Part shown: piece by piece, positions 1-64,000 of the stretch
Layout of the letters: each line of letters starts with the position of its first letter
How positions within the stretch are numbered: position 1 is the stretch's first letter
NCBI GenBank assembly: GCA_038210455.1
Contig: JBBQWP010000019.1
Coordinates: forward strand, 40,622-104,621
Origin: Pyrinomonadales bacterium
GTDB taxonomy: Bacteria; Acidobacteriota; Blastocatellia; Pyrinomonadales; Pyrinomonadaceae
Reading direction: 5' to 3'
DNA: 64,000 nucleotides
Notes under the pieces: generated by a model
Told to the model about the DNA's origin: nothing
Databases searched by the model: none
What the model saw: the letters and a program-made list of their open reading frames with translations, nothing else
Position numbers and translations under genes: made by a program

Positions 1-372
1 CAGGTGACTGTGCCGCTGCCGATCTTCAATCGCGGTCGCGGTGACATTAACAAGAGCAGCGCGATGTTGGCACAGCTCCAGGCAGAGCGCGATGCGTCGC
101 GCCAGAGAATCGGCTCAGAAATTGCGCGCGCGTCGCTTAATGTCGAATCGGCGCGCAAGCAGGTTGAGTTTTACGAAACGAAACTCTTGCCGGACGCTGA
201 GCGCGTGCGCGCGATGGCGAATGAAGCTTACCGCATCGGACAGACCAGCCTGCTTTCGGTCATCGATGCGACGCGGAATGCACGCGAGGTGCGGCAGGCG
301 TACTTGCAGGCGCTGTTTGATTACCAGACCGCGGTCGCTGATCTGGAGCAGGCTGCCGGAGTCAAGATGTGA
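1..372 (+). CDS. Outer-membrane efflux factor (TolC/OMF family), C-terminal part; 5' end lies upstream of the window
   Basis: Frame is open from base 1. The translation ...PLPIFNRGRGD...LQALFDYQTAVADLEQAAG looks like an OMF C-terminus. It sits directly upstream of an MFP and an RND pump. Confidence 0.7.
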   Translation, partial: QVTVPLPIFNRGRGDINKSSAMLAQLQAERDASRQRIGSEIARASLNVESARKQVEFYETKLLPDAERVRAMANEAYRIGQTSLLSVIDATRNAREVRQAYLQALFDYQTAVADLEQAAGVKM

Positions 373-506
373 TGTGGCAAGCACCGACCGTGTCAGAGTC
401 CGACCGTCAGGGAGGGCCTGTTAGGTTGAGAGCTTACGCGCGGGCTTCTGACGCGGCGCGCATGATTCACGGGCGGGACGCCCGTCACTAGAGAGCCGAT
501 GACAAA

Positions 507-1874
507 ATGAGCGACGACCAACCAATAGATTCAGTCGAATACCACGAACCCGCGGCGAGCGGTCCGCGTTTGCCTCTCCTAATCGCCGTCGGCGTCATCC
601 TGCTGCTCGGGTTGCTGGTTGTCGTATGGCTAATTGCACGACGTGGTTCCGCAGCGCCCGAAGTTGAACCCATAGTGGAGGTAGAAGTCGCGCCGAGTGA
701 ACGCGCAGAGGTGCGCGAATACGTCGAGGGCGGCGGCACGCTCAACGCTCTGCCTGGCCGCGAAGCGAGTTTCAGCGGGGCCATCGCCGGCAAAGTAACG
801 CACGTGCTGGTGCAAGTAGGCCAGCATGTGGCAACGGGCCAGACGCTCGCTGAGTTGGATCGCAGCGTGCTGGCGGCGCAGGTTCGGCAAGCACAGGCTG
901 CGTTGGTCCAGGCGAGCGCGACCGCTGTTCAGGCGCGCACAGTTTCGGGGGCGCCCAGCCAGGCGATCGCCGCCGATCAAATCAGACAAGCAGAATCAGC
1001 ATTGGGCACAGCTCAGGCCAACGAGACGCTGGCGCAGAGCAACCTCGCCCGGCAGCGAAGACTTTTCGAACGAGGAATCGCTCCCCGAAAGGATGTCGAC
1101 GATGCCGAGACACAAGCGAAAGTAACTCAGGCTGCGGTGCGTCAAGCGGAATCCGCGTTGGCCGCGGCGCGAGTCAACGCTACCAAGGGGCTCGGCGAAG
1201 CCCGCACGCAATCATCGGTCGCCGCCGGCGGAGTCGAAGCTGCGCAGGCGGCGTTGGATGTGGCTCGAGCTGAGCTGGCGCGATCAGCGATCCGTTCGCC
1301 GATCACGGGCACAGTGACCAAGCGCGCGGTTAACGACGGCGAGGCGGTCGATCCGGCGACGCCGGCATTTGAAGTGATCGATTCTTCGTCGCTCGATGTC
1401 GTGGCGAATCTTCCCGCCGGCTATCTGGGTCGCGTTAAGACCGGCGACCTCGCCACAGTACACGTTGAGCCTTTGCCGGAAAAGGAATTCTCTGGAGGTG
1501 TCGTGCAGGTTGCTCCTTCGGTTGACCCGCAAACGAATACCGTCGCAGTGCGCGTGCGCTTGGCAAATCCCGATGGCGAATTGAAAGCCGGCATCTTCGC
1601 CACCGCCCGGATTGCCGTCGAGATTCATCAGAACGCTTTGGTCGTGCCACAGGCAGCGCTGGTGGTCGAAGGCGACGAAACATTTGTGTTCGTGCCCGTC
1701 GGCGAAAAGGTGGAGAAACGCAAAGTCACCGTCGGCATCCGGGATGGCGATCGAGTCGAGATTACCGTTGGTTTGAAAGATAACGAGCGGGTAGTGACCA
1801 CGGGCGCCTACGGCCTTGGCGACGGCACCAAGATCAAGATCGTTCCGGGCGAAGAGAAGAAGGACGCTGGATGA
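507..1874 (+). CDS. Efflux RND transporter periplasmic adaptor subunit (MFP/HlyD family)
   Basis: 455-aa ORF with an N-terminal TM anchor, Ala/Gln-rich coiled-coil hairpin segments and the lipoyl/beta-barrel motif IRSPITGTVTKRAVNDGEAV. Positioned between OMF and RND genes. Confidence 0.85.
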   Translation: MSDDQPIDSVEYHEPAASGPRLPLLIAVGVILLLGLLVVVWLIARRGSAAPEVEPIVEVEVAPSERAEVREYVEGGGTLNALPGREASFSGAIAGKVTHVLVQVGQHVATGQTLAELDRSVLAAQVRQAQAALVQASATAVQARTVSGAPSQAIAADQIRQAESALGTAQANETLAQSNLARQRRLFERGIAPRKDVDDAETQAKVTQAAVRQAESALAAARVNATKGLGEARTQSSVAAGGVEAAQAALDVARAELARSAIRSPITGTVTKRAVNDGEAVDPATPAFEVIDSSSLDVVANLPAGYLGRVKTGDLATVHVEPLPEKEFSGGVVQVAPSVDPQTNTVAVRVRLANPDGELKAGIFATARIAVEIHQNALVVPQAALVVEGDETFVFVPVGEKVEKRKVTVGIRDGDRVEITVGLKDNERVVTTGAYGLGDGTKIKIVPGEEKKDAG

Positions 1875-1937
1875 AAAGAGCGGAGAGAAGGCGGATCAGA
1901 AGGGTGAGAAGTAAACAACAACTCGTTTAGGTTTTGT

Positions 1938-2098
1938 GCTCCGTCAGGAGCGAAGTGTTTATAGAACCTGGCCTTCAATAGGTTTGAATGAGTCTCCTTT
2001 AGGAGCGACACATAGAATCAGCAAACGTTTCGCTCCTAAAGGAGCTTCAACTCGATGCTTGATGATGTGAACTATAAACATTTGGCTCCTGACGGAGC
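1938..2098. repeat. Nested palindromic MITE/REP-like element, family A copy 1 (GCTCC-N4-GGAGC hairpins plus TATAAACA motif)
   Basis: Left end is gctccgtcaggagcgaagtgtttatag and right end is ctataaacatttggctcctgacggagc, near-exact reverse complements. An internal pair ctcctttaggagcg / cgctcctaaaggag lies between them. The same architecture recurs at 27644-27788. Confidence 0.7.
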
Positions 2099-2143
2099 CA
2101 GGAAGTCCCGACTCCATACTTCGCTCGCTTTGCTTTTTAGATT

Positions 2144-5100
2144 ATGAACGTTGCGCGTTTCGTTGATCGGCACCACAAAGCCACCTATCTGGTGGTCGCG
2201 CTCTTGTGCGTCGCTGGTCTCTACAGCGTCTCCCAACTTCCTTCAAGTATTTATCCGGAAGTCGAATTCCCGCGCATCATCGTCGTTGCCGAAGGCGTTC
2301 AACTTGAGCCGCGAAATATGGTGACGGCGATCGCGCGGCCGCTCGAGGATGCGGTCAGCGCGCTGCAGAACGTTGAAGTGGTGCGCGTAACTTCCCGAGC
2401 GGTGCGGGGCTCGTGCCAGGTCTCAATTCAGTTTGCGCCCAGCACTGATATGGAATTGGCGCTACAACTGGTGCAGGCCAAACTCAACCAGGTACAGGCC
2501 GACTTGCCTCCAGGAATTACGCTCGATGTGCAGCGTCTCACTCCTTCCGTCTTTCCGATCATCAGCTATAACGTGACCGGCGCGCCGCCGGTCGTCCTGC
2601 GCGATCTGGCCACTTATACAATTCGGCCGCGCCTGGCGAGGCTGCCCGGCGTGGCCCAGGCCCGCGTCGAGGGTGGCGATCGGCGCGAGATCGAAGTTAT
2701 CGTGACACCTGCCAGACTGGCCGCCAATCACCTCGCCGTCGGTCAAATAGAGGACGCCATCGCGCAGACCAGCGCGGTCACCTCTGTAGGCCGGGTCAGC
2801 CGTGACTATCAGCAATACAACGTTTTGGCCACAGGTGAAGCGCTCTCGCTCGACGACGTGCGGCGCATCGTCGTGTCCACGCCGAGCTCGACGAAAACAA
2901 AATCGCAAGACAATGGCGCCGACCGCGCGCCAATCCACGTGGGCGACGTGGCCGAGGTCAAGTATGGCTCGGAAGATCGAATCAGCATGTTCACCGGCGA
3001 TGGCGTGCCGGCGGCGCTGGTCAGCGTCACGCGGCAAATCGGCGGCAACACCGTCGACATCGCCGACGAAGTTGATCAAGCCATCGCCGATCTGCAACCC
3101 CAACTACCGCGCGGAGTAAAAGTCGAACGCGTCTACAACCAGGCGGCGTTTGTGCGCGCGTCAATTGCGAACGTGCGCGACGCAATTTTGATCGGCGGCT
3201 TTCTGGCCGTGGTTGTTCTGCTCGCCTTTCTGGGCCACCTGCGGATCACAATCATTGCCGCCACTACGATTCCGCTCACCGTAGTCATCACTTTCTTTTT
3301 CATGCGGGTGTTCGGCCAGACTTTTAACCTGATGAGCCTGGGCGGCATCGCTGTGGCCATCGGTTTGGTGATCGACGACGCGGTGGTAGTCGTTGAGAAC
3401 ATCGAGCGGCACCTGCGTCGCCGCACCGTCGAGGGCCGCCGCGATGCGATTTATGGCAGTGTCGGCGAGCTGATGGCCGCCGTGATCGGATCAACGATCA
3501 CCACGGTTGTGGTGTTCCTGCCGCTCGTCCTGCTCGAAGGCGTCACGGGCCAATTCTTCAGCGCGCTTTCCGTCGCGTTGACGGTCTCGGTGCTGGTTTC
3601 GCTAGTGCTGGCGTTGACGTTGATTCCGTTACTGGCTGATCGTTTTCTGCCGAAGGACGTCGCGGCAGGGCTGGTCCCTGCGCCGCTGGTCGAAACCGGC
3701 GTGTCCCTGGGAGATAGAGACGACTACCGCATTGAACCTGAAGACGAAGCCGGCGCGCTGGTCGAAGTCGATCCACGGCACGGGTTCATGTATCGCATTC
3801 AAAAATTCCTGGGCGGAATTGAACAACTGTACACGCAGGCACTCGATCTGGTGTTCGCGCATCGCCGCCTGGCTTTGCTGGCGACGCTAATCATGGTTGT
3901 GATCGGCGCCTTCATCTACACGCGTGTCGAAACGGGCTTTCTACCTGAGATGGACGAAGGCGGTTTCGTGGTTGACTATCGCTTGCCGCCGGGAACCTCG
4001 CTGGCTGAAACAAATAAGGTCATCTCGCAAATCGAACAAATACTGAAAGAGACGCCTGAGGTGGCTGCTTACTCACGCCGGACTGGATCGCAGCTCGGAT
4101 TTTTTGCCACGGAACAAAATGAAGGGGATATCCTGGTCCGGCTCAAAGACACTCGCAGCCGCGACTCGGATGAAATCGTGGACGACCTGCGCTCGGAGAT
4201 CGAAAAACGTTTTCCGCAGGCCCACGCCGAATTTGTAAAACTCCTTGAAGACGTCATCAACGATCTGGCGGGCGAACCACGCCCGGTCGAAGTAAAATTG
4301 TTCGGCGATGATCTCAAGGTCCTGCAACGAACGGCCGCCGAATTGGGCTCTCAGATCGAGAAGATTCCCGGCATCGTTGAACTCTACAACGGCGTCAGTG
4401 CAGGTTCGCCGGAGTTGGTCGCGCGCATCGACCCGGTGCGCGCCGGGCGCGCGGGCCTGACAGTCCAGGCGATTTCGACGCAGCTCAACGATGCTTTGCT
4501 GGGCAAGCGCGTTACCCAGATACGCCAGGGTGATCGTTTGGTCGGCGTGCGCGTGCGCCTGCCCGACGAAACGCGTTTCGACTTTGAGAAGATCAACAAC
4601 GTTCCAATCACGACGCCCAGTGGTCTCACTCAACCGCTCTCAGCTTTCGCTGAGATTCAGCGCGAAGCCGGACAGAGTGAGCTCGTCCGTCAGGATCAGC
4701 GACAAATGGTAGCAATTACCGCCGGCCTGAGCGGCCGCGGCCTGGGGTCGGTCACCAGCGATGTCCGTGCGATCCTGAACAAAGCGAACCTGCCACTGGG
4801 GGTTACTTATCAACTCGGTGGTCAGTATGAAAGTCAGCAGACGGCCTTTCGCGGATTGCTGACGGTGTTTGGGTTGGCGCTGGCGTTGGTCTTCATCGTG
4901 CTCGTGATTCAGTTTCGATCTTATCTCAAGCCGCTGATCATTCTTTTCGCCGCGCCGGTATCGCTGGTGGGCGCGCTGGCTGCGCTATGGGTCACGCGCA
5001 CCCCGCTCAACATTTCCTCGTTCATGGGCTTGATCATGCTGCTTGGCCTGGTGGTTAAAAACGGCATCATCCTGCTGGACTATACCGACCGGCTGCGCGC

Positions 5101-5395
5101 AGAGCGTGACATGCCGCTGGCCGGCGCGTTGCGCGAGGCGGGCCGCGTGCGTCTGCGTCCGATTCTGATGACGACGCTGTGTACGATCTTCGGGCTGGCG
5201 CCGCTGGCGATCGGCCTGGGCGCCGGCGCCGAACTGCAACGCCCGCTGGCCATCGCGGTCATCGGCGGACTTACGCTTTCAACTTTCATTACGCTGCTGG
5301 TGATGCCCACGCTCGCGTTGGAACTTGAAAGACTTGGGTCTCGCAAACTTTTTTCGCGTTGGGCTTATTACAAAAAGCGTGGAGTAGAAACATGA
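2144..5395 (+). CDS. Efflux RND transporter permease subunit (AcrB/CzcA superfamily)
   Basis: 1083-aa ORF with the typical N-terminus (FVDRHHKATYLVVALL...PSSIYPEVEFPRIIV), two large periplasmic loops and 12-TM architecture, and the conserved GLVIDDAVVVVENIERH segment. Confidence 0.93.
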   Translation: MNVARFVDRHHKATYLVVALLCVAGLYSVSQLPSSIYPEVEFPRIIVVAEGVQLEPRNMVTAIARPLEDAVSALQNVEVVRVTSRAVRGSCQVSIQFAPSTDMELALQLVQAKLNQVQADLPPGITLDVQRLTPSVFPIISYNVTGAPPVVLRDLATYTIRPRLARLPGVAQARVEGGDRREIEVIVTPARLAANHLAVGQIEDAIAQTSAVTSVGRVSRDYQQYNVLATGEALSLDDVRRIVVSTPSSTKTKSQDNGADRAPIHVGDVAEVKYGSEDRISMFTGDGVPAALVSVTRQIGGNTVDIADEVDQAIADLQPQLPRGVKVERVYNQAAFVRASIANVRDAILIGGFLAVVVLLAFLGHLRITIIAATTIPLTVVITFFFMRVFGQTFNLMSLGGIAVAIGLVIDDAVVVVENIERHLRRRTVEGRRDAIYGSVGELMAAVIGSTITTVVVFLPLVLLEGVTGQFFSALSVALTVSVLVSLVLALTLIPLLADRFLPKDVAAGLVPAPLVETGVSLGDRDDYRIEPEDEAGALVEVDPRHGFMYRIQKFLGGIEQLYTQALDLVFAHRRLALLATLIMVVIGAFIYTRVETGFLPEMDEGGFVVDYRLPPGTSLAETNKVISQIEQILKETPEVAAYSRRTGSQLGFFATEQNEGDILVRLKDTRSRDSDEIVDDLRSEIEKRFPQAHAEFVKLLEDVINDLAGEPRPVEVKLFGDDLKVLQRTAAELGSQIEKIPGIVELYNGVSAGSPELVARIDPVRAGRAGLTVQAISTQLNDALLGKRVTQIRQGDRLVGVRVRLPDETRFDFEKINNVPITTPSGLTQPLSAFAEIQREAGQSELVRQDQRQMVAITAGLSGRGLGSVTSDVRAILNKANLPLGVTYQLGGQYESQQTAFRGLLTVFGLALALVFIVLVIQFRSYLKPLIILFAAPVSLVGALAALWVTRTPLNISSFMGLIMLLGLVVKNGIILLDYTDRLRAERDMPLAGALREAGRVRLRPILMTTLCTIFGLAPLAIGLGAGAELQRPLAIAVIGGLTLSTFITLLVMPTLALELERLGSRKLFSRWAYYKKRGVET

Positions 5396-5495
5396 GAAGT
5401 AACAGAACATCGCCTTGCCTCTTCGCCATGGTCCTTTTTGCCATTCTTTTTATTTCGGCCTCCTTCAGCGTTCAGGGTTGTCACCGAAATGGTTT

Positions 5496-5691
5496 AGGCC
5501 CGAAGGGCCGGCATTCAATAGCCATGCCCGTCAGGGCGTGGGTGAGTAACCTCAATCCACCTGAGGCCCGAAGGGCCGGCACTCCATTCCTCAACCACTT
5601 TGTTTCGCACCTGCGGCGCTGATTCGCGTTTCAAGGTTCTTGATCCACGCCCTGACGGGCGTGGCTATTGAATTCCGGCCCTTCGGGCCTC
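5496..5691. repeat. MITE-like element with 46-bp terminal inverted repeats (AGGCCCGAAGGGCCGGC...GCCCGTCAGGGCGTGG)
   Basis: Bases 5496-5541 and 5646-5691 are near-perfect reverse complements. A third partial arm (aggcccgaagggccggcactcc) lies at about 5564-5585. Confidence 0.7.
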
Positions 5692-5696
5692 TGATC

Positions 5697-7091
5697 ATGT
5701 TCGATTCAGTTCGCACGCGATTAACTTTCTGGTACGCCGGCGTGCTGGCGCTGTCGCTGATCGTGTTTGCGGTGCTCGTTTACTACGCGGCCGCCAGTAT
5801 CTTCTATGCGCGCCAGGACGAGTTGCTGCGTTCGACCGCCGAAACGGTCGCCAGCGCGTACGTGCAGGAGTTGGACGAAGAGCAATCCGTGGAGAAGGCG
5901 AACGATGTGGTGTTGGCCCAGATGATCTTTCCGAATCGCTTCGTCGAAGTTGTCGACACCGATGGCCACGTCGTCGCGTGGTCGAGCAATCTTGCCAGTC
6001 GTCAGTTCACGGTGCCCGCGCCGGCGCTCAGCGAAGCACGTCAACGCGGCAGTAGCCTGTTCGGCTTGAATAATCTGCGGGTCGCGGTCGTGCCTTTGTC
6101 ACCGAATCGCAGCACCCAACTCGGGTTCGCGATCGTCGCTGAGCCTCTCAGCGTGATCGAAGAAGGCCTCAGACGTTTGCGGCGCTATTTCCTGGCCGGC
6201 GTTCCTGTGGTCATGCTGCTCGCTTCGTTGGGAGGTTACTTTCTCGCGCGCAAGAGTCTTTCACCAATCGCGCTGATGAATCAGCAGACCCAGCGGATTA
6301 CGGCGGAAAATCTTTCCGCTCAGCTTGATGTGGCAAACCCGCGCGATGAAGTAGGCCGTCTGGCGCTGACTATCAACGCGCTCCTGGCGCGACTGGATGC
6401 GGCTTTCCAGGAGCAGCAACGATTCATCGCGGATGCTTCCCATGAGCTGCGGACGCCGTTGGCGGTCCTGCGTGGTGAAACGGAAGTTGCGCTGCAACAG
6501 GAGCGCGCCACGCCTGAATACAAAGAGTCCCTGGCTATGATCAAGGACGAAGCTGAGCGCCTGTCGCGGATAGTCGAGAATCTTTTCCTGCTCGCGCGTC
6601 AACCTGTCGATGCCGCGTCGATGGTTAGAGACACAGTGCGGCTGGATGCCCTCGTCGCTGACTGTGCCCGCGCGGCACAAGTGCTGGCTGCGCAGAAAGG
6701 ATTGCAGCTGAACATCGGCGGCGAGCTCCTGGCGATAACCGTGAACGGCGATGACGAGATGCTTAAGCGAATGCTGCTGAACCTGCTCGACAACGCCGTG
6801 AAGTACACGCCCGCCGGCGGCGAGATCAGCATCGCGCTGCGATCGCAAAACGGAGATGCGCGCATCGTCGTGACGGACAACGGCACCGGTATCCCGGCTG
6901 AGGACCAGCCGCGCATCTTTGATCGTTTTTATCGGGTCGACAAGACGCGTTCACGCGCTTTGGGTGGCGCCGGTCTGGGTCTGTCGATCGCGCGGTGGAT
7001 CGCCGAAGGCCACGGCGGATCGCTTTCGGTCGAGAGCGCTCCGGGTGAGGGAAGCGCGTTTACAGTAGAGTTGCCTCTAAAGGATTCCTAG
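5697..7091 (+). CDS. Two-component sensor histidine kinase (TM-sensor-TM-HAMP-HisKA-HATPase)
   Basis: H-box ADASHELRTPLAVLRG, N-box LLDNAVKYTP and G-boxes DNGTGIP / GGAGLGLSIARWI. I moved the start from 5640 to ATG 5697 because 5640-5691 is the right arm of the palindromic element. No response regulator is adjacent. Confidence 0.9.
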   Translation: MFDSVRTRLTFWYAGVLALSLIVFAVLVYYAAASIFYARQDELLRSTAETVASAYVQELDEEQSVEKANDVVLAQMIFPNRFVEVVDTDGHVVAWSSNLASRQFTVPAPALSEARQRGSSLFGLNNLRVAVVPLSPNRSTQLGFAIVAEPLSVIEEGLRRLRRYFLAGVPVVMLLASLGGYFLARKSLSPIALMNQQTQRITAENLSAQLDVANPRDEVGRLALTINALLARLDAAFQEQQRFIADASHELRTPLAVLRGETEVALQQERATPEYKESLAMIKDEAERLSRIVENLFLLARQPVDAASMVRDTVRLDALVADCARAAQVLAAQKGLQLNIGGELLAITVNGDDEMLKRMLLNLLDNAVKYTPAGGEISIALRSQNGDARIVVTDNGTGIPAEDQPRIFDRFYRVDKTRSRALGGAGLGLSIARWIAEGHGGSLSVESAPGEGSAFTVELPLKDS

Positions 7092-7179
7092 AGTTGCCAC
7101 ATCAAGGTCAACGCAGTTATGAAACCCCAACAACCCGGATCGTATTCTGCCCACTGCCCACCTGCCCCACTGCCTACTG

Positions 7180-7578
7180 TCATCCCTGAATCTTCCGCAG
7201 GCGATCAATAAACTTACCGTCGCTGAATTGTGCGGCGCCGGCTTTGGTTAGGCGGGCGAGCTCATTGAATAACTTCTCGTCCACCTCTTTAAAGTTAAAG
7301 CATGACTTGCCCTGCATACGCTTCTTCAATTTGGGCGACATGCTCTGCAACAAATCGGGACAAGCGTAAATCGACATCAGATAGAAGCTGACATACGCTT
7401 TGCCCAACCGCACGCCGCCAAAGCAAAGCGGCTGTTTATTCTTCATGATGTGCCGTGTGTTCAGCAGATAGTAAGTCTGGCTGTCATGGGTGACATCCAT
7501 CTTCTTTACGTAGGGTTGTAAAATTGCTTTCAGCCTGGCAAAGACAATATCGAAATCATTGTTGTCCGCCATGTGCAT
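7180..7578 (-). CDS. Small cytoplasmic protein, DUF1801/YdhG-like (tentative)
   Basis: 132-aa ORF in a locally AT-richer stretch. The pattern FARLKAIL...YVSFYL...CFNFKEVDE resembles the DUF1801 family from memory. It lies 18 nt downstream of the gpV-like gene on the same strand. Confidence 0.55.
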   Translation of the reverse strand: MHMADNNDFDIVFARLKAILQPYVKKMDVTHDSQTYYLLNTRHIMKNKQPLCFGGVRLGKAYVSFYLMSIYACPDLLQSMSPKLKKRMQGKSCFNFKEVDEKLFNELARLTKAGAAQFSDGKFIDRLRKIQG

Positions 7579-7596
7579 CTCCCAGACTAATATTTA

Positions 7597-7956
7597 TTAC
7601 TTAGGTTTCAGAGCGGCGGGTGTTTCTGATTGGTTGCTGTAAAAGCAGCCTGACCAGATCGGATGATCAGGATCGCCAGCCTCGAATTCGATCCAGACAT
7701 TTGCTCCGACCTTTGGTAACGAACTGGCTCGAGTTTTTCCCAGGTTGACCGGAGCGCAAGGCATCGCCAGGGTGCTCCCAGTCAGGCCGGAAACTGCCGG
7801 AACTTGCACACGGATGCGTCCCATCTCCAGCGGGTCGCGATTGTCTGTTACCGTGCCGCGGTATTTGCCGAAATATTTTTGGCTGATTCTTCCACCGCCT
7901 TTCTCAGACTCAACGCGAGCAGTCATGGTACCAGTCAATCCGCGCCCAACCAACAT
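7597..7956 (-). CDS. Phage baseplate assembly protein V / gp5-VgrG OB-fold spike-like protein (orphan)
   Basis: GKYRGTVTDNRDPLEMGRIRVQVPAV...LAMPCAP...PKVGANVWIEFEAGDPDHPIWSGCFY matches the gpV/gp5 OB-fold signature (G.V....DP...GR..V..P......WA.P..P......P.VG..V.V.FE.GD...PI..G). ATG at 7926 is an alternative start. Confidence 0.7.
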   Translation of the reverse strand: MLVGRGLTGTMTARVESEKGGGRISQKYFGKYRGTVTDNRDPLEMGRIRVQVPAVSGLTGSTLAMPCAPVNLGKTRASSLPKVGANVWIEFEAGDPDHPIWSGCFYSNQSETPAALKPK

Positions 7957-8102
7957 CTAGCGAACCTAGGTACTGGTTCAGTTTGAGAATAGACACTGCA
8001 CGAAATGAAAACACTAGGCTGATCCTACACGCGAACTGTGGTATCGACGCTGGCAGATTGTTGCGTGACAAACCAACCGCTCCGGTACTATGGTTGGACG
8101 GC

Positions 8103-8255
8103 ATGGCGTGGACACTACCTCTGTTTGAACGGCCCGAAGTTAATGCGGCGGCTCGAACACTGATTGACGATACCTCCACGATTGCAGAGCTAGACTACGC
8201 CTATGCGGTTCTGAACAATTGGCGAGCGATCCACAGCTTTCCGCTTAATATGACT
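8103..8255 (+). pseudogene. Remnant of the N-terminus of a RelA/SpoT-domain (small alarmone synthetase-type) gene
   Basis: MAWTLPLFERPEVNAAARTLIDD...AYAVLNNWRAIHSFPLN resembles the conserved N-terminal stretch (FSKS.VN.AG..L....A..VL.NWR..H.YP.N) of stand-alone RelA/SpoT-domain proteins. Similarity stops abruptly after PLN, and no synthetase core appears in any frame before the next gene. Confidence 0.3.
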
Positions 8256-8433
8256 GCAATCTGCGTCATCTGTCCCGTGCCGAACTCGTTGGGAATTTCT
8301 GGCAGCGCATTGCCAAGTTCTGGCGAGCTTCGCTATGCTGGCGGCGCTCTTGCGTTTACCCGACGGCGACTACAGCCGAAACGTCACGTGGCATTGGCCG
8401 ACTACGACCGGCCCAACGAATTGATCAGCCGTC

Positions 8434-9048
8434 ATGTCATCGCCCCTCAATCTCCAACAATGGTTCGGCGGCATAGACATTTATTTGTTCGATCAGCTCT
8501 TGAAGGGTCGAATTGTTCCGGGCATGCGGGTGCTCGATGCCGGTTGCGGCCCGGGCCGAAATCTCGTCTATCTGCTCCAGAGCGGCTATGAAGTCTTTGG
8601 CGTCGACGAATCAGACGGCGCGATAGCTCAGACCAGGCGGCTGGCAAGCGAGTTAGCTCCGCATCTGCCATCAGATAACTTTCGGAGCGAGCAGGTCGAG
8701 CGGATGTCGTTTCCCGACGCCGGCTTTGATGTTGTGATGAGCAGCGCCGTCCTCCACTTTGCGCGCGACGAAGAACAGTGGCAAGCGATGGTCTCGGATA
8801 TGTGGCGTGTGCTGAAACCCGGCGGAATATTCTTTGCTCGTTTGGCCTCGAGCATCGGGATGGAAGAGAAGATCGCACTGATTGGCGGACGGCGGTATCA
8901 TCTTCCCGACGGCAGCGAGCGCTTTCTGGTTGACGAGGGGATGTTGCTCAGGGTGGCCGCGACTCTGGGGGCTGAGTTTATTGAGCCGATCAAGACAACG
9001 GTAGTGCAAAACCTGCGGGCGATGACCACCTGGTGCTTGAGGAAATAA
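8434..9048 (+). CDS. Class I SAM-dependent methyltransferase
   Basis: Motif I VLDAGCGPGRNLVYLLQSGYEVFGVDES, post-I acidic residue, motif FDVVMSSAVLHF and LKPGGIFF. Confidence 0.85.
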   Translation: MSSPLNLQQWFGGIDIYLFDQLLKGRIVPGMRVLDAGCGPGRNLVYLLQSGYEVFGVDESDGAIAQTRRLASELAPHLPSDNFRSEQVERMSFPDAGFDVVMSSAVLHFARDEEQWQAMVSDMWRVLKPGGIFFARLASSIGMEEKIALIGGRRYHLPDGSERFLVDEGMLLRVAATLGAEFIEPIKTTVVQNLRAMTTWCLRK

Positions 9049-9091
9049 TAAGCCGAAAGTCTGGAGGTGGAAAATTACGAAAGCTATCAAG

Positions 9092-9286
9092 ATGATTGTT
9101 GGAATTGTCCTGGCGCTGCTGAGCGTGTTCTTAGTTTTCTACACCGCGCGGCTCCTTTATGTGACACATGGGCTGACAACGATTCGCGCGGGTGGTCAGG
9201 GTGCGTACGTAGGCGCAGTAGTTTTCCCGTTGCTCGCGATTTTGTTTGGCTGGGGCGCGTGGAGGCTCTTGCGTGTGAAGAGGTGA
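9092..9286 (+). CDS. Small two-TM membrane protein (hypothetical)
   Basis: 64-aa ORF with two clear hydrophobic helices (IVGIVLALLSVFLVFY and VGAVVFPLLAILFGWGAW). It lies directly upstream of the lipoprotein gene. Confidence 0.5.
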   Translation: MIVGIVLALLSVFLVFYTARLLYVTHGLTTIRAGGQGAYVGAVVFPLLAILFGWGAWRLLRVKR

Positions 9287-9315
9287 GCCGAACCATCAAC
9301 TGAGGGAGAAGAAAG

Positions 9316-9885
9316 ATGCGAGCAAGCCGCCGAAGGATTCTAGTCAAGTCACTGTTAGTGTTGGCCTCGTTATTCATGGTCGTCATAACGGCGTGTTCGG
9401 GCAAACTGTCGTCGACAAACAGTCAGCCGAGCCCCGCTGCGGCGCCAAAATCAACGCCCCAGAACGGAGCTGGCCAGCAAACTCAAAATGCATCGGCCGC
9501 GGGCGAGGCGACTGGAAGCTACACCGCCAATGGTGAGACGGTGGTATTGAAGTATGCGTACGCCGGTCGCGGACTTCGTTTCGGAGAGGACAGCATCATC
9601 GTCCTGGTCACCGACCAACCAATTCCGCCTGAGGCAGTGGCTGAAGAGATCAAGTCGCAGACGATGTTGCTCGATAAGAAGATCCGCGGCCTGGAGTACG
9701 TGTTCTCAAAGGATGGTTACTGGGTCAGGTTTCATCCCAGTCAATATCAGGAAAGCAAATCCACGCAGTTGAAGGATTACTCGATCACAAACGACGTGGT
9801 GAAGGGCACTGACGAAGGTGGCGGAGAGTTAACGAACGGAAAATATGAGCGCTCGGTGAAGTTCGTGGCCAAAATAAATAATTGA
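9316..9885 (+). CDS. Putative lipoprotein (hypothetical)
   Basis: Signal peptide ending in the lipobox-like VVITAC, followed by a Ser/Pro/Gln-rich linker and a folded domain. Followed by a strong terminator. Confidence 0.65.
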   Translation: MRASRRRILVKSLLVLASLFMVVITACSGKLSSTNSQPSPAAAPKSTPQNGAGQQTQNASAAGEATGSYTANGETVVLKYAYAGRGLRFGEDSIIVLVTDQPIPPEAVAEEIKSQTMLLDKKIRGLEYVFSKDGYWVRFHPSQYQESKSTQLKDYSITNDVVKGTDEGGGELTNGKYERSVKFVAKINN

Positions 9886-9912
9886 GGCAGCTGCTGTTTG
9901 CCATGAGATCGG

Positions 9913-9943
9913 AAAACCCCGCCGGGTGGCGGGGTTTTCGTTT
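9913..9943. terminator. Bidirectional rho-independent terminator between convergent genes
   Basis: aaaa-CCCCGCC-gggt-GGCGGGG-ttttcgttt: a 7-bp GC stem with an A-run upstream and a T-run downstream, so it is usable on both strands. Confidence 0.8.
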
Positions 9944-9958
9944 AGACCGGGTGATGTT

Positions 9959-10165
9959 TTAGCGGCGAGCGGCGCGGCGACGGTGGCGACGCGCGTGACG
10001 GCGGCCATGTCTGCGACCGCGGCGACTCGACATGCCCGATTTGTTCATCGGGGCCATGGTCGTGCTGCTGTTTGAGTTTTGGCCGGCGGAAGCTCTGTCG
10101 AACACAATTCCACCCAGACCCATTATTGCCATTAACGCTAAGCCAAGAAGAACTTTCTTTCTCAT
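9959..10165 (-). CDS. Small secreted or membrane-anchored protein with poly-arginine C-terminal tail (hypothetical)
   Basis: 68-aa ORF with an AAGGAG Shine-Dalgarno 7 nt upstream. N-terminal signal/anchor is MRKKVLLGLALMAIMGLGG. The C-terminus is SSRRGRRHGRRHARRHRRRAARR. It ends at the terminator. Confidence 0.6.
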   Translation of the reverse strand: MRKKVLLGLALMAIMGLGGIVFDRASAGQNSNSSTTMAPMNKSGMSSRRGRRHGRRHARRHRRRAARR

Positions 10166-10288
10166 GCGGGTAGCTCCTTTGAAAAGTTAGTCGATTTTAC
10201 GAACAAGGCGATAGCCAATCTATGCCCAGATGTGCTTCGAGTCAATATCTTTTTGGGCATCGGCACGGGCCGTCGATACCAAGCTTTC

Positions 10289-11578
10289 TCAAGCTGGTTC
10301 GATCGTTTCCAATCCACCCATGTAAGGCCGCAGCGCCGCGGGGACAATCACCGAGCCGTCGGCCTGCTGAAAATTCTCCAGAATGGCGACCCAGGTGCGA
10401 CCGACCGCCAGGGCAGAGCCGTTCAGCGTATGCACAAATTCCGGTTTGGAGCCGCCGGCGCGGCGAAAGCGAATGTTGGCACGACGCGCCTGAAACGCTT
10501 CGTAGTTCGAGCACGAAGAAATTTCGCGGAAGGCGTTCTGCGAAGGCAGCCACACCTCGATGTCATAAGTCTTTGCGTTGCTGAAACCCAGATCGCCGGT
10601 GGAGAGCGTGACCACCCGATAATGAATCTCGAGCCGCTGCAAAATCGTTTCCGCGTTGCGGGTCAGCGCTTCCAGTTCGTCGTAGGAATTTTCCGGCAGC
10701 GCGTATTTCACCAGCTCGACTTTTTCGAACTGGTGCTGGCGAATGACGCCGCGTGTGTCCTTGCCGTAACTGCCGGCCTCAGAACGAAAACAGGGCGTGT
10801 AGGCGACCCACTTCATCGGCAACTGTGACGCGTCGAGAATCTCTTCGCGATAATAGTTGGTCACCGGCACCTCGGCCGTGGGGATTAGATAAAACCCGCG
10901 CTCGTCTTCAATTTTGAAGAGGTCCTCCTCGAACTTGGGAAGCTGGCCGGTGCCGAACAACGAGTCGCGATTGACGATGAATGGCGGCAGAGTCTCCCGG
11001 TAACCATGTTCGCGCGAGTGCGTGTCGAGCATGAAATCGATCAAGGCGCGGCTGAGACGCGCGCCGGCGCCATTGAGTATCGCAAAGCGAGCGCCCGCAA
11101 TTTTGGTCGCGCGCTCGAGATCGAGAATGCCCAGCGCATTTCCCAGATCGACGTGATCTTTGGGTTCAAAATCAAACTCAGGTTTCGTTCCCCAGCGGCG
11201 GACTTCGACGTTCGCGGATTCATCTTTGCCGACCGGGACACTTTCATGCGGGATATTCGGCAAAGTCGAAAGCAGTTCGCGCATGCGCGTTTCCGACAGT
11301 TCGCGCTTCTGATCAAGTTCGGCGATTCGTTCTTTCAGTTCATTAACTGCTTTGCGGCGCGCGTCGGCTTTCTCGCGCTTGTCCGCTTTCATCAGCGCGC
11401 CGATCTCTTTGCTGGCCGTGTTGCGTTCGGCATTGAGCTGATCGGATTCGGCAATCACCTGCCGGCGTTCCGCGTCCGCGTTGGCGAAGTCATCCAGGGC
11501 CGTAGACGCCATACCACGTTTCGCCAGCGCCGCCCGCACCGCTTCGAGATTGTCCCGGACATAGTTGAGATCTAGCAT
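10289..11578 (-). CDS. serS: Serine--tRNA ligase
   Basis: 429 aa. N-terminal coiled-coil arm ([18 protein letters not shown]), class II motifs ([25 protein letters not shown] and GSALAVGRT). Confidence 0.95.
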
Positions 11579-11667
11579 TTGTTAAGTGGTTGTGATCTGA
11601 TTTGTTTAGTACAGAAATCACAAAACCGTGGTTCGGGATTGTACCCGAGTGTCCGTTGTGATGCCCA

Positions 11668-11778
11668 GTGCTGGCGTCGCAAACTCTCGAAGACGAGGCC
11701 GCGAAACTGCTCGACCTGCACCCCAATTACCTGCATCGAATCGTGAGAAACTTGTGTTTGAGGGAGCAACCTAAATAG
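11668..11778 (+). pseudogene. Relic of the C-terminal Fis-type HTH of a sigma-54-dependent (NtrC-family) regulator
   Basis: A short frame bounded by an upstream TGA reads ...QTLEDEAAKLLDLHPNYLHRIVRNLCLREQPK*. This matches the extreme C-terminal HTH_8 pattern (AA..LG.....L.R.....L). No AAA+ domain lies upstream. Confidence 0.3.
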
Positions 11779-11817
11779 CTTAGTGCGAGCAAGCACTTTG
11801 AATAAAGAGCAAAGCGA

Positions 11818-12378
11818 CTAACGTATCGCTGCCAAAACTTCTTCCTCTTTGTCGTGCGGCAACTGACCTACCCAGGAGTTGGTAACCGTGCCTGCGCTGT
11901 TTACGAGAATCAAAGTAGGGGTTGCTCTTATTCCAAGCGGCGGTAGCGAGACCTGTTGAATATCCTCAATGACCAACTTCAAAACCGTGAGATACTGCTG
12001 AGATTCTTCTCGCGGTTGAGGCAGGACAGCTACAAGCTTCGTGTTTGGCGACGCAGTGCTAACGAGGCGTTGATAGAATGCGGCGCTGGCTGAACAGTAC
12101 TTGCAGTTCGTTGACAGCGCCAATAACAGTGTCTGGCGATTTCTTGCCCAATCTTCATTAGGCAGACTGATTTTGTTACCAGCCGCAATGGGAGGTGTGG
12201 AAGGCTGCGAAGTAGATGCTTTTGTTCGAAAGTATTTTACAGCCGCGATGCAAACGACTATCGCAACTACGATAATGCCGACATTAGCGACGGTTTCAAT
12301 TTTTCTTCCCAGCGGACCCATTCTTTGCGCTCCGAAGTTTTTCCTCGGCGGCAAACTTATCCGCCTTCCACTGCTCAA
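11818..12378 (-). CDS. Membrane-anchored thioredoxin-fold thiol:disulfide oxidoreductase (TlpA/ResA-like)
   Basis: One N-terminal TM (VANVGIIVVAIVVCIAAV), then a thioredoxin-like domain with CxxC (NCKYCS). The annotated start overlaps the upstream gene; ATG at 12321 is an alternative. Confidence 0.75.
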   Translation of the reverse strand: MSSGRRISLPPRKNFGAQRMGPLGRKIETVANVGIIVVAIVVCIAAVKYFRTKASTSQPSTPPIAAGNKISLPNEDWARNRQTLLLALSTNCKYCSASAAFYQRLVSTASPNTKLVAVLPQPREESQQYLTVLKLVIEDIQQVSLPPLGIRATPTLILVNSAGTVTNSWVGQLPHDKEEEVLAAIR

Positions 12379-14068
12379 TGCCGGCTAAAGCGACAATTTG
12401 ACGCAAGGGATCCTGAAGCTGAAGCGCGACGGCTGTCGTCCGCTCCTCATTCTTGGCGGCCAGCTTCTTGAAGAGAGATGTTTCGAAACCAATACGTGCC
12501 TGGCTCGTGTCTAACTCGCTGTGATTCGCGGCGCTCACCAACTCATCGAGAACATCCAGCGCCAATTCATCTTTCACTGAAAGCACTGAGGAAACCAGAC
12601 TCCCTAAGCTTGAAAGTACAGGATCGCGGTCGCGCTTCGTTCCAAAGAAGGATGCGGGAACTCCAGGCGGAGGAGTAAACGGGGTGACGTCAGCTTTCCT
12701 AAGTTGTCTAACGGCCTGATTGACGGCGTCTCGCGCGCATGCATCATCGTCTTTCGCAGCACACTTTCCAGCAATGACTGGAAATACCTTCAAAATCGAA
12801 GCCGCCTTAGCCAACGATTCGGCCAATGTTAGCGCGGCCGGAATATCACCCTTGTTTGCGAAACTGATAGCCTGCAGGGCGTTGAGCATTTCGGTGAGTT
12901 CGGTTTTCTGCGGTCCGTCAGCGAGCTTGTCGATCAGCTTGCGCGCTTTGGAAAAATCTCCCTGGGTGATCACTCTTTGGATAACGATCCCGTCAGGCTG
13001 ATCGCTCTCTAGTTCCCTTTCCGCCCGCTTTTCGAACTTCGCCTTATACTCTTGTTCTATGCTCTTGGAGGTCGGAAGCTCGAGACTGTCTCCGGGTGCT
13101 CGGCTGCGCTGCTCAAGATCGTAGAATTGCTGTTTCAGTTCCGGTGCATACCGCTGAAGCAAGGGCCAACTAGCAAAAAGAAATCCTCGCGACCCGCGAC
13201 CGCGAAGTACAGCTGGCTCCTCTTGATTCAGCAGCTCGAGCATGTATGCGAGCCCGGACCTAACCGCGGCAGGTCCCGGCGGCGCGATCTTTGAGCCCGA
13301 GATCCCGGGATTGCCTTGGGGAGTGATGATAAGAATGGCGAGCGAAAAGAAGACCCTCATTCCGCTACCGTTAAGAGGCGACAGAGTTACAGATCTCCAG
13401 CGGTCAATATAGTGGATAATCGCCTCATCGGCCGCCGCGCGATCTTTAAGAGCCAGGAGACCGATTTCCATTGCCGCGTTGCACTGAGTTGGATCAGCAT
13501 CTATAGCCTCACGAATGTATTTGCTGCCAATATCAATGTCACCATCCTCAATGGCTTCATGCGCTAGAGCCGCAAAAGTCTGTTGCGATTCGTAGGGTCC
13601 TAATTTTTCGGTTAATGACTGAGTTAATTCGTCAGCAAACAGCTTATCTCGGCGAGCAACAGCCATTATGCGTCGTTGCACATTCCACCGGGCGGTATCA
13701 ATCGCCCTGGTGGATCGCGGTGGCGAACCGGCCGGCTGCTTTCGCATTTTCGCTTGTTCATCTTCGCCAGGACTCGACAAATCATAAGCCTCGCGCAAGA
13801 GTTGTTTCGCGAGGTCCCGATCAACAAACCACGCGGCATCGGCGACTTCCGCCTCCGCCAACGCGCGAGCTAAAGGATGGTCGAGTAGTTTTGCTCTCGC
13901 TCCCAAACTCTGAAGCTCTGAAAGTAAGGCGAATCTCTGGTTGGCCAATGCATCGTCCGCAGATCCAGATGGGTTTGACTGTCCGAAGACCGATGACGCA
14001 AAGACCGCCATTGGAGCAAACAACCAGATCACTTGTTTGCAAGTTGTCCTTAACCAGGCATTAGACAC
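12296..14068 (-). CDS. Large secreted all-helical protein (hypothetical, repeat/TPR-like)
   Basis: 590-aa ORF with a signal peptide (VIWLFAPMAVFASSVFGQ). Helix-rich, charged composition. No family recognised. Confidence 0.7.
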   Translation of the reverse strand: MSNAWLRTTCKQVIWLFAPMAVFASSVFGQSNPSGSADDALANQRFALLSELQSLGARAKLLDHPLARALAEAEVADAAWFVDRDLAKQLLREAYDLSSPGEDEQAKMRKQPAGSPPRSTRAIDTARWNVQRRIMAVARRDKLFADELTQSLTEKLGPYESQQTFAALAHEAIEDGDIDIGSKYIREAIDADPTQCNAAMEIGLLALKDRAAADEAIIHYIDRWRSVTLSPLNGSGMRVFFSLAILIITPQGNPGISGSKIAPPGPAAVRSGLAYMLELLNQEEPAVLRGRGSRGFLFASWPLLQRYAPELKQQFYDLEQRSRAPGDSLELPTSKSIEQEYKAKFEKRAERELESDQPDGIVIQRVITQGDFSKARKLIDKLADGPQKTELTEMLNALQAISFANKGDIPAALTLAESLAKAASILKVFPVIAGKCAAKDDDACARDAVNQAVRQLRKADVTPFTPPPGVPASFFGTKRDRDPVLSSLGSLVSSVLSVKDELALDVLDELVSAANHSELDTSQARIGFETSLFKKLAAKNEERTTAVALQLQDPLRQIVALAGIEQWKADKFAAEEKLRSAKNGSAGKKN

Positions 14069-14216
14069 AAACTATCTCCTGTAGTGACCCGCTTCCGACC
14101 ACCACGTGTTAATAAACCAGCACAGAGGCGACGCTCTTCCGGAGTGCCGCTGCGTTGCGCCATCAAAGTTCAGCGATCGCAAGTCGTCACCTCTGGCCAG
14201 TAAACGACGCGGCGAA

Positions 14217-14519
14217 CTAGTTAGCATAATAGACATCCGGGCAGCCATTGGCCCTTGCCTTATCACACTCTTGGCCGGCGGCATAGTCCATTTGCGGGTC
14301 CGAAGTGCAAGAACTACCGCCGCCCGCACAATTCCAGAGAGTGTCTCCGGCCGAGCTACCGCAGCTGATGTAGACCATGCCGCCGGTGTTATTATTCGCT
14401 GAAAGAACACAAGTGAAACCGTCCGCGTGGACGGGAGCATTTAACCACAGCGCTGCTGAGGTCAGGACTGCCAGACACGCAATCCGATAAGCAAGTTTGC
14501 GCCACGAGGTCGTTAGCAT
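14217..14519 (-). CDS. Small secreted cysteine-rich protein (6 Cys in a roughly 68-aa mature part)
   Basis: GGAGGA SD upstream of the ATG. Signal peptide ends ...NAPVHA. The mature part DGFTCVLS...ISCG...WNCAGGGSSCTS...QECD...NGCPDVYYAN is Gly/Ser/Asn-rich. Confidence 0.65.
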   Translation of the reverse strand: MLTTSWRKLAYRIACLAVLTSAALWLNAPVHADGFTCVLSANNNTGGMVYISCGSSAGDTLWNCAGGGSSCTSDPQMDYAAGQECDKARANGCPDVYYAN

Positions 14520-14677
14520 TTTGTATCCTCCTAGTTAGGAAACTGGAGTTGCGGTCGTGAGAGGCTCCGAGTGGAAGCGTACAGCGGCCGCCGGATACCC
14601 TTGGATTTGCTGCGCAGTCTAGCTCTCGACAAAAAGAAATGCAAGAAGTTTTCTATTGCTAAAATTATTCGGGCTTC

Positions 14678-15460
14678 TTAGGCAAACCCCCGCTGCCCTT
14701 TTAAGTCAGTCAGAGCGGGACCGCTGAAGATTCTGTTCGCCTCCTCCAGCGTTTCTTTTGAACCCACGTCAAACCAAATGCCCGGTACCCTCCAGACAAA
14801 GAACGTAGTGCGCGGATAGATCCATTGCACCAGCAGTCCTGGCTGGTCGGCGTGGTTGCCTTCGGCCAGATATTGCCGAATCAGCGACAGCGCGGTCCTT
14901 GGATAGTAGTAGAGCGCGATCCCGGTGAGCGTGCTCCTGGGGTGCGCCGGTTTCTCTTCAAAAAAGGTAATCCGGTCCGCTTCGTCTATCTCAATCGCGT
15001 TATACTTTTTGATCTCCTCGAGATTTCCCACATCGTAAACACCCAGGACAGGTGCGGCACACGCGCGGCAGAATTCACCAAACTGCTCGAGGCTGTTGCT
15101 GAAAAGATTGTCCCCGGCAACAACGATGATGTCATCATCGATCTGCGCCACAGTCAGCACCAGGTTCAGATCGCCAATCGCGCCCAGCTTGTTCGAATCG
15201 TCTGTGGAATGATCGTTGATGATCGTAATTGGAGCACCTGCATGCGTCGCCGCGTAATCATCCGCCCAGCGCTGAAAGTGTGGTGCGAACTTTTCGTTTG
15301 TGACGATGTACATGTGATCGATGTCCGTGATGGGCATAGCGTTATCGAGCACGTGTTCAATCATCGGTTTTCCCGCGACCCGCAGCAGAGGCTTTGGCTG
15401 GTTGAGCGTTAGCGGGTAAAGCCGGGTTGCGTAGCCGGCGCCGAGGACAATTAGCTTCAC
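14678..15460 (-). CDS. Sugar-phosphate nucleotidyltransferase (NDP-sugar pyrophosphorylase family)
   Basis: N-terminal signature MKLIVLGAGYATRLYPLTLNQPKPLL, typical of the RmlA/GalU-type NTP_transferase fold. Confidence 0.85.
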   Translation of the reverse strand: MKLIVLGAGYATRLYPLTLNQPKPLLRVAGKPMIEHVLDNAMPITDIDHMYIVTNEKFAPHFQRWADDYAATHAGAPITIINDHSTDDSNKLGAIGDLNLVLTVAQIDDDIIVVAGDNLFSNSLEQFGEFCRACAAPVLGVYDVGNLEEIKKYNAIEIDEADRITFFEEKPAHPRSTLTGIALYYYPRTALSLIRQYLAEGNHADQPGLLVQWIYPRTTFFVWRVPGIWFDVGSKETLEEANRIFSGPALTDLKGQRGFA

Positions 15461-15671
15461 AGGTTCTCCATAATCATACTGTTCATTAAAGTAAACAAAG
15501 CGTCTGTTTCACACCGGGTGGAAACCGAAGCCATGTGCCCTGAATCTTTATAATAAAAGAGCGCAGTGTGCAAACCGACGCGCGCAGCCTACTTCCGCCG
15601 CAGATCGAAGCTCTGATATAGTGCGTTCGATTCAACGCTGAATTCAATCAGTTGACCAGAGGTGAACTCTC

Positions 15672-16433
15672 TTGAGTGTCGCAGAAAAAGTTTTTGCCGG
15701 CCGTACCGCCATCGTCACCGGCGCCACCCGCGGCATCGGGCGCGCGATTGCACTGGAGTTGGCGCGGCGCGGCGCCGACGTCGCGTTCAATTATGCCAGG
15801 AGCGCCGACGCGGCCGACTCTTTGAAAGCTGAGATCGAGGCACTGGGCGTGCGGGCATTCGCATCGCAAGGCGATGTCGCCAACACCGAAGCCGCCGCGG
15901 AAATGGTGAAGCAGGTCAAAGATGATTTCGGCCGCATCGATTTTCTGGTGAACAACGCCGGCATCGTGCGGGACACCTTGATCCTGCGAATGAAGGAAGA
16001 TGACTGGGACGCGGTCGTGAATACGAACTTGAAAGGGGCCTGGAACTTTGCCAAAGCGGCTTTGCGGGTGATGCTGCGACAGGACGAGGGGGCCTCGATT
16101 CTTAACATTACTTCGATCAGCGGCGTCATTGGGATGGCGGGGCAGTCGAACTATTCAGCTTCGAAAGCCGGCATGATCGGTTTGACCAAAGCCCTGGCGC
16201 GCGAAGTTGCCAGCCGCAATATCACCGTCAATGCGCTGGCGCTGGGCATGGTCGCCACCGACATGGCGAGCGCGCTCAACGAGAGTTATCAAGCGAAAGT
16301 CTTAGAGCAAATCCCGCTCGGCCGATTTGCCGAACCCGACGAAGTAGCGCGCATCGCTTGTTTTCTTTTGTCCGAGGATGCTCGCTATATCACAGGACAG
16401 GTGATTCAGGTTGATGGTGGATTGGCGATGTAA
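15672..16433 (+). CDS. fabG: 3-oxoacyl-[acyl-carrier-protein] reductase
   Basis: SDR motifs TGATRGIGRAIA, NNAG and YSASKAG, plus the C-terminus ITGQVIQVDGGLAM. TTG start as given in the ORF track. Confidence 0.88.
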   Translation: MSVAEKVFAGRTAIVTGATRGIGRAIALELARRGADVAFNYARSADAADSLKAEIEALGVRAFASQGDVANTEAAAEMVKQVKDDFGRIDFLVNNAGIVRDTLILRMKEDDWDAVVNTNLKGAWNFAKAALRVMLRQDEGASILNITSISGVIGMAGQSNYSASKAGMIGLTKALAREVASRNITVNALALGMVATDMASALNESYQAKVLEQIPLGRFAEPDEVARIACFLLSEDARYITGQVIQVDGGLAM

Positions 16434-16439
16434 AAGTAA

Positions 16440-16510
16440 GTTTCAAGTCTAAGGTTTCAAGTTTCAAGTTCGCGGCAACAGCTTGAAACCTGAAACTTGG
16501 AACTTGAAAC
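16440..16510. repeat. Long imperfect hairpin whose arms are tandem GTTTCAAG units (possible fabG terminator)
   Basis: gtttcaagtctaaggtttcaagtttcaagtt - cgcggcaaca - gcttgaaacctgaaacttggaacttgaaac, starting 7 nt after the fabG stop. Confidence 0.5.
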
Positions 16511-16526
16511 TGACCCGAAAGAGAAG

Positions 16527-16556
16527 CGCCCCGCCATCCTTACGAACGGCGGGGCG
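16527..16556. terminator. GC-rich stem-loop (candidate terminator, orientation ambiguous)
   Basis: CGCCCCGCC-atccttacgaac-GGCGGGGCG. It is followed by AAAA on the + strand, and a moderately T-rich tract follows on the - strand. Confidence 0.35.
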
Positions 16557-16888
16557 AAAACATCAGGGTAGGTTCGGGTCAATCAGGGGTGGCTAGCACA
16601 GACTTGAGAATCGTCGCATATGGCCGATCCGGTACTTCAACGGTGGTGCTTTTGACGGCGGTATAAAGTCTGCGGCCAGGAAATATGATGAGCTGCCGCG
16701 CGCATTTCCAAGAACTCCGGCTCCTTTGAACGTTTCGGCTTTGCCAAAACCCTCACAGTCAAACAACTAAGTTGCTTGCAAGCCAGAAATATACCTCTCC
16801 GGCAAACTCGTCAAGCTAAATTTTTGAGAAAATCTCAACAGGTTTGTGACAGACGCGGCTCGCCGACAGGAAATTCTGCCGCGTAAGA

Positions 16889-18094
16889 CTAGGGTGCTCT
16901 CATCTCAGCGAGTCGATAAGCCTGGCGCCTTACTGCTTCGGACACATTTCGGTTTAAAGTGATTGCTTTCAGATCCCTGGTCCGAATTCTGGGCAGGATA
17001 TGAATCGCCGTGGCCATGGGTGTGCGCGGGTTCCGGACCAGGTTGTGAACGATCGGATACGAACGCGCCCACTGTCGATTCATTCCGATCAGGCGCAGGA
17101 CTTCCTCGGCGACTTGGCGCATGGACGAGATGGTTTCAACTTCGTGATCACTGAGGCGCGGGTTGTGCATTACTGCGGTGGCGACCATCTTGTTGGCATC
17201 CCGGATGAGGATTCCGCGCGCCTCGCGGTCTCCCTTAACCCCCAGCTTGACGCGGTCCTTGACCGACATAAACATGATGCGCCGGATCAGCGAAATGCGT
17301 TCGGGTGAAGCATCGCCTTCCAGCCTCTCGGCGTTAATCACGGCCTGAGCATTAGCGGCAATCTGCTCGGGCGTCTCGGTCATCATCTCTTCGATGAATT
17401 CCCGCGCCAGCCACGAGTCGTCGATGTCGGCGTCCGATACCTCGATGTGCTGAGCAATCACCCAGGCATCGTCGACCGACAAAGTTCCGGCGACGCTGGC
17501 CAACTCGGCGGTTTCAAAGAACTCCGCGGCCGCGCTGTTGCCACGGGCGCGCAACTCCTGCGCGATTTGGCGGGCGCCCCTTTCTTTCTCAAAAAACTCT
17601 TCACGGGTTTCTTTCGCGCGGCGTTCGGCCTCAGCCGAGCGGGCCGGATTCATCAGGACGGCGTCGATAATTTCCGGCGTGCGAATCAGACGCTGCTGAT
17701 TCAGAATTATGAACTCGAGCAGGGAAGGATCCTTGGTGATGCGTGCGAGCAAGGCAATCGCTTCGTCCGGCGTGTTGTGGTTGCCGGCCACCGCTTCGTG
17801 CAAGCTTTTGTCACCATTGGACATGGAAGCAAAATAGCCAAGCACTGCCGGCGCGGCCTCATCTGACTTTGCCACGCTCAACAGATCCTGTGGCGGCTGT
17901 GTCCCTAGAGTCGATTGCGCAGCGCGGGCCACTTCCGGATCGTTGTCGGCGCTGAGATGGACCAGCGCTTCCAGCAGATCTGCCTGCGGCAACGGCAGTA
18001 ACCCGCGCGCCGCGGCCAGACGAGCAGCCGCCGGCGCGTTGCCGGCGATGATCGATTTAACGACGGGATTGCTTGATGTGACTTCGGTGCTCAA
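16889..18094 (-). CDS. Conserved hypothetical protein with HEAT/ARM-like helical repeats
   Basis: 401-aa ORF with good coding texture. Has repeated leucine-rich helical units (PLPQADLLEALVHLSADNDPEVARAA). Confidence 0.7.
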   Translation of the reverse strand: MSTEVTSSNPVVKSIIAGNAPAAARLAAARGLLPLPQADLLEALVHLSADNDPEVARAAQSTLGTQPPQDLLSVAKSDEAAPAVLGYFASMSNGDKSLHEAVAGNHNTPDEAIALLARITKDPSLLEFIILNQQRLIRTPEIIDAVLMNPARSAEAERRAKETREEFFEKERGARQIAQELRARGNSAAAEFFETAELASVAGTLSVDDAWVIAQHIEVSDADIDDSWLAREFIEEMMTETPEQIAANAQAVINAERLEGDASPERISLIRRIMFMSVKDRVKLGVKGDREARGILIRDANKMVATAVMHNPRLSDHEVETISSMRQVAEEVLRLIGMNRQWARSYPIVHNLVRNPRTPMATAIHILPRIRTRDLKAITLNRNVSEAVRRQAYRLAEMRAP

Positions 18095-18142
18095 CGAAGA
18101 CAGTGTAGCGCAAATGTAAACCGCGGGAGAATTCGCAGCGGG

Positions 18143-19171
18143 TTAATACAGGTTGAAGTTGTATTGAAGTTCCATGAACATCGAAACCGGCCGCCCATTA
18201 ATCGTGGCCGGAATAAACTTTATTTTTCTCGCCGCATTGATGGCGTTTTCAGTCAGGCCGTACGATAGGCCACTGACCACGAGGACGTGCCGAACGGTTC
18301 CATCTGCTGAAAAAACAGCCCGCAGAATGACCGTGCCGACAATTTGGTTCTGCCGCGCTGCTTCGGTGTAGGTAGGTTCGGGCTTACTCACAACGCGTGC
18401 CTTGGTCGTTACTTCGGCACCGGCAAAGGCGACCTCAGCATGGCCTTTCTCATACATCGATAGATAGAAACGAAGACCTTCAAGCTGTTCAGTCCATGTT
18501 TGCCGGCTTTCTCCCGCCGGCGTGAGTTCGAGATATTTTTCCAGGGCGGTGGCTGCTTCGTCATAGCGTGCTCTGCGCGATTCGGCTGATTCATCGTGCT
18601 TGCCAACGATCGCGTCTCCCAAAAAGCTCACGAGCGCCTGGCTCTTAAGAAGATACGCCGGCGCAAACTGGGGTCTAAGCCTGATCACGGTCTCAGCCTG
18701 TTCGAGGGCCTCTTGCTTTACGCCAGTCCTTAAGCGGGCTACGCCAATGATGTAATGAGCATCAGGAATTCCCGGATCGAGATTCAGAGCGGCTTCGCCT
18801 TCGCGAATCGCAGCGGGATTCTCGTTACGCAGCAACAGCGCATAGGCCAACCCCAGATGGGCGTTCGCCAGGTCGGGCTTAAGCTTTATAGTCGTCTCGA
18901 AGCTCCTTATAGCGGCCTTGAGGTCCTTCTTCTGGACTAGTGCCAATCCCAGGAAATACCACGCTTCATAGTCGTCCTTGTGTTCCCTAACAGCTTTTCT
19001 TAAAGCTTCGACGGCCTCGTTGATGTGGCCTTGATGGTAGAGCTGAACGCCGCGATCACGATCTTGATTGACGCCAGTCGCTGGCTGCTGCGCTTTAGCG
19101 TAAGGAGTTGTGAGATTAGAGATCGCTAACAACAGCAACACGACAATGGGCTTGATGGGATTGATGTGCAT
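18143..19171 (-). CDS. Secreted TPR-repeat protein with TonB C-terminal domain
   Basis: Signal peptide, several TPR units (YEAWYFLGLAL...AIRSFETTIKLKP) and a C-terminal TonB_C-like block (PEPTYTEAARQNQIVGTVILRAVFSADGTV...ENAINAARKIKFIPA). Confidence 0.8.
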   Translation of the reverse strand: MHINPIKPIVVLLLLAISNLTTPYAKAQQPATGVNQDRDRGVQLYHQGHINEAVEALRKAVREHKDDYEAWYFLGLALVQKKDLKAAIRSFETTIKLKPDLANAHLGLAYALLLRNENPAAIREGEAALNLDPGIPDAHYIIGVARLRTGVKQEALEQAETVIRLRPQFAPAYLLKSQALVSFLGDAIVGKHDESAESRRARYDEAATALEKYLELTPAGESRQTWTEQLEGLRFYLSMYEKGHAEVAFAGAEVTTKARVVSKPEPTYTEAARQNQIVGTVILRAVFSADGTVRHVLVVSGLSYGLTENAINAARKIKFIPATINGRPVSMFMELQYNFNLY

Positions 19172-19206
19172 GGCAAAAAATAATCGGTGCCTGGCCAGAC
19201 AGACAA

Positions 19207-19944
19207 CTAAAATATGGTTCTGGGAACGTAAGGCTCACGCGATTGGCCCTTCTCAAACCCATAGACAAAGGTGGCGAACTGTGAAGCGGGCTTGCCTTTT
19301 CGGACGGCCGGTTCGAATTTAATGTGCCGGGCGGCTTCCATCGCCGACTCGGTCAGTCCGTGGCTTAAGGATTTTATCGGAAAGACATCTTTCACAGTTC
19401 CGTCGGCGGCCAATACCAATCGCAGCCTCACGTCGCCATGTGTCTTTGCCGCGAGTGCTTCAGCAGTGTATTCCGCAATTGGGGTTTTCAGAATCACCGC
19501 CGATTTATCGACCTCTCCTGCGCCATAAACACTACGCTCCTCAGGGCTGCTGACCGGCTGCGAATACAAATGCAGAGTCTCCAGGCGTTCTTGCCACATC
19601 TCGCGATTTGGAGGATTCAGCGCCAGAATCTGTTCAACGGTCGCAGCCGCTCGCACAAAACTCTGGGCCAAATCGTCCTGCCATTCGCGTAGCAGACGAT
19701 GATAAGCGGTAGTAGAAACCCCGCGAGGATTCGGTGGCGAGGCGAATAGCTTTTCCGTTTTCGCGTATTGAGATTTAAGTTTGGCTTCGAGCTCCTGAAT
19801 CGAACTCTGATTACTGCCCGCAAAGAGCTGTCGGCTCAAGAGCGGAGTAACTCCTGGTCCTAAGGCGACCATGAGGACTAAAACCATGAGGACTGGCTGG
19901 ACGTGCGTTTGGTACATAAGACTCACAACGCAGCACCGTGACAC
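19207..19944 (-). CDS. TonB C-terminal domain protein
   Basis: C-terminal [33 protein letters not shown]...[21 protein letters not shown]. The start at 19944 overlaps the secA stop; ATG at 19917 is an alternative. Confidence 0.75.
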
Positions 19945-22691
19945 TTCTTATATTTCTTGCCCGAACCGCAGGGGCAGGGATCGTTGCGGCCGACTTTGGG
20001 TTCGCTGCGGATGACGGTCTTTACTTTACCGGCTTCTTCGCCGGCGGGCGCGGCGCCTTGATTAGGGCCGGTGAAGTTCATCGAGCGGGGGCGGGCGGCG
20101 CGGCGACGTTGCAGCTCGTCAGGCTGTTGTTCGGCGACAACTTGCAGGTTGAAGAGTGATCGGATCGTGAAGGTGTCGATGCGGTCCAGCATCGCCTGGA
20201 ACATATCAAAGCTTTCTTTCTTGTACTCAACCAGCGGATCCTTCTGGCCGTAACCGACCAGGCCAATGCCCTGCTTCAAGTGATCGAGGGCCAGGAGATG
20301 GTCCTTCCACTGCGCGTCGATGATGTTGAGCATGATGATGCGCTCGTAAGTGCGCATCGCTTCGTCGCCAATCTGTTTTTCTTTATCGGCGTACTTTGCT
20401 TTCAGCTTCTGCCAGATTTGTTGTTCTATCTCTTCCGAGTTCGCATGACTGAAATCAACGCCTTCCGCATCAGCGTGAATTCCATAGATCGAGTGAATCT
20501 GGACTTTGTAGTTCTCGATGTCCCAGTCGTCCTCAGAAAGATTGGGATTCAGGTATTGCTTGGTCGTGTCGGCGAGCAGGTCGCGCGCGACCCCCGTTTC
20601 GCCCACCAGGTACTCGCGCTGGTCCGGCTCTTCCATCAACTGGCGGCGCAGACCGTAGATGGTCTCGCGCTGTTTGTTCATGACGTCGTCGTATTCCAGC
20701 AGGTGCTTGCGCGTTTCAAAGTTGCGGCCTTCGACCGACTTTTGCGCGGCGGCGATGCGCTTGGAAACCATCTTGGATTCGATCGCCACGCCTTTCTCCA
20801 TGCCCAGTCGCTGCATCAGCGCCTTGACCTTGTCACCGGCAAAGATGCGCATCAGATCGTCTTCGAGGGAAAGGACAAAACGCGACGATCCTGGATCGCC
20901 CTGGCGGCCAGAGCGCCCGCGAAGCTGATTGTCGATGCGGCGAGATTCGTGGCGTTCGGTGCCCAGGATGTGCAAACCGCCGCGCGCTACGACTTCCTTG
21001 TGTTCTGATTCGACGATGCGCTTGGCCTTAGCGAACGCTTCTTTCCATTGTTCGTCGGTGGCCTCTTCCGGATCGAGCTCTTCCTCTTTCAGAAACTCGC
21101 GCGCCATGAAATCAGGATTCCCGCCGAGCAGGATGTCAGTGCCGCGGCCCGCCATGTTCGTGGCGATCGTGATGGCGCCTTTGCGTCCCGCTTGCGCGAC
21201 GATTTCGGCTTCGCGTTCGTGATACTTCGCATTCAAAACATTGTGCGGGACGCCCACCTTTACCAATCGCCGTGCGATCAGTTCCGAGTTCTCGACTGAA
21301 ACCGTGCCGACCAAGACCGGCTGGCCGTTCTCGTATCGCTCCTGGATCTCTTCAACCACCGCGTCCCACTTTTCGGGCAGCGTACGATAGATCATGTCGG
21401 GATTGTCCTTGCGCACCATCGGCATGTGCGTCGGGATAACGATCACTTCGAGCTTGTAAGTCGAGTGGAATTCGCCGGCTTCGGTTTCAGCCGTACCAGT
21501 CATGCCTGACAGTTTTTCATAAAGCCGGAAATAATTTTGCAGAGTGATCGTCGCCAGGGTCTGGTTCTCGCGTTCGATCTTTACTTCTTCCTTTGCTTCG
21601 ACGGCCTGATGCAAACCATCGGACCAGCGGCGTCCTTTCATTAAGCGGCCGGTGAAGTCATCAACGATGATCACTTCGCCGTCCTGCACGACGTACTGGT
21701 GATCGAGCCGGTAGAGCGTGTGCGCCTTCAGGGCCTGCTCGACGCAGTGCAGCAATTCCATATTCGCTGGATCGTAAAGATTCCCGACACCCAGCAGTCG
21801 CTCAGCCTTGTCCACACCGTCTTCGGTCAACACCGCCGAGTGGTTCTTTTCATCGACGACGTACTCGCCGGTCTTCTTGTTGTCTTCGAGTTCTTCGCCG
21901 CGCACAAGCTGCGGGATGATTGCGTTTGCCTGATAGTACTTGTCGGTGGATTCTTCTGAAGGTCCGGAGATGATCAGAGGCGTGCGCGCTTCGTCGATCA
22001 GGATCGAGTCGACTTCGTCGACGATCGCGTGATAGTGACCGTGCTGCACGCAAGTCCCGAGATCGAACTTCATGTTGTCGCGCAGATAGTCAAAGCCGAA
22101 CTCGTTGTTGGTGCCGTAAGTTATGTCGGCGTTGTAAGCGGCCTGCCGCTCAAAGTCGTCCATGTCATTCTGGATACAGCCAACCGTCAAACCCAGGAAG
22201 CGATAGATCTGGCCCATCCATTCAGCATCGCGGGCCGCCAGATAATCGTTCACCGTAATTACGTGAACACCACGGCCAGTCAGCGCGTTGAGATAAGCGG
22301 GCAGCGTTGCGACCAGCGTCTTACCTTCGCCGGTGCGCATCTCTGAAATCTTGCCCTGATGCAAAACGATGCCGCCGATCATCTGCACGTCAAAGTGGCG
22401 CATGCCGGTGGTGCGCTTGCTGCCTTCGCGAACTATGGCAAAGGCCTCCGGGAGAATTTCATTCAGCGCGTCCTGCTCGCGACGTTTGCGATCGTCTTTG
22501 TCGCGCGCGTCTTTGACCGCGTCGGCAATCTGTTCCCTGAAGGCGACTGTGCGCGCCCGCAGCTCATCATCAGAAAGCGCCTGAATTTCCGCCTCAAAAT
22601 CGTTGATTTGGGCAATAGTCGGCCTAATAGCTTTTAGAAAGCGCTCGTTACTGCTGCCAAAAACTTTGGTTAGTACTTTATCGATACTCAT
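19923..22691 (-). CDS. secA: Preprotein translocase ATPase SecA
   Basis: 922 aa. Walker [40 protein letters not shown], and the C-terminal zinc finger [14 protein letters not shown]. Confidence 0.97.
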
Positions 22692-23015
22692 ATCGGTTCT
22701 TACTCAACGTGCTGATAGTCGTCTCTGTTCCAAATTACCGTGCGAATGCAATTTGAGATTGTACGAGAGCGTGGAGTTGCCAATCAAGCCGCGTTTCCCG
22801 AAAAGCCGCGCCACGCCTTCAAGTGCGCCGGAAAAAGCCGGTGATAAAGCTACCAGCCATTGGGGGGCGTTCATAGAAAGTCCTCAGTTCGGTTGCGGGA
22901 ACCGCACAGACTCGCCAGTTTTTATGTTTGCTAACTCCTCGAAACAAGTGATATATGTCCCTCCGTCTTTGAACATCGGACCAGCGGGCGCGATACAATC
23001 TCTCTTAGGAGGACT

Positions 23016-23603
23016 ATGAAGAAACCATACCTGTTTATTATTCTGGCGTTACTGATGGGTGTTGTTGTGCTCACACCTGGAGTGAGCCGTAACGAACACG
23101 TTCTGGCCGCGCCTGCGGCGACCGTTTCAGCGGCAGTTGCTGGCGGCACGGACGCGCTCTTGCTCAGTTGTATGGACTATCGCCTGACCGGCCATACGGC
23201 GGACTATATGCAACACGAGCTGCACATGGCTGAGAAGTACGATTACGTGATTTTAGCGGGAGCCTCTCTGGGTGTGAACAACGCAAAGTATCCGAACTGG
23301 GGCCAAACATTCTGGCAGCATCTCGATACCGCTATTGCACTCCACGCTATCCACGAGGTGATGATTATTGATCACCGCAATTGCGGCGCATACAAGTTGC
23401 TACTCGGAAAGGACTTCCCGGCGGATGCTAACCCCGCTCAGCTGAAGGAAGAAACAGCAGTCCACAAACAGCAACTGGATGCGCTGGCCAAAGCCATTCA
23501 TGAAAAATATCCAAAGCTGGAAGTTGAAACTCTTTTGATGTCGCTGGATGGAAGTGTCGAAGAGATCGGGTCGATCAAAGGCGGAGACACACAAAAACAC
23601 TAG
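23016..23603 (+). CDS. Secreted protein with beta-carbonic-anhydrase-like zinc-ligand motifs (tentative)
   Basis: AGGAGG SD, then a signal peptide. Has CMDYR (CxDxR) and HRNCG (HxxC) spaced as in beta-class carbonic anhydrases. Confidence 0.55.
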   Translation: MKKPYLFIILALLMGVVVLTPGVSRNEHVLAAPAATVSAAVAGGTDALLLSCMDYRLTGHTADYMQHELHMAEKYDYVILAGASLGVNNAKYPNWGQTFWQHLDTAIALHAIHEVMIIDHRNCGAYKLLLGKDFPADANPAQLKEETAVHKQQLDALAKAIHEKYPKLEVETLLMSLDGSVEEIGSIKGGDTQKH

Positions 23604-23627
23604 CCTCTTCAGCGAATTGAGATCGGG

Positions 23628-23740
23628 TACAGAACCGCTCGCGGTAGCGAGCGGGTTAAGGACCCAACTTCGCTCAAGGGAGCGCAAAGCGAGTTTCGGT
23701 TGATGCTTTCTAATCCCGCTCCCCACCGGTCGCGGTTCTC
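23628..23740. repeat. Nested palindromic element, family C (core GCGGTAGCGAGCGGGT)
   Basis: cagaaccgctcgcggtagcgagcgggtta ... aatcccgctccccaccggtcgcggttctc form imperfect inverted ends. Related cores occur at 36777-36954 and 56101-56222. Confidence 0.6.
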
Positions 23741-23959
23741 TAGCTTGACAAAGATTACGGCGCCAGCTAGCTTCGTTTTTCGCGTTAATGTTCTTTGCAA
23801 TTCTTAAAGTAGAGGCGCGGCCTTCAAGACTAGCCGAGTCAGAGAACCCGAAGAGTTCTGTGACGACTCGGTCGAAAGGGAAGGTCGCCGAAGCTCGAGC
23901 GGGCGTCTTCAGGCACGACGAGTTGGTTGCTGTGGCTAAATCCGCAGGACTGTCATCTA

Positions 23960-24019
23960 GTGGCACAGACTTCAGTCTGTGATTTCATGGAAGCTATCAC
24001 AGACTGAAGTCTGTGCCAC
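23960..24019. repeat. Double palindrome, family D (GTGGCACAGACTNNAGTCTGTGA)
   Basis: gtggcacagacttcagtctgtga-tttcatggaagcta-tcacagactgaagtctgtgccac. Each half is itself an 18-bp palindrome (CACAGACT-NN-AGTCTGTG). A second full copy is at 58705-58767. Confidence 0.75.
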
Positions 24020-24121
24020 GGGTGGAGAGCTACGACACGGGCGCCGGATGTTTTACGGCGCAAAAGTTTCTCGAGATTGAGGGGCCAGTCGTATGCTTTG
24101 CGATTGGCCCTTTTTGTTTAT

Positions 24122-24214
24122 GGAGTGCGGCGGCAAGCGCAGCGCGACGCCGCTTTGGATCAGCCGGCAAGAAATCCAAAGCGCCGTCGCCGCTTCGCTC
24201 TGTCGGCGCACTCC
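24122..24214. repeat. Imperfect inverted repeat abutting the lysC start codon
   Basis: ggagtgcggcggcaagcgcagcgcgacgccgctttgga ... tccaaagcgccgtcgccgcttcgctctgtcggcgcactcc. The right arm ends 4 nt before ATG 24219. Confidence 0.6.
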
Positions 24215-24218
24215 AAAT

Positions 24219-25631
24219 ATGACTATGAATCCGACCATTATGAAATTCGGCGGCACGTCCGTCGAAGACGCGAATGCTTTTCGCAACGTCACGGCGATCG
24301 TGAGAACGGTCGTTGCTTCGCGGCCAGTGGTGGTTGTTTCGGCGATTGGCGGATTCACTAACGCTTTGCTGGCCAGTGTTCAGAAGGCCATTAGGGGCGA
24401 TGCGCGCGCAGCCACCAGATCGCTGGACCACGATCTGAAACGTCACGTTGCCATCGCCCGTGAATTGCTCAACGCGGAATCCTGCGCTGCTTTTGAATTA
24501 ACGGTTGCCGTTACGCGGAGAGAGATGCGCCAACTGCACAAGATCATTGCCCTCCATCCGGTCACGCACCCGCCGCTGCAGGATGAAATAGTCGCTTATG
24601 GCGAGCAGCTCTCGGCGCAACTGCTCGCAGCCGTCTTGCGCGAAAGCAGTCTGGCGGCGCGTTACATCGACGCGCGTCGTTGTCTCAGGACCGACGACAA
24701 TTATGGGAACGCAGCGCCGCTGCCTGAGTCGGCGGCCGCGACCCGGGCCGAACTGCTGCCTGTGCTTGAGTCGTCAAAGATTCCTGTGCTTGGCGGTTTC
24801 ATCGGCAGCACCGACAAAGGAGTAACCACCACGCTCGGTCGCGGCGGTTCGGATTACTCGGCAGCGATCATTGGCGCCGCGCTTGAGGCGCGCGAGATTC
24901 AGATTTGGACCGACGTCAGCGGCGTGCTGACAGCCGATCCGCGCATCGTTAATAAAGCCAGGACGATTCCGCTGCTGTCTTATCAGGAAGCCGCGGAGCT
25001 CGCTTACTTTGGCGCCAAAGTTCTGCACCCAAAGACAATTCAACCAGCCATCGATTGCCGGATTCCGGTGCGGGTCTGTAACTCGCGGGCGGCCGGAGAT
25101 TCGGGCACGCTAATCGTCGCTGAGTCCGCGGCCACGCCGCAAACGGTGAAAGCCATCGCGCATAAGAGCGGGATTACCACGGTGCAGGTGACTTCGGCAC
25201 GCATGCTCGGTGCTTACGGTTTTCTGCGCGCGCTGTTTGAAGTGTTCGATCGCCATCGCACCGCGGTCGATGTGGTAACAACCTCAGAGGTCAGTGTGTC
25301 GCTTTCCATTGACAACGCCGGCGCGCTGCCCGAATTGATTCCTGACCTGGAAGAGTTGGGCGCGGTTGAAGTCGAAGAGCATCGCACGATCATTTCGATC
25401 ATTGGCGAAGGATTGCGTAACACCCCAGGCATTGCCGCGCGCATATTTTCCGAGATTAGCGACATCAATGTAGCAATGATTTCGGTGGGCGCTTCGAGTG
25501 TGAATCTTACTTTCATGGTGGACGAGTCCCGCGCGGCTGAGACAATCAAGCGCTTGCACTATGTTTGCTTTGAAGCTCCGGAAAATACTGGTCGGCACGC
25601 TGAACTGGCGGCCGAGGAGGTTACGGCTTGA
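24219..25631 (+). CDS. lysC: Aspartate kinase
   Basis: MTMNPTIMKFGGTSVEDANAF is the canonical N-terminus, with GRGGSDYSAA and C-terminal ACT domains. The start is trimmed from 24093 because the upstream extension is encoded by repeats. Confidence 0.93.
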   Translation: MTMNPTIMKFGGTSVEDANAFRNVTAIVRTVVASRPVVVVSAIGGFTNALLASVQKAIRGDARAATRSLDHDLKRHVAIARELLNAESCAAFELTVAVTRREMRQLHKIIALHPVTHPPLQDEIVAYGEQLSAQLLAAVLRESSLAARYIDARRCLRTDDNYGNAAPLPESAAATRAELLPVLESSKIPVLGGFIGSTDKGVTTTLGRGGSDYSAAIIGAALEAREIQIWTDVSGVLTADPRIVNKARTIPLLSYQEAAELAYFGAKVLHPKTIQPAIDCRIPVRVCNSRAAGDSGTLIVAESAATPQTVKAIAHKSGITTVQVTSARMLGAYGFLRALFEVFDRHRTAVDVVTTSEVSVSLSIDNAGALPELIPDLEELGAVEVEEHRTIISIIGEGLRNTPGIAARIFSEISDINVAMISVGASSVNLTFMVDESRAAETIKRLHYVCFEAPENTGRHAELAAEEVTA

Positions 25632-26641
25632 GTCAGCCAGTAGATGTTTTCAAACTCACTCGCGAGCTGATCGATATTCCATCGGTTACTGGCGAGGAGT
25701 TTCACGTCGGCACTTCTCTGGGGGAATTGCTTATCCGGCTTGGCTATCGAGTTGAGCTGCAGGAGATTGATAGCGAACGAGCCAACGTGATTGCGACCAC
25801 GGCCGATCAGCCGAAAGTCGTGCTCTCGACGCACATGGACACCGTGCCGCCGTTCATCGCCGCGAGCGAGGACGACGAGTTTATCTATGGTCGCGGAGCC
25901 TGCGATGCGAAAGGAATAATCGCAGCTCAGATAGCCGCCGCAGAAAGACTGCGCGCGGACGGCGTGAATGAAATCGGTCTGCTCTTTACGGTCGATGAGG
26001 AAGTGACCAGCGCGGGCGCAAAAGCCTTGAACGAACTTCCGCTCGCTGCTTCGTGTAGATATCTGATCAATGGCGAGCCGACGGACAACCGGCTGGCCAT
26101 CGGAACCAAGGGTTCGCTGCAGGTAACGATCAGAGCTGGCGGGGTCGCCGCGCACTCGGCTTATCCTGAGCAGGGTGTTTCGGCGATCGAGAAACTGCTT
26201 GACGTGCTCGCTGACGTGCGCCAGATCGAGTGGCCCACTGAGGAAACATTTGGCGAAACGACCTGCAACATCGGAGTGATTTCGGGAGGTACGCGCGCGA
26301 ATGTGGTTCCTGATGAAGCACAGACCGTTTTGCAGATTCGTTTGGCAACCAGCGGCCAGGCGGCAAAGGATTTACTGGAGCGCGCCGTAGCCGGCAGGGC
26401 GTTGCTGGATTACAAGTCCGTTCACGATCCGGTGAGACTGCTGGCGCTCGATGATTTTGAGCAAACGATTGTGCGTTTCACGACGGACATTCCGTACCTG
26501 ACGAACTGGGGCACGCCCCTGCTGATCGGGCCGGGCTCGATTCTGGATGCGCATACCGAACATGAACGGGTGGCGAAGAGCGAGCTCGTGCGCGCGGTAG
26601 ATATCTACGCAGATCTCGTTCGGCAACTTTTGACGGATTGA
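25628..26641 (+). CDS. M20-family metallohydrolase (succinyl-diaminopimelate desuccinylase / ArgE-like)
   Basis: LIDIPSVTGEE, STHMDTVPP, GRGACDAKG and FTVDEEV are the M20 metal-ligand blocks. ATGA-type 4-nt overlap with the lysC stop. The DAP-operon context suggests a DapE role. Confidence 0.8.
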   Translation: MSQPVDVFKLTRELIDIPSVTGEEFHVGTSLGELLIRLGYRVELQEIDSERANVIATTADQPKVVLSTHMDTVPPFIAASEDDEFIYGRGACDAKGIIAAQIAAAERLRADGVNEIGLLFTVDEEVTSAGAKALNELPLAASCRYLINGEPTDNRLAIGTKGSLQVTIRAGGVAAHSAYPEQGVSAIEKLLDVLADVRQIEWPTEETFGETTCNIGVISGGTRANVVPDEAQTVLQIRLATSGQAAKDLLERAVAGRALLDYKSVHDPVRLLALDDFEQTIVRFTTDIPYLTNWGTPLLIGPGSILDAHTEHERVAKSELVRAVDIYADLVRQLLTD

Positions 26642-26690
26642 ACGTGATCGCTCGCTGGGACAACTTTGGGAAGGACATTCCGATGAGTCA

Positions 26691-26894
26691 GCGAAGCGGA
26701 CGGAAGAAAATAGCCCAGGTTGAAGTGAGCGTAGCGAACGAAACCCTGGGTTGCGATGCCAACAATTGTTAGAGCCCGCTTTAGCGGGCGATAGAATCTG
26801 TCGCCCGCTAAAGCGGAAATCTTCTTGGGGGGGTGATCCCAGGGTCCCGCGCTTCGCGCTCCCCCTGGGCTATTATCTGTCATCCGCTTTGCGG
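26691..26894. repeat. Nested palindromic MITE-like element in the dapE-like/dapB spacer
   Basis: Outer ends gcgaagcggacggaagaaaatagcccagg / cctgggctattatctgtcatccgctttgcgg are imperfect reverse complements. Inner hairpins gcccgctttagcgggc and tcgcccgctaaagcgg. Confidence 0.6.
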
Positions 26895-26903
26895 ATTCAT
26901 TGA

Positions 26904-27653
26904 ATGGTTCAAATCAGGTTGTGGCCAAGAGAAGGAAACTCAATTTTGAAAATAGGCCTAATCGGATACGGCGCCATGGGTCAACTCGTCGGCAAGCTGG
27001 CGAGCGAGCAGGGCCATGAGGTCGTGCTCAAACTCGACCTTGAAGATGCTGCTCGCAATGTCGACGATCTTGCCGAGACGTTGCGCGCCTGCGAAGTGGC
27101 CATCGACTTTTCCGTTGCTGACATGATCCCGAAGAATGCCGAAGCCTGCGCTCGCGCCGGAGTGCCGCTGGTGGTGGGCACAACCGGCTGGCAGTCTCGC
27201 GTCGCTGACGTGCAACGCATCGTGACTGAACACGACGGCGCGCTGATCTATGGTGCGAACTTTTCGGTGGGCGTGCAGGTCTTCTATCGGATCGCCGCGC
27301 GCGCCGCCGAGTTGTTTCGGGGACTTGAATCCTACGACGCTTTCATTGAAGAGGCCCACCATAAGCGAAAGCGTGATGCGCCATCCGGGACAGCCGTGCA
27401 ATTGCGGGACGTCGTCGCCTCGGATCTCGGTCGCGAAGTTCCGGTGACCTCAACGCGCGCTGGATACATTCCGGGCACGCATCGTCTTGGGTTTGATTCG
27501 GTGGCGGATCAAATCACGCTGACGCACACGGCCCGGTCCCGCGAAGGATTTGCCGCCGGAGCTCTGGTCGCCGCCCGTTGGATCGTTGGCCGCAAAGGCG
27601 TCTATGAATTCTCGGAAGTGTTTGATGAGATTATCGGAAGTTCGCTCCGTTAG
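26904..27653 (+). CDS. dapB: 4-hydroxy-tetrahydrodipicolinate reductase
   Basis: KIGLIGYGAMGQ dinucleotide fold and the EAHHKRKRDAPSGTA signature. The true start may be the TTG at 26946. The last codons and stop lie inside repeat element 27644-27788. Confidence 0.9.
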   Translation: MVQIRLWPREGNSILKIGLIGYGAMGQLVGKLASEQGHEVVLKLDLEDAARNVDDLAETLRACEVAIDFSVADMIPKNAEACARAGVPLVVGTTGWQSRVADVQRIVTEHDGALIYGANFSVGVQVFYRIAARAAELFRGLESYDAFIEEAHHKRKRDAPSGTAVQLRDVVASDLGREVPVTSTRAGYIPGTHRLGFDSVADQITLTHTARSREGFAAGALVAARWIVGRKGVYEFSEVFDEIIGSSLR

Positions 27654-27788
27654 GAGCGAAATGTTTATAGCACCGTGGTTTCTTTTCTATTCGTCAGCTC
27701 CTTTAGGAGCGGCATATATGTTTCGCTCCTCCGGAGCTAAGAATCAAACTGGTCGATGGGGCTATAAATATTGCGCTCCTAACGGAGC
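27644..27788. repeat. Nested palindromic MITE/REP-like element, family A copy 2
   Basis: gctccgttaggagcgaaatgtttatag ... ctataaatattgcgctcctaacggagc, with an internal gctcctttaggagc / gctcctccggagc. Same architecture as 1938-2098. Confidence 0.7.
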
Positions 27789-27834
27789 TTAAGAAATCGT
27801 GCAGGTCGATTCGAGAAGGAAGGGACTCAGTACT

Positions 27835-28755
27835 ATGACGATGAAGATTGACTGGATGCGCGGTTGTGCAACAGCGCTGGTGACTCCGTTCAAAGCCGAC
27901 GGGGCGATTGACGAAGATCAGTTGCGGGCGTTGGTCGACAGGCAAATCACCGGCGGCGTGCGTTTGCTTGTGCCCTGCGGCACGACCGGCGAGAGCGCCA
28001 CGATGACTGAAGCCGAAGACCAGCGCGTCATCGCGATCACGATCGAAGTCGCGCGCGGCCGCGCCCGGGTGATTGCCGGCACCGGAAGCAACTCGACCGC
28101 GTCCGCGATTGAGTATTCACAACGCGCGCGCAATCTGGGCGCCGACGCCATGCTGCAAGTTGCTCCCTGGTACAACAAGCCGACGCAGGAAGGCCTGTAC
28201 GCGCATTTCCGCGCCATCGCCGAAGCGATACCCGAAACGCCAATCATGCTTTACAACGTTCCGGGTCGGACTTCGTCGAACATTGCCGCGTCAACCGTGC
28301 TGCGTTTGGCGAGAGATTGCGAGAACATCGTGGCGATCAAGGAAGCGTCAGGAAACCTGACGCAGATTATGGAGATTTTGCGCGAGCGTCCGGCGAACTT
28401 TTGCCTTCTGTCGGGTGACGATGCGGTGACGCTGCCGCTGATCGCTCTCGGCGCAGAAGGAATCGTCTCCGTGGCGTCGAACGAAATTCCTGATTTGATG
28501 TCGCGGATGACGGAACTCGCCCTCGACGGAAACTGGACTGAAGCGCGAGCACTGCATTACCGCATCCTGCCATTGATGGAAATTAACTTTATCGAATCAA
28601 GCCCTGGACCGGTAAAGGCCGCCATGGCGATGATGGGATTGTTGGAAGAGAACTTCCGTCTGCCGTTGGTGCCGATTCAGGAAAAAAGTCGCGAGCGTAT
28701 TCGCGAAGTGATCACCGAACTCGGTCTGCTGGAGAGTGTGCATGCCACTGCGTGA
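27835..28755 (+). CDS. dapA: 4-hydroxy-tetrahydrodipicolinate synthase
   Basis: ALVTPF, VPCGTTGESATMT, YNVPGRT and the active-site Lys context AIKEASG. The start is trimmed to ATG 27835. Confidence 0.93.
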   Translation: MTMKIDWMRGCATALVTPFKADGAIDEDQLRALVDRQITGGVRLLVPCGTTGESATMTEAEDQRVIAITIEVARGRARVIAGTGSNSTASAIEYSQRARNLGADAMLQVAPWYNKPTQEGLYAHFRAIAEAIPETPIMLYNVPGRTSSNIAASTVLRLARDCENIVAIKEASGNLTQIMEILRERPANFCLLSGDDAVTLPLIALGAEGIVSVASNEIPDLMSRMTELALDGNWTEARALHYRILPLMEINFIESSPGPVKAAMAMMGLLEENFRLPLVPIQEKSRERIREVITELGLLESVHATA

Positions 28756-28756
28756 T

Positions 28757-28840
28757 GTCAGTACCACCTGCGGTAGCGGGTGGGCCATAGCTCAATCCAC
28801 ATACTCAAAGGCCCACCCGCTACCGCGGATGGTACTGACC
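28757..28840. repeat. Hairpin element, family B copy 1 (GTCAGTACCACCTGCGGTAGCGGGTGGGCC)
   Basis: gtcagtaccacctgcggtagcgggtgggcc-(loop)-ggcccacccgctaccgcggatggtactgac. It fills the dapA-dapD spacer, from 2 nt after the dapA stop to 2 nt before the dapD ATG. Confidence 0.8.
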
Positions 28841-28841
28841 T

Positions 28842-29675
28842 ATGTTACGTGAACAAATCGAAAAACTAGCGGCGCGCGAAGGCGGCGAATACCGTGAAGA
28901 AGACTTCGCGTTATTCGCTGACTTCAAAGCAGCGCTCAATCGCGGTCAAATCCGCGCGGCAGAGCGAAACGCGGTCGGTGAGTGGCAAACGAATGCCTGG
29001 GTCAAGCGGGGCATTCTGCTGGGCTTTCGCATGGGCGGGATTGTAGATATGTCGCCGGCAGATGGCAGCCTGCATTTCCTCGACAAGGACACTTATCCAA
29101 TCAGAAAGTTCTCGACTGGCGATCGCGTGCGCATCGTGCCGGGCGGATCGAGCATTCGCGATGGCTCGTACATAGCGCCGGGCGTGGTTTGCATGCCGCC
29201 GATGTTCGTCAACGCCGGGGCTTACGTGGACGAAGGGGCCATGATAGACAGCCACGCGCTGGTTGGCTCCTGCGCCCAGATTGGTAAGCGCGTGCATCTT
29301 TCGGCCGCAGCTCAGATTGGTGGCGTGCTCGAACCCGCCGGTGCGATGCCGGTGATTATCGAAGACGACGTGATCGTGGGCGGCAACTGTGGCGTCTATG
29401 AAGGCACGATTGTGCGCGAGCGGGCGGTGCTGGCTTCGGGCGTGATTATTACCGGCTCGACGCCAGTGTTCGATTTGGTGCGCGAAGAAATGTATCGCCG
29501 CAACGGCGATGCGCCGCTCGAGATTCCCGCGGGCGCCGTCGTGGTGCCGGGGGCACGCGCCGTTAAAACGGAAAAGGGACGTGAGTGGGGCCTGTCGCTC
29601 TATGCTCCGGTGATCGTGAAGTATCGTGATGAGAAGACGGATGCGGCGACGCAACTGGAGGATTGGCTGAGATAA
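28842..29675 (+). CDS. dapD: 2,3,4,5-tetrahydropyridine-2,6-dicarboxylate N-succinyltransferase
   Basis: 277 aa with the DapD-like N-terminal domain ([12 protein letters not shown]) and left-handed beta-helix hexapeptide repeats. Confidence 0.88.
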
Positions 29676-29692
29676 TTTAATATCGCGTCAGC

Positions 29693-29920
29693 TTGGCGCT
29701 TGAAAAAACTGACGTCGAAAGGCACACTGCTGACATGGACAACAGACAAATTGTTCAAGACCTGCTTCAACGTATTCCAGAGGGGGCCTCGCTGCACGAC
29801 ATCGCTCAGGAAATAGAGTTTATCGCGGCTGTGCGACAGGGCTTGGTAGAACTCGATCGTGGTGAGCGAATCTCGATTGATGAAGTCGAGCGGGAACTTC
29901 CCTCATGGATTATCAGGTAG
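29693..29920 (+). CDS. Putative type II antitoxin partnered with the ParE-like toxin
   Basis: Small acidic ORF directly upstream of the RelE/ParE gene, overlapping it by 16 nt. The tail is ...AAVRQGLVELDRGERISIDEVERELPSW. ATG at 29735 is an alternative start. Confidence 0.6.
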   Translation: MALEKTDVERHTADMDNRQIVQDLLQRIPEGASLHDIAQEIEFIAAVRQGLVELDRGERISIDEVERELPSWIIR

Positions 29921-30207
29921 TCCTTTCGCCCTCTGCCGGGGTTGATCTTCGTGACATCGTCCGCTATATCTCCTTCGATGCGCCGGACCGCGCGCTTGAA
30001 TTTGGTCGGTTTCTAATTTCAAGGACCAGGCTGCTCGCGCGATCTCCCGAGCTAGGTAGGATCGTGCCGGAATTTCAGGACGCGTTCATCCGCGAGATCA
30101 TTATCGGTTCGTATCGCGTCGTTTACCGCCTCAACGATTCGCAACACATGGTTGAGGTTATTCGCTTCTGGCACGCAGCCCGAGGCACGCCAGAAATCAA
30201 GGAATGA
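29905..30207 (+). CDS. parE: Type II toxin, RelE/ParE family
   Basis: 100 aa. The pattern ...A..DL.DI..YI......A..F...L......L...P..GR.VPE......REI.....YRVVYR.......V.V..F.HAAR is typical of ParE toxins. Confidence 0.85.
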   Translation: MDYQVVLSPSAGVDLRDIVRYISFDAPDRALEFGRFLISRTRLLARSPELGRIVPEFQDAFIREIIIGSYRVVYRLNDSQHMVEVIRFWHAARGTPEIKE

Positions 30208-31361
30208 CGAAACAATTCCAACCACTCGCCTTCCTGCGCGGTATCGAAAAAAGCATGATCCGAAAGATCTCGGATCGCGCGAAGCCCGGCAGCATCAGTC
30301 TCGGCCTTGGCGAACCGGATCTGCCTACACCGGAGGTGATTCGGCGCGAGGCGGTGCGTGTCATTCAGGAGGAACAGAGCGGATACACTCTGCAGGCAGG
30401 CATCATCCCGCTACGTGAACGGATCGCCGCCGACTATCCGCACATGAACCTCTCAACCGAGCAGGTTGTAGTCACCGCGGGATCGCAGGAAGCGCTCTAT
30501 CTCATCCTGATGACATTGATCGAGCCGGGCGATGAAGTGCTAATGCCCAACCCAGGCTTCATTGCTTATCCGATGATTACGCGGATGGCTGGCGGGACCG
30601 CCATGACGTATGGACTGCCGGCAAAGAATGATTTCGCTTTTGATATTGATGACTTCAAGCGCCAGCTGTCTCCGCGCACTAAAGTTGTGATTTGTATCAG
30701 CCCGTCGAATCCGACGGGCCGAGCACTGACTAAGGAAGACCTGCGCGCGATGGCTGACGCGGTTACGGCAAGCGGCTCGGATGCCTTTATCATCAGCGAT
30801 GAGATTTATCGTGAGCTTTACTACACGCCGGAGCGTCCGGCTTCGATCTCCGAGTTCTATCCGCGGACGATCATCGTGAGCGGACTCTCAAAGTCGATGC
30901 GCATGACCGGCTGGCGAATTGGTTGGCTGGCCGGAGAGGAAGCGGTGATGCGCGCGGCGCTGGTGTTGCACGGATATGTGGTTACGTGTGCGTCAAGCAT
31001 TTCGCAGAAAGCGGCGCTGGCGGCGTGGACTGATGAAGCCGCCCTGGCGCGTGAAGAGATGCGCGAGATATTCCATCGACGCCGCGATCATCTGTTATCG
31101 CTGCTGCGTAACGAACTCGGTTTGCGATGCGTGACGCCTGAGGGCGCCTTCTATGTAATGGTTGATGTCAGTCGTTATGGTGATGCGCTGCGCGTGGCCG
31201 AGGCGGGTCTCGAGCAGGGCGTCGTGACGATTCCGGCCTCTGCGTTTGGCAACGAAGGCGATGGTTTTCTGCGAATTTCGTATTGTGCGGATGAGGGGAA
31301 GCTGTCGGAGGGCGTGCGGCGTTTGGGCGCGGCCTTGAAGGCTTGCAGTAAGGACATTTAA
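30204..31361 (+). CDS. PLP-dependent aminotransferase, class I/II (candidate N-succinyl-DAP / aspartate aminotransferase)
   Basis: LGEPDLPTP, NPSNPTG and the PLP-lysine context SGLSKSMRMTGWRIGW. The ATG overlaps the toxin stop (ATGA). Confidence 0.85.
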   Translation: MTKQFQPLAFLRGIEKSMIRKISDRAKPGSISLGLGEPDLPTPEVIRREAVRVIQEEQSGYTLQAGIIPLRERIAADYPHMNLSTEQVVVTAGSQEALYLILMTLIEPGDEVLMPNPGFIAYPMITRMAGGTAMTYGLPAKNDFAFDIDDFKRQLSPRTKVVICISPSNPTGRALTKEDLRAMADAVTASGSDAFIISDEIYRELYYTPERPASISEFYPRTIIVSGLSKSMRMTGWRIGWLAGEEAVMRAALVLHGYVVTCASSISQKAALAAWTDEAALAREEMREIFHRRRDHLLSLLRNELGLRCVTPEGAFYVMVDVSRYGDALRVAEAGLEQGVVTIPASAFGNEGDGFLRISYCADEGKLSEGVRRLGAALKACSKDI

Positions 31362-31477
31362 ACGCAGAGGACGCAGAGGTTTTCGCAAAGGTACGAGAGG
31401 AAAAACCTTTGTGTCCCATTGCGAAATCCTCCGCGTTCCTTTGCGTTAGATCTGAACTGGGCAAGACGCAACTAAAC

Positions 31478-32551
31478 ATGACCGACTCAACGAACAGAAA
31501 GCTTCGCGCAGGTATTTTGGGTGCGACCGGTGTGGTAGGCCAGCGTTTTATTCAACTGCTGGCGGATCATCCGCAGTTTGAAATCAGCGCGCTGGCCGCG
31601 TCCGATCGTTCACAAGGCAAAACATATGCGGCCGCCTGCACCTGGCGTCTGCCGGGTGAAATGCCCGAGCGCGTGAAAGAGATCGTCGTGCAGTCGCCGG
31701 CGCCTCCCCTGGATTGTGATTTCGTGTTTTCGAGTCTTCCCGGCGAAGTTGCCGGCGACGCGGAAGAGAGTTTTGCGCGCGCCGGGTACCCGGTCATTAC
31801 CAATTCCTCGTCGCATCGCATGGGCGCGGACGTGCCGCTGTTGATTCCCGAAGTAAACCCGGAACATCTCGATCTAATAGCCGCGCAGCGCGCCACACGC
31901 GGATACGGACGCGGCTACATCGTCACTAATCCGAATTGCTCGACGATTGTAATTGCGATGGCCCTGGCGCCGCTGCACCGGAAATTCGGCGTGGAGTCGT
32001 GCATCGCAACTACCATGCAGGCGATCTCGGGAGCAGGTTATCCTGGCGTGCCTTCGCTGGACATTACCGACAATGTCTTGCCATTCATCGGCGGTGAAGA
32101 GGAAAAGATCGAGAGCGAGACCGTGAAGATTCTCGGTCAGGTCGAAGGATCGACGATCAAAGGAGCGGCGATGAAGGTCAGCGCACAATGCAACCGGGTG
32201 AATGTGATCGACGGTCACCTCGCCGCGATGCGGGTGAAGCTTTCCCACGCCGCGCCGCTTGATCGAGTTCGCGCAGCGCTCGCTTCATTCAGTTCATTGC
32301 CACAGGAGCTGAAACTGCATTCAGCGCCGGCGCGGCCGATCATTGTGCGGGACGAAGTCGATCGCCCACAGCCGCGCCTGGATCGCGATGCGGGGAATGG
32401 CATGAGCGTAACTGTCGGACGAATCGCGGCCGACGCGGTGCTCGACTATCGTTTTGTGGCGCTGGGTCATAACACGATTCGGGGCGCAGCGGGCGCGGCA
32501 ATTTTGAACGCTGAGCTGTTGGTAGCGCGTGGGTATATCAAGGGGCAGTAG
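31478..32551 (+). CDS. asd: Aspartate-semialdehyde dehydrogenase
   Basis: KLRAGILGATGVVGQRF, active-site NPNCSTI, and AISGAGY. The start is trimmed from 31409 to ATG 31478 because the upstream extension is repeat-encoded. Confidence 0.92.
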   Translation: MTDSTNRKLRAGILGATGVVGQRFIQLLADHPQFEISALAASDRSQGKTYAAACTWRLPGEMPERVKEIVVQSPAPPLDCDFVFSSLPGEVAGDAEESFARAGYPVITNSSSHRMGADVPLLIPEVNPEHLDLIAAQRATRGYGRGYIVTNPNCSTIVIAMALAPLHRKFGVESCIATTMQAISGAGYPGVPSLDITDNVLPFIGGEEEKIESETVKILGQVEGSTIKGAAMKVSAQCNRVNVIDGHLAAMRVKLSHAAPLDRVRAALASFSSLPQELKLHSAPARPIIVRDEVDRPQPRLDRDAGNGMSVTVGRIAADAVLDYRFVALGHNTIRGAAGAAILNAELLVARGYIKGQ

Positions 32552-32575
32552 CCCGACATCCCAGGTGAGGCTATC

Positions 32576-32745
32576 TACCGCGAAGCGGTTCCGACCTCCG
32601 GCCCAGGGTTGCCGCCGCGGCTACCCTGGGTATCTGAATTAATCCGTCTCAACCCCGATGGGGTTGCGTCCTCTTTCATGCGCCGATACCCAACGTAGCC
32701 GCCAAGCGGCAACGTTGGGCTGGAGGTCCCAACCGCTTCGCGGTA
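32576..32745. repeat. Nested palindromic MITE-like element (outer TIR TACCGCGAAGCGGTTCCGACCTCC)
   Basis: taccgcgaagcggttccgacctcc ... ggaggtcccaaccgcttcgcggta form the outer TIRs. The inner pair is gcccagggttgccgccgcggctaccctgggtatc / gatacccaacgtagccgccaagcggcaacgttgggc. Confidence 0.7.
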
Positions 32746-33222
32746 TTGAATCGAGCTGCACGAATGCCTTCAATCGCTTTTATCTGCACTGCAAACCGGT
32801 GCCGCAGCGTGATGGCCCACGCGATCTGTGTGGCCGAGGTCAAGAAACGATCGCTGTCGATTGAAGTCCATTCTGCCGGGGTGCTTGATTTTTCAGACGA
32901 GCCGCCGCTGATCGAAACTTCGATCACCTGCTTGAATCACAACACTCCGCCTGTCAAGGAAACTCCTACGTGGGTAGGTCAGCTGCCACTCGACTCAATC
33001 AGTCGTTTCCTGGTGATGGAGCACGATCACGCCCACGCTTTGACGAGAGAATTCGGTGTCTCACCCAAGCGCATCAGCCTGCTCGGCACTTTCGATCCCC
33101 AGCAGCGCGGCGCGGAGATTGCCGATCCATTTGGCCATGACAGTCTGGTTTATGAACGCTCCTACAAGCTGATTCGTGATTGCATCGTTGGTTATCTCGA
33201 CACTACCGAAGAACTGAAGTGA
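32746..33222 (+). CDS. Low-molecular-weight protein-tyrosine phosphatase / arsenate-reductase fold
   Basis: P-loop SIAFICTANRCRSVMA (CX5R-S). The likely true start is ATG 32764. Confidence 0.85.
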   Translation: MNRAARMPSIAFICTANRCRSVMAHAICVAEVKKRSLSIEVHSAGVLDFSDEPPLIETSITCLNHNTPPVKETPTWVGQLPLDSISRFLVMEHDHAHALTREFGVSPKRISLLGTFDPQQRGAEIADPFGHDSLVYERSYKLIRDCIVGYLDTTEELK

Positions 33223-33248
33223 CCCGTCGATGATGCGGCACGGGAAGC

Positions 33249-33329
33249 GGGGCAGTAGCCCGACCGTCAGGGAGGGCTCCATTGACATAGGATCACTTTG
33301 AGCCCTCCCTTACGGTCGGGCTACTGCCC
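33249..33329. repeat. Hairpin element, family E (GCCCGACCGTCAGGGAGGGC)
   Basis: ggggcagtagcccgaccgtcagggagggctc-(loop)-gagccctcccttacggtcgggctactgccc. It overlaps the 3' end of the hydrolase gene. A half copy is at 397-418 and a related copy at 33966-34046. Confidence 0.75.
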
Positions 33330-33955
33330 GTCTGACTCAAGATCCACTCAGTAATCGCCGCCTTCAACTCATCCAATTGATGATCAAAAAAATGTCCGGC
33401 GCCCTTGATGACTTTCAATTCCACCGGGGCTCTGAGCCGCGCCACCAATTCACGTAATCGCTCAACCCCGCCGAACTCATCCACGTCGCCCTGGACGAAC
33501 AGAATTGGCTTGCGGCATTGCTCCAGAAAATCAAAATCGTACTTGTCGACCGGAGTACCGATGCTGATTAGTCGCGACACGCGTTCGTCGTCGCTGCCAA
33601 CTTCCAGGCCCACGCGTGCGCCGAAGGAAAAGCCGCACAGCGTAATCTGATGTCCGCGATAATTTTCCGCCAGATAGTCGAGCCCGGCACGCACATCTTC
33701 GCGCTCGCCGCGGCCTTCGTCATGCTCGCCCGTGCTCTGACCGACGCCGCGAAAGTTTATCCGCAAGGCCGCCAATCCGGATTCGTTTAGCGCCGCCGCT
33801 GCACGAAAGACGACTTTGTTGTGCATCGTGCCGCCAAAGAGCGGATGCGGATGCAGCACCAGAGCGACGCCGCGGATCGGACCGCGCGGCGCCTTCAGAA
33901 TCGCGTCGAGTTGACCATGCGGCGCCGGAATGAAAAGATTTCCTGCTGGATACAT
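33293..33955 (-). CDS. Alpha/beta hydrolase (COG2945-like)
   Basis: 220 aa. HPHPLFGGTMHNKV, nucleophile elbow GFSFGA, and C-terminal GAGHFF. Confidence 0.8.
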   Translation of the reverse strand: MYPAGNLFIPAPHGQLDAILKAPRGPIRGVALVLHPHPLFGGTMHNKVVFRAAAALNESGLAALRINFRGVGQSTGEHDEGRGEREDVRAGLDYLAENYRGHQITLCGFSFGARVGLEVGSDDERVSRLISIGTPVDKYDFDFLEQCRKPILFVQGDVDEFGGVERLRELVARLRAPVELKVIKGAGHFFDHQLDELKAAITEWILSQTGSSPTVREGSK

Positions 33956-33965
33956 AGGAGATGCC

Positions 33966-34046
33966 GGGGTACTAGCCCGGCCGTCAGGAAGATCTCAGTC
34001 TTCCTCGCCTCTAACTGATGAGCCCTCCCTCATGGTGGGCTAGTGC
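33966..34046. repeat. Hairpin element related to family E
   Basis: ggggtactagcccggccgtcagg ... gagccctccctcatggtgggctagtgcc. Confidence 0.55.
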
Positions 34047-34178
34047 CGCGCCTCTCTTCGATTTGTCGAAAGGGTTTGTCGAAAGTCGAGATATTATTCT
34101 ATTTGTAAGATGACGGCCACTTTCAAGCAAATGACATTGACTGGACCTTCGAAAAAAGATTAGCTTTCGAGCATCACG

Positions 34179-36743
34179 ATGAATGAACCCGCAGCGGAAA
34201 ACCTGGGCGCTCCACTTAGTGACTTGCACCAGATTACCCGTGCCATTGCCGATACGACCTCAGACGCAATCATCACGATTGACGAAGCAGGCAGGATGCT
34301 TTTCGTCAATCGCGCCGCCGAAAAAATGTTCGGCCATGCCCGCGAGAAACTCCTGGGACAAGCTTTGACCATGCTGCTACCTGATTATCCGGCGGTTGAG
34401 CCAGGCGAGCAGATTGTTTCGTCAGAGCCTGTTGAGTTGCTCGGGGTACACCAGAGCGGCCGTGAGATTCCTCTCGAATTGTCCTTCGCCGAGTTTGCCG
34501 AAAACGGCCGGCGCCTGTTTACCGGTGTGGCGCGAGACATTACTGAGCGGCACAATCTTGAGCGGCGTCTCGACGCGCAGTTTCAGGTGGCGCACATCCT
34601 GGCGTCTGCCGACTCAGTGGCCGCGTCTGCTCCTGAGCTATTGCAGGCGATTGGAGAAAGCGTGGGATGGGAGTTGGGCCAGCTGTGGCGCGTGGACCGC
34701 GAGGCGGATGTATTGCGCTGGGGGGGCGTGTGGCGCAAGGCGTCAGTGGACTCCACCGATTTTGAAGAGGCCAGCCGTAACCGCACATTTTCTCGCGGCT
34801 TTGGTCTGCCGGGACGCATTTGGGCTGCGGCCACATCTGAATGGATTAGTGATCTCGCGACCGAGTCGAATTTTTTGCGATGGCCGGCCGCGGCCCGCGC
34901 CGGCTTACGCTCGGCTTTTGGTTTTCCCATTATGGGGCAACACCAGGTCGCTGGAGTCATGGAATTCTTCTGTCGTGCCACTCAGGTTCCTGATGACTCG
35001 CTGCTCGCAGTAATGAATGTCATCGGGCATCAGATTGGGAACTTCGTCGAGCGGAGGCGCGCGGAAGAAGAGCGCATCCGGATGTACGACCGCGAGCAAC
35101 AAGCCCGGCTTGAGCTCGAGATCGCGATCGATCGGATGAAGCAGGTCCAGACAGTCACCGACGTCGCGCTCTCTCATTTGTCGATGGATGAATTGCTGGC
35201 TGAGTTATTGACACGGGTGCGCGAGGCAATGAAAGTCGATACGGTCGCAATTCTGTTGCTGGAGTCTGACGGTGAACATCTGGTGGCCTGGGCGGCCAGA
35301 GGACTGGAAGATGAAGTCGACCTGGGTGTGCGCATCCCGGTCGGGGCCGGGTTCGCCGGAAAAGTCGCGGCCACCAAGACTCCGGTGCGGATCGATGACA
35401 TCGAAACGGCGGATATTTTTAATCCGTTGTTGCGACAGAAGGGAATTCAAGCTCTGCTGGGAGTGCCTCTGCTCGTTGAAGGGAGAGTCATCGGCGTAAT
35501 TCATACCGGCAGGCTCACGCACGAGGTATTCACTGAGGACGACACGCGTTTTTTGCAACTGGTAGCCGATCGCATCGCGCTGGCGATAGACAACGCCCGC
35601 CTGTACGAAGAAGAGCGGACCGCACGCCGCGACGCCGAAGCGGCCAGCCGCGCCAAGGACGAGTTTCTTACCACGATCTCTCATGAGTTGCGTACGCCTC
35701 TGACTCCCATCATCGGTTGGATTCATATGATTCGCAACGGAATTCTGCCGGAGGAAGAAACGGGTCACGGCCTCTCGGTCATTGAGAGGAACTCGCACTC
35801 ACTGAAGCGCCTGATTAACGACCTGCTCGATATGTCGGCAATTCTTAGCGGTAAAATGCGGATGGAAGAATTGCCCGTGTCACTCGAGGATGTGGTGCGC
35901 GAAGCTGTCGAGACAGTCCGACCGGTGGCGGCCGAGCGCAATATTGCGATCGTGGTGAACTTTCGTGATTGGCATCACGAACTGGTGACCGGCGACCGCG
36001 CGCGCCTGTTACAGGTCTTCTGGAACCTCGCGCATAACGCGGTCAAGTTTTCATCTCCCGGAGGAAGAGTTGAAGTCGACGCGGAAGCCGGCGTGTCTGA
36101 GATAATTGTGCGGGTCCAGGACGCGGGACAGGGAATTGCGCCCGAGTTTCTGCCTTTTGTCTTCGAACGGTTTCGGCAGGCGGACGGCTCCAGGACCCGT
36201 TTACATGGCGGGCTAGGTTTGGGGCTGGCGCTGGCCAAGAGTTTTGTCGAAGCCCACAAGGGAACGGTGGAAGCCGAGAGTCCTGGCGCCGACCAGGGGA
36301 GCCGTTTCACGGTGAGGCTGCCTCTTCGAGAAACGGAAATTGAAAGTATTGAGCGTAAGCCTGCCCATCTGATGATAGTGGAAGATGATCCGGACACGCT
36401 CGAAATGTTGCGGGCCAATTTGGAAGCCCGAGGTTTTCGCGTGACCGCTCACGGGTCTGCCACAGAGACGCTGGCCGTTGCTCCCGAGACGCCGGTGGAC
36501 TTAATCATTTCGGATCTGGGAATGCCTGAGATGGATGGGTTGCACATGATAAAGAGACTGCGGGAGACGCCTGCTTATCAAAATGTGCCGGCGATTGCCT
36601 TGTCGGGTTACGCCTCGCGGAAGGATGCGAAGGCGGCAATCGCCGCAGGCTTTGACGCTCATGTGTCCAAGCCGGTGGACCCGGCGGAATTGGTGATCAT
36701 GGTGAACGGGTTGCTGGAAAAGACTTCCGGCGCGAAGAAGTGA
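34179..36743 (+). CDS. Hybrid sensor histidine kinase (PAS-GAF-GAF-HisKA-HATPase-REC)
   Basis: PAS (DAIITIDEAGRMLFVNRAAEKMFG), two GAF-like blocks, H-box TISHELRTPLTPIIGW, HATPase G-boxes, and a receiver with DLIISDLGMPEMDG and a conserved K. Confidence 0.9.
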   Translation: MNEPAAENLGAPLSDLHQITRAIADTTSDAIITIDEAGRMLFVNRAAEKMFGHAREKLLGQALTMLLPDYPAVEPGEQIVSSEPVELLGVHQSGREIPLELSFAEFAENGRRLFTGVARDITERHNLERRLDAQFQVAHILASADSVAASAPELLQAIGESVGWELGQLWRVDREADVLRWGGVWRKASVDSTDFEEASRNRTFSRGFGLPGRIWAAATSEWISDLATESNFLRWPAAARAGLRSAFGFPIMGQHQVAGVMEFFCRATQVPDDSLLAVMNVIGHQIGNFVERRRAEEERIRMYDREQQARLELEIAIDRMKQVQTVTDVALSHLSMDELLAELLTRVREAMKVDTVAILLLESDGEHLVAWAARGLEDEVDLGVRIPVGAGFAGKVAATKTPVRIDDIETADIFNPLLRQKGIQALLGVPLLVEGRVIGVIHTGRLTHEVFTEDDTRFLQLVADRIALAIDNARLYEEERTARRDAEAASRAKDEFLTTISHELRTPLTPIIGWIHMIRNGILPEEETGHGLSVIERNSHSLKRLINDLLDMSAILSGKMRMEELPVSLEDVVREAVETVRPVAAERNIAIVVNFRDWHHELVTGDRARLLQVFWNLAHNAVKFSSPGGRVEVDAEAGVSEIIVRVQDAGQGIAPEFLPFVFERFRQADGSRTRLHGGLGLGLALAKSFVEAHKGTVEAESPGADQGSRFTVRLPLRETEIESIERKPAHLMIVEDDPDTLEMLRANLEARGFRVTAHGSATETLAVAPETPVDLIISDLGMPEMDGLHMIKRLRETPAYQNVPAIALSGYASRKDAKAAIAAGFDAHVSKPVDPAELVIMVNGLLEKTSGAKK

Positions 36744-36776
36744 TCTTGATCGGAGCTAGCTCTTCCCAACCTCCAC

Positions 36777-36954
36777 GTCAGTACCGAGAGCGTAGCGACC
36801 GGGTCGCCTTGCTGTCCGCATTAGATAGCAGCCACAGATTCACACGGATCAGCACAGATCAGAAACCACTTAACCGCGTAATGTCCTTATCCGTGTGAAT
36901 CTGTGGCGCCGATCTAGTGCGGACAGCGTAAGAGAAGACCCGGTCGCTACTGAC
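36777..36954. repeat. Triple-nested palindromic element (family C-related outer arms)
   Basis: Outer pair gtcagtaccgagagcgtagcgaccgggtc / gacccggtcgctactgac. Middle pair gctgtccgcattagat / atctagtgcggacagc. Inner pair ccacagattcacacggat / atccgtgtgaatctgtgg. Confidence 0.7.
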
Positions 36955-36955
36955 T

Positions 36956-38860
36956 TCATACCACCGTAATGCGTGCGCGAAACGTTGGCGATCCCTTCAG
37001 AGCAAACCACGATACTCCTTCCTGAAGCAGATCGATTTCGAGGAAGTACTCGCCGGGCTGGGCAGGAGCGTTGACGACGAAAGAGAGTGTGGTCTCTTGA
37101 CCGGGAGAAAGATCGGCGGCCAGAGGAGTGCGGCCTTCTTCTTTCGACGCGACTTGTCCGCTCGCGTTCAGCCAATGGCTGCCCATATTAATCTGAAACT
37201 TTCCGGCGCTCCGCTCACATCCGGGCCACACGGTGTCGCCGCGGTTCTTGATCAGCACGCTCAACTTTAGCGTCGCGCCTTTCGGCACGGTTGCGGGAAT
37301 TTCGGGGACTCTGATTTCAGCCCGGAACGCGCTGTCGGGTATTGGCGCGCGAGATCTGGGATGAGCGTCCGCGATGTACAGCGTGTATGGATCGGTTTGC
37401 GCCAGAACTTGCCGGTGAGCACAACTCTCTTCGGTCGAGATGACCAGCGCGTTTGCCGGCGGCGACTCTTCCGGGGCTAGACGGACAAAGTCGCTTAGCG
37501 GAATGCCTTTCAGGGTTGCGTACCAGTAAGCCTGAATGTAAGGCGTAGTCATCGCATCGGCGAGATAGATTGGCCGGGCGCCGTTCGCAACAGCGTTATC
37601 AAAAATCTTCTGCGGATAATCAGCGTCGAAAAGATGTCTCCTCCAGGGCGAGCCTGCCGCTTTGTGATACTGCCACTGAAAGAACGCGCCCTGGGCCAAG
37701 GTCAGAAATACCAGGAGCATTAGCGCTAAACGAATTTCACGCCGGCGGTCGCCTGCTTCGCACAGCCACGCGAACGCGGGTACGGCCAGCACCAGCAGAA
37801 AGACAGGTAACGCGGCCAGACGCAGCATGTGAAAATAGTCGGCAGTGAGAGAGGCCGGCACAATCGCAGCCACCAGCCCGTAGAGAATGAAACGCCACCA
37901 GGCGCTGTCTCGATGATGGCGCAGGACGAGGAACGCGCCCGTCAAAACCAGCAGCATCGTAACTGCGAGCAAGGCGGGTGTGCCGGGAACATGCGCGACC
38001 TGGTAGATGTTAGGATCGCCGCTTATCAGTAGTTTTACAGGATTAAGGTTGGCGGAATAGTGTTTGATAAAGTCCCCGGCGATCTCGGCAACGGAGCTCT
38101 CGGGCGTGATGTAACTGATCAGCTTGAATCGACCGGTGAGCGCGTCGGCGTGCCGGCGTTGAAAAAAAATCATTGGCAGCAGCGTCAGAGTGTATATTGC
38201 CCAGGTTCGCAGGATCGCGGACCAGCGGGCGCGGGTCGCGAAAACCAGGAGACCCAGGGTCAGCAACGGCGCCAGCAAACGACCGATCGAATAGGTGTAG
38301 GTCAACAGCGCCAAGGTCGACGTCAGGCAACCGACATCGAGCCAGCCCCACCTCGCTTTCGTCGAGGCACGCTGTACGGCCAGGAGAAACAGTGTCACCG
38401 CCAACGGATAGAGAGCGACTTCGAAAGCGACACGGCTCAGCTCAAACAACCAGGGCGTTAATAACGCCGACACGGCGACGAGCAAGCCCACATCACGCCG
38501 ATGCGAGATGCGCGAAGCCAGCAGACCCAGCAGTAATGCGCTGCCGATGCAGGCGATCGCGCCCAACATCCGCGCGGTTAAAATACTGGGTCCGGTTAGC
38601 TTGAACAGCGCCGCCAGCAGGTAGACATGAACCGGATTTTTATAATCGCCAAACGCACGGAAAAAGAGCGGCCATGAATTGCCGAACTCATCCTGACCAT
38701 TCTGTGAGATGGTATAGGCGTTGTACGCGACCGATGATTCGTCGATGAAGAAGCCGGCCGGGTTGCGCGTCACACGATAGCTGTAAAGCGTCGCGCCAAG
38801 AACCAGCACGATGGCGAACAACAACGGAAAGCGATAGCGCGCTCTCTCTTGTCTCGTCAT
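36956..38860 (-). CDS. GT-C fold membrane glycosyltransferase (ArnT/PMT family 39-like) with C-terminal beta-sandwich module
   Basis: 634 aa and polytopic. An acidic motif in the first extracytoplasmic loop (FFIDESSVAYNAY) is followed by many TM helices. The last 115 aa (36959-37303) are module copy 1. Confidence 0.7.
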   Translation of the reverse strand: MTRQERARYRFPLLFAIVLVLGATLYSYRVTRNPAGFFIDESSVAYNAYTISQNGQDEFGNSWPLFFRAFGDYKNPVHVYLLAALFKLTGPSILTARMLGAIACIGSALLLGLLASRISHRRDVGLLVAVSALLTPWLFELSRVAFEVALYPLAVTLFLLAVQRASTKARWGWLDVGCLTSTLALLTYTYSIGRLLAPLLTLGLLVFATRARWSAILRTWAIYTLTLLPMIFFQRRHADALTGRFKLISYITPESSVAEIAGDFIKHYSANLNPVKLLISGDPNIYQVAHVPGTPALLAVTMLLVLTGAFLVLRHHRDSAWWRFILYGLVAAIVPASLTADYFHMLRLAALPVFLLVLAVPAFAWLCEAGDRRREIRLALMLLVFLTLAQGAFFQWQYHKAAGSPWRRHLFDADYPQKIFDNAVANGARPIYLADAMTTPYIQAYWYATLKGIPLSDFVRLAPEESPPANALVISTEESCAHRQVLAQTDPYTLYIADAHPRSRAPIPDSAFRAEIRVPEIPATVPKGATLKLSVLIKNRGDTVWPGCERSAGKFQINMGSHWLNASGQVASKEEGRTPLAADLSPGQETTLSFVVNAPAQPGEYFLEIDLLQEGVSWFALKGSPTFRARITVV

Positions 38861-38968
38861 CTTGGAATCTGGTGCCTCCGGCGTTTTATCTTTCGTCAGT
38901 CCAACTCGGAACCGATACTAACAGCGCGGCGCGTAGTAGCATAGACTTCAGTCTGTGAATTTCACCGA

Positions 38969-40417
38969 ATGATGCGAGCAGATAAAGAAAAGGCCGGAGG
39001 TGGATCTTCAGATAGTGTCGCGGGCGTCCCGCCTGTGAATCACGCGCAAGATGCGCGTGCCACCTCCATCACTCGCGTTGAAGTCGTGCTCTTCCTTTTC
39101 CTATGGCTCGGTTACGGAGCGGCGATCAACTCCGACAACCTGGTCAACTTCAACTTGCAGCAGATCGGCGTCGAAGCGATCGTCGAACGCCATCAGTTCT
39201 ATCTGGAAGGCTCATCTGCTCCCGAATTGTTTCCTCAAGGCGATGTGTTCTTGTATCAGGGTCATAAGTACGCGGCCAAGCAGCCCGGTCAGTCAATGGT
39301 GGGCGCGGTAGTGTATTGGGTTCTGCGCGCCCTCGGTTTGCGATACGCGGACAATTACCTGCTGACTTCCGCGCTGGTCACTTTCTTTACTACTTCGCTC
39401 GTTCTGGCGGCGTCCGCGGTTGCGGTCTTCGGGATTTCTCGAAAACTTACAGCAGACGCGCAGGCGCTCTGCTGGCCAATACTGACGACGTTCGCCTACG
39501 CCCTCGCGACAACTGTCTTTGCCTACTCAGGGATCGCACACCACGATGCGCTCGCGACCGGCTATCTCGCGATCGCGTTCTATCTGATTTTCGATCTACC
39601 CCGCGCCGGTTGGGACGGGCGTGCGGAGATTTTCAAGTCAGCAGCCGCCGGGTTGCTGCTCGGTCTCGCTATGACGACATCGATGCTCGTCTTCTTTATG
39701 GTGATTGTCTGCGCGCTTTACTTCCTTTGGCTGTGGCGCTGGAGGTTAATCCCATTCTTTCTGGTAGCAATCCTACTTGGCTTGCTGCCTCTCTTTATCT
39801 ACAACGCGCAAAGTTTTGGCAGCCCATTCCTGCTGCCGAATGTAGTCGGCGCACAGATGTTCTCTGACACTTTCTTTCACTTCAGCGCGAGGAATTTCGG
39901 CAATAAGCTGGTCTGGTACTCGACTATGTTGGTCGTTTATGTGCCGATCGTTCTGGCCGGATTATTTGGCTTGTCGTATTACCCGCTGGCAGTGAAGCGC
40001 ACGCCGTTTTTTCTCGCACTGGTGGCGATGTTGGTCGTGCTGGCGGCCTACATCCTGAACATCAAAACCGGAGGAGATTGTCAATTCGGGCCGCGCTACC
40101 TGCTGCCGGCAATGCCTTTTGCCTGTCTGGGGATCGCCGGTTACAGCTATCTCTCGACTAACGTCGAGCGGCGGGTGGCGGGTGTGATCGTTTTGGTGTC
40201 AGGTGTGGTTTCGTTTGCGATAAACCTGGTGGGTGCCCTGTCTGGTGCGATGTGTTGTCCCGACGGAAGTAATGCATTGCGCAATCAGTTGACGCGACTC
40301 GCGGGAGGCGACGTGCCTCACTTTCCACTGGCGCCGTGGCTGATCGCCCCGCTCTTAATCTGTGCAGCGTTGTTTGTCTGGACCGGCGGCAAAATGAGGT
40401 CAGTACCACCCGCGTGA
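38969..40417 (+). CDS. Polytopic membrane protein, GT-C-like (tentative)
   Basis: 482 aa with at least 10 predicted TM helices. The early loop YQGHKYAAKQPGQSMVGAVVY resembles the PMT_2-type loop. The last codons lie inside repeat 40398-40489. Confidence 0.55.
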   Translation: MMRADKEKAGGGSSDSVAGVPPVNHAQDARATSITRVEVVLFLFLWLGYGAAINSDNLVNFNLQQIGVEAIVERHQFYLEGSSAPELFPQGDVFLYQGHKYAAKQPGQSMVGAVVYWVLRALGLRYADNYLLTSALVTFFTTSLVLAASAVAVFGISRKLTADAQALCWPILTTFAYALATTVFAYSGIAHHDALATGYLAIAFYLIFDLPRAGWDGRAEIFKSAAAGLLLGLAMTTSMLVFFMVIVCALYFLWLWRWRLIPFFLVAILLGLLPLFIYNAQSFGSPFLLPNVVGAQMFSDTFFHFSARNFGNKLVWYSTMLVVYVPIVLAGLFGLSYYPLAVKRTPFFLALVAMLVVLAAYILNIKTGGDCQFGPRYLLPAMPFACLGIAGYSYLSTNVERRVAGVIVLVSGVVSFAINLVGALSGAMCCPDGSNALRNQLTRLAGGDVPHFPLAPWLIAPLLICAALFVWTGGKMRSVPPA

Positions 40418-40489
40418 GCGGGTGGGTCTTGCACTCAACAATCGCTGATCGAGTGCTGGATCCACCCGCTCACGCGGGTGGTACTGACC
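40398..40489. repeat. Hairpin element, family B variant (GGTCAGTACCACCCGCGTGAGCGGGTGG)
   Basis: ggtcagtaccacccgcgtgagcgggtgggtc-(loop)-gatccacccgctcacgcgggtggtactgacc. Confidence 0.75.
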
Positions 40490-40534
40490 GCACTCCTTAG
40501 CCGCAGTGCTTCGGCAGACGAACAACGCGCGCCT

Positions 40535-42328
40535 TCATTTAACGCGATAGAGATAGATCGAATTACCGAAGACGGCTTCGGGCTGAAGTGTGCGGTACGC
40601 CGCGAGAAAATTCACGCGTTGCTCCTCTGACAGTTGGTGTCCATTCTCATCCGCAGAAACAGCGATGACCGAGCCGTTAAGAAAACTCGCGCCGATGGCG
40701 ACGTAATGTGTCTCGGGTATCGTGACGCCGGGCTTTGGAAACATCTCATGATAAGCGATGCCGTATTGGGCCAGCGTGCCCCAGCCACCAGCTACCGCTC
40801 CGACCACGTCGTTCTCTCCGCGCGCGTGAAGGTAAACGGCGAGGTCGCGGGCGTCGTCACCCCATTCCACGTTGGAATCAGATAGGTACCACCAATGCGG
40901 GTGCGCCGAGGCGAGTTGATTCATGTAGGGAATGTAATCCGGATAGGCTCGCAAAGCTTCGGCTGACATCCAACCGAAGGTGACCACGATGAGCGCTATG
41001 GCCAGGTGACGCGGATATTGAACGCGACCCAGGCGCTCGAGCAGCGCGCCCCCGGCGATAAAGAGAAACGGGTAGACCGGCAGAAAATGCCTGATGCCGA
41101 TATTAATGTGGCTGGTCATTGAGATGGCTGCATAGATGACCATCGGAATCACCAACCAGAGAATACGTTTGTCCTTTTTCCGAGTTAATCTCCAGAGGAT
41201 CCAGGCCAGCGCTGCCAGCGTGATGATCAGAAATGGCAGTGATGTCTTCAGGACAAACGCAACGGGGAAGTAATACCACCATCCCAGGAAACTGTATTGG
41301 CCGAGCAGAGACGCTGAGTGTCCGTCACGGTTGTGCAGCCAGACATTGTACTGGCCAAAGAGATAGTAGGTCGGCACAACCTTTGAGCCCGCCTGAAAGA
41401 AAAGCATCCACTGATCAAACGCCTCGGGCGATCTGGTCTGCACCCACTGCACATCCCCCGGTACCAGCGGCGGGCTCTGAAAACGATAAGCCGCATTGAC
41501 CATCAACCACACGAGACACAGAACGAGGCCCGAGTGCAGCAGGACCCGCCGGCGGCTTTCATTAAAGCGCGACGCGAATCCGAATCCCATCAGCGCCACG
41601 CACGCCAGCACTGGCAGAAGCACAACCATCGAGAACTTTGTCAGCAGAGCCAGTCCGCTCACCAGGCCGAGCACGAGCGCGTTCGAGGTCGTTCGGCTTT
41701 GCAAATACTTTCGCAGCGCGAAGAAGAAAAGCAGAAAGGCGAGGGCGGCGGGAAGATCCGTATGCACAATGTGCGCGTGTGCGAGCACTGTTGGTTCCAG
41801 AGTGTAAAGCGCAACCGCAAATAGGGCCGTGCGAACCCCGAAGAGGCTGCGTGCGTAAGCGAAGATCAGAACACCCAGACCGCAAGCCAGCATGATCATC
41901 ATTGCCCGCGTCCAGAATTGAATAGTTTCGGCCCGAGCCCTGTTGTTGGCCCAGAAACGCTGGTCATAGCTCCACCCCAACTCGAGAAAATTTCCCTGCT
42001 GCTCAGCGGCCGTCGGCGGCGCCTCGTTCGGCTGAATCAAAAGGAGTGGCAGCGCGGCCCACATTTTTACCAGCGGGGGATGTTCGTTGTTGAGTTGGAA
42101 TTCGCCGTTGACGAGGTGATAGTATCCAGCGGGAATGTGGACTATTTCGTCGTTGGTGATGTTCTTGCGCGCGATGATGGCGAACATCTGAAGACTCATG
42201 CCCAGCAGCAACGCCGCGCACAGCACTTCAGCCCGACGCGCCCACGCCCACCGCAGCGCTTGCGCCAGTGTTCGTCGCGGCTCGAAGACAAAACTAGTCG
42301 CGAACTCCTGATTCAATGATTCGTCCAT
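40535..42328 (-). CDS. GT-C fold glycosyltransferase, family 39 / PMT_2-like (phospholipid-carrier-dependent)
   Basis: ITNDEIVHIPAGYYHLVNGEFQLNNEHPPLVKMWAALPLL is the characteristic first-loop signature (DE..H...G.........HPPL.K). 597 aa, polytopic. Confidence 0.78.
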   Translation of the reverse strand: MDESLNQEFATSFVFEPRRTLAQALRWAWARRAEVLCAALLLGMSLQMFAIIARKNITNDEIVHIPAGYYHLVNGEFQLNNEHPPLVKMWAALPLLLIQPNEAPPTAAEQQGNFLELGWSYDQRFWANNRARAETIQFWTRAMMIMLACGLGVLIFAYARSLFGVRTALFAVALYTLEPTVLAHAHIVHTDLPAALAFLLFFFALRKYLQSRTTSNALVLGLVSGLALLTKFSMVVLLPVLACVALMGFGFASRFNESRRRVLLHSGLVLCLVWLMVNAAYRFQSPPLVPGDVQWVQTRSPEAFDQWMLFFQAGSKVVPTYYLFGQYNVWLHNRDGHSASLLGQYSFLGWWYYFPVAFVLKTSLPFLIITLAALAWILWRLTRKKDKRILWLVIPMVIYAAISMTSHINIGIRHFLPVYPFLFIAGGALLERLGRVQYPRHLAIALIVVTFGWMSAEALRAYPDYIPYMNQLASAHPHWWYLSDSNVEWGDDARDLAVYLHARGENDVVGAVAGGWGTLAQYGIAYHEMFPKPGVTIPETHYVAIGASFLNGSVIAVSADENGHQLSEEQRVNFLAAYRTLQPEAVFGNSIYLYRVK

Positions 42329-45294
42329 TCAACGCTCGCCGGAGGATAAAAACTGATCACGTCGCCGCGTTCGCGGTTACGGTCGCGCCGATCTTCTATT
42401 TCTTGCCGGCGCTGCTAAATCACCTGGTCCTGGGTCCCGATGACGGGATGCTTTTCAACGTTCCGTTGCGCGTCGCTGCGGCCCAGATCGTTCGGTCGGG
42501 ACATCTGCCGCTCTGGAACCCTTACATTTTCGGCGGCATGCCGATGCTGGCCGCGGCCCAGGGCGGATTGCTGTTTCCGCTGAACTGGTTCTACCTCGGG
42601 TTCTCTCCGGCCGTGGCCACAGACCTGATGGTCATATCGGCGTACATGTTGGCGGCGTCCGGCGCTTACCTCTACGCGCGCCGCACGGGCACATCGATAG
42701 CCGGCGCGATCGCGACGAGCCTGATCTGGCAGGCGGGCGGCTTTCTTATCGGCCAGATTAGCCACATCAACATAGTTCACACAGCCGCGTTGTTGCCATG
42801 GGTGCTTTGGGCCGTGGAGAGATATGTCAGCAACGGCAGGCGCGCGCGCGGTGCTTTGTTGGCCGCGCTCGTAGCTCTCCAGGCTTTTGCCGGTCATCAA
42901 CAGACGCTCTTCTATTCGCTCATGCTGGTGGCGTCGTATGCGATCGTAATGGCGCTCGCTGATTTGAAAAAGCGCAAACGCTATCTGTCGTCGCTCGCGT
43001 TTACCGCGGCCGGTGTGCTGCTGGCCGCGGTGCAGATCGTACCGACGTTCGAGTTGCTGCGCAACAGCCCGCGGGCCGTGGCCACTTATGACTTCTTCTC
43101 ATCGTTCTCGATGCCGGGGAGTTTTGTGGCCACTTTCATTGCGCCGTATGTAATGGGCGGAGGCGATGGACGCCTGTTCCGCGCTCCTTACATTGGTCAG
43201 TTGTACTACACCGAGTACGTCGCCTATGCCGGCGTGTTGGCGATCATGCTGGCGCTCCTGGCGTTGCTGCTCAAGCCCGACACGCGCACAAAATTCTGGG
43301 CGGTGGCGGGACTCTGTTGTCTGGTGCTGGCGTTCGGCCGCGGCGCGCCGCTGTATCTCTACCGGCTGATTTACTACGTGCCGATTCTCAACCTCTTTCG
43401 CGTTCCCGCGCGCCACTTGATGGAGGTCACGTTTGCCATCGCGGTACTCGCTGGTCGCGGGCTGACCTCGCTCACGGCGATGCGGGAAAGCAAGACGGCA
43501 AGGCGACGAGTGTTAATCGTGGCAGCTTCGGTCTTTCTGCTGACGCTGCTGATCGTGACCTGTTGGCGGCCGGCGAGTTTTCATCTGGGTCGAGAAGCGC
43601 CGGTCAGCTTATTGCGCGCTCCTGAATTATTCATGCCCATCCTGTTTGCCGCGTTGAGTGCATGGGCTCTCTGGGTATTCACGCGACAAAGGCGCGGCAG
43701 CACCGCCTTGCTACTCGCAATTCTGGCAATCGACCTGATGATGTGGGGACAGTCGACCGGCTGGTATACATCGAGCGGCAGAATCCCAAAAGAATTCTGG
43801 GGCGTGCCTGAGACCGTCGCACTTCTGCGCGAGAAGGCGCCAGGTGATGCGGCGAGCTATCGAATTCTCACTGCGAGAGCAACATTTGATCCGGCACAGA
43901 CTGTTACAGGTTCACCGGACTGGGTGCTTTGGATCGAGCCCGATGTTTACATGATGTATGGCATTCAAAACGCCGCCGGTTACGATGGCTTTGGACTTGA
44001 TCGCTACAGCCAACTGGCCGGGCAAATGAAATTATGGGGCGAGTTAACTGATCCCAATGCCACGTTGCGCAGCAACAGCCGGGAAATCGATTTATTGAAT
44101 GCGCGGTATCTGCTCTCGATCCGAAAACGAGCTGATGCTGTGCAAGCAGATTCGACGGCTGATGAGCTCAACTCCGCGCCGGCCTTTCCGCAGGCAACTC
44201 AGAATTTTGGTGGCTTCATGTTTGGTCCGAGCGATCTGAACCTGCCGAATCTTGGGTCGAACAAGCGGCTGACGTTCGCGATTCCACCGGTGCCGGCTGA
44301 TCGTATTGCGCTCGTAACCAACCTGTCCTGGGCCGAGGATGTTCCCAACCACACGACGATTGGTCGTCTGCGTCTGAAGGCAAGAGATGGGCGGGTCATC
44401 GAATTCCCGTTGATCGCCGGCGCGGACACCGCCGACTGGGCCTATGATCGACCGGACATTCGCGCTCGCATTAAACATCAGCGGGCTACGGTCGCGGCGA
44501 GCTATGACGTCAGCGACGCTCAACACAAATATCAGGGCCACACCTACGTTGCTGCCTTCGGCCTGCCTGAAAAGACGGTGATAGAGAGTGGTGAGATCGA
44601 GCTTGAGCCACAGACTCGCTCGCCGAACTTACTCCTGACTGTCTTTCGCGTATCATTCATTGATGCTAGCCAGGGAAAGTCATACCCGCTCAGTCGCGAT
44701 TTAATTAGAGTGGAAAGTACGACGTCAGAGACGGAACCGTTGCGCGAAGGGAAGGATGATCGCTGGACGCTCCTGGGCCAGACGCGCTATACGAATGTTT
44801 ATCAGAATGCGCGGGCCTTGCCGCGTGCGTGGCTGGCGCCTGAGACCCGCGTGCTCGACGACGGCGCGATGCTTCAGGTGATTCGAACGGGGCTTCTGCC
44901 CGACGGATCAAAGTGGGATCCGCTGCACACCGCTTTGATCGAAGCTGCGCCGGAGAATCCTTTGTCGACGGCCGCGCCGGATGGGCACGCGGAAATCACC
45001 GCGTACGAACCCAACCGAGTAAGCTTGGTGACGCACTCGAGTGGCAATTCAATTCTGGTGCTGAGCGAGAATGATTATCCCGGCTGGCGTGCATACATCG
45101 ATGGCCAATCTGCCGAAGTGTTGCGCGTCAACTTTGCTTTGCGCGGAGTTCAAATCCCAGGCGGCGATCATCAAGTTAGTTTTGTTTACCGTCCGTGGTC
45201 GGTGATGAGTGGGCTGTTGCTGTCGCTGCTGACGGGAGCGGGTTTGATAGTCTTGAGCCGGCGGAAGGTTAGGTCAACGACGGTAATTTCATAG
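42316..45294 (+). CDS. YfhO-family membrane glycosyltransferase-like protein
   Basis: GHLPLWNPYIFGGMPMLAAAQGGLLFPLNWFY near the N-terminus and ENDYPGWRAYIDGQSAEVLRVNFALRGVQIPGGDHQVSFVYRP near the C-terminus are both YfhO hallmarks. 992 aa. Confidence 0.8.
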   Translation: MIRPFNARRRIKTDHVAAFAVTVAPIFYFLPALLNHLVLGPDDGMLFNVPLRVAAAQIVRSGHLPLWNPYIFGGMPMLAAAQGGLLFPLNWFYLGFSPAVATDLMVISAYMLAASGAYLYARRTGTSIAGAIATSLIWQAGGFLIGQISHINIVHTAALLPWVLWAVERYVSNGRRARGALLAALVALQAFAGHQQTLFYSLMLVASYAIVMALADLKKRKRYLSSLAFTAAGVLLAAVQIVPTFELLRNSPRAVATYDFFSSFSMPGSFVATFIAPYVMGGGDGRLFRAPYIGQLYYTEYVAYAGVLAIMLALLALLLKPDTRTKFWAVAGLCCLVLAFGRGAPLYLYRLIYYVPILNLFRVPARHLMEVTFAIAVLAGRGLTSLTAMRESKTARRRVLIVAASVFLLTLLIVTCWRPASFHLGREAPVSLLRAPELFMPILFAALSAWALWVFTRQRRGSTALLLAILAIDLMMWGQSTGWYTSSGRIPKEFWGVPETVALLREKAPGDAASYRILTARATFDPAQTVTGSPDWVLWIEPDVYMMYGIQNAAGYDGFGLDRYSQLAGQMKLWGELTDPNATLRSNSREIDLLNARYLLSIRKRADAVQADSTADELNSAPAFPQATQNFGGFMFGPSDLNLPNLGSNKRLTFAIPPVPADRIALVTNLSWAEDVPNHTTIGRLRLKARDGRVIEFPLIAGADTADWAYDRPDIRARIKHQRATVAASYDVSDAQHKYQGHTYVAAFGLPEKTVIESGEIELEPQTRSPNLLLTVFRVSFIDASQGKSYPLSRDLIRVESTTSETEPLREGKDDRWTLLGQTRYTNVYQNARALPRAWLAPETRVLDDGAMLQVIRTGLLPDGSKWDPLHTALIEAAPENPLSTAAPDGHAEITAYEPNRVSLVTHSSGNSILVLSENDYPGWRAYIDGQSAEVLRVNFALRGVQIPGGDHQVSFVYRPWSVMSGLLLSLLTGAGLIVLSRRKVRSTTVIS

Positions 45295-45349
45295 TGGCGC
45301 CGATTCAGAGGCGCTGAACAGCAAGGGTGCCGCGTAGCGGCATCGTGAA

Positions 45350-45495
45350 TTTAGCCCGGCGTTTCAACGCCGGGAAATAGTCGGGTGACGTTCGTTCGTC
45401 GCATAGCGACGTTTGAACTCACATCTTTCAGACGTCGCTACGCGACGTGCACGTTCTTGCTGAACTCATCCCCGGCGTTGAAACGCCGGGCTAAA
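45350..45495. repeat. Nested palindromic MITE-like element (TIR TTTAGCCCGGCGTTTCAACGCCGGG)
   Basis: tttagcccggcgtttcaacgccggg ... ccccggcgttgaaacgccgggctaaa form the outer TIRs. The inner pair is cgtcgcatagcgacgtttgaa / ttcagacgtcgctacgcgacg. Confidence 0.7.
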
Positions 45496-45525
45496 CTCAG
45501 GTCGGCGCTACGCGCCGAAAAATCT

Positions 45526-46308
45526 ATGGGCCCGGCCGAAGAAACCCACTCAATCGCGATGGCTAAACCCCGTCACGTCGAAAGCCCGGCGGACTGCTTT
45601 TTCTATCACACGATGGATCTGCCCGGCCTGGGTGAGGTGAAAGGTCATTGGGACCTGCGCGGCAGGTTCAATGAATACATTGGCGGCGTAAGTCTCGCCG
45701 GTAAGTCAGTGATCGACATCGGGGCCGCGACCGGCTTCCTCAGTTTCGAAGCTGAGAAGAGCGGCGCGACGCGAGTGCTCTCTTTTGATATAGACGACCC
45801 GCGGCAACAAGCGTTTCTTCCATTCAAAGACAAACTCTACTCCTGCGATCCCGCGCGCTGGGCGGAAGAGTACGGCGCGGAAATCGAACAATGGAAGAAT
45901 GCTTACTGGCTCTGTCACCGGCTGCTTGATTCACAGGCGGAGGTTTACTATGGCGACATCTATGAACTGCCTCGGGAACTGGGCCAGTTCGATGTCGCGA
46001 TCGTGGGTTCGGTGCTGGAGCACTTGAGCGATCAAATCTCGGCGCTGGCTTCGATCGCGCGGTTGACGAAAGAAACGATCATCATTGTCTCGCCCATGCT
46101 CGACACAGCCGAAAGAATCGCGAAGTTCGGAGCCCTCGCCGATCATCCCGAGAACGATTTCACGTGGTGGATTTATTCGGAAGGTGTTTACCGCGAGGTT
46201 TTGAAAATGCTTGGCTTCAGCATCACCAGCATCACCCAGGCTGAGTACTACTATCATCACGGTGAGCGCTTCGAGACGCGACATACGATCGTCGGCGTGC
46301 GGGGTTGA
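45526..46308 (+). CDS. Class I SAM-dependent methyltransferase
   Basis: Motif I KSVIDIGAATGFLSFEAEKSGA and FDVAIVGSVLEHL. The start is trimmed from 45385 because that extension is encoded by the repeat element. Confidence 0.8.
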   Translation: MGPAEETHSIAMAKPRHVESPADCFFYHTMDLPGLGEVKGHWDLRGRFNEYIGGVSLAGKSVIDIGAATGFLSFEAEKSGATRVLSFDIDDPRQQAFLPFKDKLYSCDPARWAEEYGAEIEQWKNAYWLCHRLLDSQAEVYYGDIYELPRELGQFDVAIVGSVLEHLSDQISALASIARLTKETIIIVSPMLDTAERIAKFGALADHPENDFTWWIYSEGVYREVLKMLGFSITSITQAEYYYHHGERFETRHTIVGVRG

Positions 46309-46334
46309 TGATTCGGGCGCGACCGTGAATAAGA

Positions 46335-46421
46335 GGTCAGTACCACCTGCGGTAGCGGGTGGGCCAAAGCCTTAACACACATTGACCAATGGCCCACCCG
46401 CTACCGCAGGTTGTACTGACC
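46335..46421. repeat. Hairpin element, family B copy 2
   Basis: ggtcagtaccacctgcggtagcgggtgggcc-(loop)-ggcccacccgctaccgcaggttgtactgacc. The arms are almost identical to 28757-28840. Confidence 0.8.
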
Positions 46422-46445
46422 TCGTTACGCGCGTCACTCGGCCTC

Positions 46446-49070
46446 TCACACACCCAGCTTCTCAACCACTTCAAACACGATCGCCAACGGTTCCGATCCC
46501 ACTTCTTCGAACCAACAGACATGCTGGTCAACCAGATCGAATTTCAGGGTGTAGCGTCCAGGCCGTCGCGGCGCAGCATGTTCGATCTTCAACGAGACAG
46601 TTTCGCCGGGGGCGACCGCGCGGGGCAGCGGAGGCTCGCCGTGAAACTCGCTGATCAGCGTGCCCGCTTCATCGATGATGCGCACCCCGGGCATCACTGT
46701 GCCCGGGCGGGTTTCACTACCGGCAAGCCAAAGCGTATCGCCCGTGTTTTCGATTTCGAGCTCAATGTCCAATGCCTCTCCGGGTGCTAGCCGTTCCACT
46801 CCGCGCTCAATCAATGCGATCCGGGCACGCAACAATCCGGGGTGCCGGCTATCTGGCACCGTCGAGGCGGCCGCGCCATCGACGACCTTCTTGCAAGCCA
46901 GATAATGATAATTCCGCGGCACGTTCTTTAGCGGCAGCAGATCATCCGCGATAGTTTCCCGGTCAAACAATCCGTTCACGCTGGCGTAATCTCCGATCAC
47001 GGCGAGGCCGTGCTCATCGAGGAGTTGCCGCAGATGCCCATAATCGAACGGTGATTCAAGCGTGCCGTATTCCGTCATCACGCCGAACAGTTCCGCTTCG
47101 GTGGCGGAGCCGGCGGGCGGGCGCTCGCCTTCAAGGATAAACAGCACGCCGCCGACCGGAAGCATAGCGGCGAGGTGACGCATCACCGCAGTTTCGTCCT
47201 CGAAGTGATGGAGCGAGTCATAGCAGAGAACTGCATCAAACTTTTCTGCCAGCGGCGAGCCCTCGATGTCGTGTACCTCGAAAGAGCAGCGCAGCTCGGT
47301 CTCGTGATCGACATCAAAAGGGACGCGGGCCACGCGATCGCGCGACATCTCGATCAGATCCGGGCTGATGTCGATCCCCTTCACGACGTAACCGAGACGC
47401 GCGAAATACTCGCTCATCCATCCCGACCCGCAACCCACATCCAAAATCCGGCTGCCCGCCGGCAAACCGAGCGTGACCGCGATGTTGGCAAAGTCGCAAA
47501 AGTGTCGGTGCGTTTCGGCGTCCATGCCGTCGCCCTGATGCTTGTCCGGCTTGTTCGCGAGATTGTAGAACGGCTTGGTCCTTAAGTAATGACTGCGCTC
47601 TGCATCGAGCCGCCCCGGGTATTCAACTGCCGCCCGCTTGTAATCAACGCCCTCAGGTTTCGCCATCCGCCCGACGCTGAACTGAGGCTGTCGAGATGCC
47701 TTGCCGTTAGTCGACGTGCTCTCGGATTTTCCGTTGCCGCTGAATGAAGAGTCACCTTCGCGGCGAGTGAGGTCCGCGGGGATCAGATTCGCAACCTCTT
47801 CCGCCACGCCGCGCATGACCAACTCGTCGGCAGACTTAATCCCGAGCACCGAAAGCTCCTGCGAAACGCCGGCGATGAGCTTACGCCGCGGCCGCTGATC
47901 GATCACTGTGCCGATGAAGTTCAGATAGTCGGCGGCCCGACCGGCTACGTCATATTCGTCAAGCGCATAACGCCGAGCGTTCGCGCCGATAGTGGCCCGC
48001 AGCGGTTCATCTTCAATCAGTCGCTCGAGGTAAGCGAGCAGCAACTTATCAGCCTGAGCGTCGAGCGGAATTTTGACGACCGCATCATTCGGCAGTTCGG
48101 CATACCAACCCGCCTCAGCAACGACGCTGCATACTCCCGCGGCCATCAGCCGGCAGAGACTCGCGCTGGTCTCTCCGACAGTTCGTTCGCGTATGTTCAG
48201 AGCAATGTCGGTTTCATCAATCCGCCGCTTGAACTCTGGCAGAGTTACATGGCCGGTGATCTCGACCCAGTCCTCCATGCCGTAGCGACGAATAAGATTG
48301 CGCACATCGAAGTAATGGTTTGTTTCACCAACCAGTGAGTAGCGAAAGCGACCGGTCTGTTTGAGCGCGGCCAGCGCGCGCATGCTCTGCTCGATCCCTT
48401 TGCCGGGGGTGATTAGACCGAAGCTGGCGATCTTCACTACTTCAGAGGAGCGGGCAGGTCGCGGTCCACTATCGGAGAACTCTACCGGCATGGCGATGCG
48501 CGCCACCGGAACGGTCGGAGCAATCACGCCAAAACGCGCGCGGCTCCACTCTGAATGAACGATGATGCCTTCCGCCGAGTTCGCGATTCGGCAGTTCAAG
48601 GGAAAATCAATCGGCCGGGCCAGCATCGATGGCAGCGCGCCTCTCGTCAAAGTTTCCTCCGCCTCTGCTCGGGCGGCCCGGCCGTGGCAGAGCTCAATTT
48701 CCTCGAGATAGAGCCGCAGGTCGTCGCGTTCGCGCGCGAGCCCGAGGAAAAATTCCTGAAGCGCAAAGTCATGGAAGACGACAATACCTGGGCGATGTTG
48801 CATGGCTTCCAGGATGCCGGCGTGGTAACGGTGGTCGTTTCCGATGTGGTAAACGACCGCATCGAACCGTTCGAGCTGGCGCAGGGTTGAGCGTTGCCGG
48901 CGATAATCGCAGACCTCGAAACGCGAGGTCAGGTCGCGGTTCAAAGGGTGAAAGCCGTCAACGAAGAGCGTGATCTCTGCCGCCTCACCCAGATGTGGCA
49001 GCAGTTCTTCGCTGTAATCGCTGATCCCTGAACGCTGCGGACCGAGCGGGCTGAAGTAAGCGAGTTTCAT
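46446..49070 (-). CDS. Tri-domain fusion: GT4 glycosyltransferase + class I SAM methyltransferase + C-terminal beta-sandwich module
   Basis: The N-terminal ~400 aa are GT4-like (MKLAYFSPLGPQRSGISDYSEELL...). The middle domain has ILDVGCGSGWMSEYFARLGYVVKGIDIS. The last 116 aa (46449-46796) are module copy 2. Confidence 0.8.
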   Translation of the reverse strand: MKLAYFSPLGPQRSGISDYSEELLPHLGEAAEITLFVDGFHPLNRDLTSRFEVCDYRRQRSTLRQLERFDAVVYHIGNDHRYHAGILEAMQHRPGIVVFHDFALQEFFLGLARERDDLRLYLEEIELCHGRAARAEAEETLTRGALPSMLARPIDFPLNCRIANSAEGIIVHSEWSRARFGVIAPTVPVARIAMPVEFSDSGPRPARSSEVVKIASFGLITPGKGIEQSMRALAALKQTGRFRYSLVGETNHYFDVRNLIRRYGMEDWVEITGHVTLPEFKRRIDETDIALNIRERTVGETSASLCRLMAAGVCSVVAEAGWYAELPNDAVVKIPLDAQADKLLLAYLERLIEDEPLRATIGANARRYALDEYDVAGRAADYLNFIGTVIDQRPRRKLIAGVSQELSVLGIKSADELVMRGVAEEVANLIPADLTRREGDSSFSGNGKSESTSTNGKASRQPQFSVGRMAKPEGVDYKRAAVEYPGRLDAERSHYLRTKPFYNLANKPDKHQGDGMDAETHRHFCDFANIAVTLGLPAGSRILDVGCGSGWMSEYFARLGYVVKGIDISPDLIEMSRDRVARVPFDVDHETELRCSFEVHDIEGSPLAEKFDAVLCYDSLHHFEDETAVMRHLAAMLPVGGVLFILEGERPPAGSATEAELFGVMTEYGTLESPFDYGHLRQLLDEHGLAVIGDYASVNGLFDRETIADDLLPLKNVPRNYHYLACKKVVDGAAASTVPDSRHPGLLRARIALIERGVERLAPGEALDIELEIENTGDTLWLAGSETRPGTVMPGVRIIDEAGTLISEFHGEPPLPRAVAPGETVSLKIEHAAPRRPGRYTLKFDLVDQHVCWFEEVGSEPLAIVFEVVEKLGV

Positions 49071-49175
49071 ATCAAAAGGTGGCAGTCAGAGACCTGTCGC
49101 AAAAGCAAATCATCGGTGCCAGAACAGACTAATCTCTGACTGCTGAGGCCCGGCTTCTGATCTCTGATCTCGCTC

Positions 49176-49718
49176 TTATTTCACTACCGTGATCTTTGCC
49201 TTCGTGGTGGGCGAACCTTTTTCGCCGAACCACGCAACGCCTTCCTGCACCATATCCAAACTGAGAATGTATTCGCCGGGTTTCTTTGGGGCAGTGATTT
49301 GAAGAGTCGTTTCAGTTTCTTCGCCCGGGTTGAGGTCTTTGGTCATGCCGTTGTGCCCTTCCGCTTCTGACGTAGGCTTTCCGTCTTTATCGAGCCAGCG
49401 ACTGCCGACGGCTATGTAGAACTTGTTATCCGGCCGATTGTTTGTCTCGCCACCGAGCCGCCGCCAAATAACGTCGCTCGTGTTTTTGACTTTTAGGGTT
49501 ATGACCTCTTTCTGTCCGGCGCGCAGCTTTGAGGGTGGATCGGGCACAGTGATCTGCGCCTTGAAACCGCGTTCGACCAGCGGGCCCGCTGCGTTTGAAA
49601 TCGCGGTGGCCCTCTCAGCCGGCGAGGCGGTGTTGGCCGTCTGCTTCGGACTGCAACCCATTGCTAATGTCACAAATCCGATAACACTCGCAAGCAAAAC
49701 AAATCTCAACTTCATCAT
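49176..49718 (-). CDS. Lipoprotein consisting essentially of one copy of the beta-sandwich module
   Basis: Signal peptide with lipobox LAMGC and a short linker. Bases 49179-49538 encode module copy 3 (KNTSDVIW...GSRWL...DLNPGEE...APKKPGEYILSLDMVQEGVAWFGEKGS). Confidence 0.75.
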   Translation of the reverse strand: MMKLRFVLLASVIGFVTLAMGCSPKQTANTASPAERATAISNAAGPLVERGFKAQITVPDPPSKLRAGQKEVITLKVKNTSDVIWRRLGGETNNRPDNKFYIAVGSRWLDKDGKPTSEAEGHNGMTKDLNPGEETETTLQITAPKKPGEYILSLDMVQEGVAWFGEKGSPTTKAKITVVK

Positions 49719-49817
49719 CAGTGATTCCTCCCTATTCTTCTATCGGTAGCCAGACCTTAGTCTGTGATTAATTTTCAGAGCGAGCTCGCATCTCAAATTG
49801 AAGTCCCGGCCCCATAA

Positions 49818-52088
49818 TCACGGCTGCACGAGCACGCGAAGTTGCAATGGGTGGGCGCCTCTTTCCTTAAACCAGGTCACTCCCTCGTGCACCATGTCAA
49901 TCTCGAGAAGGTACTCGCCAGGTATTCGCGGCGCGTTTACGGTTAACGTTATCTCGACCTCGCCAGCCGGCGGTAAATCTGCTTTCATAGCGGCGCGATT
50001 ATCCTCTGCAGTCACGCCGCCGAGAAACCAGCGATTACCCAGGTTAACCTGGTACCTGAAGTCCTTGGTGCCGACAGCCGGCCAGGTTTCATCACCGAGA
50101 TTCTTGACCTTGAATCGAAGATCCGCCTTTTCGCCGGGATGCATCACCGACGGCGGATCAAGCGCTACGATTTGTTCGCGATAGACTGTAGCCGCGAAAG
50201 CTCCCTTCATCCAGGCCGACTCAAACTGGCTGCGGGCCTCTGCTGCCTGCGGGATCCGAATCTCAATGAGCATCATACCGATCCGGTCGCGTGGTGAAAA
50301 GAAGGGAAGATCCACGGGCGTTATGGTCCCGACTTCCAGCCCTCTTAGCGCGATCGCCTGCTTTGCGGCAGTTAGGTCATTCTTGAGGCAAAGCGAAAAC
50401 ATCTGACTTCCGGGCGAACTTTCGACGGCGCTAATAAACTTTCGCAATGCGTCGCGGGTGGAAAAATATTCCGGCTGGCGCACGGCGATGATCGGCGCGC
50501 GAGGGTTTAGCAACACCTCAAAACCCGTGGACTTGGGACCAGTCTCACACCACACCTGGACGCCGTCAAAAAGCGGGCGCTCTTCGTCACTCAGAAAGTT
50601 TCTAAGGGATCGGTCGCGTAATATGAGGCGCGCCTCTTGCATGTAAATGTCGGGCGCATCGATCACGGAACTGCGCGCACCCCACTCTTTCTGCCGCACA
50701 TAAAAGCAGGCAAAAAGCGCTTGCATCACCAGCGCGAGGCAGAGGATCAAGGCTGTTCCAGTCCGCCACGAAATCGTCGACCATGACCCGCTCCCGATCA
50801 CCGCCACGACGGCGAAAACCGTTACGCCCGCCAGCAGATCCTGATAAAGGCCATAGCGGCTGTAGCCCAGCGCAGTCACGCTCCAAAGCAGCGAACTCGA
50901 GATCAGAATGAGGCATAAAGTGCGCGCGCGCGGGTTGCGCCAAACGAGCACCAGCCCGGCTATCGCGACCACGAAGCCGAGCGACAGGCGGCCTGAATAA
51001 ACACCTAACTCTGAGAGGCGCTCCGGCTTAAACCAGATCAGCACGGGCCAAACCATCGTCTCCCAAAAACCGTGCGGTCCCCAGCGATTGTCCCAGCCAC
51101 CGTTCGTCGGCCAGTACGGCGACTTGAAGAGAACATTCGCGACCGGAAAGGTCGGATTGCCTGTCAGGCGGAAGATGTAGATCGTGAACGGCAGAAGTGG
51201 CGCCAGAAAGCCGGCGAGCATCAGCGATCCGGTCGTCATCATTTGCTTTGGCGTGAACCGGCATGAACCCACAGCCACCCTGTACGCGCAGACCGCAAGA
51301 ATGGGCAGCGCAACCGCGAGGTTTGTGAACTTGAACGCCGCTGCGGCTCCGAGCAGCAACGCTACGTGTACAAAATTTGCATGCCGGTTCTCGGCTTCGT
51401 CAGCGCGCAACGTAAGCAGTGTGGCCTGGAGCAAGAGCGGCAGCGTAAGCAGATCAACCATGTAGGTGCTGATCTCGAAGAGTAGATTCTCGGACAGTAC
51501 GATCAGAAGCAAGCACGCTGAACGCACCCAGGCGCGATCGAGGAATGGTCGCAGGAGCTTGTCGGTGATTTGCCCCGCCCAGACCAACGCCAGGAGGTTG
51601 ATGACAGTGCCGAGCCTGTATCCCAGAAGCAACCTGCTAATGCCGGTCAGCGTGTCAGCAGCCGGATTGAACGGTGTCGACGTAGGAAAGAAGTCGCCAG
51701 GTTCAAAGAGAGTGCCGCGCAGGGTACGCTCGGCGTGGAGCAAGTGATAGCTGAGCACGTCGAACGATCGATCCGGAAACGCGGCGCGCAGCAGATAAGC
51801 CAAAAGCAAAGGCAGCCCAACCAGCAGCCAGAAACTACGGCCAAACTTTTCCGCGCGAAATTGTTTTGTCCAAATGTAGAGGTACCAGAAAGCGATGGCG
51901 GGCGGCACGCCGAGGGCCCAGGCGAGAACATTATTGTTGACAACCCAGAGGTACTGGCGGACGAAGACGAGGGCGTAGAGAAAGAGGAGCACGTCGCCGA
52001 ATTCGACGGACGTGCGTAACCCTGCGGAGGGCTTCGTATTTTCCAAGCCTTGCTGTTCCGCCGGCGCTGTCATCGCGGTATTCAGCAC
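49818..52088 (-). CDS. Polytopic membrane protein (GT-C-like or polymerase-like, unassigned) with C-terminal beta-sandwich module
   Basis: 756 aa. About 14 hydrophobic helices, then a soluble region. The last 112 aa (49821-50156) are module copy 4. The start overlaps the stop of the upstream GT2 gene by 7 nt. Confidence 0.7.
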   Translation of the reverse strand: MLNTAMTAPAEQQGLENTKPSAGLRTSVEFGDVLLFLYALVFVRQYLWVVNNNVLAWALGVPPAIAFWYLYIWTKQFRAEKFGRSFWLLVGLPLLLAYLLRAAFPDRSFDVLSYHLLHAERTLRGTLFEPGDFFPTSTPFNPAADTLTGISRLLLGYRLGTVINLLALVWAGQITDKLLRPFLDRAWVRSACLLLIVLSENLLFEISTYMVDLLTLPLLLQATLLTLRADEAENRHANFVHVALLLGAAAAFKFTNLAVALPILAVCAYRVAVGSCRFTPKQMMTTGSLMLAGFLAPLLPFTIYIFRLTGNPTFPVANVLFKSPYWPTNGGWDNRWGPHGFWETMVWPVLIWFKPERLSELGVYSGRLSLGFVVAIAGLVLVWRNPRARTLCLILISSSLLWSVTALGYSRYGLYQDLLAGVTVFAVVAVIGSGSWSTISWRTGTALILCLALVMQALFACFYVRQKEWGARSSVIDAPDIYMQEARLILRDRSLRNFLSDEERPLFDGVQVWCETGPKSTGFEVLLNPRAPIIAVRQPEYFSTRDALRKFISAVESSPGSQMFSLCLKNDLTAAKQAIALRGLEVGTITPVDLPFFSPRDRIGMMLIEIRIPQAAEARSQFESAWMKGAFAATVYREQIVALDPPSVMHPGEKADLRFKVKNLGDETWPAVGTKDFRYQVNLGNRWFLGGVTAEDNRAAMKADLPPAGEVEITLTVNAPRIPGEYLLEIDMVHEGVTWFKERGAHPLQLRVLVQP

Positions 52089-53101
52089 CGATCCTCGTGC
52101 GGCGCCGCGGCGGTCTGTTCATGATTCGCGGCCTCATCGCCAACGCGCACACCCAGGCCGGTGCGCATTTCGTCAGTTAGCACCTGCAACTGATATTCAA
52201 ACTCTTGTGAGCGGCGCGCAATTGAATGCAGTACGAGCCCGACGGTGAGCGAGAGCAGCCCGCACAACATCAGGCCCACCGCCAGCACGGCCAGCGGCAG
52301 ACGAGCAGCGATGCCTCGATGAATCGAGTCGATGATCGAAAAGAGACCGGGAACCAGCGCCATTACAAGCAGCGCGATCCCGACGCTGCCAAAGAAGGTC
52401 AAAGGCTTATAATCACGAAAGAGGGCCAGAATCGTGTTGAGAATAAGCGCGCCGTCACGAACAAACTTGATCTTCGAATGGCTGCCCGCGGGCCTGGACG
52501 TCAACGTCGTGGGAACTTCCACAATGCGCATGCCGCGCGCAACAGCCTTGATCGTAAGTTCAGTTTCAATCTCGAATCCGCCGCCGAATAAGGGCAGTCC
52601 CTTAACAAACCTCCGGTTGAAGGCTCGATAGCCCGAAAGAATATCAGTCAGCCTGACTTTGAAGATCGAGTTTAGTAGCGCGAGTACGAGACGGTTGGCC
52701 CAGCGGTTCAGTTGGCGAAATTCACTTTGGGTGGCCACGTGCAGGCGCGAACCAACTACCATGTCGGCCTCGTCCGCAATGACCGGCGCTAACAGGCGAT
52801 GAACCTCAGCGGCCGGATAAGTGCCGTCGCCATCAACCATGATGTAGACGTCGGCTTCCACGCGGCGGAACATCGACTGCACCACGTAGCCTTTCCCCTG
52901 TCGCGGTTCGCGCAGGACGGTTGCGCCCGCTGCCAGCGCGCCGGCCACTGTGCCATCCGTCGAGTTGTTGTCGAAAACGTAAATGTGCGCCGCGGGCAAC
53001 TCGGCGCGAAAGGCCTGGACCACTTCACCAACTGTCGGCGCCTCGTTGTAGCAGGGGATTAAGACAGCGACCCTCGGCGATGTGTCTGCGGTTGATTCCA
53101 T
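52082..53101 (-). CDS. GT2 polyprenyl-phosphate glycosyltransferase (GtrB/ArnC/DPM1-like)
   Basis: VAVLIPCYNEAPTVGEVV, a DGDGTYP-type motif (VDGDGTY), and two C-terminal TM helices as in GtrB/ArnC. Confidence 0.85.
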   Translation of the reverse strand: MESTADTSPRVAVLIPCYNEAPTVGEVVQAFRAELPAAHIYVFDNNSTDGTVAGALAAGATVLREPRQGKGYVVQSMFRRVEADVYIMVDGDGTYPAAEVHRLLAPVIADEADMVVGSRLHVATQSEFRQLNRWANRLVLALLNSIFKVRLTDILSGYRAFNRRFVKGLPLFGGGFEIETELTIKAVARGMRIVEVPTTLTSRPAGSHSKIKFVRDGALILNTILALFRDYKPLTFFGSVGIALLVMALVPGLFSIIDSIHRGIAARLPLAVLAVGLMLCGLLSLTVGLVLHSIARRSQEFEYQLQVLTDEMRTGLGVRVGDEAANHEQTAAAPHEDRC

Positions 53102-53423
53102 CTGAGTGATCGGCAGCGGCTTAGTTTAAATTTCTGTGCGCCCCGCGTGCTCGGCGTTTCTGCGGTGAATGCTCTTACGGCATTCTATTCACCGGAGAGA
53201 CGCCGCGGCATCACGCAGGGAAAAGCTTAATTTAAGGCACCGCCGATAAGTTAAGTTCTTGACATCCGCTTGTTCAGACCAACACAATGCCCGACTCAAA
53301 GTAGTGGGGGCAGCGACGCGCTATGTCGAGCTGTTTTCGGTCCGTTGTGCGATTAGCACCGCCGATCCGTAGCGAAACCGGGCTCCTGAAAAAGAGCCTA
53401 ACGCTAACACTGCGCGCACCAAA

Positions 53424-56093
53424 ATGACAACTTCGGTCACAAACTCACCCAACACTTCGATAGGCCGCGAAACTCGAGGCGGCGGTGAAACCAGTGCGAT
53501 CCCGGCCCTGGTTAGACGACTTGGCCGGTTGAGTCTGGTGCGCGAGCTTTCGGTCATCTTTGTCTTCACTCTGTTTACGACTTTGCTGACCTGGCCCTAC
53601 GTAACCCGCATAAAGGACGTGGTCGTCGACACGGGCGATCCATATCTTATGACGTGGATTCTTTGGTGGGACTATCACCAGACATTCACCGACCCGCTGC
53701 ACCTCTTCAATGCAAACGTCTTTTATCCACTGAAATATACGCTGGCCCTCAGCGAGCACAGCTATGGATTGGCTTTGCTTCTCTTTCCGCTCTATGCGCT
53801 TGGCCTGAAGCCGCTCACGGTTCACGCCGTGGCTTTGCTGTTCGCTTTTCCGCTCACTGGCTACGCTGCTTTTCGCCTGGGCCGAACGCTCACCGGCTCG
53901 ACGGCGGTCGGATGGGTGACTGGGATTATCTTCGCGTTTGTTCCGGCCCGCTTTAATCTCATGTCCCAGGTGATCTATGTGTTCTCGCCATGGATACCGT
54001 TGTTGTTTGAAGCGCTGGTGCTATTTGTGCGCGAGCGGAGCCGGAGGCACGCGGTGTGGCTGGGCTGCGCTTTCTTTATGAGCGGTCTGACGACGATCTC
54101 CTGGTTCAGCTTTTCGCTGTTACCGTTTGTGCTGGTGGCGGCCATTTTGTTAACGCGCTACGGCCTTTGGCGCGAGCGCGCGTTCTGGCGGCGCGGCGCC
54201 GTTGCGCTCGGCGCGGCGACGCTGTTGTTACTTCCATTTTTTCTGCCGTACTTTGCCGTGGCGCGTCTGTATGGATTTAAGCGGAGCATCGAGGAGATCA
54301 AAGCCAATTCCGCCTGGCCAATACACTGGTTGTCAGTTGAGCCGCGCAACAAACTCTGGAGCCGGATGGGCGAACCCATTACCGATGGCTGGAGATTCAA
54401 ACTCTTCCCGGGTCTGCTGCCGATTGGCTTTTCGTTGACGGCGATGTTGATGCCGCGCGCTGCCCGAAAGCTGACGCTGATTCCCGATGCACAGGCGTCT
54501 CAGAAGCGATGGCTTCGTCTGCTCGACGCTTTGATCCTTTTTTCGTTTGCGCTTTCAATCCCGGCCATTGGTTTGGATCGGTCGGACGCGCTTTGGGGAG
54601 TGTTCAGTTACGCCACGTCAGAGCTGGTGCTCGGCCTGCTGATGTTGGTGGTTGTCGCGCGGCTGTGTGTCGCGTATCCGCAGTTCATGCTTACGGCCCA
54701 CGCGAACCTGATCGAGACTCTTCGTTCCCAGCGGCGCAGCGACGCCTTTTGGCTCGGACTACTTTTGACCGTCATCGGGTTCTGTTATTCGCTGGGTTGG
54801 AACTTTTTCTTCTATCGCCTCTGTTACGACTTGCTCCCAATGTTCAAGAGTATGCGCGTTGCCACTCGAGGGGCGATGATGGCCTATCTGGGTTTGGCGC
54901 TCTTGTCAGGTCTGGGGGTGAAGCGCCTGGCCGAAGTGCTGCCGCTGCGATTTCCGCGGCTGCGAGCGAGTATGGTTACTGGAGTCGCCTGCGTCTTGTT
55001 GCTGGCTGAGTTGAACGCCGCGCCTCTGAGCATCGTGCGCGGCGAGTCGCGGCCGGACGCAGTAACGCTGAGACTGAAACAGACGCCGATGCGCGGAGGG
55101 ATCGTCGAGCTTCCTGCGGGTGGGAATCTCAACTATCGCTATATGCTGCGGGCTGCCGATCATCAGAAGCCACTGATCGTCGGCACGTCGGGATTCAACT
55201 CGCCGATCGAAGATCAGATCGAGGCATTGACACGGACTGGAGCCATTCCGGCCGAGCTGATGACCATGCTCGAAGCAATTCCAACTTCGTACCTGGTGAT
55301 TTGCAACCAATCGATCATGCCTGAGCGAACGGCCGACTATGAAGCCTTCCTGGCGCGGGCAGTTGCCGGCGGTCGCTTGCGTTTCATTAATCGTTTCGAT
55401 GGACGCGACGATCTGTACGCAGTCGTGAAGAACGAACCTGAAGCGAAGAGTGAGGCGGCGCTGCCGTTCGGTCTGACGAACCAGGACTGGGCGACGAAGA
55501 TTCACGACGATCCCGTCAGTCTTTTGAGCCAACCGCTCAACTGGAGTCAAAGACTCTACCGAATCCATCTGGCAAGTTCTGGCGCCATGCCGCGTCAGAA
55601 AGAGTTCATGAGCGACCTGGAAAAGATCGGACAGGGAATCATCGTTGGATCTGAAGGAGAGGAGCAACAGGTCGCCGCAAATTTCCGTGAGTTTGTGGAA
55701 GGCTGGACAAAGCGCGAACAGTTCATCAAGTCTTTCAGTCAACTCGACGATACGCAATATGTAAATCGTCTGATCGAGAATGCCGGAATCAGCGTGGACG
55801 CGGCCAGCCGCGAGACGTTGGTAAGCGGATTATCGAGCGGCAGCGACACTCGCGCGAGTGTGTTGCTGAAGATTGTGGACGATCCGCGCTTAATCGAGAA
55901 AGAGAAGTATCGCTCACTGCTGTTGCTGCATTATTTTGGCTATTTACGCCGAAACCCCGACGATCCGCCCGACGGCGATCTGCGAGGATTCAATTTTTGG
56001 CTTCAGGATTTGGAGCGCCATCACGATGCGAGGGATCTCTCGAACGCGTTTAGAGTCACGGGTGAGTATGGTCAGTACGAAAAGAAACCGTGA
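53424..56093 (+). CDS. Polytopic membrane protein (GT-C-like N-terminal half) with large soluble C-terminal region ending in a DUF4214-like module
   Basis: 889 aa. The first loop is GDPYLMTWILWWDYHQ...NANVFYPLKYTLALSEH. Multiple TM helices. The C-terminus is LLLLHYFGYLRRNPDDPPDGDLRGFNFWLQDL. Confidence 0.7.
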   Translation: MTTSVTNSPNTSIGRETRGGGETSAIPALVRRLGRLSLVRELSVIFVFTLFTTLLTWPYVTRIKDVVVDTGDPYLMTWILWWDYHQTFTDPLHLFNANVFYPLKYTLALSEHSYGLALLLFPLYALGLKPLTVHAVALLFAFPLTGYAAFRLGRTLTGSTAVGWVTGIIFAFVPARFNLMSQVIYVFSPWIPLLFEALVLFVRERSRRHAVWLGCAFFMSGLTTISWFSFSLLPFVLVAAILLTRYGLWRERAFWRRGAVALGAATLLLLPFFLPYFAVARLYGFKRSIEEIKANSAWPIHWLSVEPRNKLWSRMGEPITDGWRFKLFPGLLPIGFSLTAMLMPRAARKLTLIPDAQASQKRWLRLLDALILFSFALSIPAIGLDRSDALWGVFSYATSELVLGLLMLVVVARLCVAYPQFMLTAHANLIETLRSQRRSDAFWLGLLLTVIGFCYSLGWNFFFYRLCYDLLPMFKSMRVATRGAMMAYLGLALLSGLGVKRLAEVLPLRFPRLRASMVTGVACVLLLAELNAAPLSIVRGESRPDAVTLRLKQTPMRGGIVELPAGGNLNYRYMLRAADHQKPLIVGTSGFNSPIEDQIEALTRTGAIPAELMTMLEAIPTSYLVICNQSIMPERTADYEAFLARAVAGGRLRFINRFDGRDDLYAVVKNEPEAKSEAALPFGLTNQDWATKIHDDPVSLLSQPLNWSQRLYRIHLASSGAMPRQKEFMSDLEKIGQGIIVGSEGEEQQVAANFREFVEGWTKREQFIKSFSQLDDTQYVNRLIENAGISVDAASRETLVSGLSSGSDTRASVLLKIVDDPRLIEKEKYRSLLLLHYFGYLRRNPDDPPDGDLRGFNFWLQDLERHHDARDLSNAFRVTGEYGQYEKKP

Positions 56094-56100
56094 TGGTTGT

Positions 56101-56222
56101 TACAGAACCGGGAGCGGTAGCGACCGGGTGCTACATTCAATTTACGATTTTCAGTTTTGTCAGAAAGAAACCTAGAACAAAGTTGACTCTAGCACCCGGT
56201 TTCTACCGCTCCCGGTTCTGTA
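56101..56222. repeat. Nested palindromic element, family C
   Basis: tacagaaccgggagcggtagcgaccgggtgcta ... tagcacccggtttctaccgctcccggttctgta. Confidence 0.75.
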
Positions 56223-56246
56223 TCCAACGCATCTTTCGCTAACCCA

Positions 56247-57299
56247 TCATCCCGCCGCGGTGATTAGCTTTTCAACTACAGACTCCCACGAGAGGTTCAT
56301 CGACTTAAGCTTTTCCAGTCCTCGCTCACCCATTGTGCGCGCTCGCGCGCGATCGGAATAAAGCGAATCCAGAGAGTCAGCGATCGCTTGCGGGTCAGGC
56401 TCGGAGATTAGCCCAGTGCGTTCGTGCTCAACCAATTCCGCGGCGCCGCCGCCATCGCTGGGGACCACCACCGGCTTACCGGACAGCATCGCTTCCAACG
56501 TCACATAGCCGTAGTCTTCGTCAAACGGGAGATAGCCGACTCCCAGCGAGTTCGCATACAAATCAATCAGTTCATCGTCAGTGACAAAGCCTCGCATCGT
56601 GACGCGGTCGCCCACGCCGTGAGTCTTGATCAAGCTTTCGTAGTGCTTCACGTCAGCAGTGTTACCCGCCAGGATCAATTTGACCGGTGTGCGCGCCAGG
56701 TGCATCGCTTCGATCAGGAGCTCCTGACGCTTCTGTGGTTCCAGACGGCTGGGATAAAAAATGTAATCACCCTGCTCGCCCGTTTTCAGTCGGCCGGCCA
56801 GTGGCGGCGGATGATACAGCGGTTCGCTGGCGATGTTGTTGTAGCGCTTTAGTCTTTCGGCGACGGCTATTGAATTGGCAAAGACTTTACGGGCCTCTGG
56901 TATGAAGCGTTCGTCGCAGTGCTTAACCCATTCACGAACGCGAACGCCTTCGGGGTAAGTCGAGAGATCGTCGAACGGCGTGCCCCAAAGATTATAAGCC
57001 GCACGATGCTGGTGCAGGATCCACAGCACCTTTCTTTCGTGCGCGACCAGATACGCGGGAAATTTCATGCCGATTACGAGGTCGATCGGCTGTCCGTTGG
57101 CAGAGCTTAGATCCAGCATGCGCCACGCCATCGCACTGCGCATGATCTCAGTCGGCGGATACCATTTGAATGGGAGAGCGACGATCTCTGCTTTGTAACC
57201 GGCGGCAGACAGCGCGCGACGCAAGCCTTCGACGTGCGACTCAGCGCCACCCGTGGTGAAGGGGACTTGCGTGGTGCAGATGAGAATGTTTCGGATCAT
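56247..57299 (-). CDS. GT4-family glycosyltransferase (GT-B fold)
   Basis: 350 aa. EPQKRQELLIEAM and the E..YGYVTLEAMLSGKPVV motif of the Glycos_transf_1 domain. Confidence 0.85.
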   Translation of the reverse strand: MIRNILICTTQVPFTTGGAESHVEGLRRALSAAGYKAEIVALPFKWYPPTEIMRSAMAWRMLDLSSANGQPIDLVIGMKFPAYLVAHERKVLWILHQHRAAYNLWGTPFDDLSTYPEGVRVREWVKHCDERFIPEARKVFANSIAVAERLKRYNNIASEPLYHPPPLAGRLKTGEQGDYIFYPSRLEPQKRQELLIEAMHLARTPVKLILAGNTADVKHYESLIKTHGVGDRVTMRGFVTDDELIDLYANSLGVGYLPFDEDYGYVTLEAMLSGKPVVVPSDGGGAAELVEHERTGLISEPDPQAIADSLDSLYSDRARARTMGERGLEKLKSMNLSWESVVEKLITAAG

Positions 57300-57318
57300 A
57301 GGAAACAGAGATCAGAGG

Positions 57319-58692
57319 TCAGAGGTCAGAGGTTAGAGGGTTTTTCTGACCTCCGATCCCTGACTTCTGACCTCTGATTTCTATATTGCACACAGCTATA
57401 GACAATTCCCGATCATCACGCGTCGCGTCGTTTGTCGGACGTGCTTGCCAGGTGCGATCGGCGCGAATCTCCAGCTCGAACTCTCCTTCAGCAGCTAAAG
57501 AGTTGGGAACCGCCACGCGCAGGTTTAGCCACGAGTGACTGAAGAGCGAGAAGTGCGAAAGCCGGACGCCGTTCAGCACCATCTCAAGCGTGACCGGACG
57601 TGCCCGCAGATCGGGTAGGTGCGTAGTCAGATCGAGGGCGATCTCTGAAACCTCGGCAACCTGAAACTTTACCCGGCCGCGCTCACCCATCCACCGGGCT
57701 ACCGGCGGCAGCAGGTTTGGTTCGTACCAGCCATCGTCAAAGACAACCTGGCTATTTCGATCGAGACACGGCAGCAAGTCTGCGGTCTCACGGCCTGCCG
57801 AGAGACCACTGCGATCGCGATGCTCGTTATAAAAAGGTCCGAGTAACGCGTCCGACGCCTTCAGAAAAACGTACAGACCCGCCTTGGGCAGTGGAATGCC
57901 GAGATCCGACACTCTGCTGAATACATAACCCATCGCCATATCGAACGCGCGACGTTCTTTGAAAGACAGGCCCCGAAGATATTCAAGAAAGTCTGCTTCA
58001 AACTTCAGGCCATACCCATCTGCCTGCTTCAGAAATTCTTCGCTACTCAGGCAGAGGGTGTAGCGCGGTTCAAAGGCGACGTGCTGAAAAACTTTGAGAA
58101 AGCGCGTGGCGTGCTCCTGCTCCTCTTCCAGCCCGACGTGCCCATCGACTTCGATAAAGCGCCGCAGTTCTTCGGGACTCATCTCTGGGTAATCTTTTCG
58201 CGAGCTGCGGTCCGTGCACTCGATGCCATGCATGGTTACGCCGCCGGGACGAAGGACGCGCTTTACTTCGGCCAGCACGGCGTCCTTGTCTCCAAACTCT
58301 ACGTGACCCAGAACGTCAAGACTCACGACGTAGTCGAAACTGCCATCGTCGAAGGGCAGACGCGAAAGGTTTGCCGTCAGAGCCAGATCGTAACCATTGC
58401 GCTTCGCCGCCAGCACGCATTCGGGAGACACATCAACGCCGGTGAGAACTACATGCTTACGCTTCAAGAGCGCGAGCATCCCAGCGCCGCAACCCAGATC
58501 GAGCACCGACGATCCGGCGCGCACATTGTCATAGACCCACATGGTGCGAGCAAATCGCATATCAAAGCGATCCAGCGGCTTGAAGTAACGCGCGTCCAAC
58601 ACCTCGTCGGAAACGAACTTGGTGCGATAAAACTCAGCCAGGTCGTTGATCCCGGCGCGCGTGTAGAGATCGTTTTTCTGCGAGTCTGACAT
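57319..58692 (-). CDS. Class I SAM-dependent methyltransferase with extra C-terminal beta-rich domain
   Basis: Motif I SVLDLGCGAGMLALL, then FDYVVSLDVLGHV and LRPGGV. The last ~20 codons lie in the hairpin 57309-57381. Confidence 0.8.
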   Translation of the reverse strand: MSDSQKNDLYTRAGINDLAEFYRTKFVSDEVLDARYFKPLDRFDMRFARTMWVYDNVRAGSSVLDLGCGAGMLALLKRKHVVLTGVDVSPECVLAAKRNGYDLALTANLSRLPFDDGSFDYVVSLDVLGHVEFGDKDAVLAEVKRVLRPGGVTMHGIECTDRSSRKDYPEMSPEELRRFIEVDGHVGLEEEQEHATRFLKVFQHVAFEPRYTLCLSSEEFLKQADGYGLKFEADFLEYLRGLSFKERRAFDMAMGYVFSRVSDLGIPLPKAGLYVFLKASDALLGPFYNEHRDRSGLSAGRETADLLPCLDRNSQVVFDDGWYEPNLLPPVARWMGERGRVKFQVAEVSEIALDLTTHLPDLRARPVTLEMVLNGVRLSHFSLFSHSWLNLRVAVPNSLAAEGEFELEIRADRTWQARPTNDATRDDRELSIAVCNIEIRGQKSGIGGQKNPLTSDL

Positions 58693-58704
58693 GGGACGAG
58701 ATAA

Positions 58705-58767
58705 GTGGCACAGACTTTAGTCTGTGATTACCTGGCAGGACCAATCACAGACTAAAGTCTGTGCCAC
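58705..58767. repeat. Double palindrome, family D copy 2
   Basis: gtggcacagactttagtctgtga-ttacctggcaggaccaa-tcacagactaaagtctgtgccac. It fills the spacer between the coiled-coil gene and the methyltransferase. Confidence 0.75.
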
Positions 58768-58773
58768 TGACTT

Positions 58774-59724
58774 TCACTTTTCGCCGTTAGATAGTGACTT
58801 TTCCAGATTATCCAGCCGCGACTCAATGACGCGCCGGCCGCGGTCTGCAGCCACTGACGCTTCGCTCGCTTCGAGCGAGAGCTGCTTGAAACAGACACGT
58901 TGCTCTTCACGCAGTTGCTGATCGCTCTCGCGCAGCTCGCCGGCAAGCCCCGCAAGTTGCGAGGTCATTGCCATGCGTGCCGCATCAATTTCTTCCCTGA
59001 TCGCCGCAGCGGACTCAGTCGCCCGCGTTTCCATGGCTGCGCTGCGCGCTTGCGAGTCGGCATCGCTCTTTCTGATCTCAGTGGTCAGGACTTCGATGCT
59101 CGCTCGCAAGGCAATCAACTCTCGATCACGGAGGTCGAGCTCTTCGCGCCAGCTTTCACTTTCTTTCCGTAGCTCAGCCCCAAGCTCAGCCCCAAGCTCG
59201 CGAAGCTCGCTAAGCTCAGCCCGAAGCTCGCGAAGCTCAGCCCGAAGCTCAGCGCGAAGCTCGCGAAGCTCAGCGCGAAGCTCAGCGCGAAGCTCAGCGC
59301 GAAGCTCAGGAAGCTCAGCGCGAAGCTCAGCCCGAATGCCGGCAATTTCCTGCCCGTATGCCGAAAGCGCGTGCAGAGTCTCGGCCAGCGCATGATGGAC
59401 GGCCGAGTTGAAGTTGACTTGCTCCCACGTAAACCAATGGCTCATGGATTTGAGCCGGGCTTTGATCCATAGCTCGAGGCGCGCCGTGCCGCCCTTTCGA
59501 TTACTGTACATTGGCGGCAGCCGGTCCCAGGCGCGCGAGGTGGTAGTTAAGTGAGCAGACATCCGGATGAGCGATTCACCATTTCCGTTTTCCGCATTAG
59601 CGTGCGCTAGAGAAGTTTTGGCCGTCTCACTCTGAACGGGCGTTACCGGCACGCCACCCGGATCGTGATCGGCGCGGATGCGCTCGCGAATTTCGTTGAG
59701 GATGCTTTCTACGTCATTAATCAT
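58774..59724 (-). CDS. Coiled-coil protein with in-frame AELR/ELR tandem repeats
   Basis: 316 aa. The N-terminus is MINDVESILNEIRERIRADH. The central run is AELRAELPELRAELRAELRAELRELRAELRAELRELRAELSELRELGAELGAELR. The rest is heptad-like and charged. Confidence 0.75.
   Translation of the reverse strand: MINDVESILNEIRERIRADHDPGGVPVTPVQSETAKTSLAHANAENGNGESLIRMSAHLTTTSRAWDRLPPMYSNRKGGTARLELWIKARLKSMSHWFTWEQVNFNSAVHHALAETLHALSAYGQEIAGIRAELRAELPELRAELRAELRAELRELRAELRAELRELRAELSELRELGAELGAELRKESESWREELDLRDRELIALRASIEVLTTEIRKSDADSQARSAAMETRATESAAAIREEIDAARMAMTSQLAGLAGELRESDQQLREEQRVCFKQLSLEASEASVAADRGRRVIESRLDNLEKSLSNGEK
59171..59333. repeat. Imperfect tandem DNA repeat (12-nt AGCTCAGCGCGA units mixed with 9-nt units) inside the coiled-coil CDS
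   Basis: Read directly: agctcagcccca agctcagcccca agctcgcga agctcgcta agctcagcccga agctcgcga agctcagcccga agctcagcgcga agctcgcga agctcagcgcga agctcagcgcga agctcagcgcga agctcagga agctcagcgcga agctcagcccga. Confidence 0.85.
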
Positions 59725-59726
59725 AG

Positions 59727-61025
59727 CTAGACTGTTTGGGGTAACTCTTCCTGGACATTCAACGCCGCTGCGCTGGGTATATGCCGGGCGCTTACAGTTG
59801 CGTTGAGATTGGCGATGCCTTCGGTCACCACTTCGCTGGCGACCCGGAAAAAACGCGCGCCGTCAATCCAGTCGAAGGCTTCACCATTACGGTTATGGAC
59901 CGCGCAGGTGATCGAGTAATCGTCCACGCCCAACCAGCAGTTGAAAGAAAAAATAACTTCGAGCAGATCGCCACGGCCCACTGCGCCAAACTCGATCTGC
60001 TGCTCTTTGGTGTTGGTGCCGTAGGCGCTGATGCCGTGGCGATTGCGAATTAGAAAACCGACTATCGGATCGTCAAGATCAGTATTGACCCGGGCTAGTA
60101 TCCGCATCGTCAAAGGCTCTCCGGTCTCGACCGTCTCCACCCGGCGCTGCGCCGCATCAGCCAAATCGGCCGCCAGGATTTCGGCGCTGCCATCGCCATG
60201 ACGATAAGTGTAGCTCAGCGGCTCTAAACTTTCGTCGTCGGGAATCGCAGGTTCGCCGGCAGCGGCGGCGGAGTCAGCCAGGAAGGCGCGTTCGCGCGCC
60301 ATGATGATCTTCTGATAGTGATTGAGCACGTCAACCGGGCGGCCATCCGCCGCGATTCTGCCGTCGTTCAACAGGATCGCCCGCGAGCAGAGGGCCCGCA
60401 CCGCCCCCAGGTCATGCGACACAAACAGCACGGTGGTGCCGGACTCCTGCAGATCTTTGATGCGGCGCAGGCAACGATGCTGGAAGACTGCATCGCCAAC
60501 GGCGAGCGCCTCATCGATGACCAGGATGTCAGGTTCGACGCTCGACGCGATCGCGAAGGCTAAACGCACGTACATGCCGCTGGAATAAGTCTTAACCGGC
60601 TGATAAATGAACTGGCCAATTTCGGCGAACCGTTCGATCTGTGGGAGCAGCGCGTCGGTGGCTCGCCGCGTCAGTCCCAGCAGAGAGGCGTTCATGTAAG
60701 TGTTTTCGACCCCGGTAAACTCCGGATCGAAACCGGCTCCCAGCTCCAGCAGCGCGGCTATCCGGCCATGATGCCAAACGCTTCCATGGGTGGGTTCCAG
60801 AGTGCCCGAAATTATCTGTAAGAGGGTCGACTTGCCGCAACCGTTGGGGCCGACGATGCCGACCGTCACGCCCTGTTCGATCTCAAAGCTTACTTCCTGG
60901 AGGGCCCAGAATTCTTTGTGCCGCCGCATGCGGCCGCGGGTCAGCGACTCTTTCAAGCGATCGCCGGGCCGCGCGTAGGTCCGGTATTGTTTCGCCACGT
61001 TTTCTGCGCGGAGGACCGTAGTCAT
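59727..61025 (-). CDS. Polysaccharide ABC-transporter ATP-binding protein (Wzt/TagH-like) with C-terminal beta-sandwich extension
   Basis: Walker A GPNGCGKST, signature YSSGMYVRLAFA, Walker B ILVIDEAL. A C-terminal extension of about 190 aa is arranged like the Wzt carbohydrate-binding domain. The start is trimmed to ATG 61025. Confidence 0.85.
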   Translation of the reverse strand: MTTVLRAENVAKQYRTYARPGDRLKESLTRGRMRRHKEFWALQEVSFEIEQGVTVGIVGPNGCGKSTLLQIISGTLEPTHGSVWHHGRIAALLELGAGFDPEFTGVENTYMNASLLGLTRRATDALLPQIERFAEIGQFIYQPVKTYSSGMYVRLAFAIASSVEPDILVIDEALAVGDAVFQHRCLRRIKDLQESGTTVLFVSHDLGAVRALCSRAILLNDGRIAADGRPVDVLNHYQKIIMARERAFLADSAAAAGEPAIPDDESLEPLSYTYRHGDGSAEILAADLADAAQRRVETVETGEPLTMRILARVNTDLDDPIVGFLIRNRHGISAYGTNTKEQQIEFGAVGRGDLLEVIFSFNCWLGVDDYSITCAVHNRNGEAFDWIDGARFFRVASEVVTEGIANLNATVSARHIPSAAALNVQEELPQTV

Positions 61026-61203
61026 GCGGTGAAATGTAGCAGATGTCGGGAGAGGGAAGCCACTCTTGTTCGTAGATGCGGAGCCGGAAAGAACACAGTG
61101 GGCAGTGAGCGGTGGGCCGCAAGACAAAGGTGTGAGAGGTTTTGACCCTCTCACACCTTTTAACCTTGACCTTTTTTATTTTGACCTGGGCCTTCCACTA
61201 ACT

Positions 61204-64000
61204 TTACGATCCGAACCTTTGCCGGTACTCGCTTGAGCTAATGAACGCCTTCGTCATATCGGAATTGGCAAAGTTGCCTTGGAAAGTGTTGAGTTTGGCC
61301 AACCAAAAGTCAAAGCCTGCCTGGTCCGGATCGCGGCGCAGGTAGCCGAAGTACTCCATCAGCACAAACGCGCGATTGAACTCAGTGTCAGAAAACTGCT
61401 GCGACTCAGCAATCTTGCGAAGCACCGTGGCACGCGTTTCCGTGGCGGCGTTCAGACCGTTAACGAGCGAGTCGCGGAAGGCTTGCGTGTTCGCCGGGAA
61501 ATTACCCCGCACCTCGCCGCCGCCGAACTGGGTGGTGTGGAAATTGATGTAAGCCCGGCCAGCCAGGATGTTGCTTAATTGTGCGGCCAGAGTCGTGGCA
61601 TTCCCCTCGGGTGCGTCCCACTTGCCGCTGATCGTGCCGCCGACGCCGGCCGCAAAGGGAGTATTCACGACGTCATTCGGATTGTTATCGTTTAAGGGCG
61701 CGCCAAAGAATCCCCAGACGACGGGGCCGTTGACGCCCGGTGCAACCGTTGGGCCCGCGTGGATATGCGCCGCGGCGAGGTTGTCGCTGGTCGTAGCCGA
61801 TTGTGCGCCAGTGAAGTCAATATTGTTGACTGTGGCGGTAAACGTCATCGCGTCCTGGGCGGCGTTGAGCGAGAACGTCGCCGTTCCATACGAGCCTGGC
61901 CGGCCGGTTGGATTCGTCGGCGCGGTTTCCTGCGTGTTGGTAAGATTCACGACGAAGCGGCCGGGCGATATTCCGGCGTTACCCAGCAACGCGTCGACGT
62001 ATTGCGGATTGGTCAGGGCGCTCGGATAGGCGGACACGAACTCAGGCCGGTTAATGAAGTCGCTAAAGTAAGCCTGTTTGTTAGCTTCCAGTTGCGCGTC
62101 GAAAGCCGGCGTGCCGAAGACAAGATCCTTCTGCAGCGCCTGGGTATCTTTCTCGAACACGCCATAGAGCGGGACTGCGTTGAAGGCTGCCTTGTTCGCC
62201 AGGTATGAAAGCATCCCTGTCTTCTGGAACTCGATGGCCAAGAAGAATGCGGCACTGACGTTAACGCGTTTTGCTGCGATGCAATTCGCGTCCACGCCGC
62301 ACGAGGTAATCTCATTCACCCAAAAGTTAAACCCTGACGGATCAGGCTCTCGATTGAGAAAATCAAGGTACTGCTGGCGGACGTAGAACTGGGCGCTGTC
62401 AATCGGATTAGTCGCTGGCGGCGCGGCAGGAATCGCCACCGGCTCAGAGTAAATGAAGTCGTCCATCACGACTACGTCTGTGAATGGAGGGTTGTCATTA
62501 GGGCCGAGAACCGAATTCCCGCTAATAATTCTGACGCGAGCGATCGGCCGATTATTGATTGAGACTCCGAAGAATGAGAGGCTCCCGCTGCCGGACTGAG
62601 ATGGCACAACCTGTTCTGTGATGAACGCGCCACTAGCGTCAAAAAACTGCATCCGGGTGTCATTGGAATTGTCGACATCCGTAAAGATGGCGCCGAAACT
62701 GGCAACTGTAGCGGGCGTAGTGGTCCCGGGAACAAAAAAGTTTAGGTCTATGACATTGCTGTCAGACGCGGTGAAGAGCCGCTGGGGGCTGAACTGTTGG
62801 AAAGTTGCCGAGTAGGTCGGGTTGATGTTCCCGAAATTCTGCGCGGCCGGTTGACCTGCGCCGCCGTCGGTGGTCGCACCGCTGACTTGAAACAGGTTGG
62901 TGGGAGTCGCAAAAACTACGCCTCGAGGACTGTTAGCGTTAAAGAAATTTGCCGGCAGATTATTAGGCGCGGAAAAAATAGGGGGGACTCCGTCCCAGTT
63001 AATTTCGCGGCGCACACCTCCGAACGAGCCATTGGCTCCGGGAACGGTTCCGCCACCGATATCGGTCCGAAATTGATCTCGCGCGGGCATGATCGCCGCG
63101 GGATTGGCTCCGACACCCGACCGCGCCACGATTATCGGCGCTACCACATCGTCATCCACGATTTTTACTTTCGCCGTGTTCGGAGATCCCAATCCCACTC
63201 CCGCGCCGGTTGGATTCGACAGAGCGAGATTGAGCGTTTCATCTCCCTCGGGGAAATTGTCGTTAACGATCAGAATCCGCATCGTCTTGCTGGTTTCGCC
63301 CGGATTAAACGTAACCTTGCTGAGGGCAATCTCATAATCGCTTTTCTGCGTTGCATGGCCGCCCACCGAGAGGTTGTTGTCGTAAGTTGAAACATTTACC
63401 GTAGCTGTACCGGACGCGTCGCCGCCGCGTACGACCGTGATGTCGATGTGACCGCTGCCCTCGCCAATCGTGAAATCATCGGTGGCGAACTGCAACAGCG
63501 AAGTGGCGGTGGCTGTGGTCGGCCTAAGCCTACCGAAGAGTCCATGTTCCTCGGCGGCGAGGCCGGCAGAGAAATAAAGCGTGTTCGGGTCGCCGCCGGC
63601 GCCGCCATTGCCGAAGGTAAGCGCCCACAGCCCATCATTGACCACATTGTTATTGGACTCGTCCTTGAGTGTGCCGAGGAAGGCGCCCGTCGTCGCGCTG
63701 AAGGCGTTGATTGTTCCGTTGGGAGAAAAATTACCGACGAGGAGCGCCTGAGGGAAAATGCCGAAAGAGGCAGGCGCAATCGCCAGGCCCCACGGAGCGT
63801 CGAGCGCACCATTGTTAATCCCGAAAGTTAGATCGCGAATGCCGTCCCGGTCGAACCTGCGCACGAACCCCAATCCCACCCCGTTCAGGGGAACTCCCGT
63901 CATTGGATTAGTCTTCGCGTAGGTCACGTAGAGCAATCCGCCGAGGTTCTGGATGTTGTGGACGCTGAAGCCCGCCGGAATTGTTGGATCAGCGAAAGCT
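61204..64000 (-). CDS. Giant multidomain exoprotein (TIGR03118-like propeller region, Calx-beta, CHRD-like, two DUF4214-like modules); N-terminus beyond window
   Basis: The frame stays open to base 64000. Propeller-type: LYVTYAK...LDAPWGLAIAP..FG...LLVGNF..G.INAF...GLWALTFGNG...LYFSAG...HGLFGRL. Calx-beta-like: FTIGEGSGHIDITVVRGGDASG...FNPGETSKTMRILIVNDNFPEGDE. CHRD-like: AAHIHAGP. DUF4214-like: YLDFLNREPDPSGFNFW and YFGYLRRDPDQAGFDFW. Confidence 0.75.
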   Translation of the reverse strand, partial: AFADPTIPAGFSVHNIQNLGGLLYVTYAKTNPMTGVPLNGVGLGFVRRFDRDGIRDLTFGINNGALDAPWGLAIAPASFGIFPQALLVGNFSPNGTINAFSATTGAFLGTLKDESNNNVVNDGLWALTFGNGGAGGDPNTLYFSAGLAAEEHGLFGRLRPTTATATSLLQFATDDFTIGEGSGHIDITVVRGGDASGTATVNVSTYDNNLSVGGHATQKSDYEIALSKVTFNPGETSKTMRILIVNDNFPEGDETLNLALSNPTGAGVGLGSPNTAKVKIVDDDVVAPIIVARSGVGANPAAIMPARDQFRTDIGGGTVPGANGSFGGVRREINWDGVPPIFSAPNNLPANFFNANSPRGVVFATPTNLFQVSGATTDGGAGQPAAQNFGNINPTYSATFQQFSPQRLFTASDSNVIDLNFFVPGTTTPATVASFGAIFTDVDNSNDTRMQFFDASGAFITEQVVPSQSGSGSLSFFGVSINNRPIARVRIISGNSVLGPNDNPPFTDVVVMDDFIYSEPVAIPAAPPATNPIDSAQFYVRQQYLDFLNREPDPSGFNFWVNEITSCGVDANCIAAKRVNVSAAFFLAIEFQKTGMLSYLANKAAFNAVPLYGVFEKDTQALQKDLVFGTPAFDAQLEANKQAYFSDFINRPEFVSAYPSALTNPQYVDALLGNAGISPGRFVVNLTNTQETAPTNPTGRPGSYGTATFSLNAAQDAMTFTATVNNIDFTGAQSATTSDNLAAAHIHAGPTVAPGVNGPVVWGFFGAPLNDNNPNDVVNTPFAAGVGGTISGKWDAPEGNATTLAAQLSNILAGRAYINFHTTQFGGGEVRGNFPANTQAFRDSLVNGLNAATETRATVLRKIAESQQFSDTEFNRAFVLMEYFGYLRRDPDQAGFDFWLAKLNTFQGNFANSDMTKAFISSSEYRQRFGS

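What the first reader, a model, noticed from the sequence alone, without database searches (positions are those of the whole stretch)
57319..61025. Wzt-type ATPase followed by a coiled-coil protein and a methyltransferase: a possible split WbdD-like chain terminator and ruler
Seen: three consecutive minus-strand genes. They encode an ABC ATPase with a ~190-aa C-terminal extension (59727-61025), a 316-aa coiled-coil protein (58774-59724) and a SAM methyltransferase with an extra C-terminal domain (57319-58692). Established: in the E. coli O9a-type pathway, the WbdD methyltransferase/kinase caps the growing glycan. Its coiled coil sets chain length, and the Wzt C-terminal domain recognises the cap before export. 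Inference: here the ruler and the capping enzyme may be separate polypeptides. The N-terminus (ILNEIRERIRA) resembles the start of many proteins annotated as O-antigen chain-terminating methyltransferases, as far as I recall.
Basis: partly seen in the sequence, partly recalled or inferred. Interest (0 to 1): 0.65.

Follow-up and report, generated by a model that had tools for sequence, protein, structure and literature searches.

The report
Split glycan chain-capping and ruler module
Next to a sugar-polymer export ATPase that reads a chemical end-cap, this soil acidobacterium encodes a stand-alone long helical protein and a separate methyltransferase, which together probably do what one fused "cap and measure" enzyme does in E. 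coli; this is a new layout of a known mechanism and has not been tested.

Summary
Three co-directional minus-strand genes encode:
- a Wzt ATPase with a genuine Wzt_C carbohydrate-binding domain (Pfam E=3.5e-32);
- a 316-aa Ala/Glu/Leu/Arg-rich helical protein with no catalytic domain;
- a class I SAM methyltransferase with a C-terminal beta-sandwich.

A GT4 glycosyltransferase gene follows. The order wzt, coiled-coil gene, methyltransferase, GT4 holds in essentially all 85 related loci, which are Blastocatellia/Pyrinomonadaceae, phylum Acidobacteriota.

The helical protein has a conserved N-domain and a conserved C-terminal motif. Between them lies a middle of 72-240 residues. Here that middle is lengthened by a unique in-frame 12-nt (AELR) tandem repeat.

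The four residues that hold the methyl cap in the Aquifex Wzt domain are conserved here.

wzm is not in the window. It lies divergently upstream of wzt in 19 related loci, and one relative has wzm unlinked from wzt.

In one relative, a single 817-aa methyltransferase/coiled-coil/methyltransferase protein fills the same slot.

Best reading: a split methyl-capping terminator plus ruler or scaffold, a new variant of the WbdD-type strategy. No interaction between the helical protein and the methyltransferase, and no ruler function, has been demonstrated. The products are not WbdD homologues.

The parts
59727..61025 (-). wzt: ABC-transporter ATPase (NBD res 1-245) with a C-terminal carbohydrate-binding domain
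   Evidence: Pfam ABC_tran plus Wzt_C. PDB 8dku/7k2t A. aeolicus Wzt at E=2e-81. Walker A GPNGCGKST, signature YSSGM, Walker B ILVIDE and H-loop SHD can be read in the sequence.
59808..60206 (-). Wzt_C cap-binding domain (res 274-406). Putative methyl pocket: L325, T373, A375, W386.
   Evidence: PF14524 at E=3.5e-32. Matches 6o14/8dky at E about 4e-5 and 2r5o at E=0.0066. The pocket residues align with A. aeolicus L300/T346/A348/W362 (PMC9445017). L and W are invariant in 84 loci.
58774..59724 (-). Stand-alone 316-aa helical (coiled-coil-like) protein with no catalytic domain and no TM segment: the proposed ruler or scaffold
   Evidence: The family is 150-362 aa and restricted to Blastocatellia.
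59320..59724 (-). Conserved N-terminal domain of the helical protein (res 1-135): N-terminal helix VESILNEIRERIRA, a variable linker, then RAWDRLPP...RLELWIKARLK...WFTWEQVNFNSAVHHAL
   Evidence: Invariant columns in alignment A2. phmmer against 1.84 billion representatives finds 247 clusters, almost all stand-alone.
59167..59336 (-). In-frame tandem repeat (period 12 nt, 15.4 copies; also scored as 33 nt = 11 aa) encoding (AELR)n / AELRAELRELR. It inserts about 50-60 aa into the variable middle.
   Evidence: TRF. It is an insertion relative to P0001/P0005, which are 80-81% identical. It is unique among 267 family members.
58777..58905 (-). Conserved C-terminal motif of the helical protein (res 274-316: EEQRVCFKQLSLEASEA...DRGRRVIESRL): a candidate docking end
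   Evidence: Nearly invariant columns in A2. The docking role is inference.
58704..58768 (.). Perfect 26-bp inverted repeat (13-nt loop) in the 81-nt gap between the coiled-coil and methyltransferase genes: a REP-like repeated palindrome
   Evidence: A second copy lies at 23960-24019.
57319..58692 (-). Class I SAM-dependent methyltransferase (Rossmann core res 56-210, helical lid 217-263) with a C-terminal beta-sandwich (about res 310-440): the proposed chain-capping enzyme
   Evidence: Pfam. AF2 model: pLDDT 69.8, pTM 0.70. Foldseek: lidded small-molecule and sugar O-methyltransferases. Homologues are 52-90% identical with the same architecture.
57373..57765 (-). C-terminal beta-sandwich of the methyltransferase (conserved motifs FDDGWYEPNLLPPVARWMG and DRELSIAVCNIE), possibly glycan-binding
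   Evidence: Eight strands in the model. Invariant columns in A1. No Pfam hit. No profile similarity to Wzt_C or to the locus's Ig-like domains.
56247..57299 (-). GT4 glycosyltransferase (350 aa), the fourth conserved gene of the module and a candidate polymerase component
   Evidence: Glycos_transf_1 at E=1.5e-28. Present downstream of the methyltransferase in 64 loci at 67-89% identity.
61126..61160 (.). 14-bp perfect hairpin between the upstream CHRD/Calx-beta gene and wzt. It probably ends the upstream transcript, so wzt would start its own unit.
   Evidence: The role is inferred.

Best explanation
wzt, the coiled-coil gene (CC), the methyltransferase gene (MT) and the GT4 gene form the core of an ABC-transporter-dependent glycan pathway that uses a chain-terminating cap.

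Proposed sequence of events:
1. A polyprenol-linked glycan is built in the cytoplasm by the GT4 and other transferases of the locus.
2. The 457-aa methyltransferase adds a methyl group to the non-reducing end. This stops elongation.
3. The Wzt C-terminal domain binds that methylated terminus.
4. Wzm/Wzt then export the polymer. wzm lies outside the window.

The 316-aa helical protein is proposed to be the non-catalytic half of a split terminator. It would be an oligomeric coiled coil. One conserved end would sit at the membrane or polymerase. The other conserved end would hold the methyltransferase. Only chains that span the helix would then get capped, so the helix acts as a ruler or scaffold. 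Its length evolves by in-frame repeat expansion.

Shown: domain identities, invariant synteny, conserved ends with a variable middle, and a conserved methyl pocket. Inferred: capping by this particular methyltransferase, CC-MT binding, and the ruler function.
For: - The Wzt_C domain is well above cutoff and related to solved cap-binding domains.
- The A. aeolicus methyl-pocket residues are conserved: L325 and W386 are invariant, A375 is present in 81 of 84 loci, and T373 is T or S.
- wzt lies upstream of CC in 84/85 loci, MT follows in 75 and GT4 in 64. The shortfalls are mostly contig ends. The wzt stop and CC start are 2 nt apart here, 3 nt apart in L001 and L002, 7 nt apart in L003, and overlap by 8 nt in L004.
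- CC has a conserved N-domain and C-motif with a spacing of 72-240 aa, median 135, and 182 here. That is about 11-36 nm if it is one continuous helix.
- The middle region changes by lineage-specific tandem repeats: AELR here, and heptad repeats EARSAAI and DAQRSQL in others.
- CC evolves much faster (29-57% identity) than Wzt, MT or GT4 (52-89%).
- In L086 the slot between wzt and GT4 holds one 817-aa FkbM-MT / DUF4214 / coiled-coil / Methyltransf_23 protein. This is the canonical fused layout.
- A singleton CC-MT fusion, P0212, sits in the same slot.
- The literature reports that every characterised system of this kind has a coiled-coil protein as its marker, and that coil length sets chain length (PMC11231755).
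- Wzm (ABC2_membrane, E=1.9e-18) is divergently adjacent to wzt in 19 related loci, with a Wzy_C ligase-like gene beside it.
Against: - No physical or computational evidence of CC-MT or CC-GT4 binding was obtained.
- Coiled-coil propensity was not computed with a dedicated predictor. A simple periodicity analysis gave only a weak signal at about 3.6 residues.
- CC shows no clear amphipathic membrane helix.
- The locus contains two further methyltransferases (45385-46308, and the GT-MT fusion at 46446-49070), either of which could make the cap.
- The P0212 fusion is a single MAG contig. It joins CC to the second methyltransferase type rather than to the window-type MT, so it is probably a deletion or an assembly artefact.
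- The L086 fused protein has no significant sequence similarity to the CC family.
- wzm was not found in the window, nor within 10 kb in the 29 loci that share the window's CHRD-gene arrangement.
- The glycan and its cap are chemically unknown.
Confidence: 0.5

Rival explanations
1. The helical protein is a scaffold or adaptor without a measuring role. It would tether the soluble methyltransferase and/or GT4 to Wzt or to the membrane, or couple synthesis to export. Its length variation would be neutral drift of a low-constraint helix.
For: - Tight coupling to wzt, with 2-3 nt gaps or overlaps.
- The middle region is poorly conserved and tolerates arbitrary repeats.
- No length correlation can be tested without glycan data.
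Against: - In characterised systems the coiled coil does set chain length (PMC11231755).
- Conserved ends separated by a rod are the defining geometry of a spacer.
Confidence: 0.2
2. The 457-aa methyltransferase is not the terminator. It would methylate internal residues or a non-glycan acceptor. The cap read by Wzt would be made by another enzyme in the locus, such as the 874-aa GT-MT-Ig fusion or the 307-aa methyltransferase. The helical protein would then partner that other enzyme or GT4.
For: - There are three methyltransferases in the locus.
- The best structural matches of the MT are phosphoethanolamine N-methyltransferases and small-molecule O-methyltransferases, not WbdD.
- The only CC fusion seen joins CC to the MT307-like type.
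Against: - Only the 457-aa MT is invariably adjacent to CC and wzt, in 75 loci. The other methyltransferases are sporadic: 4 and 8 loci within the flanks examined.
- It carries an extra beta-sandwich that could hold a glycan.
Confidence: 0.15
3. The helical protein has a function unrelated to glycan assembly, for example cytoskeletal or regulatory, and merely sits in the operon.
For: It has no recognisable domain. Automatic annotations in source databases call relatives 'chromosome segregation ATPase', 'EnvC' or 'FlhF'.
Against: - It lies next to wzt in 84/85 loci across about 159 species-level genomes, and was seen in no other genomic context.
- The automatic names only reflect coiled-coil composition.
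Confidence: 0.05
4. This rival concerns the product, not the mechanism. The exported polymer may not be an LPS O-antigen. It may be a glycan later transferred to a protein (S-layer-like or secreted CHRD/Calx-beta protein) or to another acceptor, and decorated outside the cytoplasm.
For: - A CHRD/Calx-beta/DUF4214 protein gene lies directly upstream of wzt here and in 29 loci.
- The locus holds an AglJ-like polyprenyl-phosphate glycosyltransferase and several large GT-C-like membrane proteins: YfhO, PMT_2, and the 889-aa and 756-aa proteins.
- By my background knowledge, Wzy_C enzymes, one of which lies next to wzm in relatives, include both WaaL ligases and O-oligosaccharyltransferases.
Against: - JGI names the Wzm relatives 'lipopolysaccharide transport system permease'. 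This is an automatic annotation only.
- Nothing in the data discriminates between the two products.
Confidence: 0.3

Closest known systems
E. coli O9a / K. pneumoniae O3 WbdD-WbdA-Wzm/Wzt system, and the methyl-only WbdD of K. pneumoniae O5
   Same: - An ABC-transporter-dependent pathway with a Wzt that has a cap-binding C-domain (2r5o matches at E=0.0066).
- A methyltransferase-based terminator.
- An extended coiled coil as the marker of the strategy.
- Gene order wzt, terminator, GT4-family transferase. The E. coli order is from memory; the rest is from PMC11231755.
   Different: - In WbdD the catalytic domains and the coiled coil are one polypeptide. Here they are two genes.
- There is no kinase domain.
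- The methyltransferase is not a detectable WbdD homologue.
- The helical protein is unrelated in sequence to anything in the PDB.
- The methyltransferase carries an extra beta-sandwich.
K. pneumoniae O4 and O7 assembly systems (PMC11231755)
   Same: - They show that polymerase and terminator modules can be distributed over separate proteins.
- O7 ORF6 has an Ig-like CBM next to its methyltransferase-kinase, as the beta-sandwich sits next to the methyltransferase here.
   Different: [quoted passage not shown] Here the coiled-coil protein has no enzyme attached.
Aquifex aeolicus WzmWzt and its carbohydrate-binding domain (PDB 6o14, 8dky, 8dku; PMC9445017)
   Same: - It is the closest solved Wzt: NBD E=2e-81, CBD E about 4e-5.
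- The pocket that holds the 3-O-methyl group (L300, T346, A348, W362) is conserved here as L325, T373, A375, W386.
   Different: The paper contains no occurrence of 'methyltransferase' or 'coiled', so it offers no terminator or ruler for comparison. The ligand of the window protein is unknown.
The 817-aa FkbM-MT / DUF4214 / coiled-coil / Methyltransf_23 protein in related locus L086 (uncharacterised)
   Same: It occupies exactly the slot between wzt and GT4 in a related Blastocatellia genome, and wzm is divergently adjacent. It has a helix, LDIERLKAEIREAAHRR, that resembles the VESILNEIRERIRA start of the window protein.
   Different: It is a single polypeptide with two methyltransferase domains. 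It has no significant HMM similarity to the stand-alone family.

Membership tests
Wzt (O-antigen/glycan ABC exporter ATPase with cap-binding domain) | ABC nucleotide-binding domain of the Wzt/TagH type | tested here: met
   ABC_tran at E=3.8e-21. A. aeolicus Wzt 8dku at E=2e-81 and TagH/TarH at E=1e-57 to 1e-58. The motifs are intact in the sequence.
Wzt (O-antigen/glycan ABC exporter ATPase with cap-binding domain) | C-terminal Wzt_C beta-sandwich carbohydrate-binding domain | tested here: met
   PF14524 at 111.8 bits against a cutoff of 30.4. Matches the solved CBDs 6o14, 8dky and 2r5o. The fold itself was not modelled here.
Wzt (O-antigen/glycan ABC exporter ATPase with cap-binding domain) | Partner Wzm (ABC-2 permease) in the same genome | tested here: inconclusive
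   No ABC2_membrane ORF was found in the 64-kb window. It is present divergently upstream of wzt in 19/85 related loci. It is unlinked from wzt in L088. The source genome beyond the window could not be read.
Wzt (O-antigen/glycan ABC exporter ATPase with cap-binding domain) | Binding of a modified (methylated) glycan terminus | not testable with these tools
   Only indirect evidence: the pocket residues of the A. aeolicus CBD are conserved.
WbdD (O9a/O8-type chain terminator with ruler) | Sequence or structural homology of the catalytic domain to WbdD | tested here: not met
   WbdD is not among the 60 PDB sequence matches listed, out of 69 with E<=0.01, nor among the top 50 Foldseek matches. 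Only the generic class I fold is shared.
WbdD (O9a/O8-type chain terminator with ruler) | Kinase domain (O9a type) | tested here: not met
   No kinase family was found in any of the three proteins.
WbdD (O9a/O8-type chain terminator with ruler) | Coiled coil and catalytic domain in one polypeptide | tested here: not met
   They are separate ORFs with an 81-nt gap here, and separate in 75 related loci.
Coiled-coil ruler terminators in general (WbdD, WbbB, Kp O4 ORF7, Kp O7 ORF6) | Extended coiled coil encoded in an ABC-transporter-dependent glycan locus | tested here: inconclusive
   The locus context is met. Composition and sub-threshold coiled-coil family hits fit. No dedicated predictor or structure model was run on this protein.
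Coiled-coil ruler terminators in general (WbdD, WbbB, Kp O4 ORF7, Kp O7 ORF6) | Coil length determines glycan chain length | not testable with these tools
   Natural length variation of 72-240 aa is documented. No glycan data exist.
Class I SAM-dependent methyltransferase | Rossmann-type SAM-binding core with a GxGxG motif | tested here: met
   Methyltransf_11 at E=6.4e-19. VLDLGCGAG is present. The model and Foldseek matches have probability 1.00.

The most novel reading that the evidence does not exclude
A catalytically inert, stand-alone molecular ruler. This would be a family, confined to Blastocatellia, of helical proteins that dock a separate capping methyltransferase at one end and the polymerase or membrane at the other. 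The rod length would be retuned between close relatives by in-frame tandem-repeat expansion. Here that is a 12-nt AELR repeat adding about 9 nm compared with relatives that are 80% identical. The result would be strain-level adjustment of surface-glycan chain length without touching any enzyme.
Probability: 0.3. Interest if true: 0.7.

Novelty: new variant of a known kind. Interest (0 to 1): 0.5.

Why it matters
In every characterised ABC-transporter-dependent system with capped glycans, the ruler and the terminating enzyme are one protein. Their roles are therefore hard to separate.

A natural system with the rod as its own gene would allow ruler length, docking and catalysis to be changed independently. 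This family already offers more than 150 species-level variants, spanning a three-fold range of rod length.

It would also extend the cap-and-measure strategy from Proteobacteria to Acidobacteriota, abundant soil bacteria whose surface glycans are essentially uncharacterised.

Tried and rejected
1. A single-sequence AlphaFold model of the methyltransferase was useless (pLDDT 35). The run with a 41-sequence alignment gave a usable model.
2. Foldseek on the whole model returned only methyltransferase-core matches, so the beta-sandwich could not be classified.
3. Pfam at E<=10 on the methyltransferase C-terminus found nothing. hmmsearch and hhalign of that domain against the Wzt CBD and the locus's N_BRCA1_IG-like domains gave probability <=1.4%, so a shared origin is rejected at sequence level.
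4. The CC N-domain had no meaningful PDB match and no plasmid tblastn match.
5. The CC family HMM against the fused 817-aa L086 protein was not significant.
6. The P0212 CC-MT fusion, taken as Rosetta-stone evidence, was downgraded. It is a singleton cluster on one MAG contig, and its methyltransferase half is the second, MT307-like enzyme, which is stand-alone in L016 and L019.
7. The exact window Wzt sequence is not on record, so the source contig could not be extended.
8. Among the top 120 Wzm homologues, none lay on the long contigs that carry the closest CC loci, so Wzm could not be located in the window's own clade.
9. The promoter and terminator scan was at chance level.
10. Hydrophobic-moment and periodicity analysis gave no clear membrane helix and only a weak helical periodicity of about 3.6 residues.

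Full report
**1. The observation**

The three minus-strand ORFs are present exactly as described.

*Wzt ATPase.* The ATPase is best started at the ATG at 61025, giving 432 aa. Homologues are 431-451 aa.
- It has an ABC_tran domain and a Wzt_C domain (PF14524, res 274-406, E=3.5e-32, 111.8 bits against a 30.4 cutoff).
- Its nucleotide-binding half matches the solved Aquifex aeolicus Wzt at E=2e-81.
- Its C-terminal 182 residues match the isolated A. aeolicus carbohydrate-binding domain (6o14, 8dky, E about 4e-5) and the E. coli O9a Wzt C-domain (2r5o, E=0.0066).

*Helical protein (CC).* The second gene starts 2 nt after the wzt stop.
- It encodes 316 aa with no family above threshold in Pfam or NCBIfam.
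- Residues 111-300 are 65% Ala/Glu/Leu/Arg with one proline.
- It has no transmembrane segment.

*Methyltransferase (MT).* The third gene encodes a class I SAM methyltransferase, Methyltransf_11, E=6e-19.
- An alignment-based AlphaFold model (pLDDT 69.8, pTM 0.70) shows a Rossmann core, a helical lid and an eight-strand beta-sandwich at about res 310-440.

A GT4 glycosyltransferase gene (56247-57299) follows directly.

**2. Taxonomy and conservation**

The helical protein belongs to a family with more than 1400 members in the 90%-clustered protein collection. The best 120 are all stand-alone proteins of 209-348 aa from Blastocatellia/Pyrinomonadaceae.

An exhaustive phmmer search of its first 135 residues against 1.84 billion representatives found only 247 clusters. 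Among the 150 listed, all but one are 105-362 aa.

A scan of one genome per GTDB species found 159 loci. The 80 that were kept are nearly all labelled as Acidobacteriota, mostly Blastocatellia: Pyrinomonadaceae or Chloracidobacterium.

I ran tblastn with the window's proteins against 85 fetched loci:

| Gene | Loci with the gene | Identity to window |
|---|---|---|
| wzt (upstream of CC) | 84 (the exception is a truncated contig) | mostly 61-85% (54% on one truncated contig) |
| CC | 85 | 29-57% |
| MT (downstream) | 75 | 52-84% |
| GT4 | 64 | 67-89% |

Missing cases are mostly contig ends. In L014 a 145-aa ORF lies between CC and the contig end. The divergent methyltransferases still keep the C-terminal beta-sandwich.

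**3. Anatomy of the helical protein**

Alignment of 32 diverse members shows three parts.
- A conserved N-terminal domain. It has the helix VESILNEIRERVRA, then a variable linker, then RAWDRLPP..SNR.G..ARLELWIKARLK...WFTWEQVNFN.AVHHAL.
- A conserved C-terminal motif, EEQRVCFKQLSLEASEA..DRGRR.IE.RL.
- A poorly conserved middle of variable length.

The spacing between the two conserved motifs runs from 72 to 240 residues. The median is 135 and the window protein has 182. As a continuous helix this corresponds to about 11-36 nm, and 27 nm here.

In the window the middle contains a 12-nt tandem repeat (15.4 copies; also scored at 33 nt = 11 residues) encoding AELRAELRELR....
- It is an insertion absent from relatives that are 80-81% identical, P0001 and P0005, 254 and 251 aa.
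- It is unique among 267 family members.
- Other members carry their own repeats, including exact heptad triplets EARSAAI and DAQRSQL.

So the rod length changes by in-frame repeat expansion while both ends are held constant.

**4. Is a methyl cap plausible?**

The A. aeolicus study reports that its O antigen is capped with 3-O-methyl mannose/rhamnose. The methyl group sits in a pocket formed by Leu300, Thr346, Ala348 and Trp362 (PMC9445017).

In the HMMER alignment these positions correspond to L325, T373, A375 and W386 of the window Wzt. I derived this mapping from the printed alignment. It implies a uniform +1 offset between chain index and paper numbering.

Across 84 related loci:
- L325 and W386 are invariant.
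- A375 is Ala in 81.
- T373 is Thr or Ser.

This is indirect support for recognition of a methylated terminus.

**5. Wzm**

No ABC-2 permease is encoded in the window. Pfam was run on essentially all large ORFs, and tblastn with a relative's Wzm found nothing in the window.

In 19 of the 85 loci a 274-310-aa ORF lies divergently upstream of wzt. It has ABC2_membrane (E=1.9e-18 and 4e-15).

These 19 loci do not overlap with the 29 loci that, like the window, have a CHRD/Calx-beta/DUF4214 gene upstream of wzt.

Contexts retrieved through Wzm homologues show the likely ancestral layout: GT4, MT, CC, wzt on one strand, then wzm diverging, followed by a Wzy_C ligase-like gene, a TPR protein, thiE and thiD.

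In L088 wzm sits in that same neighbourhood with no wzt nearby. So wzm and wzt can be unlinked in this lineage. The window's own wzm remains unseen.

**6. Fused counterparts**

*L086.* Its Wzm is 77% identical to the L052 Wzm that I used as query. The slot between wzt and GT4 is filled by one 817-aa protein containing:
- an FkbM-type methyltransferase (res 68-189);
- the helix LDIERLKAEIREAAHRR;
- a DUF4214 domain;
- a Gln/Ala-rich helical stretch (about res 470-600);
- a Methyltransf_23 domain (res 628-776).

This is the canonical one-polypeptide layout, in the position occupied here by CC plus MT. However, the CC family HMM does not match it significantly. The equivalence is therefore positional, not demonstrated homology.

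*P0212.* This second fusion (635 aa) has the CC N-domain, a coil, a methyltransferase and an Ig-like domain. It also sits between wzt and GT4.
- It is a singleton on one MAG contig.
- Its methyltransferase half is the MT307-like enzyme that is a separate gene after the MT in L016 and L019.
- It therefore looks like a deletion or an assembly artefact, and is weak evidence.

**7. Comparison with known systems**

A 2024 analysis of Klebsiella O4 and O7 (PMC11231755) makes these statements:
- coil length and polymerase recruitment set chain length;
- a CBM next to a terminator had been seen only in O7 ORF6.

The window module works like these systems in outline but differs in three ways.
- The coil is a separate protein with no catalytic domain.
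- The methyltransferase is not a detectable WbdD relative. WbdD does not appear among the listed PDB sequence or fold matches. The best matches are phosphoethanolamine N-methyltransferases and the sugar O-methyltransferases RebM and AtmM.
- There is no kinase.

It should not be filed as WbdD. It is best described as a split functional analogue. I found no paper describing this family or any Wzt system in Acidobacteria.

**8. Verdict**

The three genes, plus GT4, form a conserved module of a capped-glycan ABC export pathway. I hold that with high confidence.

That the helical protein is the ruler or scaffold for the neighbouring methyltransferase is the best available explanation, at about 0.5, but it remains inference. 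The main rivals are:
- a scaffold with no measuring role;
- capping by another methyltransferase in the locus;
- a glycan destined for something other than LPS.

Novelty: a new variant of a known kind. Interest: moderate.

Noticed in passing
window 58704-58768 and 23960-24019: A perfect 26-bp inverted repeat (GTGGCACAGACTTTAGTCTGTGATT arms, 13-nt loop) fills the gap between the coiled-coil and methyltransferase genes. A near-identical palindrome (1-2 mismatches) occurs 35 kb away. No matches are expected by chance. It looks like a REP-like dispersed palindromic element.
   Followed up: partly
window 57306-57382: A palindrome built of heptamer repeats (CAGAGGT/TCTGACC) spans the methyltransferase stop and the GT4 start. 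It appears to encode the last 15-20 residues of the window methyltransferase (…GQKSGIGGQKNPLTSDL), a tail that most homologues lack.
   Followed up: partly
window 61204-63936 (minus strand); L001, L002, L004 and 26 other loci: A 910-aa protein with TIGR03118, Calx-beta, CHRD and DUF4214 domains lies directly upstream of wzt here and in 29/85 related loci. L002 has three such paralogues in a row. These loci never show wzm within 10 kb. The protein could be a secreted or surface protein linked to the glycan.
   Followed up: partly
window 36956-53101: The glycan locus continues for about 24 kb. It contains an AglJ-like GT2 polyprenyl-phosphate glycosyltransferase (52082-53101), large multi-pass membrane proteins (YfhO-like 42316-45294; PMT_2 40535-42328; unassigned 53424-56093 and 49818-52088), a GT1+methyltransferase+Ig fusion (46446-49070) and a further methyltransferase (45385-46308). 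This suggests extracytoplasmic decoration of the exported polymer.
   Followed up: no
window 49818-52088, 49176-49718, 46446-49070, 36956-38860: An Ig-like domain (N_BRCA1_IG, PF16158, just below the Pfam cutoff at E=1e-3 to 6e-6) recurs at the C-terminus of four different proteins of the locus. It also occurs in the methyltransferase half of P0212. It may be a shared glycan-binding or interaction module.
   Followed up: partly
L086 6055-8508 (minus strand): An 817-aa protein has FkbM methyltransferase, DUF4214, a Gln/Ala-rich helical region and a Methyltransf_23 domain. It replaces the coiled-coil and methyltransferase pair between wzt and GT4 in a related genome.
   Followed up: partly
L087 10907-12436; L089 12035-13585; L086 10922-12391: A Wzy_C (O-antigen ligase family) protein of about 490-516 aa, with a PDZ domain in L087 and a weak PDZ hit in L086, lies next to wzm in relatives. 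A PDZ domain on a ligase-like enzyme is, to my knowledge, unusual.
   Followed up: no
L014 5546-5983: A 145-aa ORF lies between the coiled-coil gene and the contig end, where the methyltransferase gene would be expected. It is Cys/His-rich, and from the sequence alone I guessed it might be nuclease-like; this was not tested.
   Followed up: no
window 24093-32551: A run of lysine-biosynthesis genes: aspartokinase, M20 peptidase (DapE-like), DapB, DapA, DapD-like succinyltransferase, an aminotransferase and aspartate-semialdehyde dehydrogenase. It is ordinary housekeeping context, unrelated to the finding.
   Followed up: no
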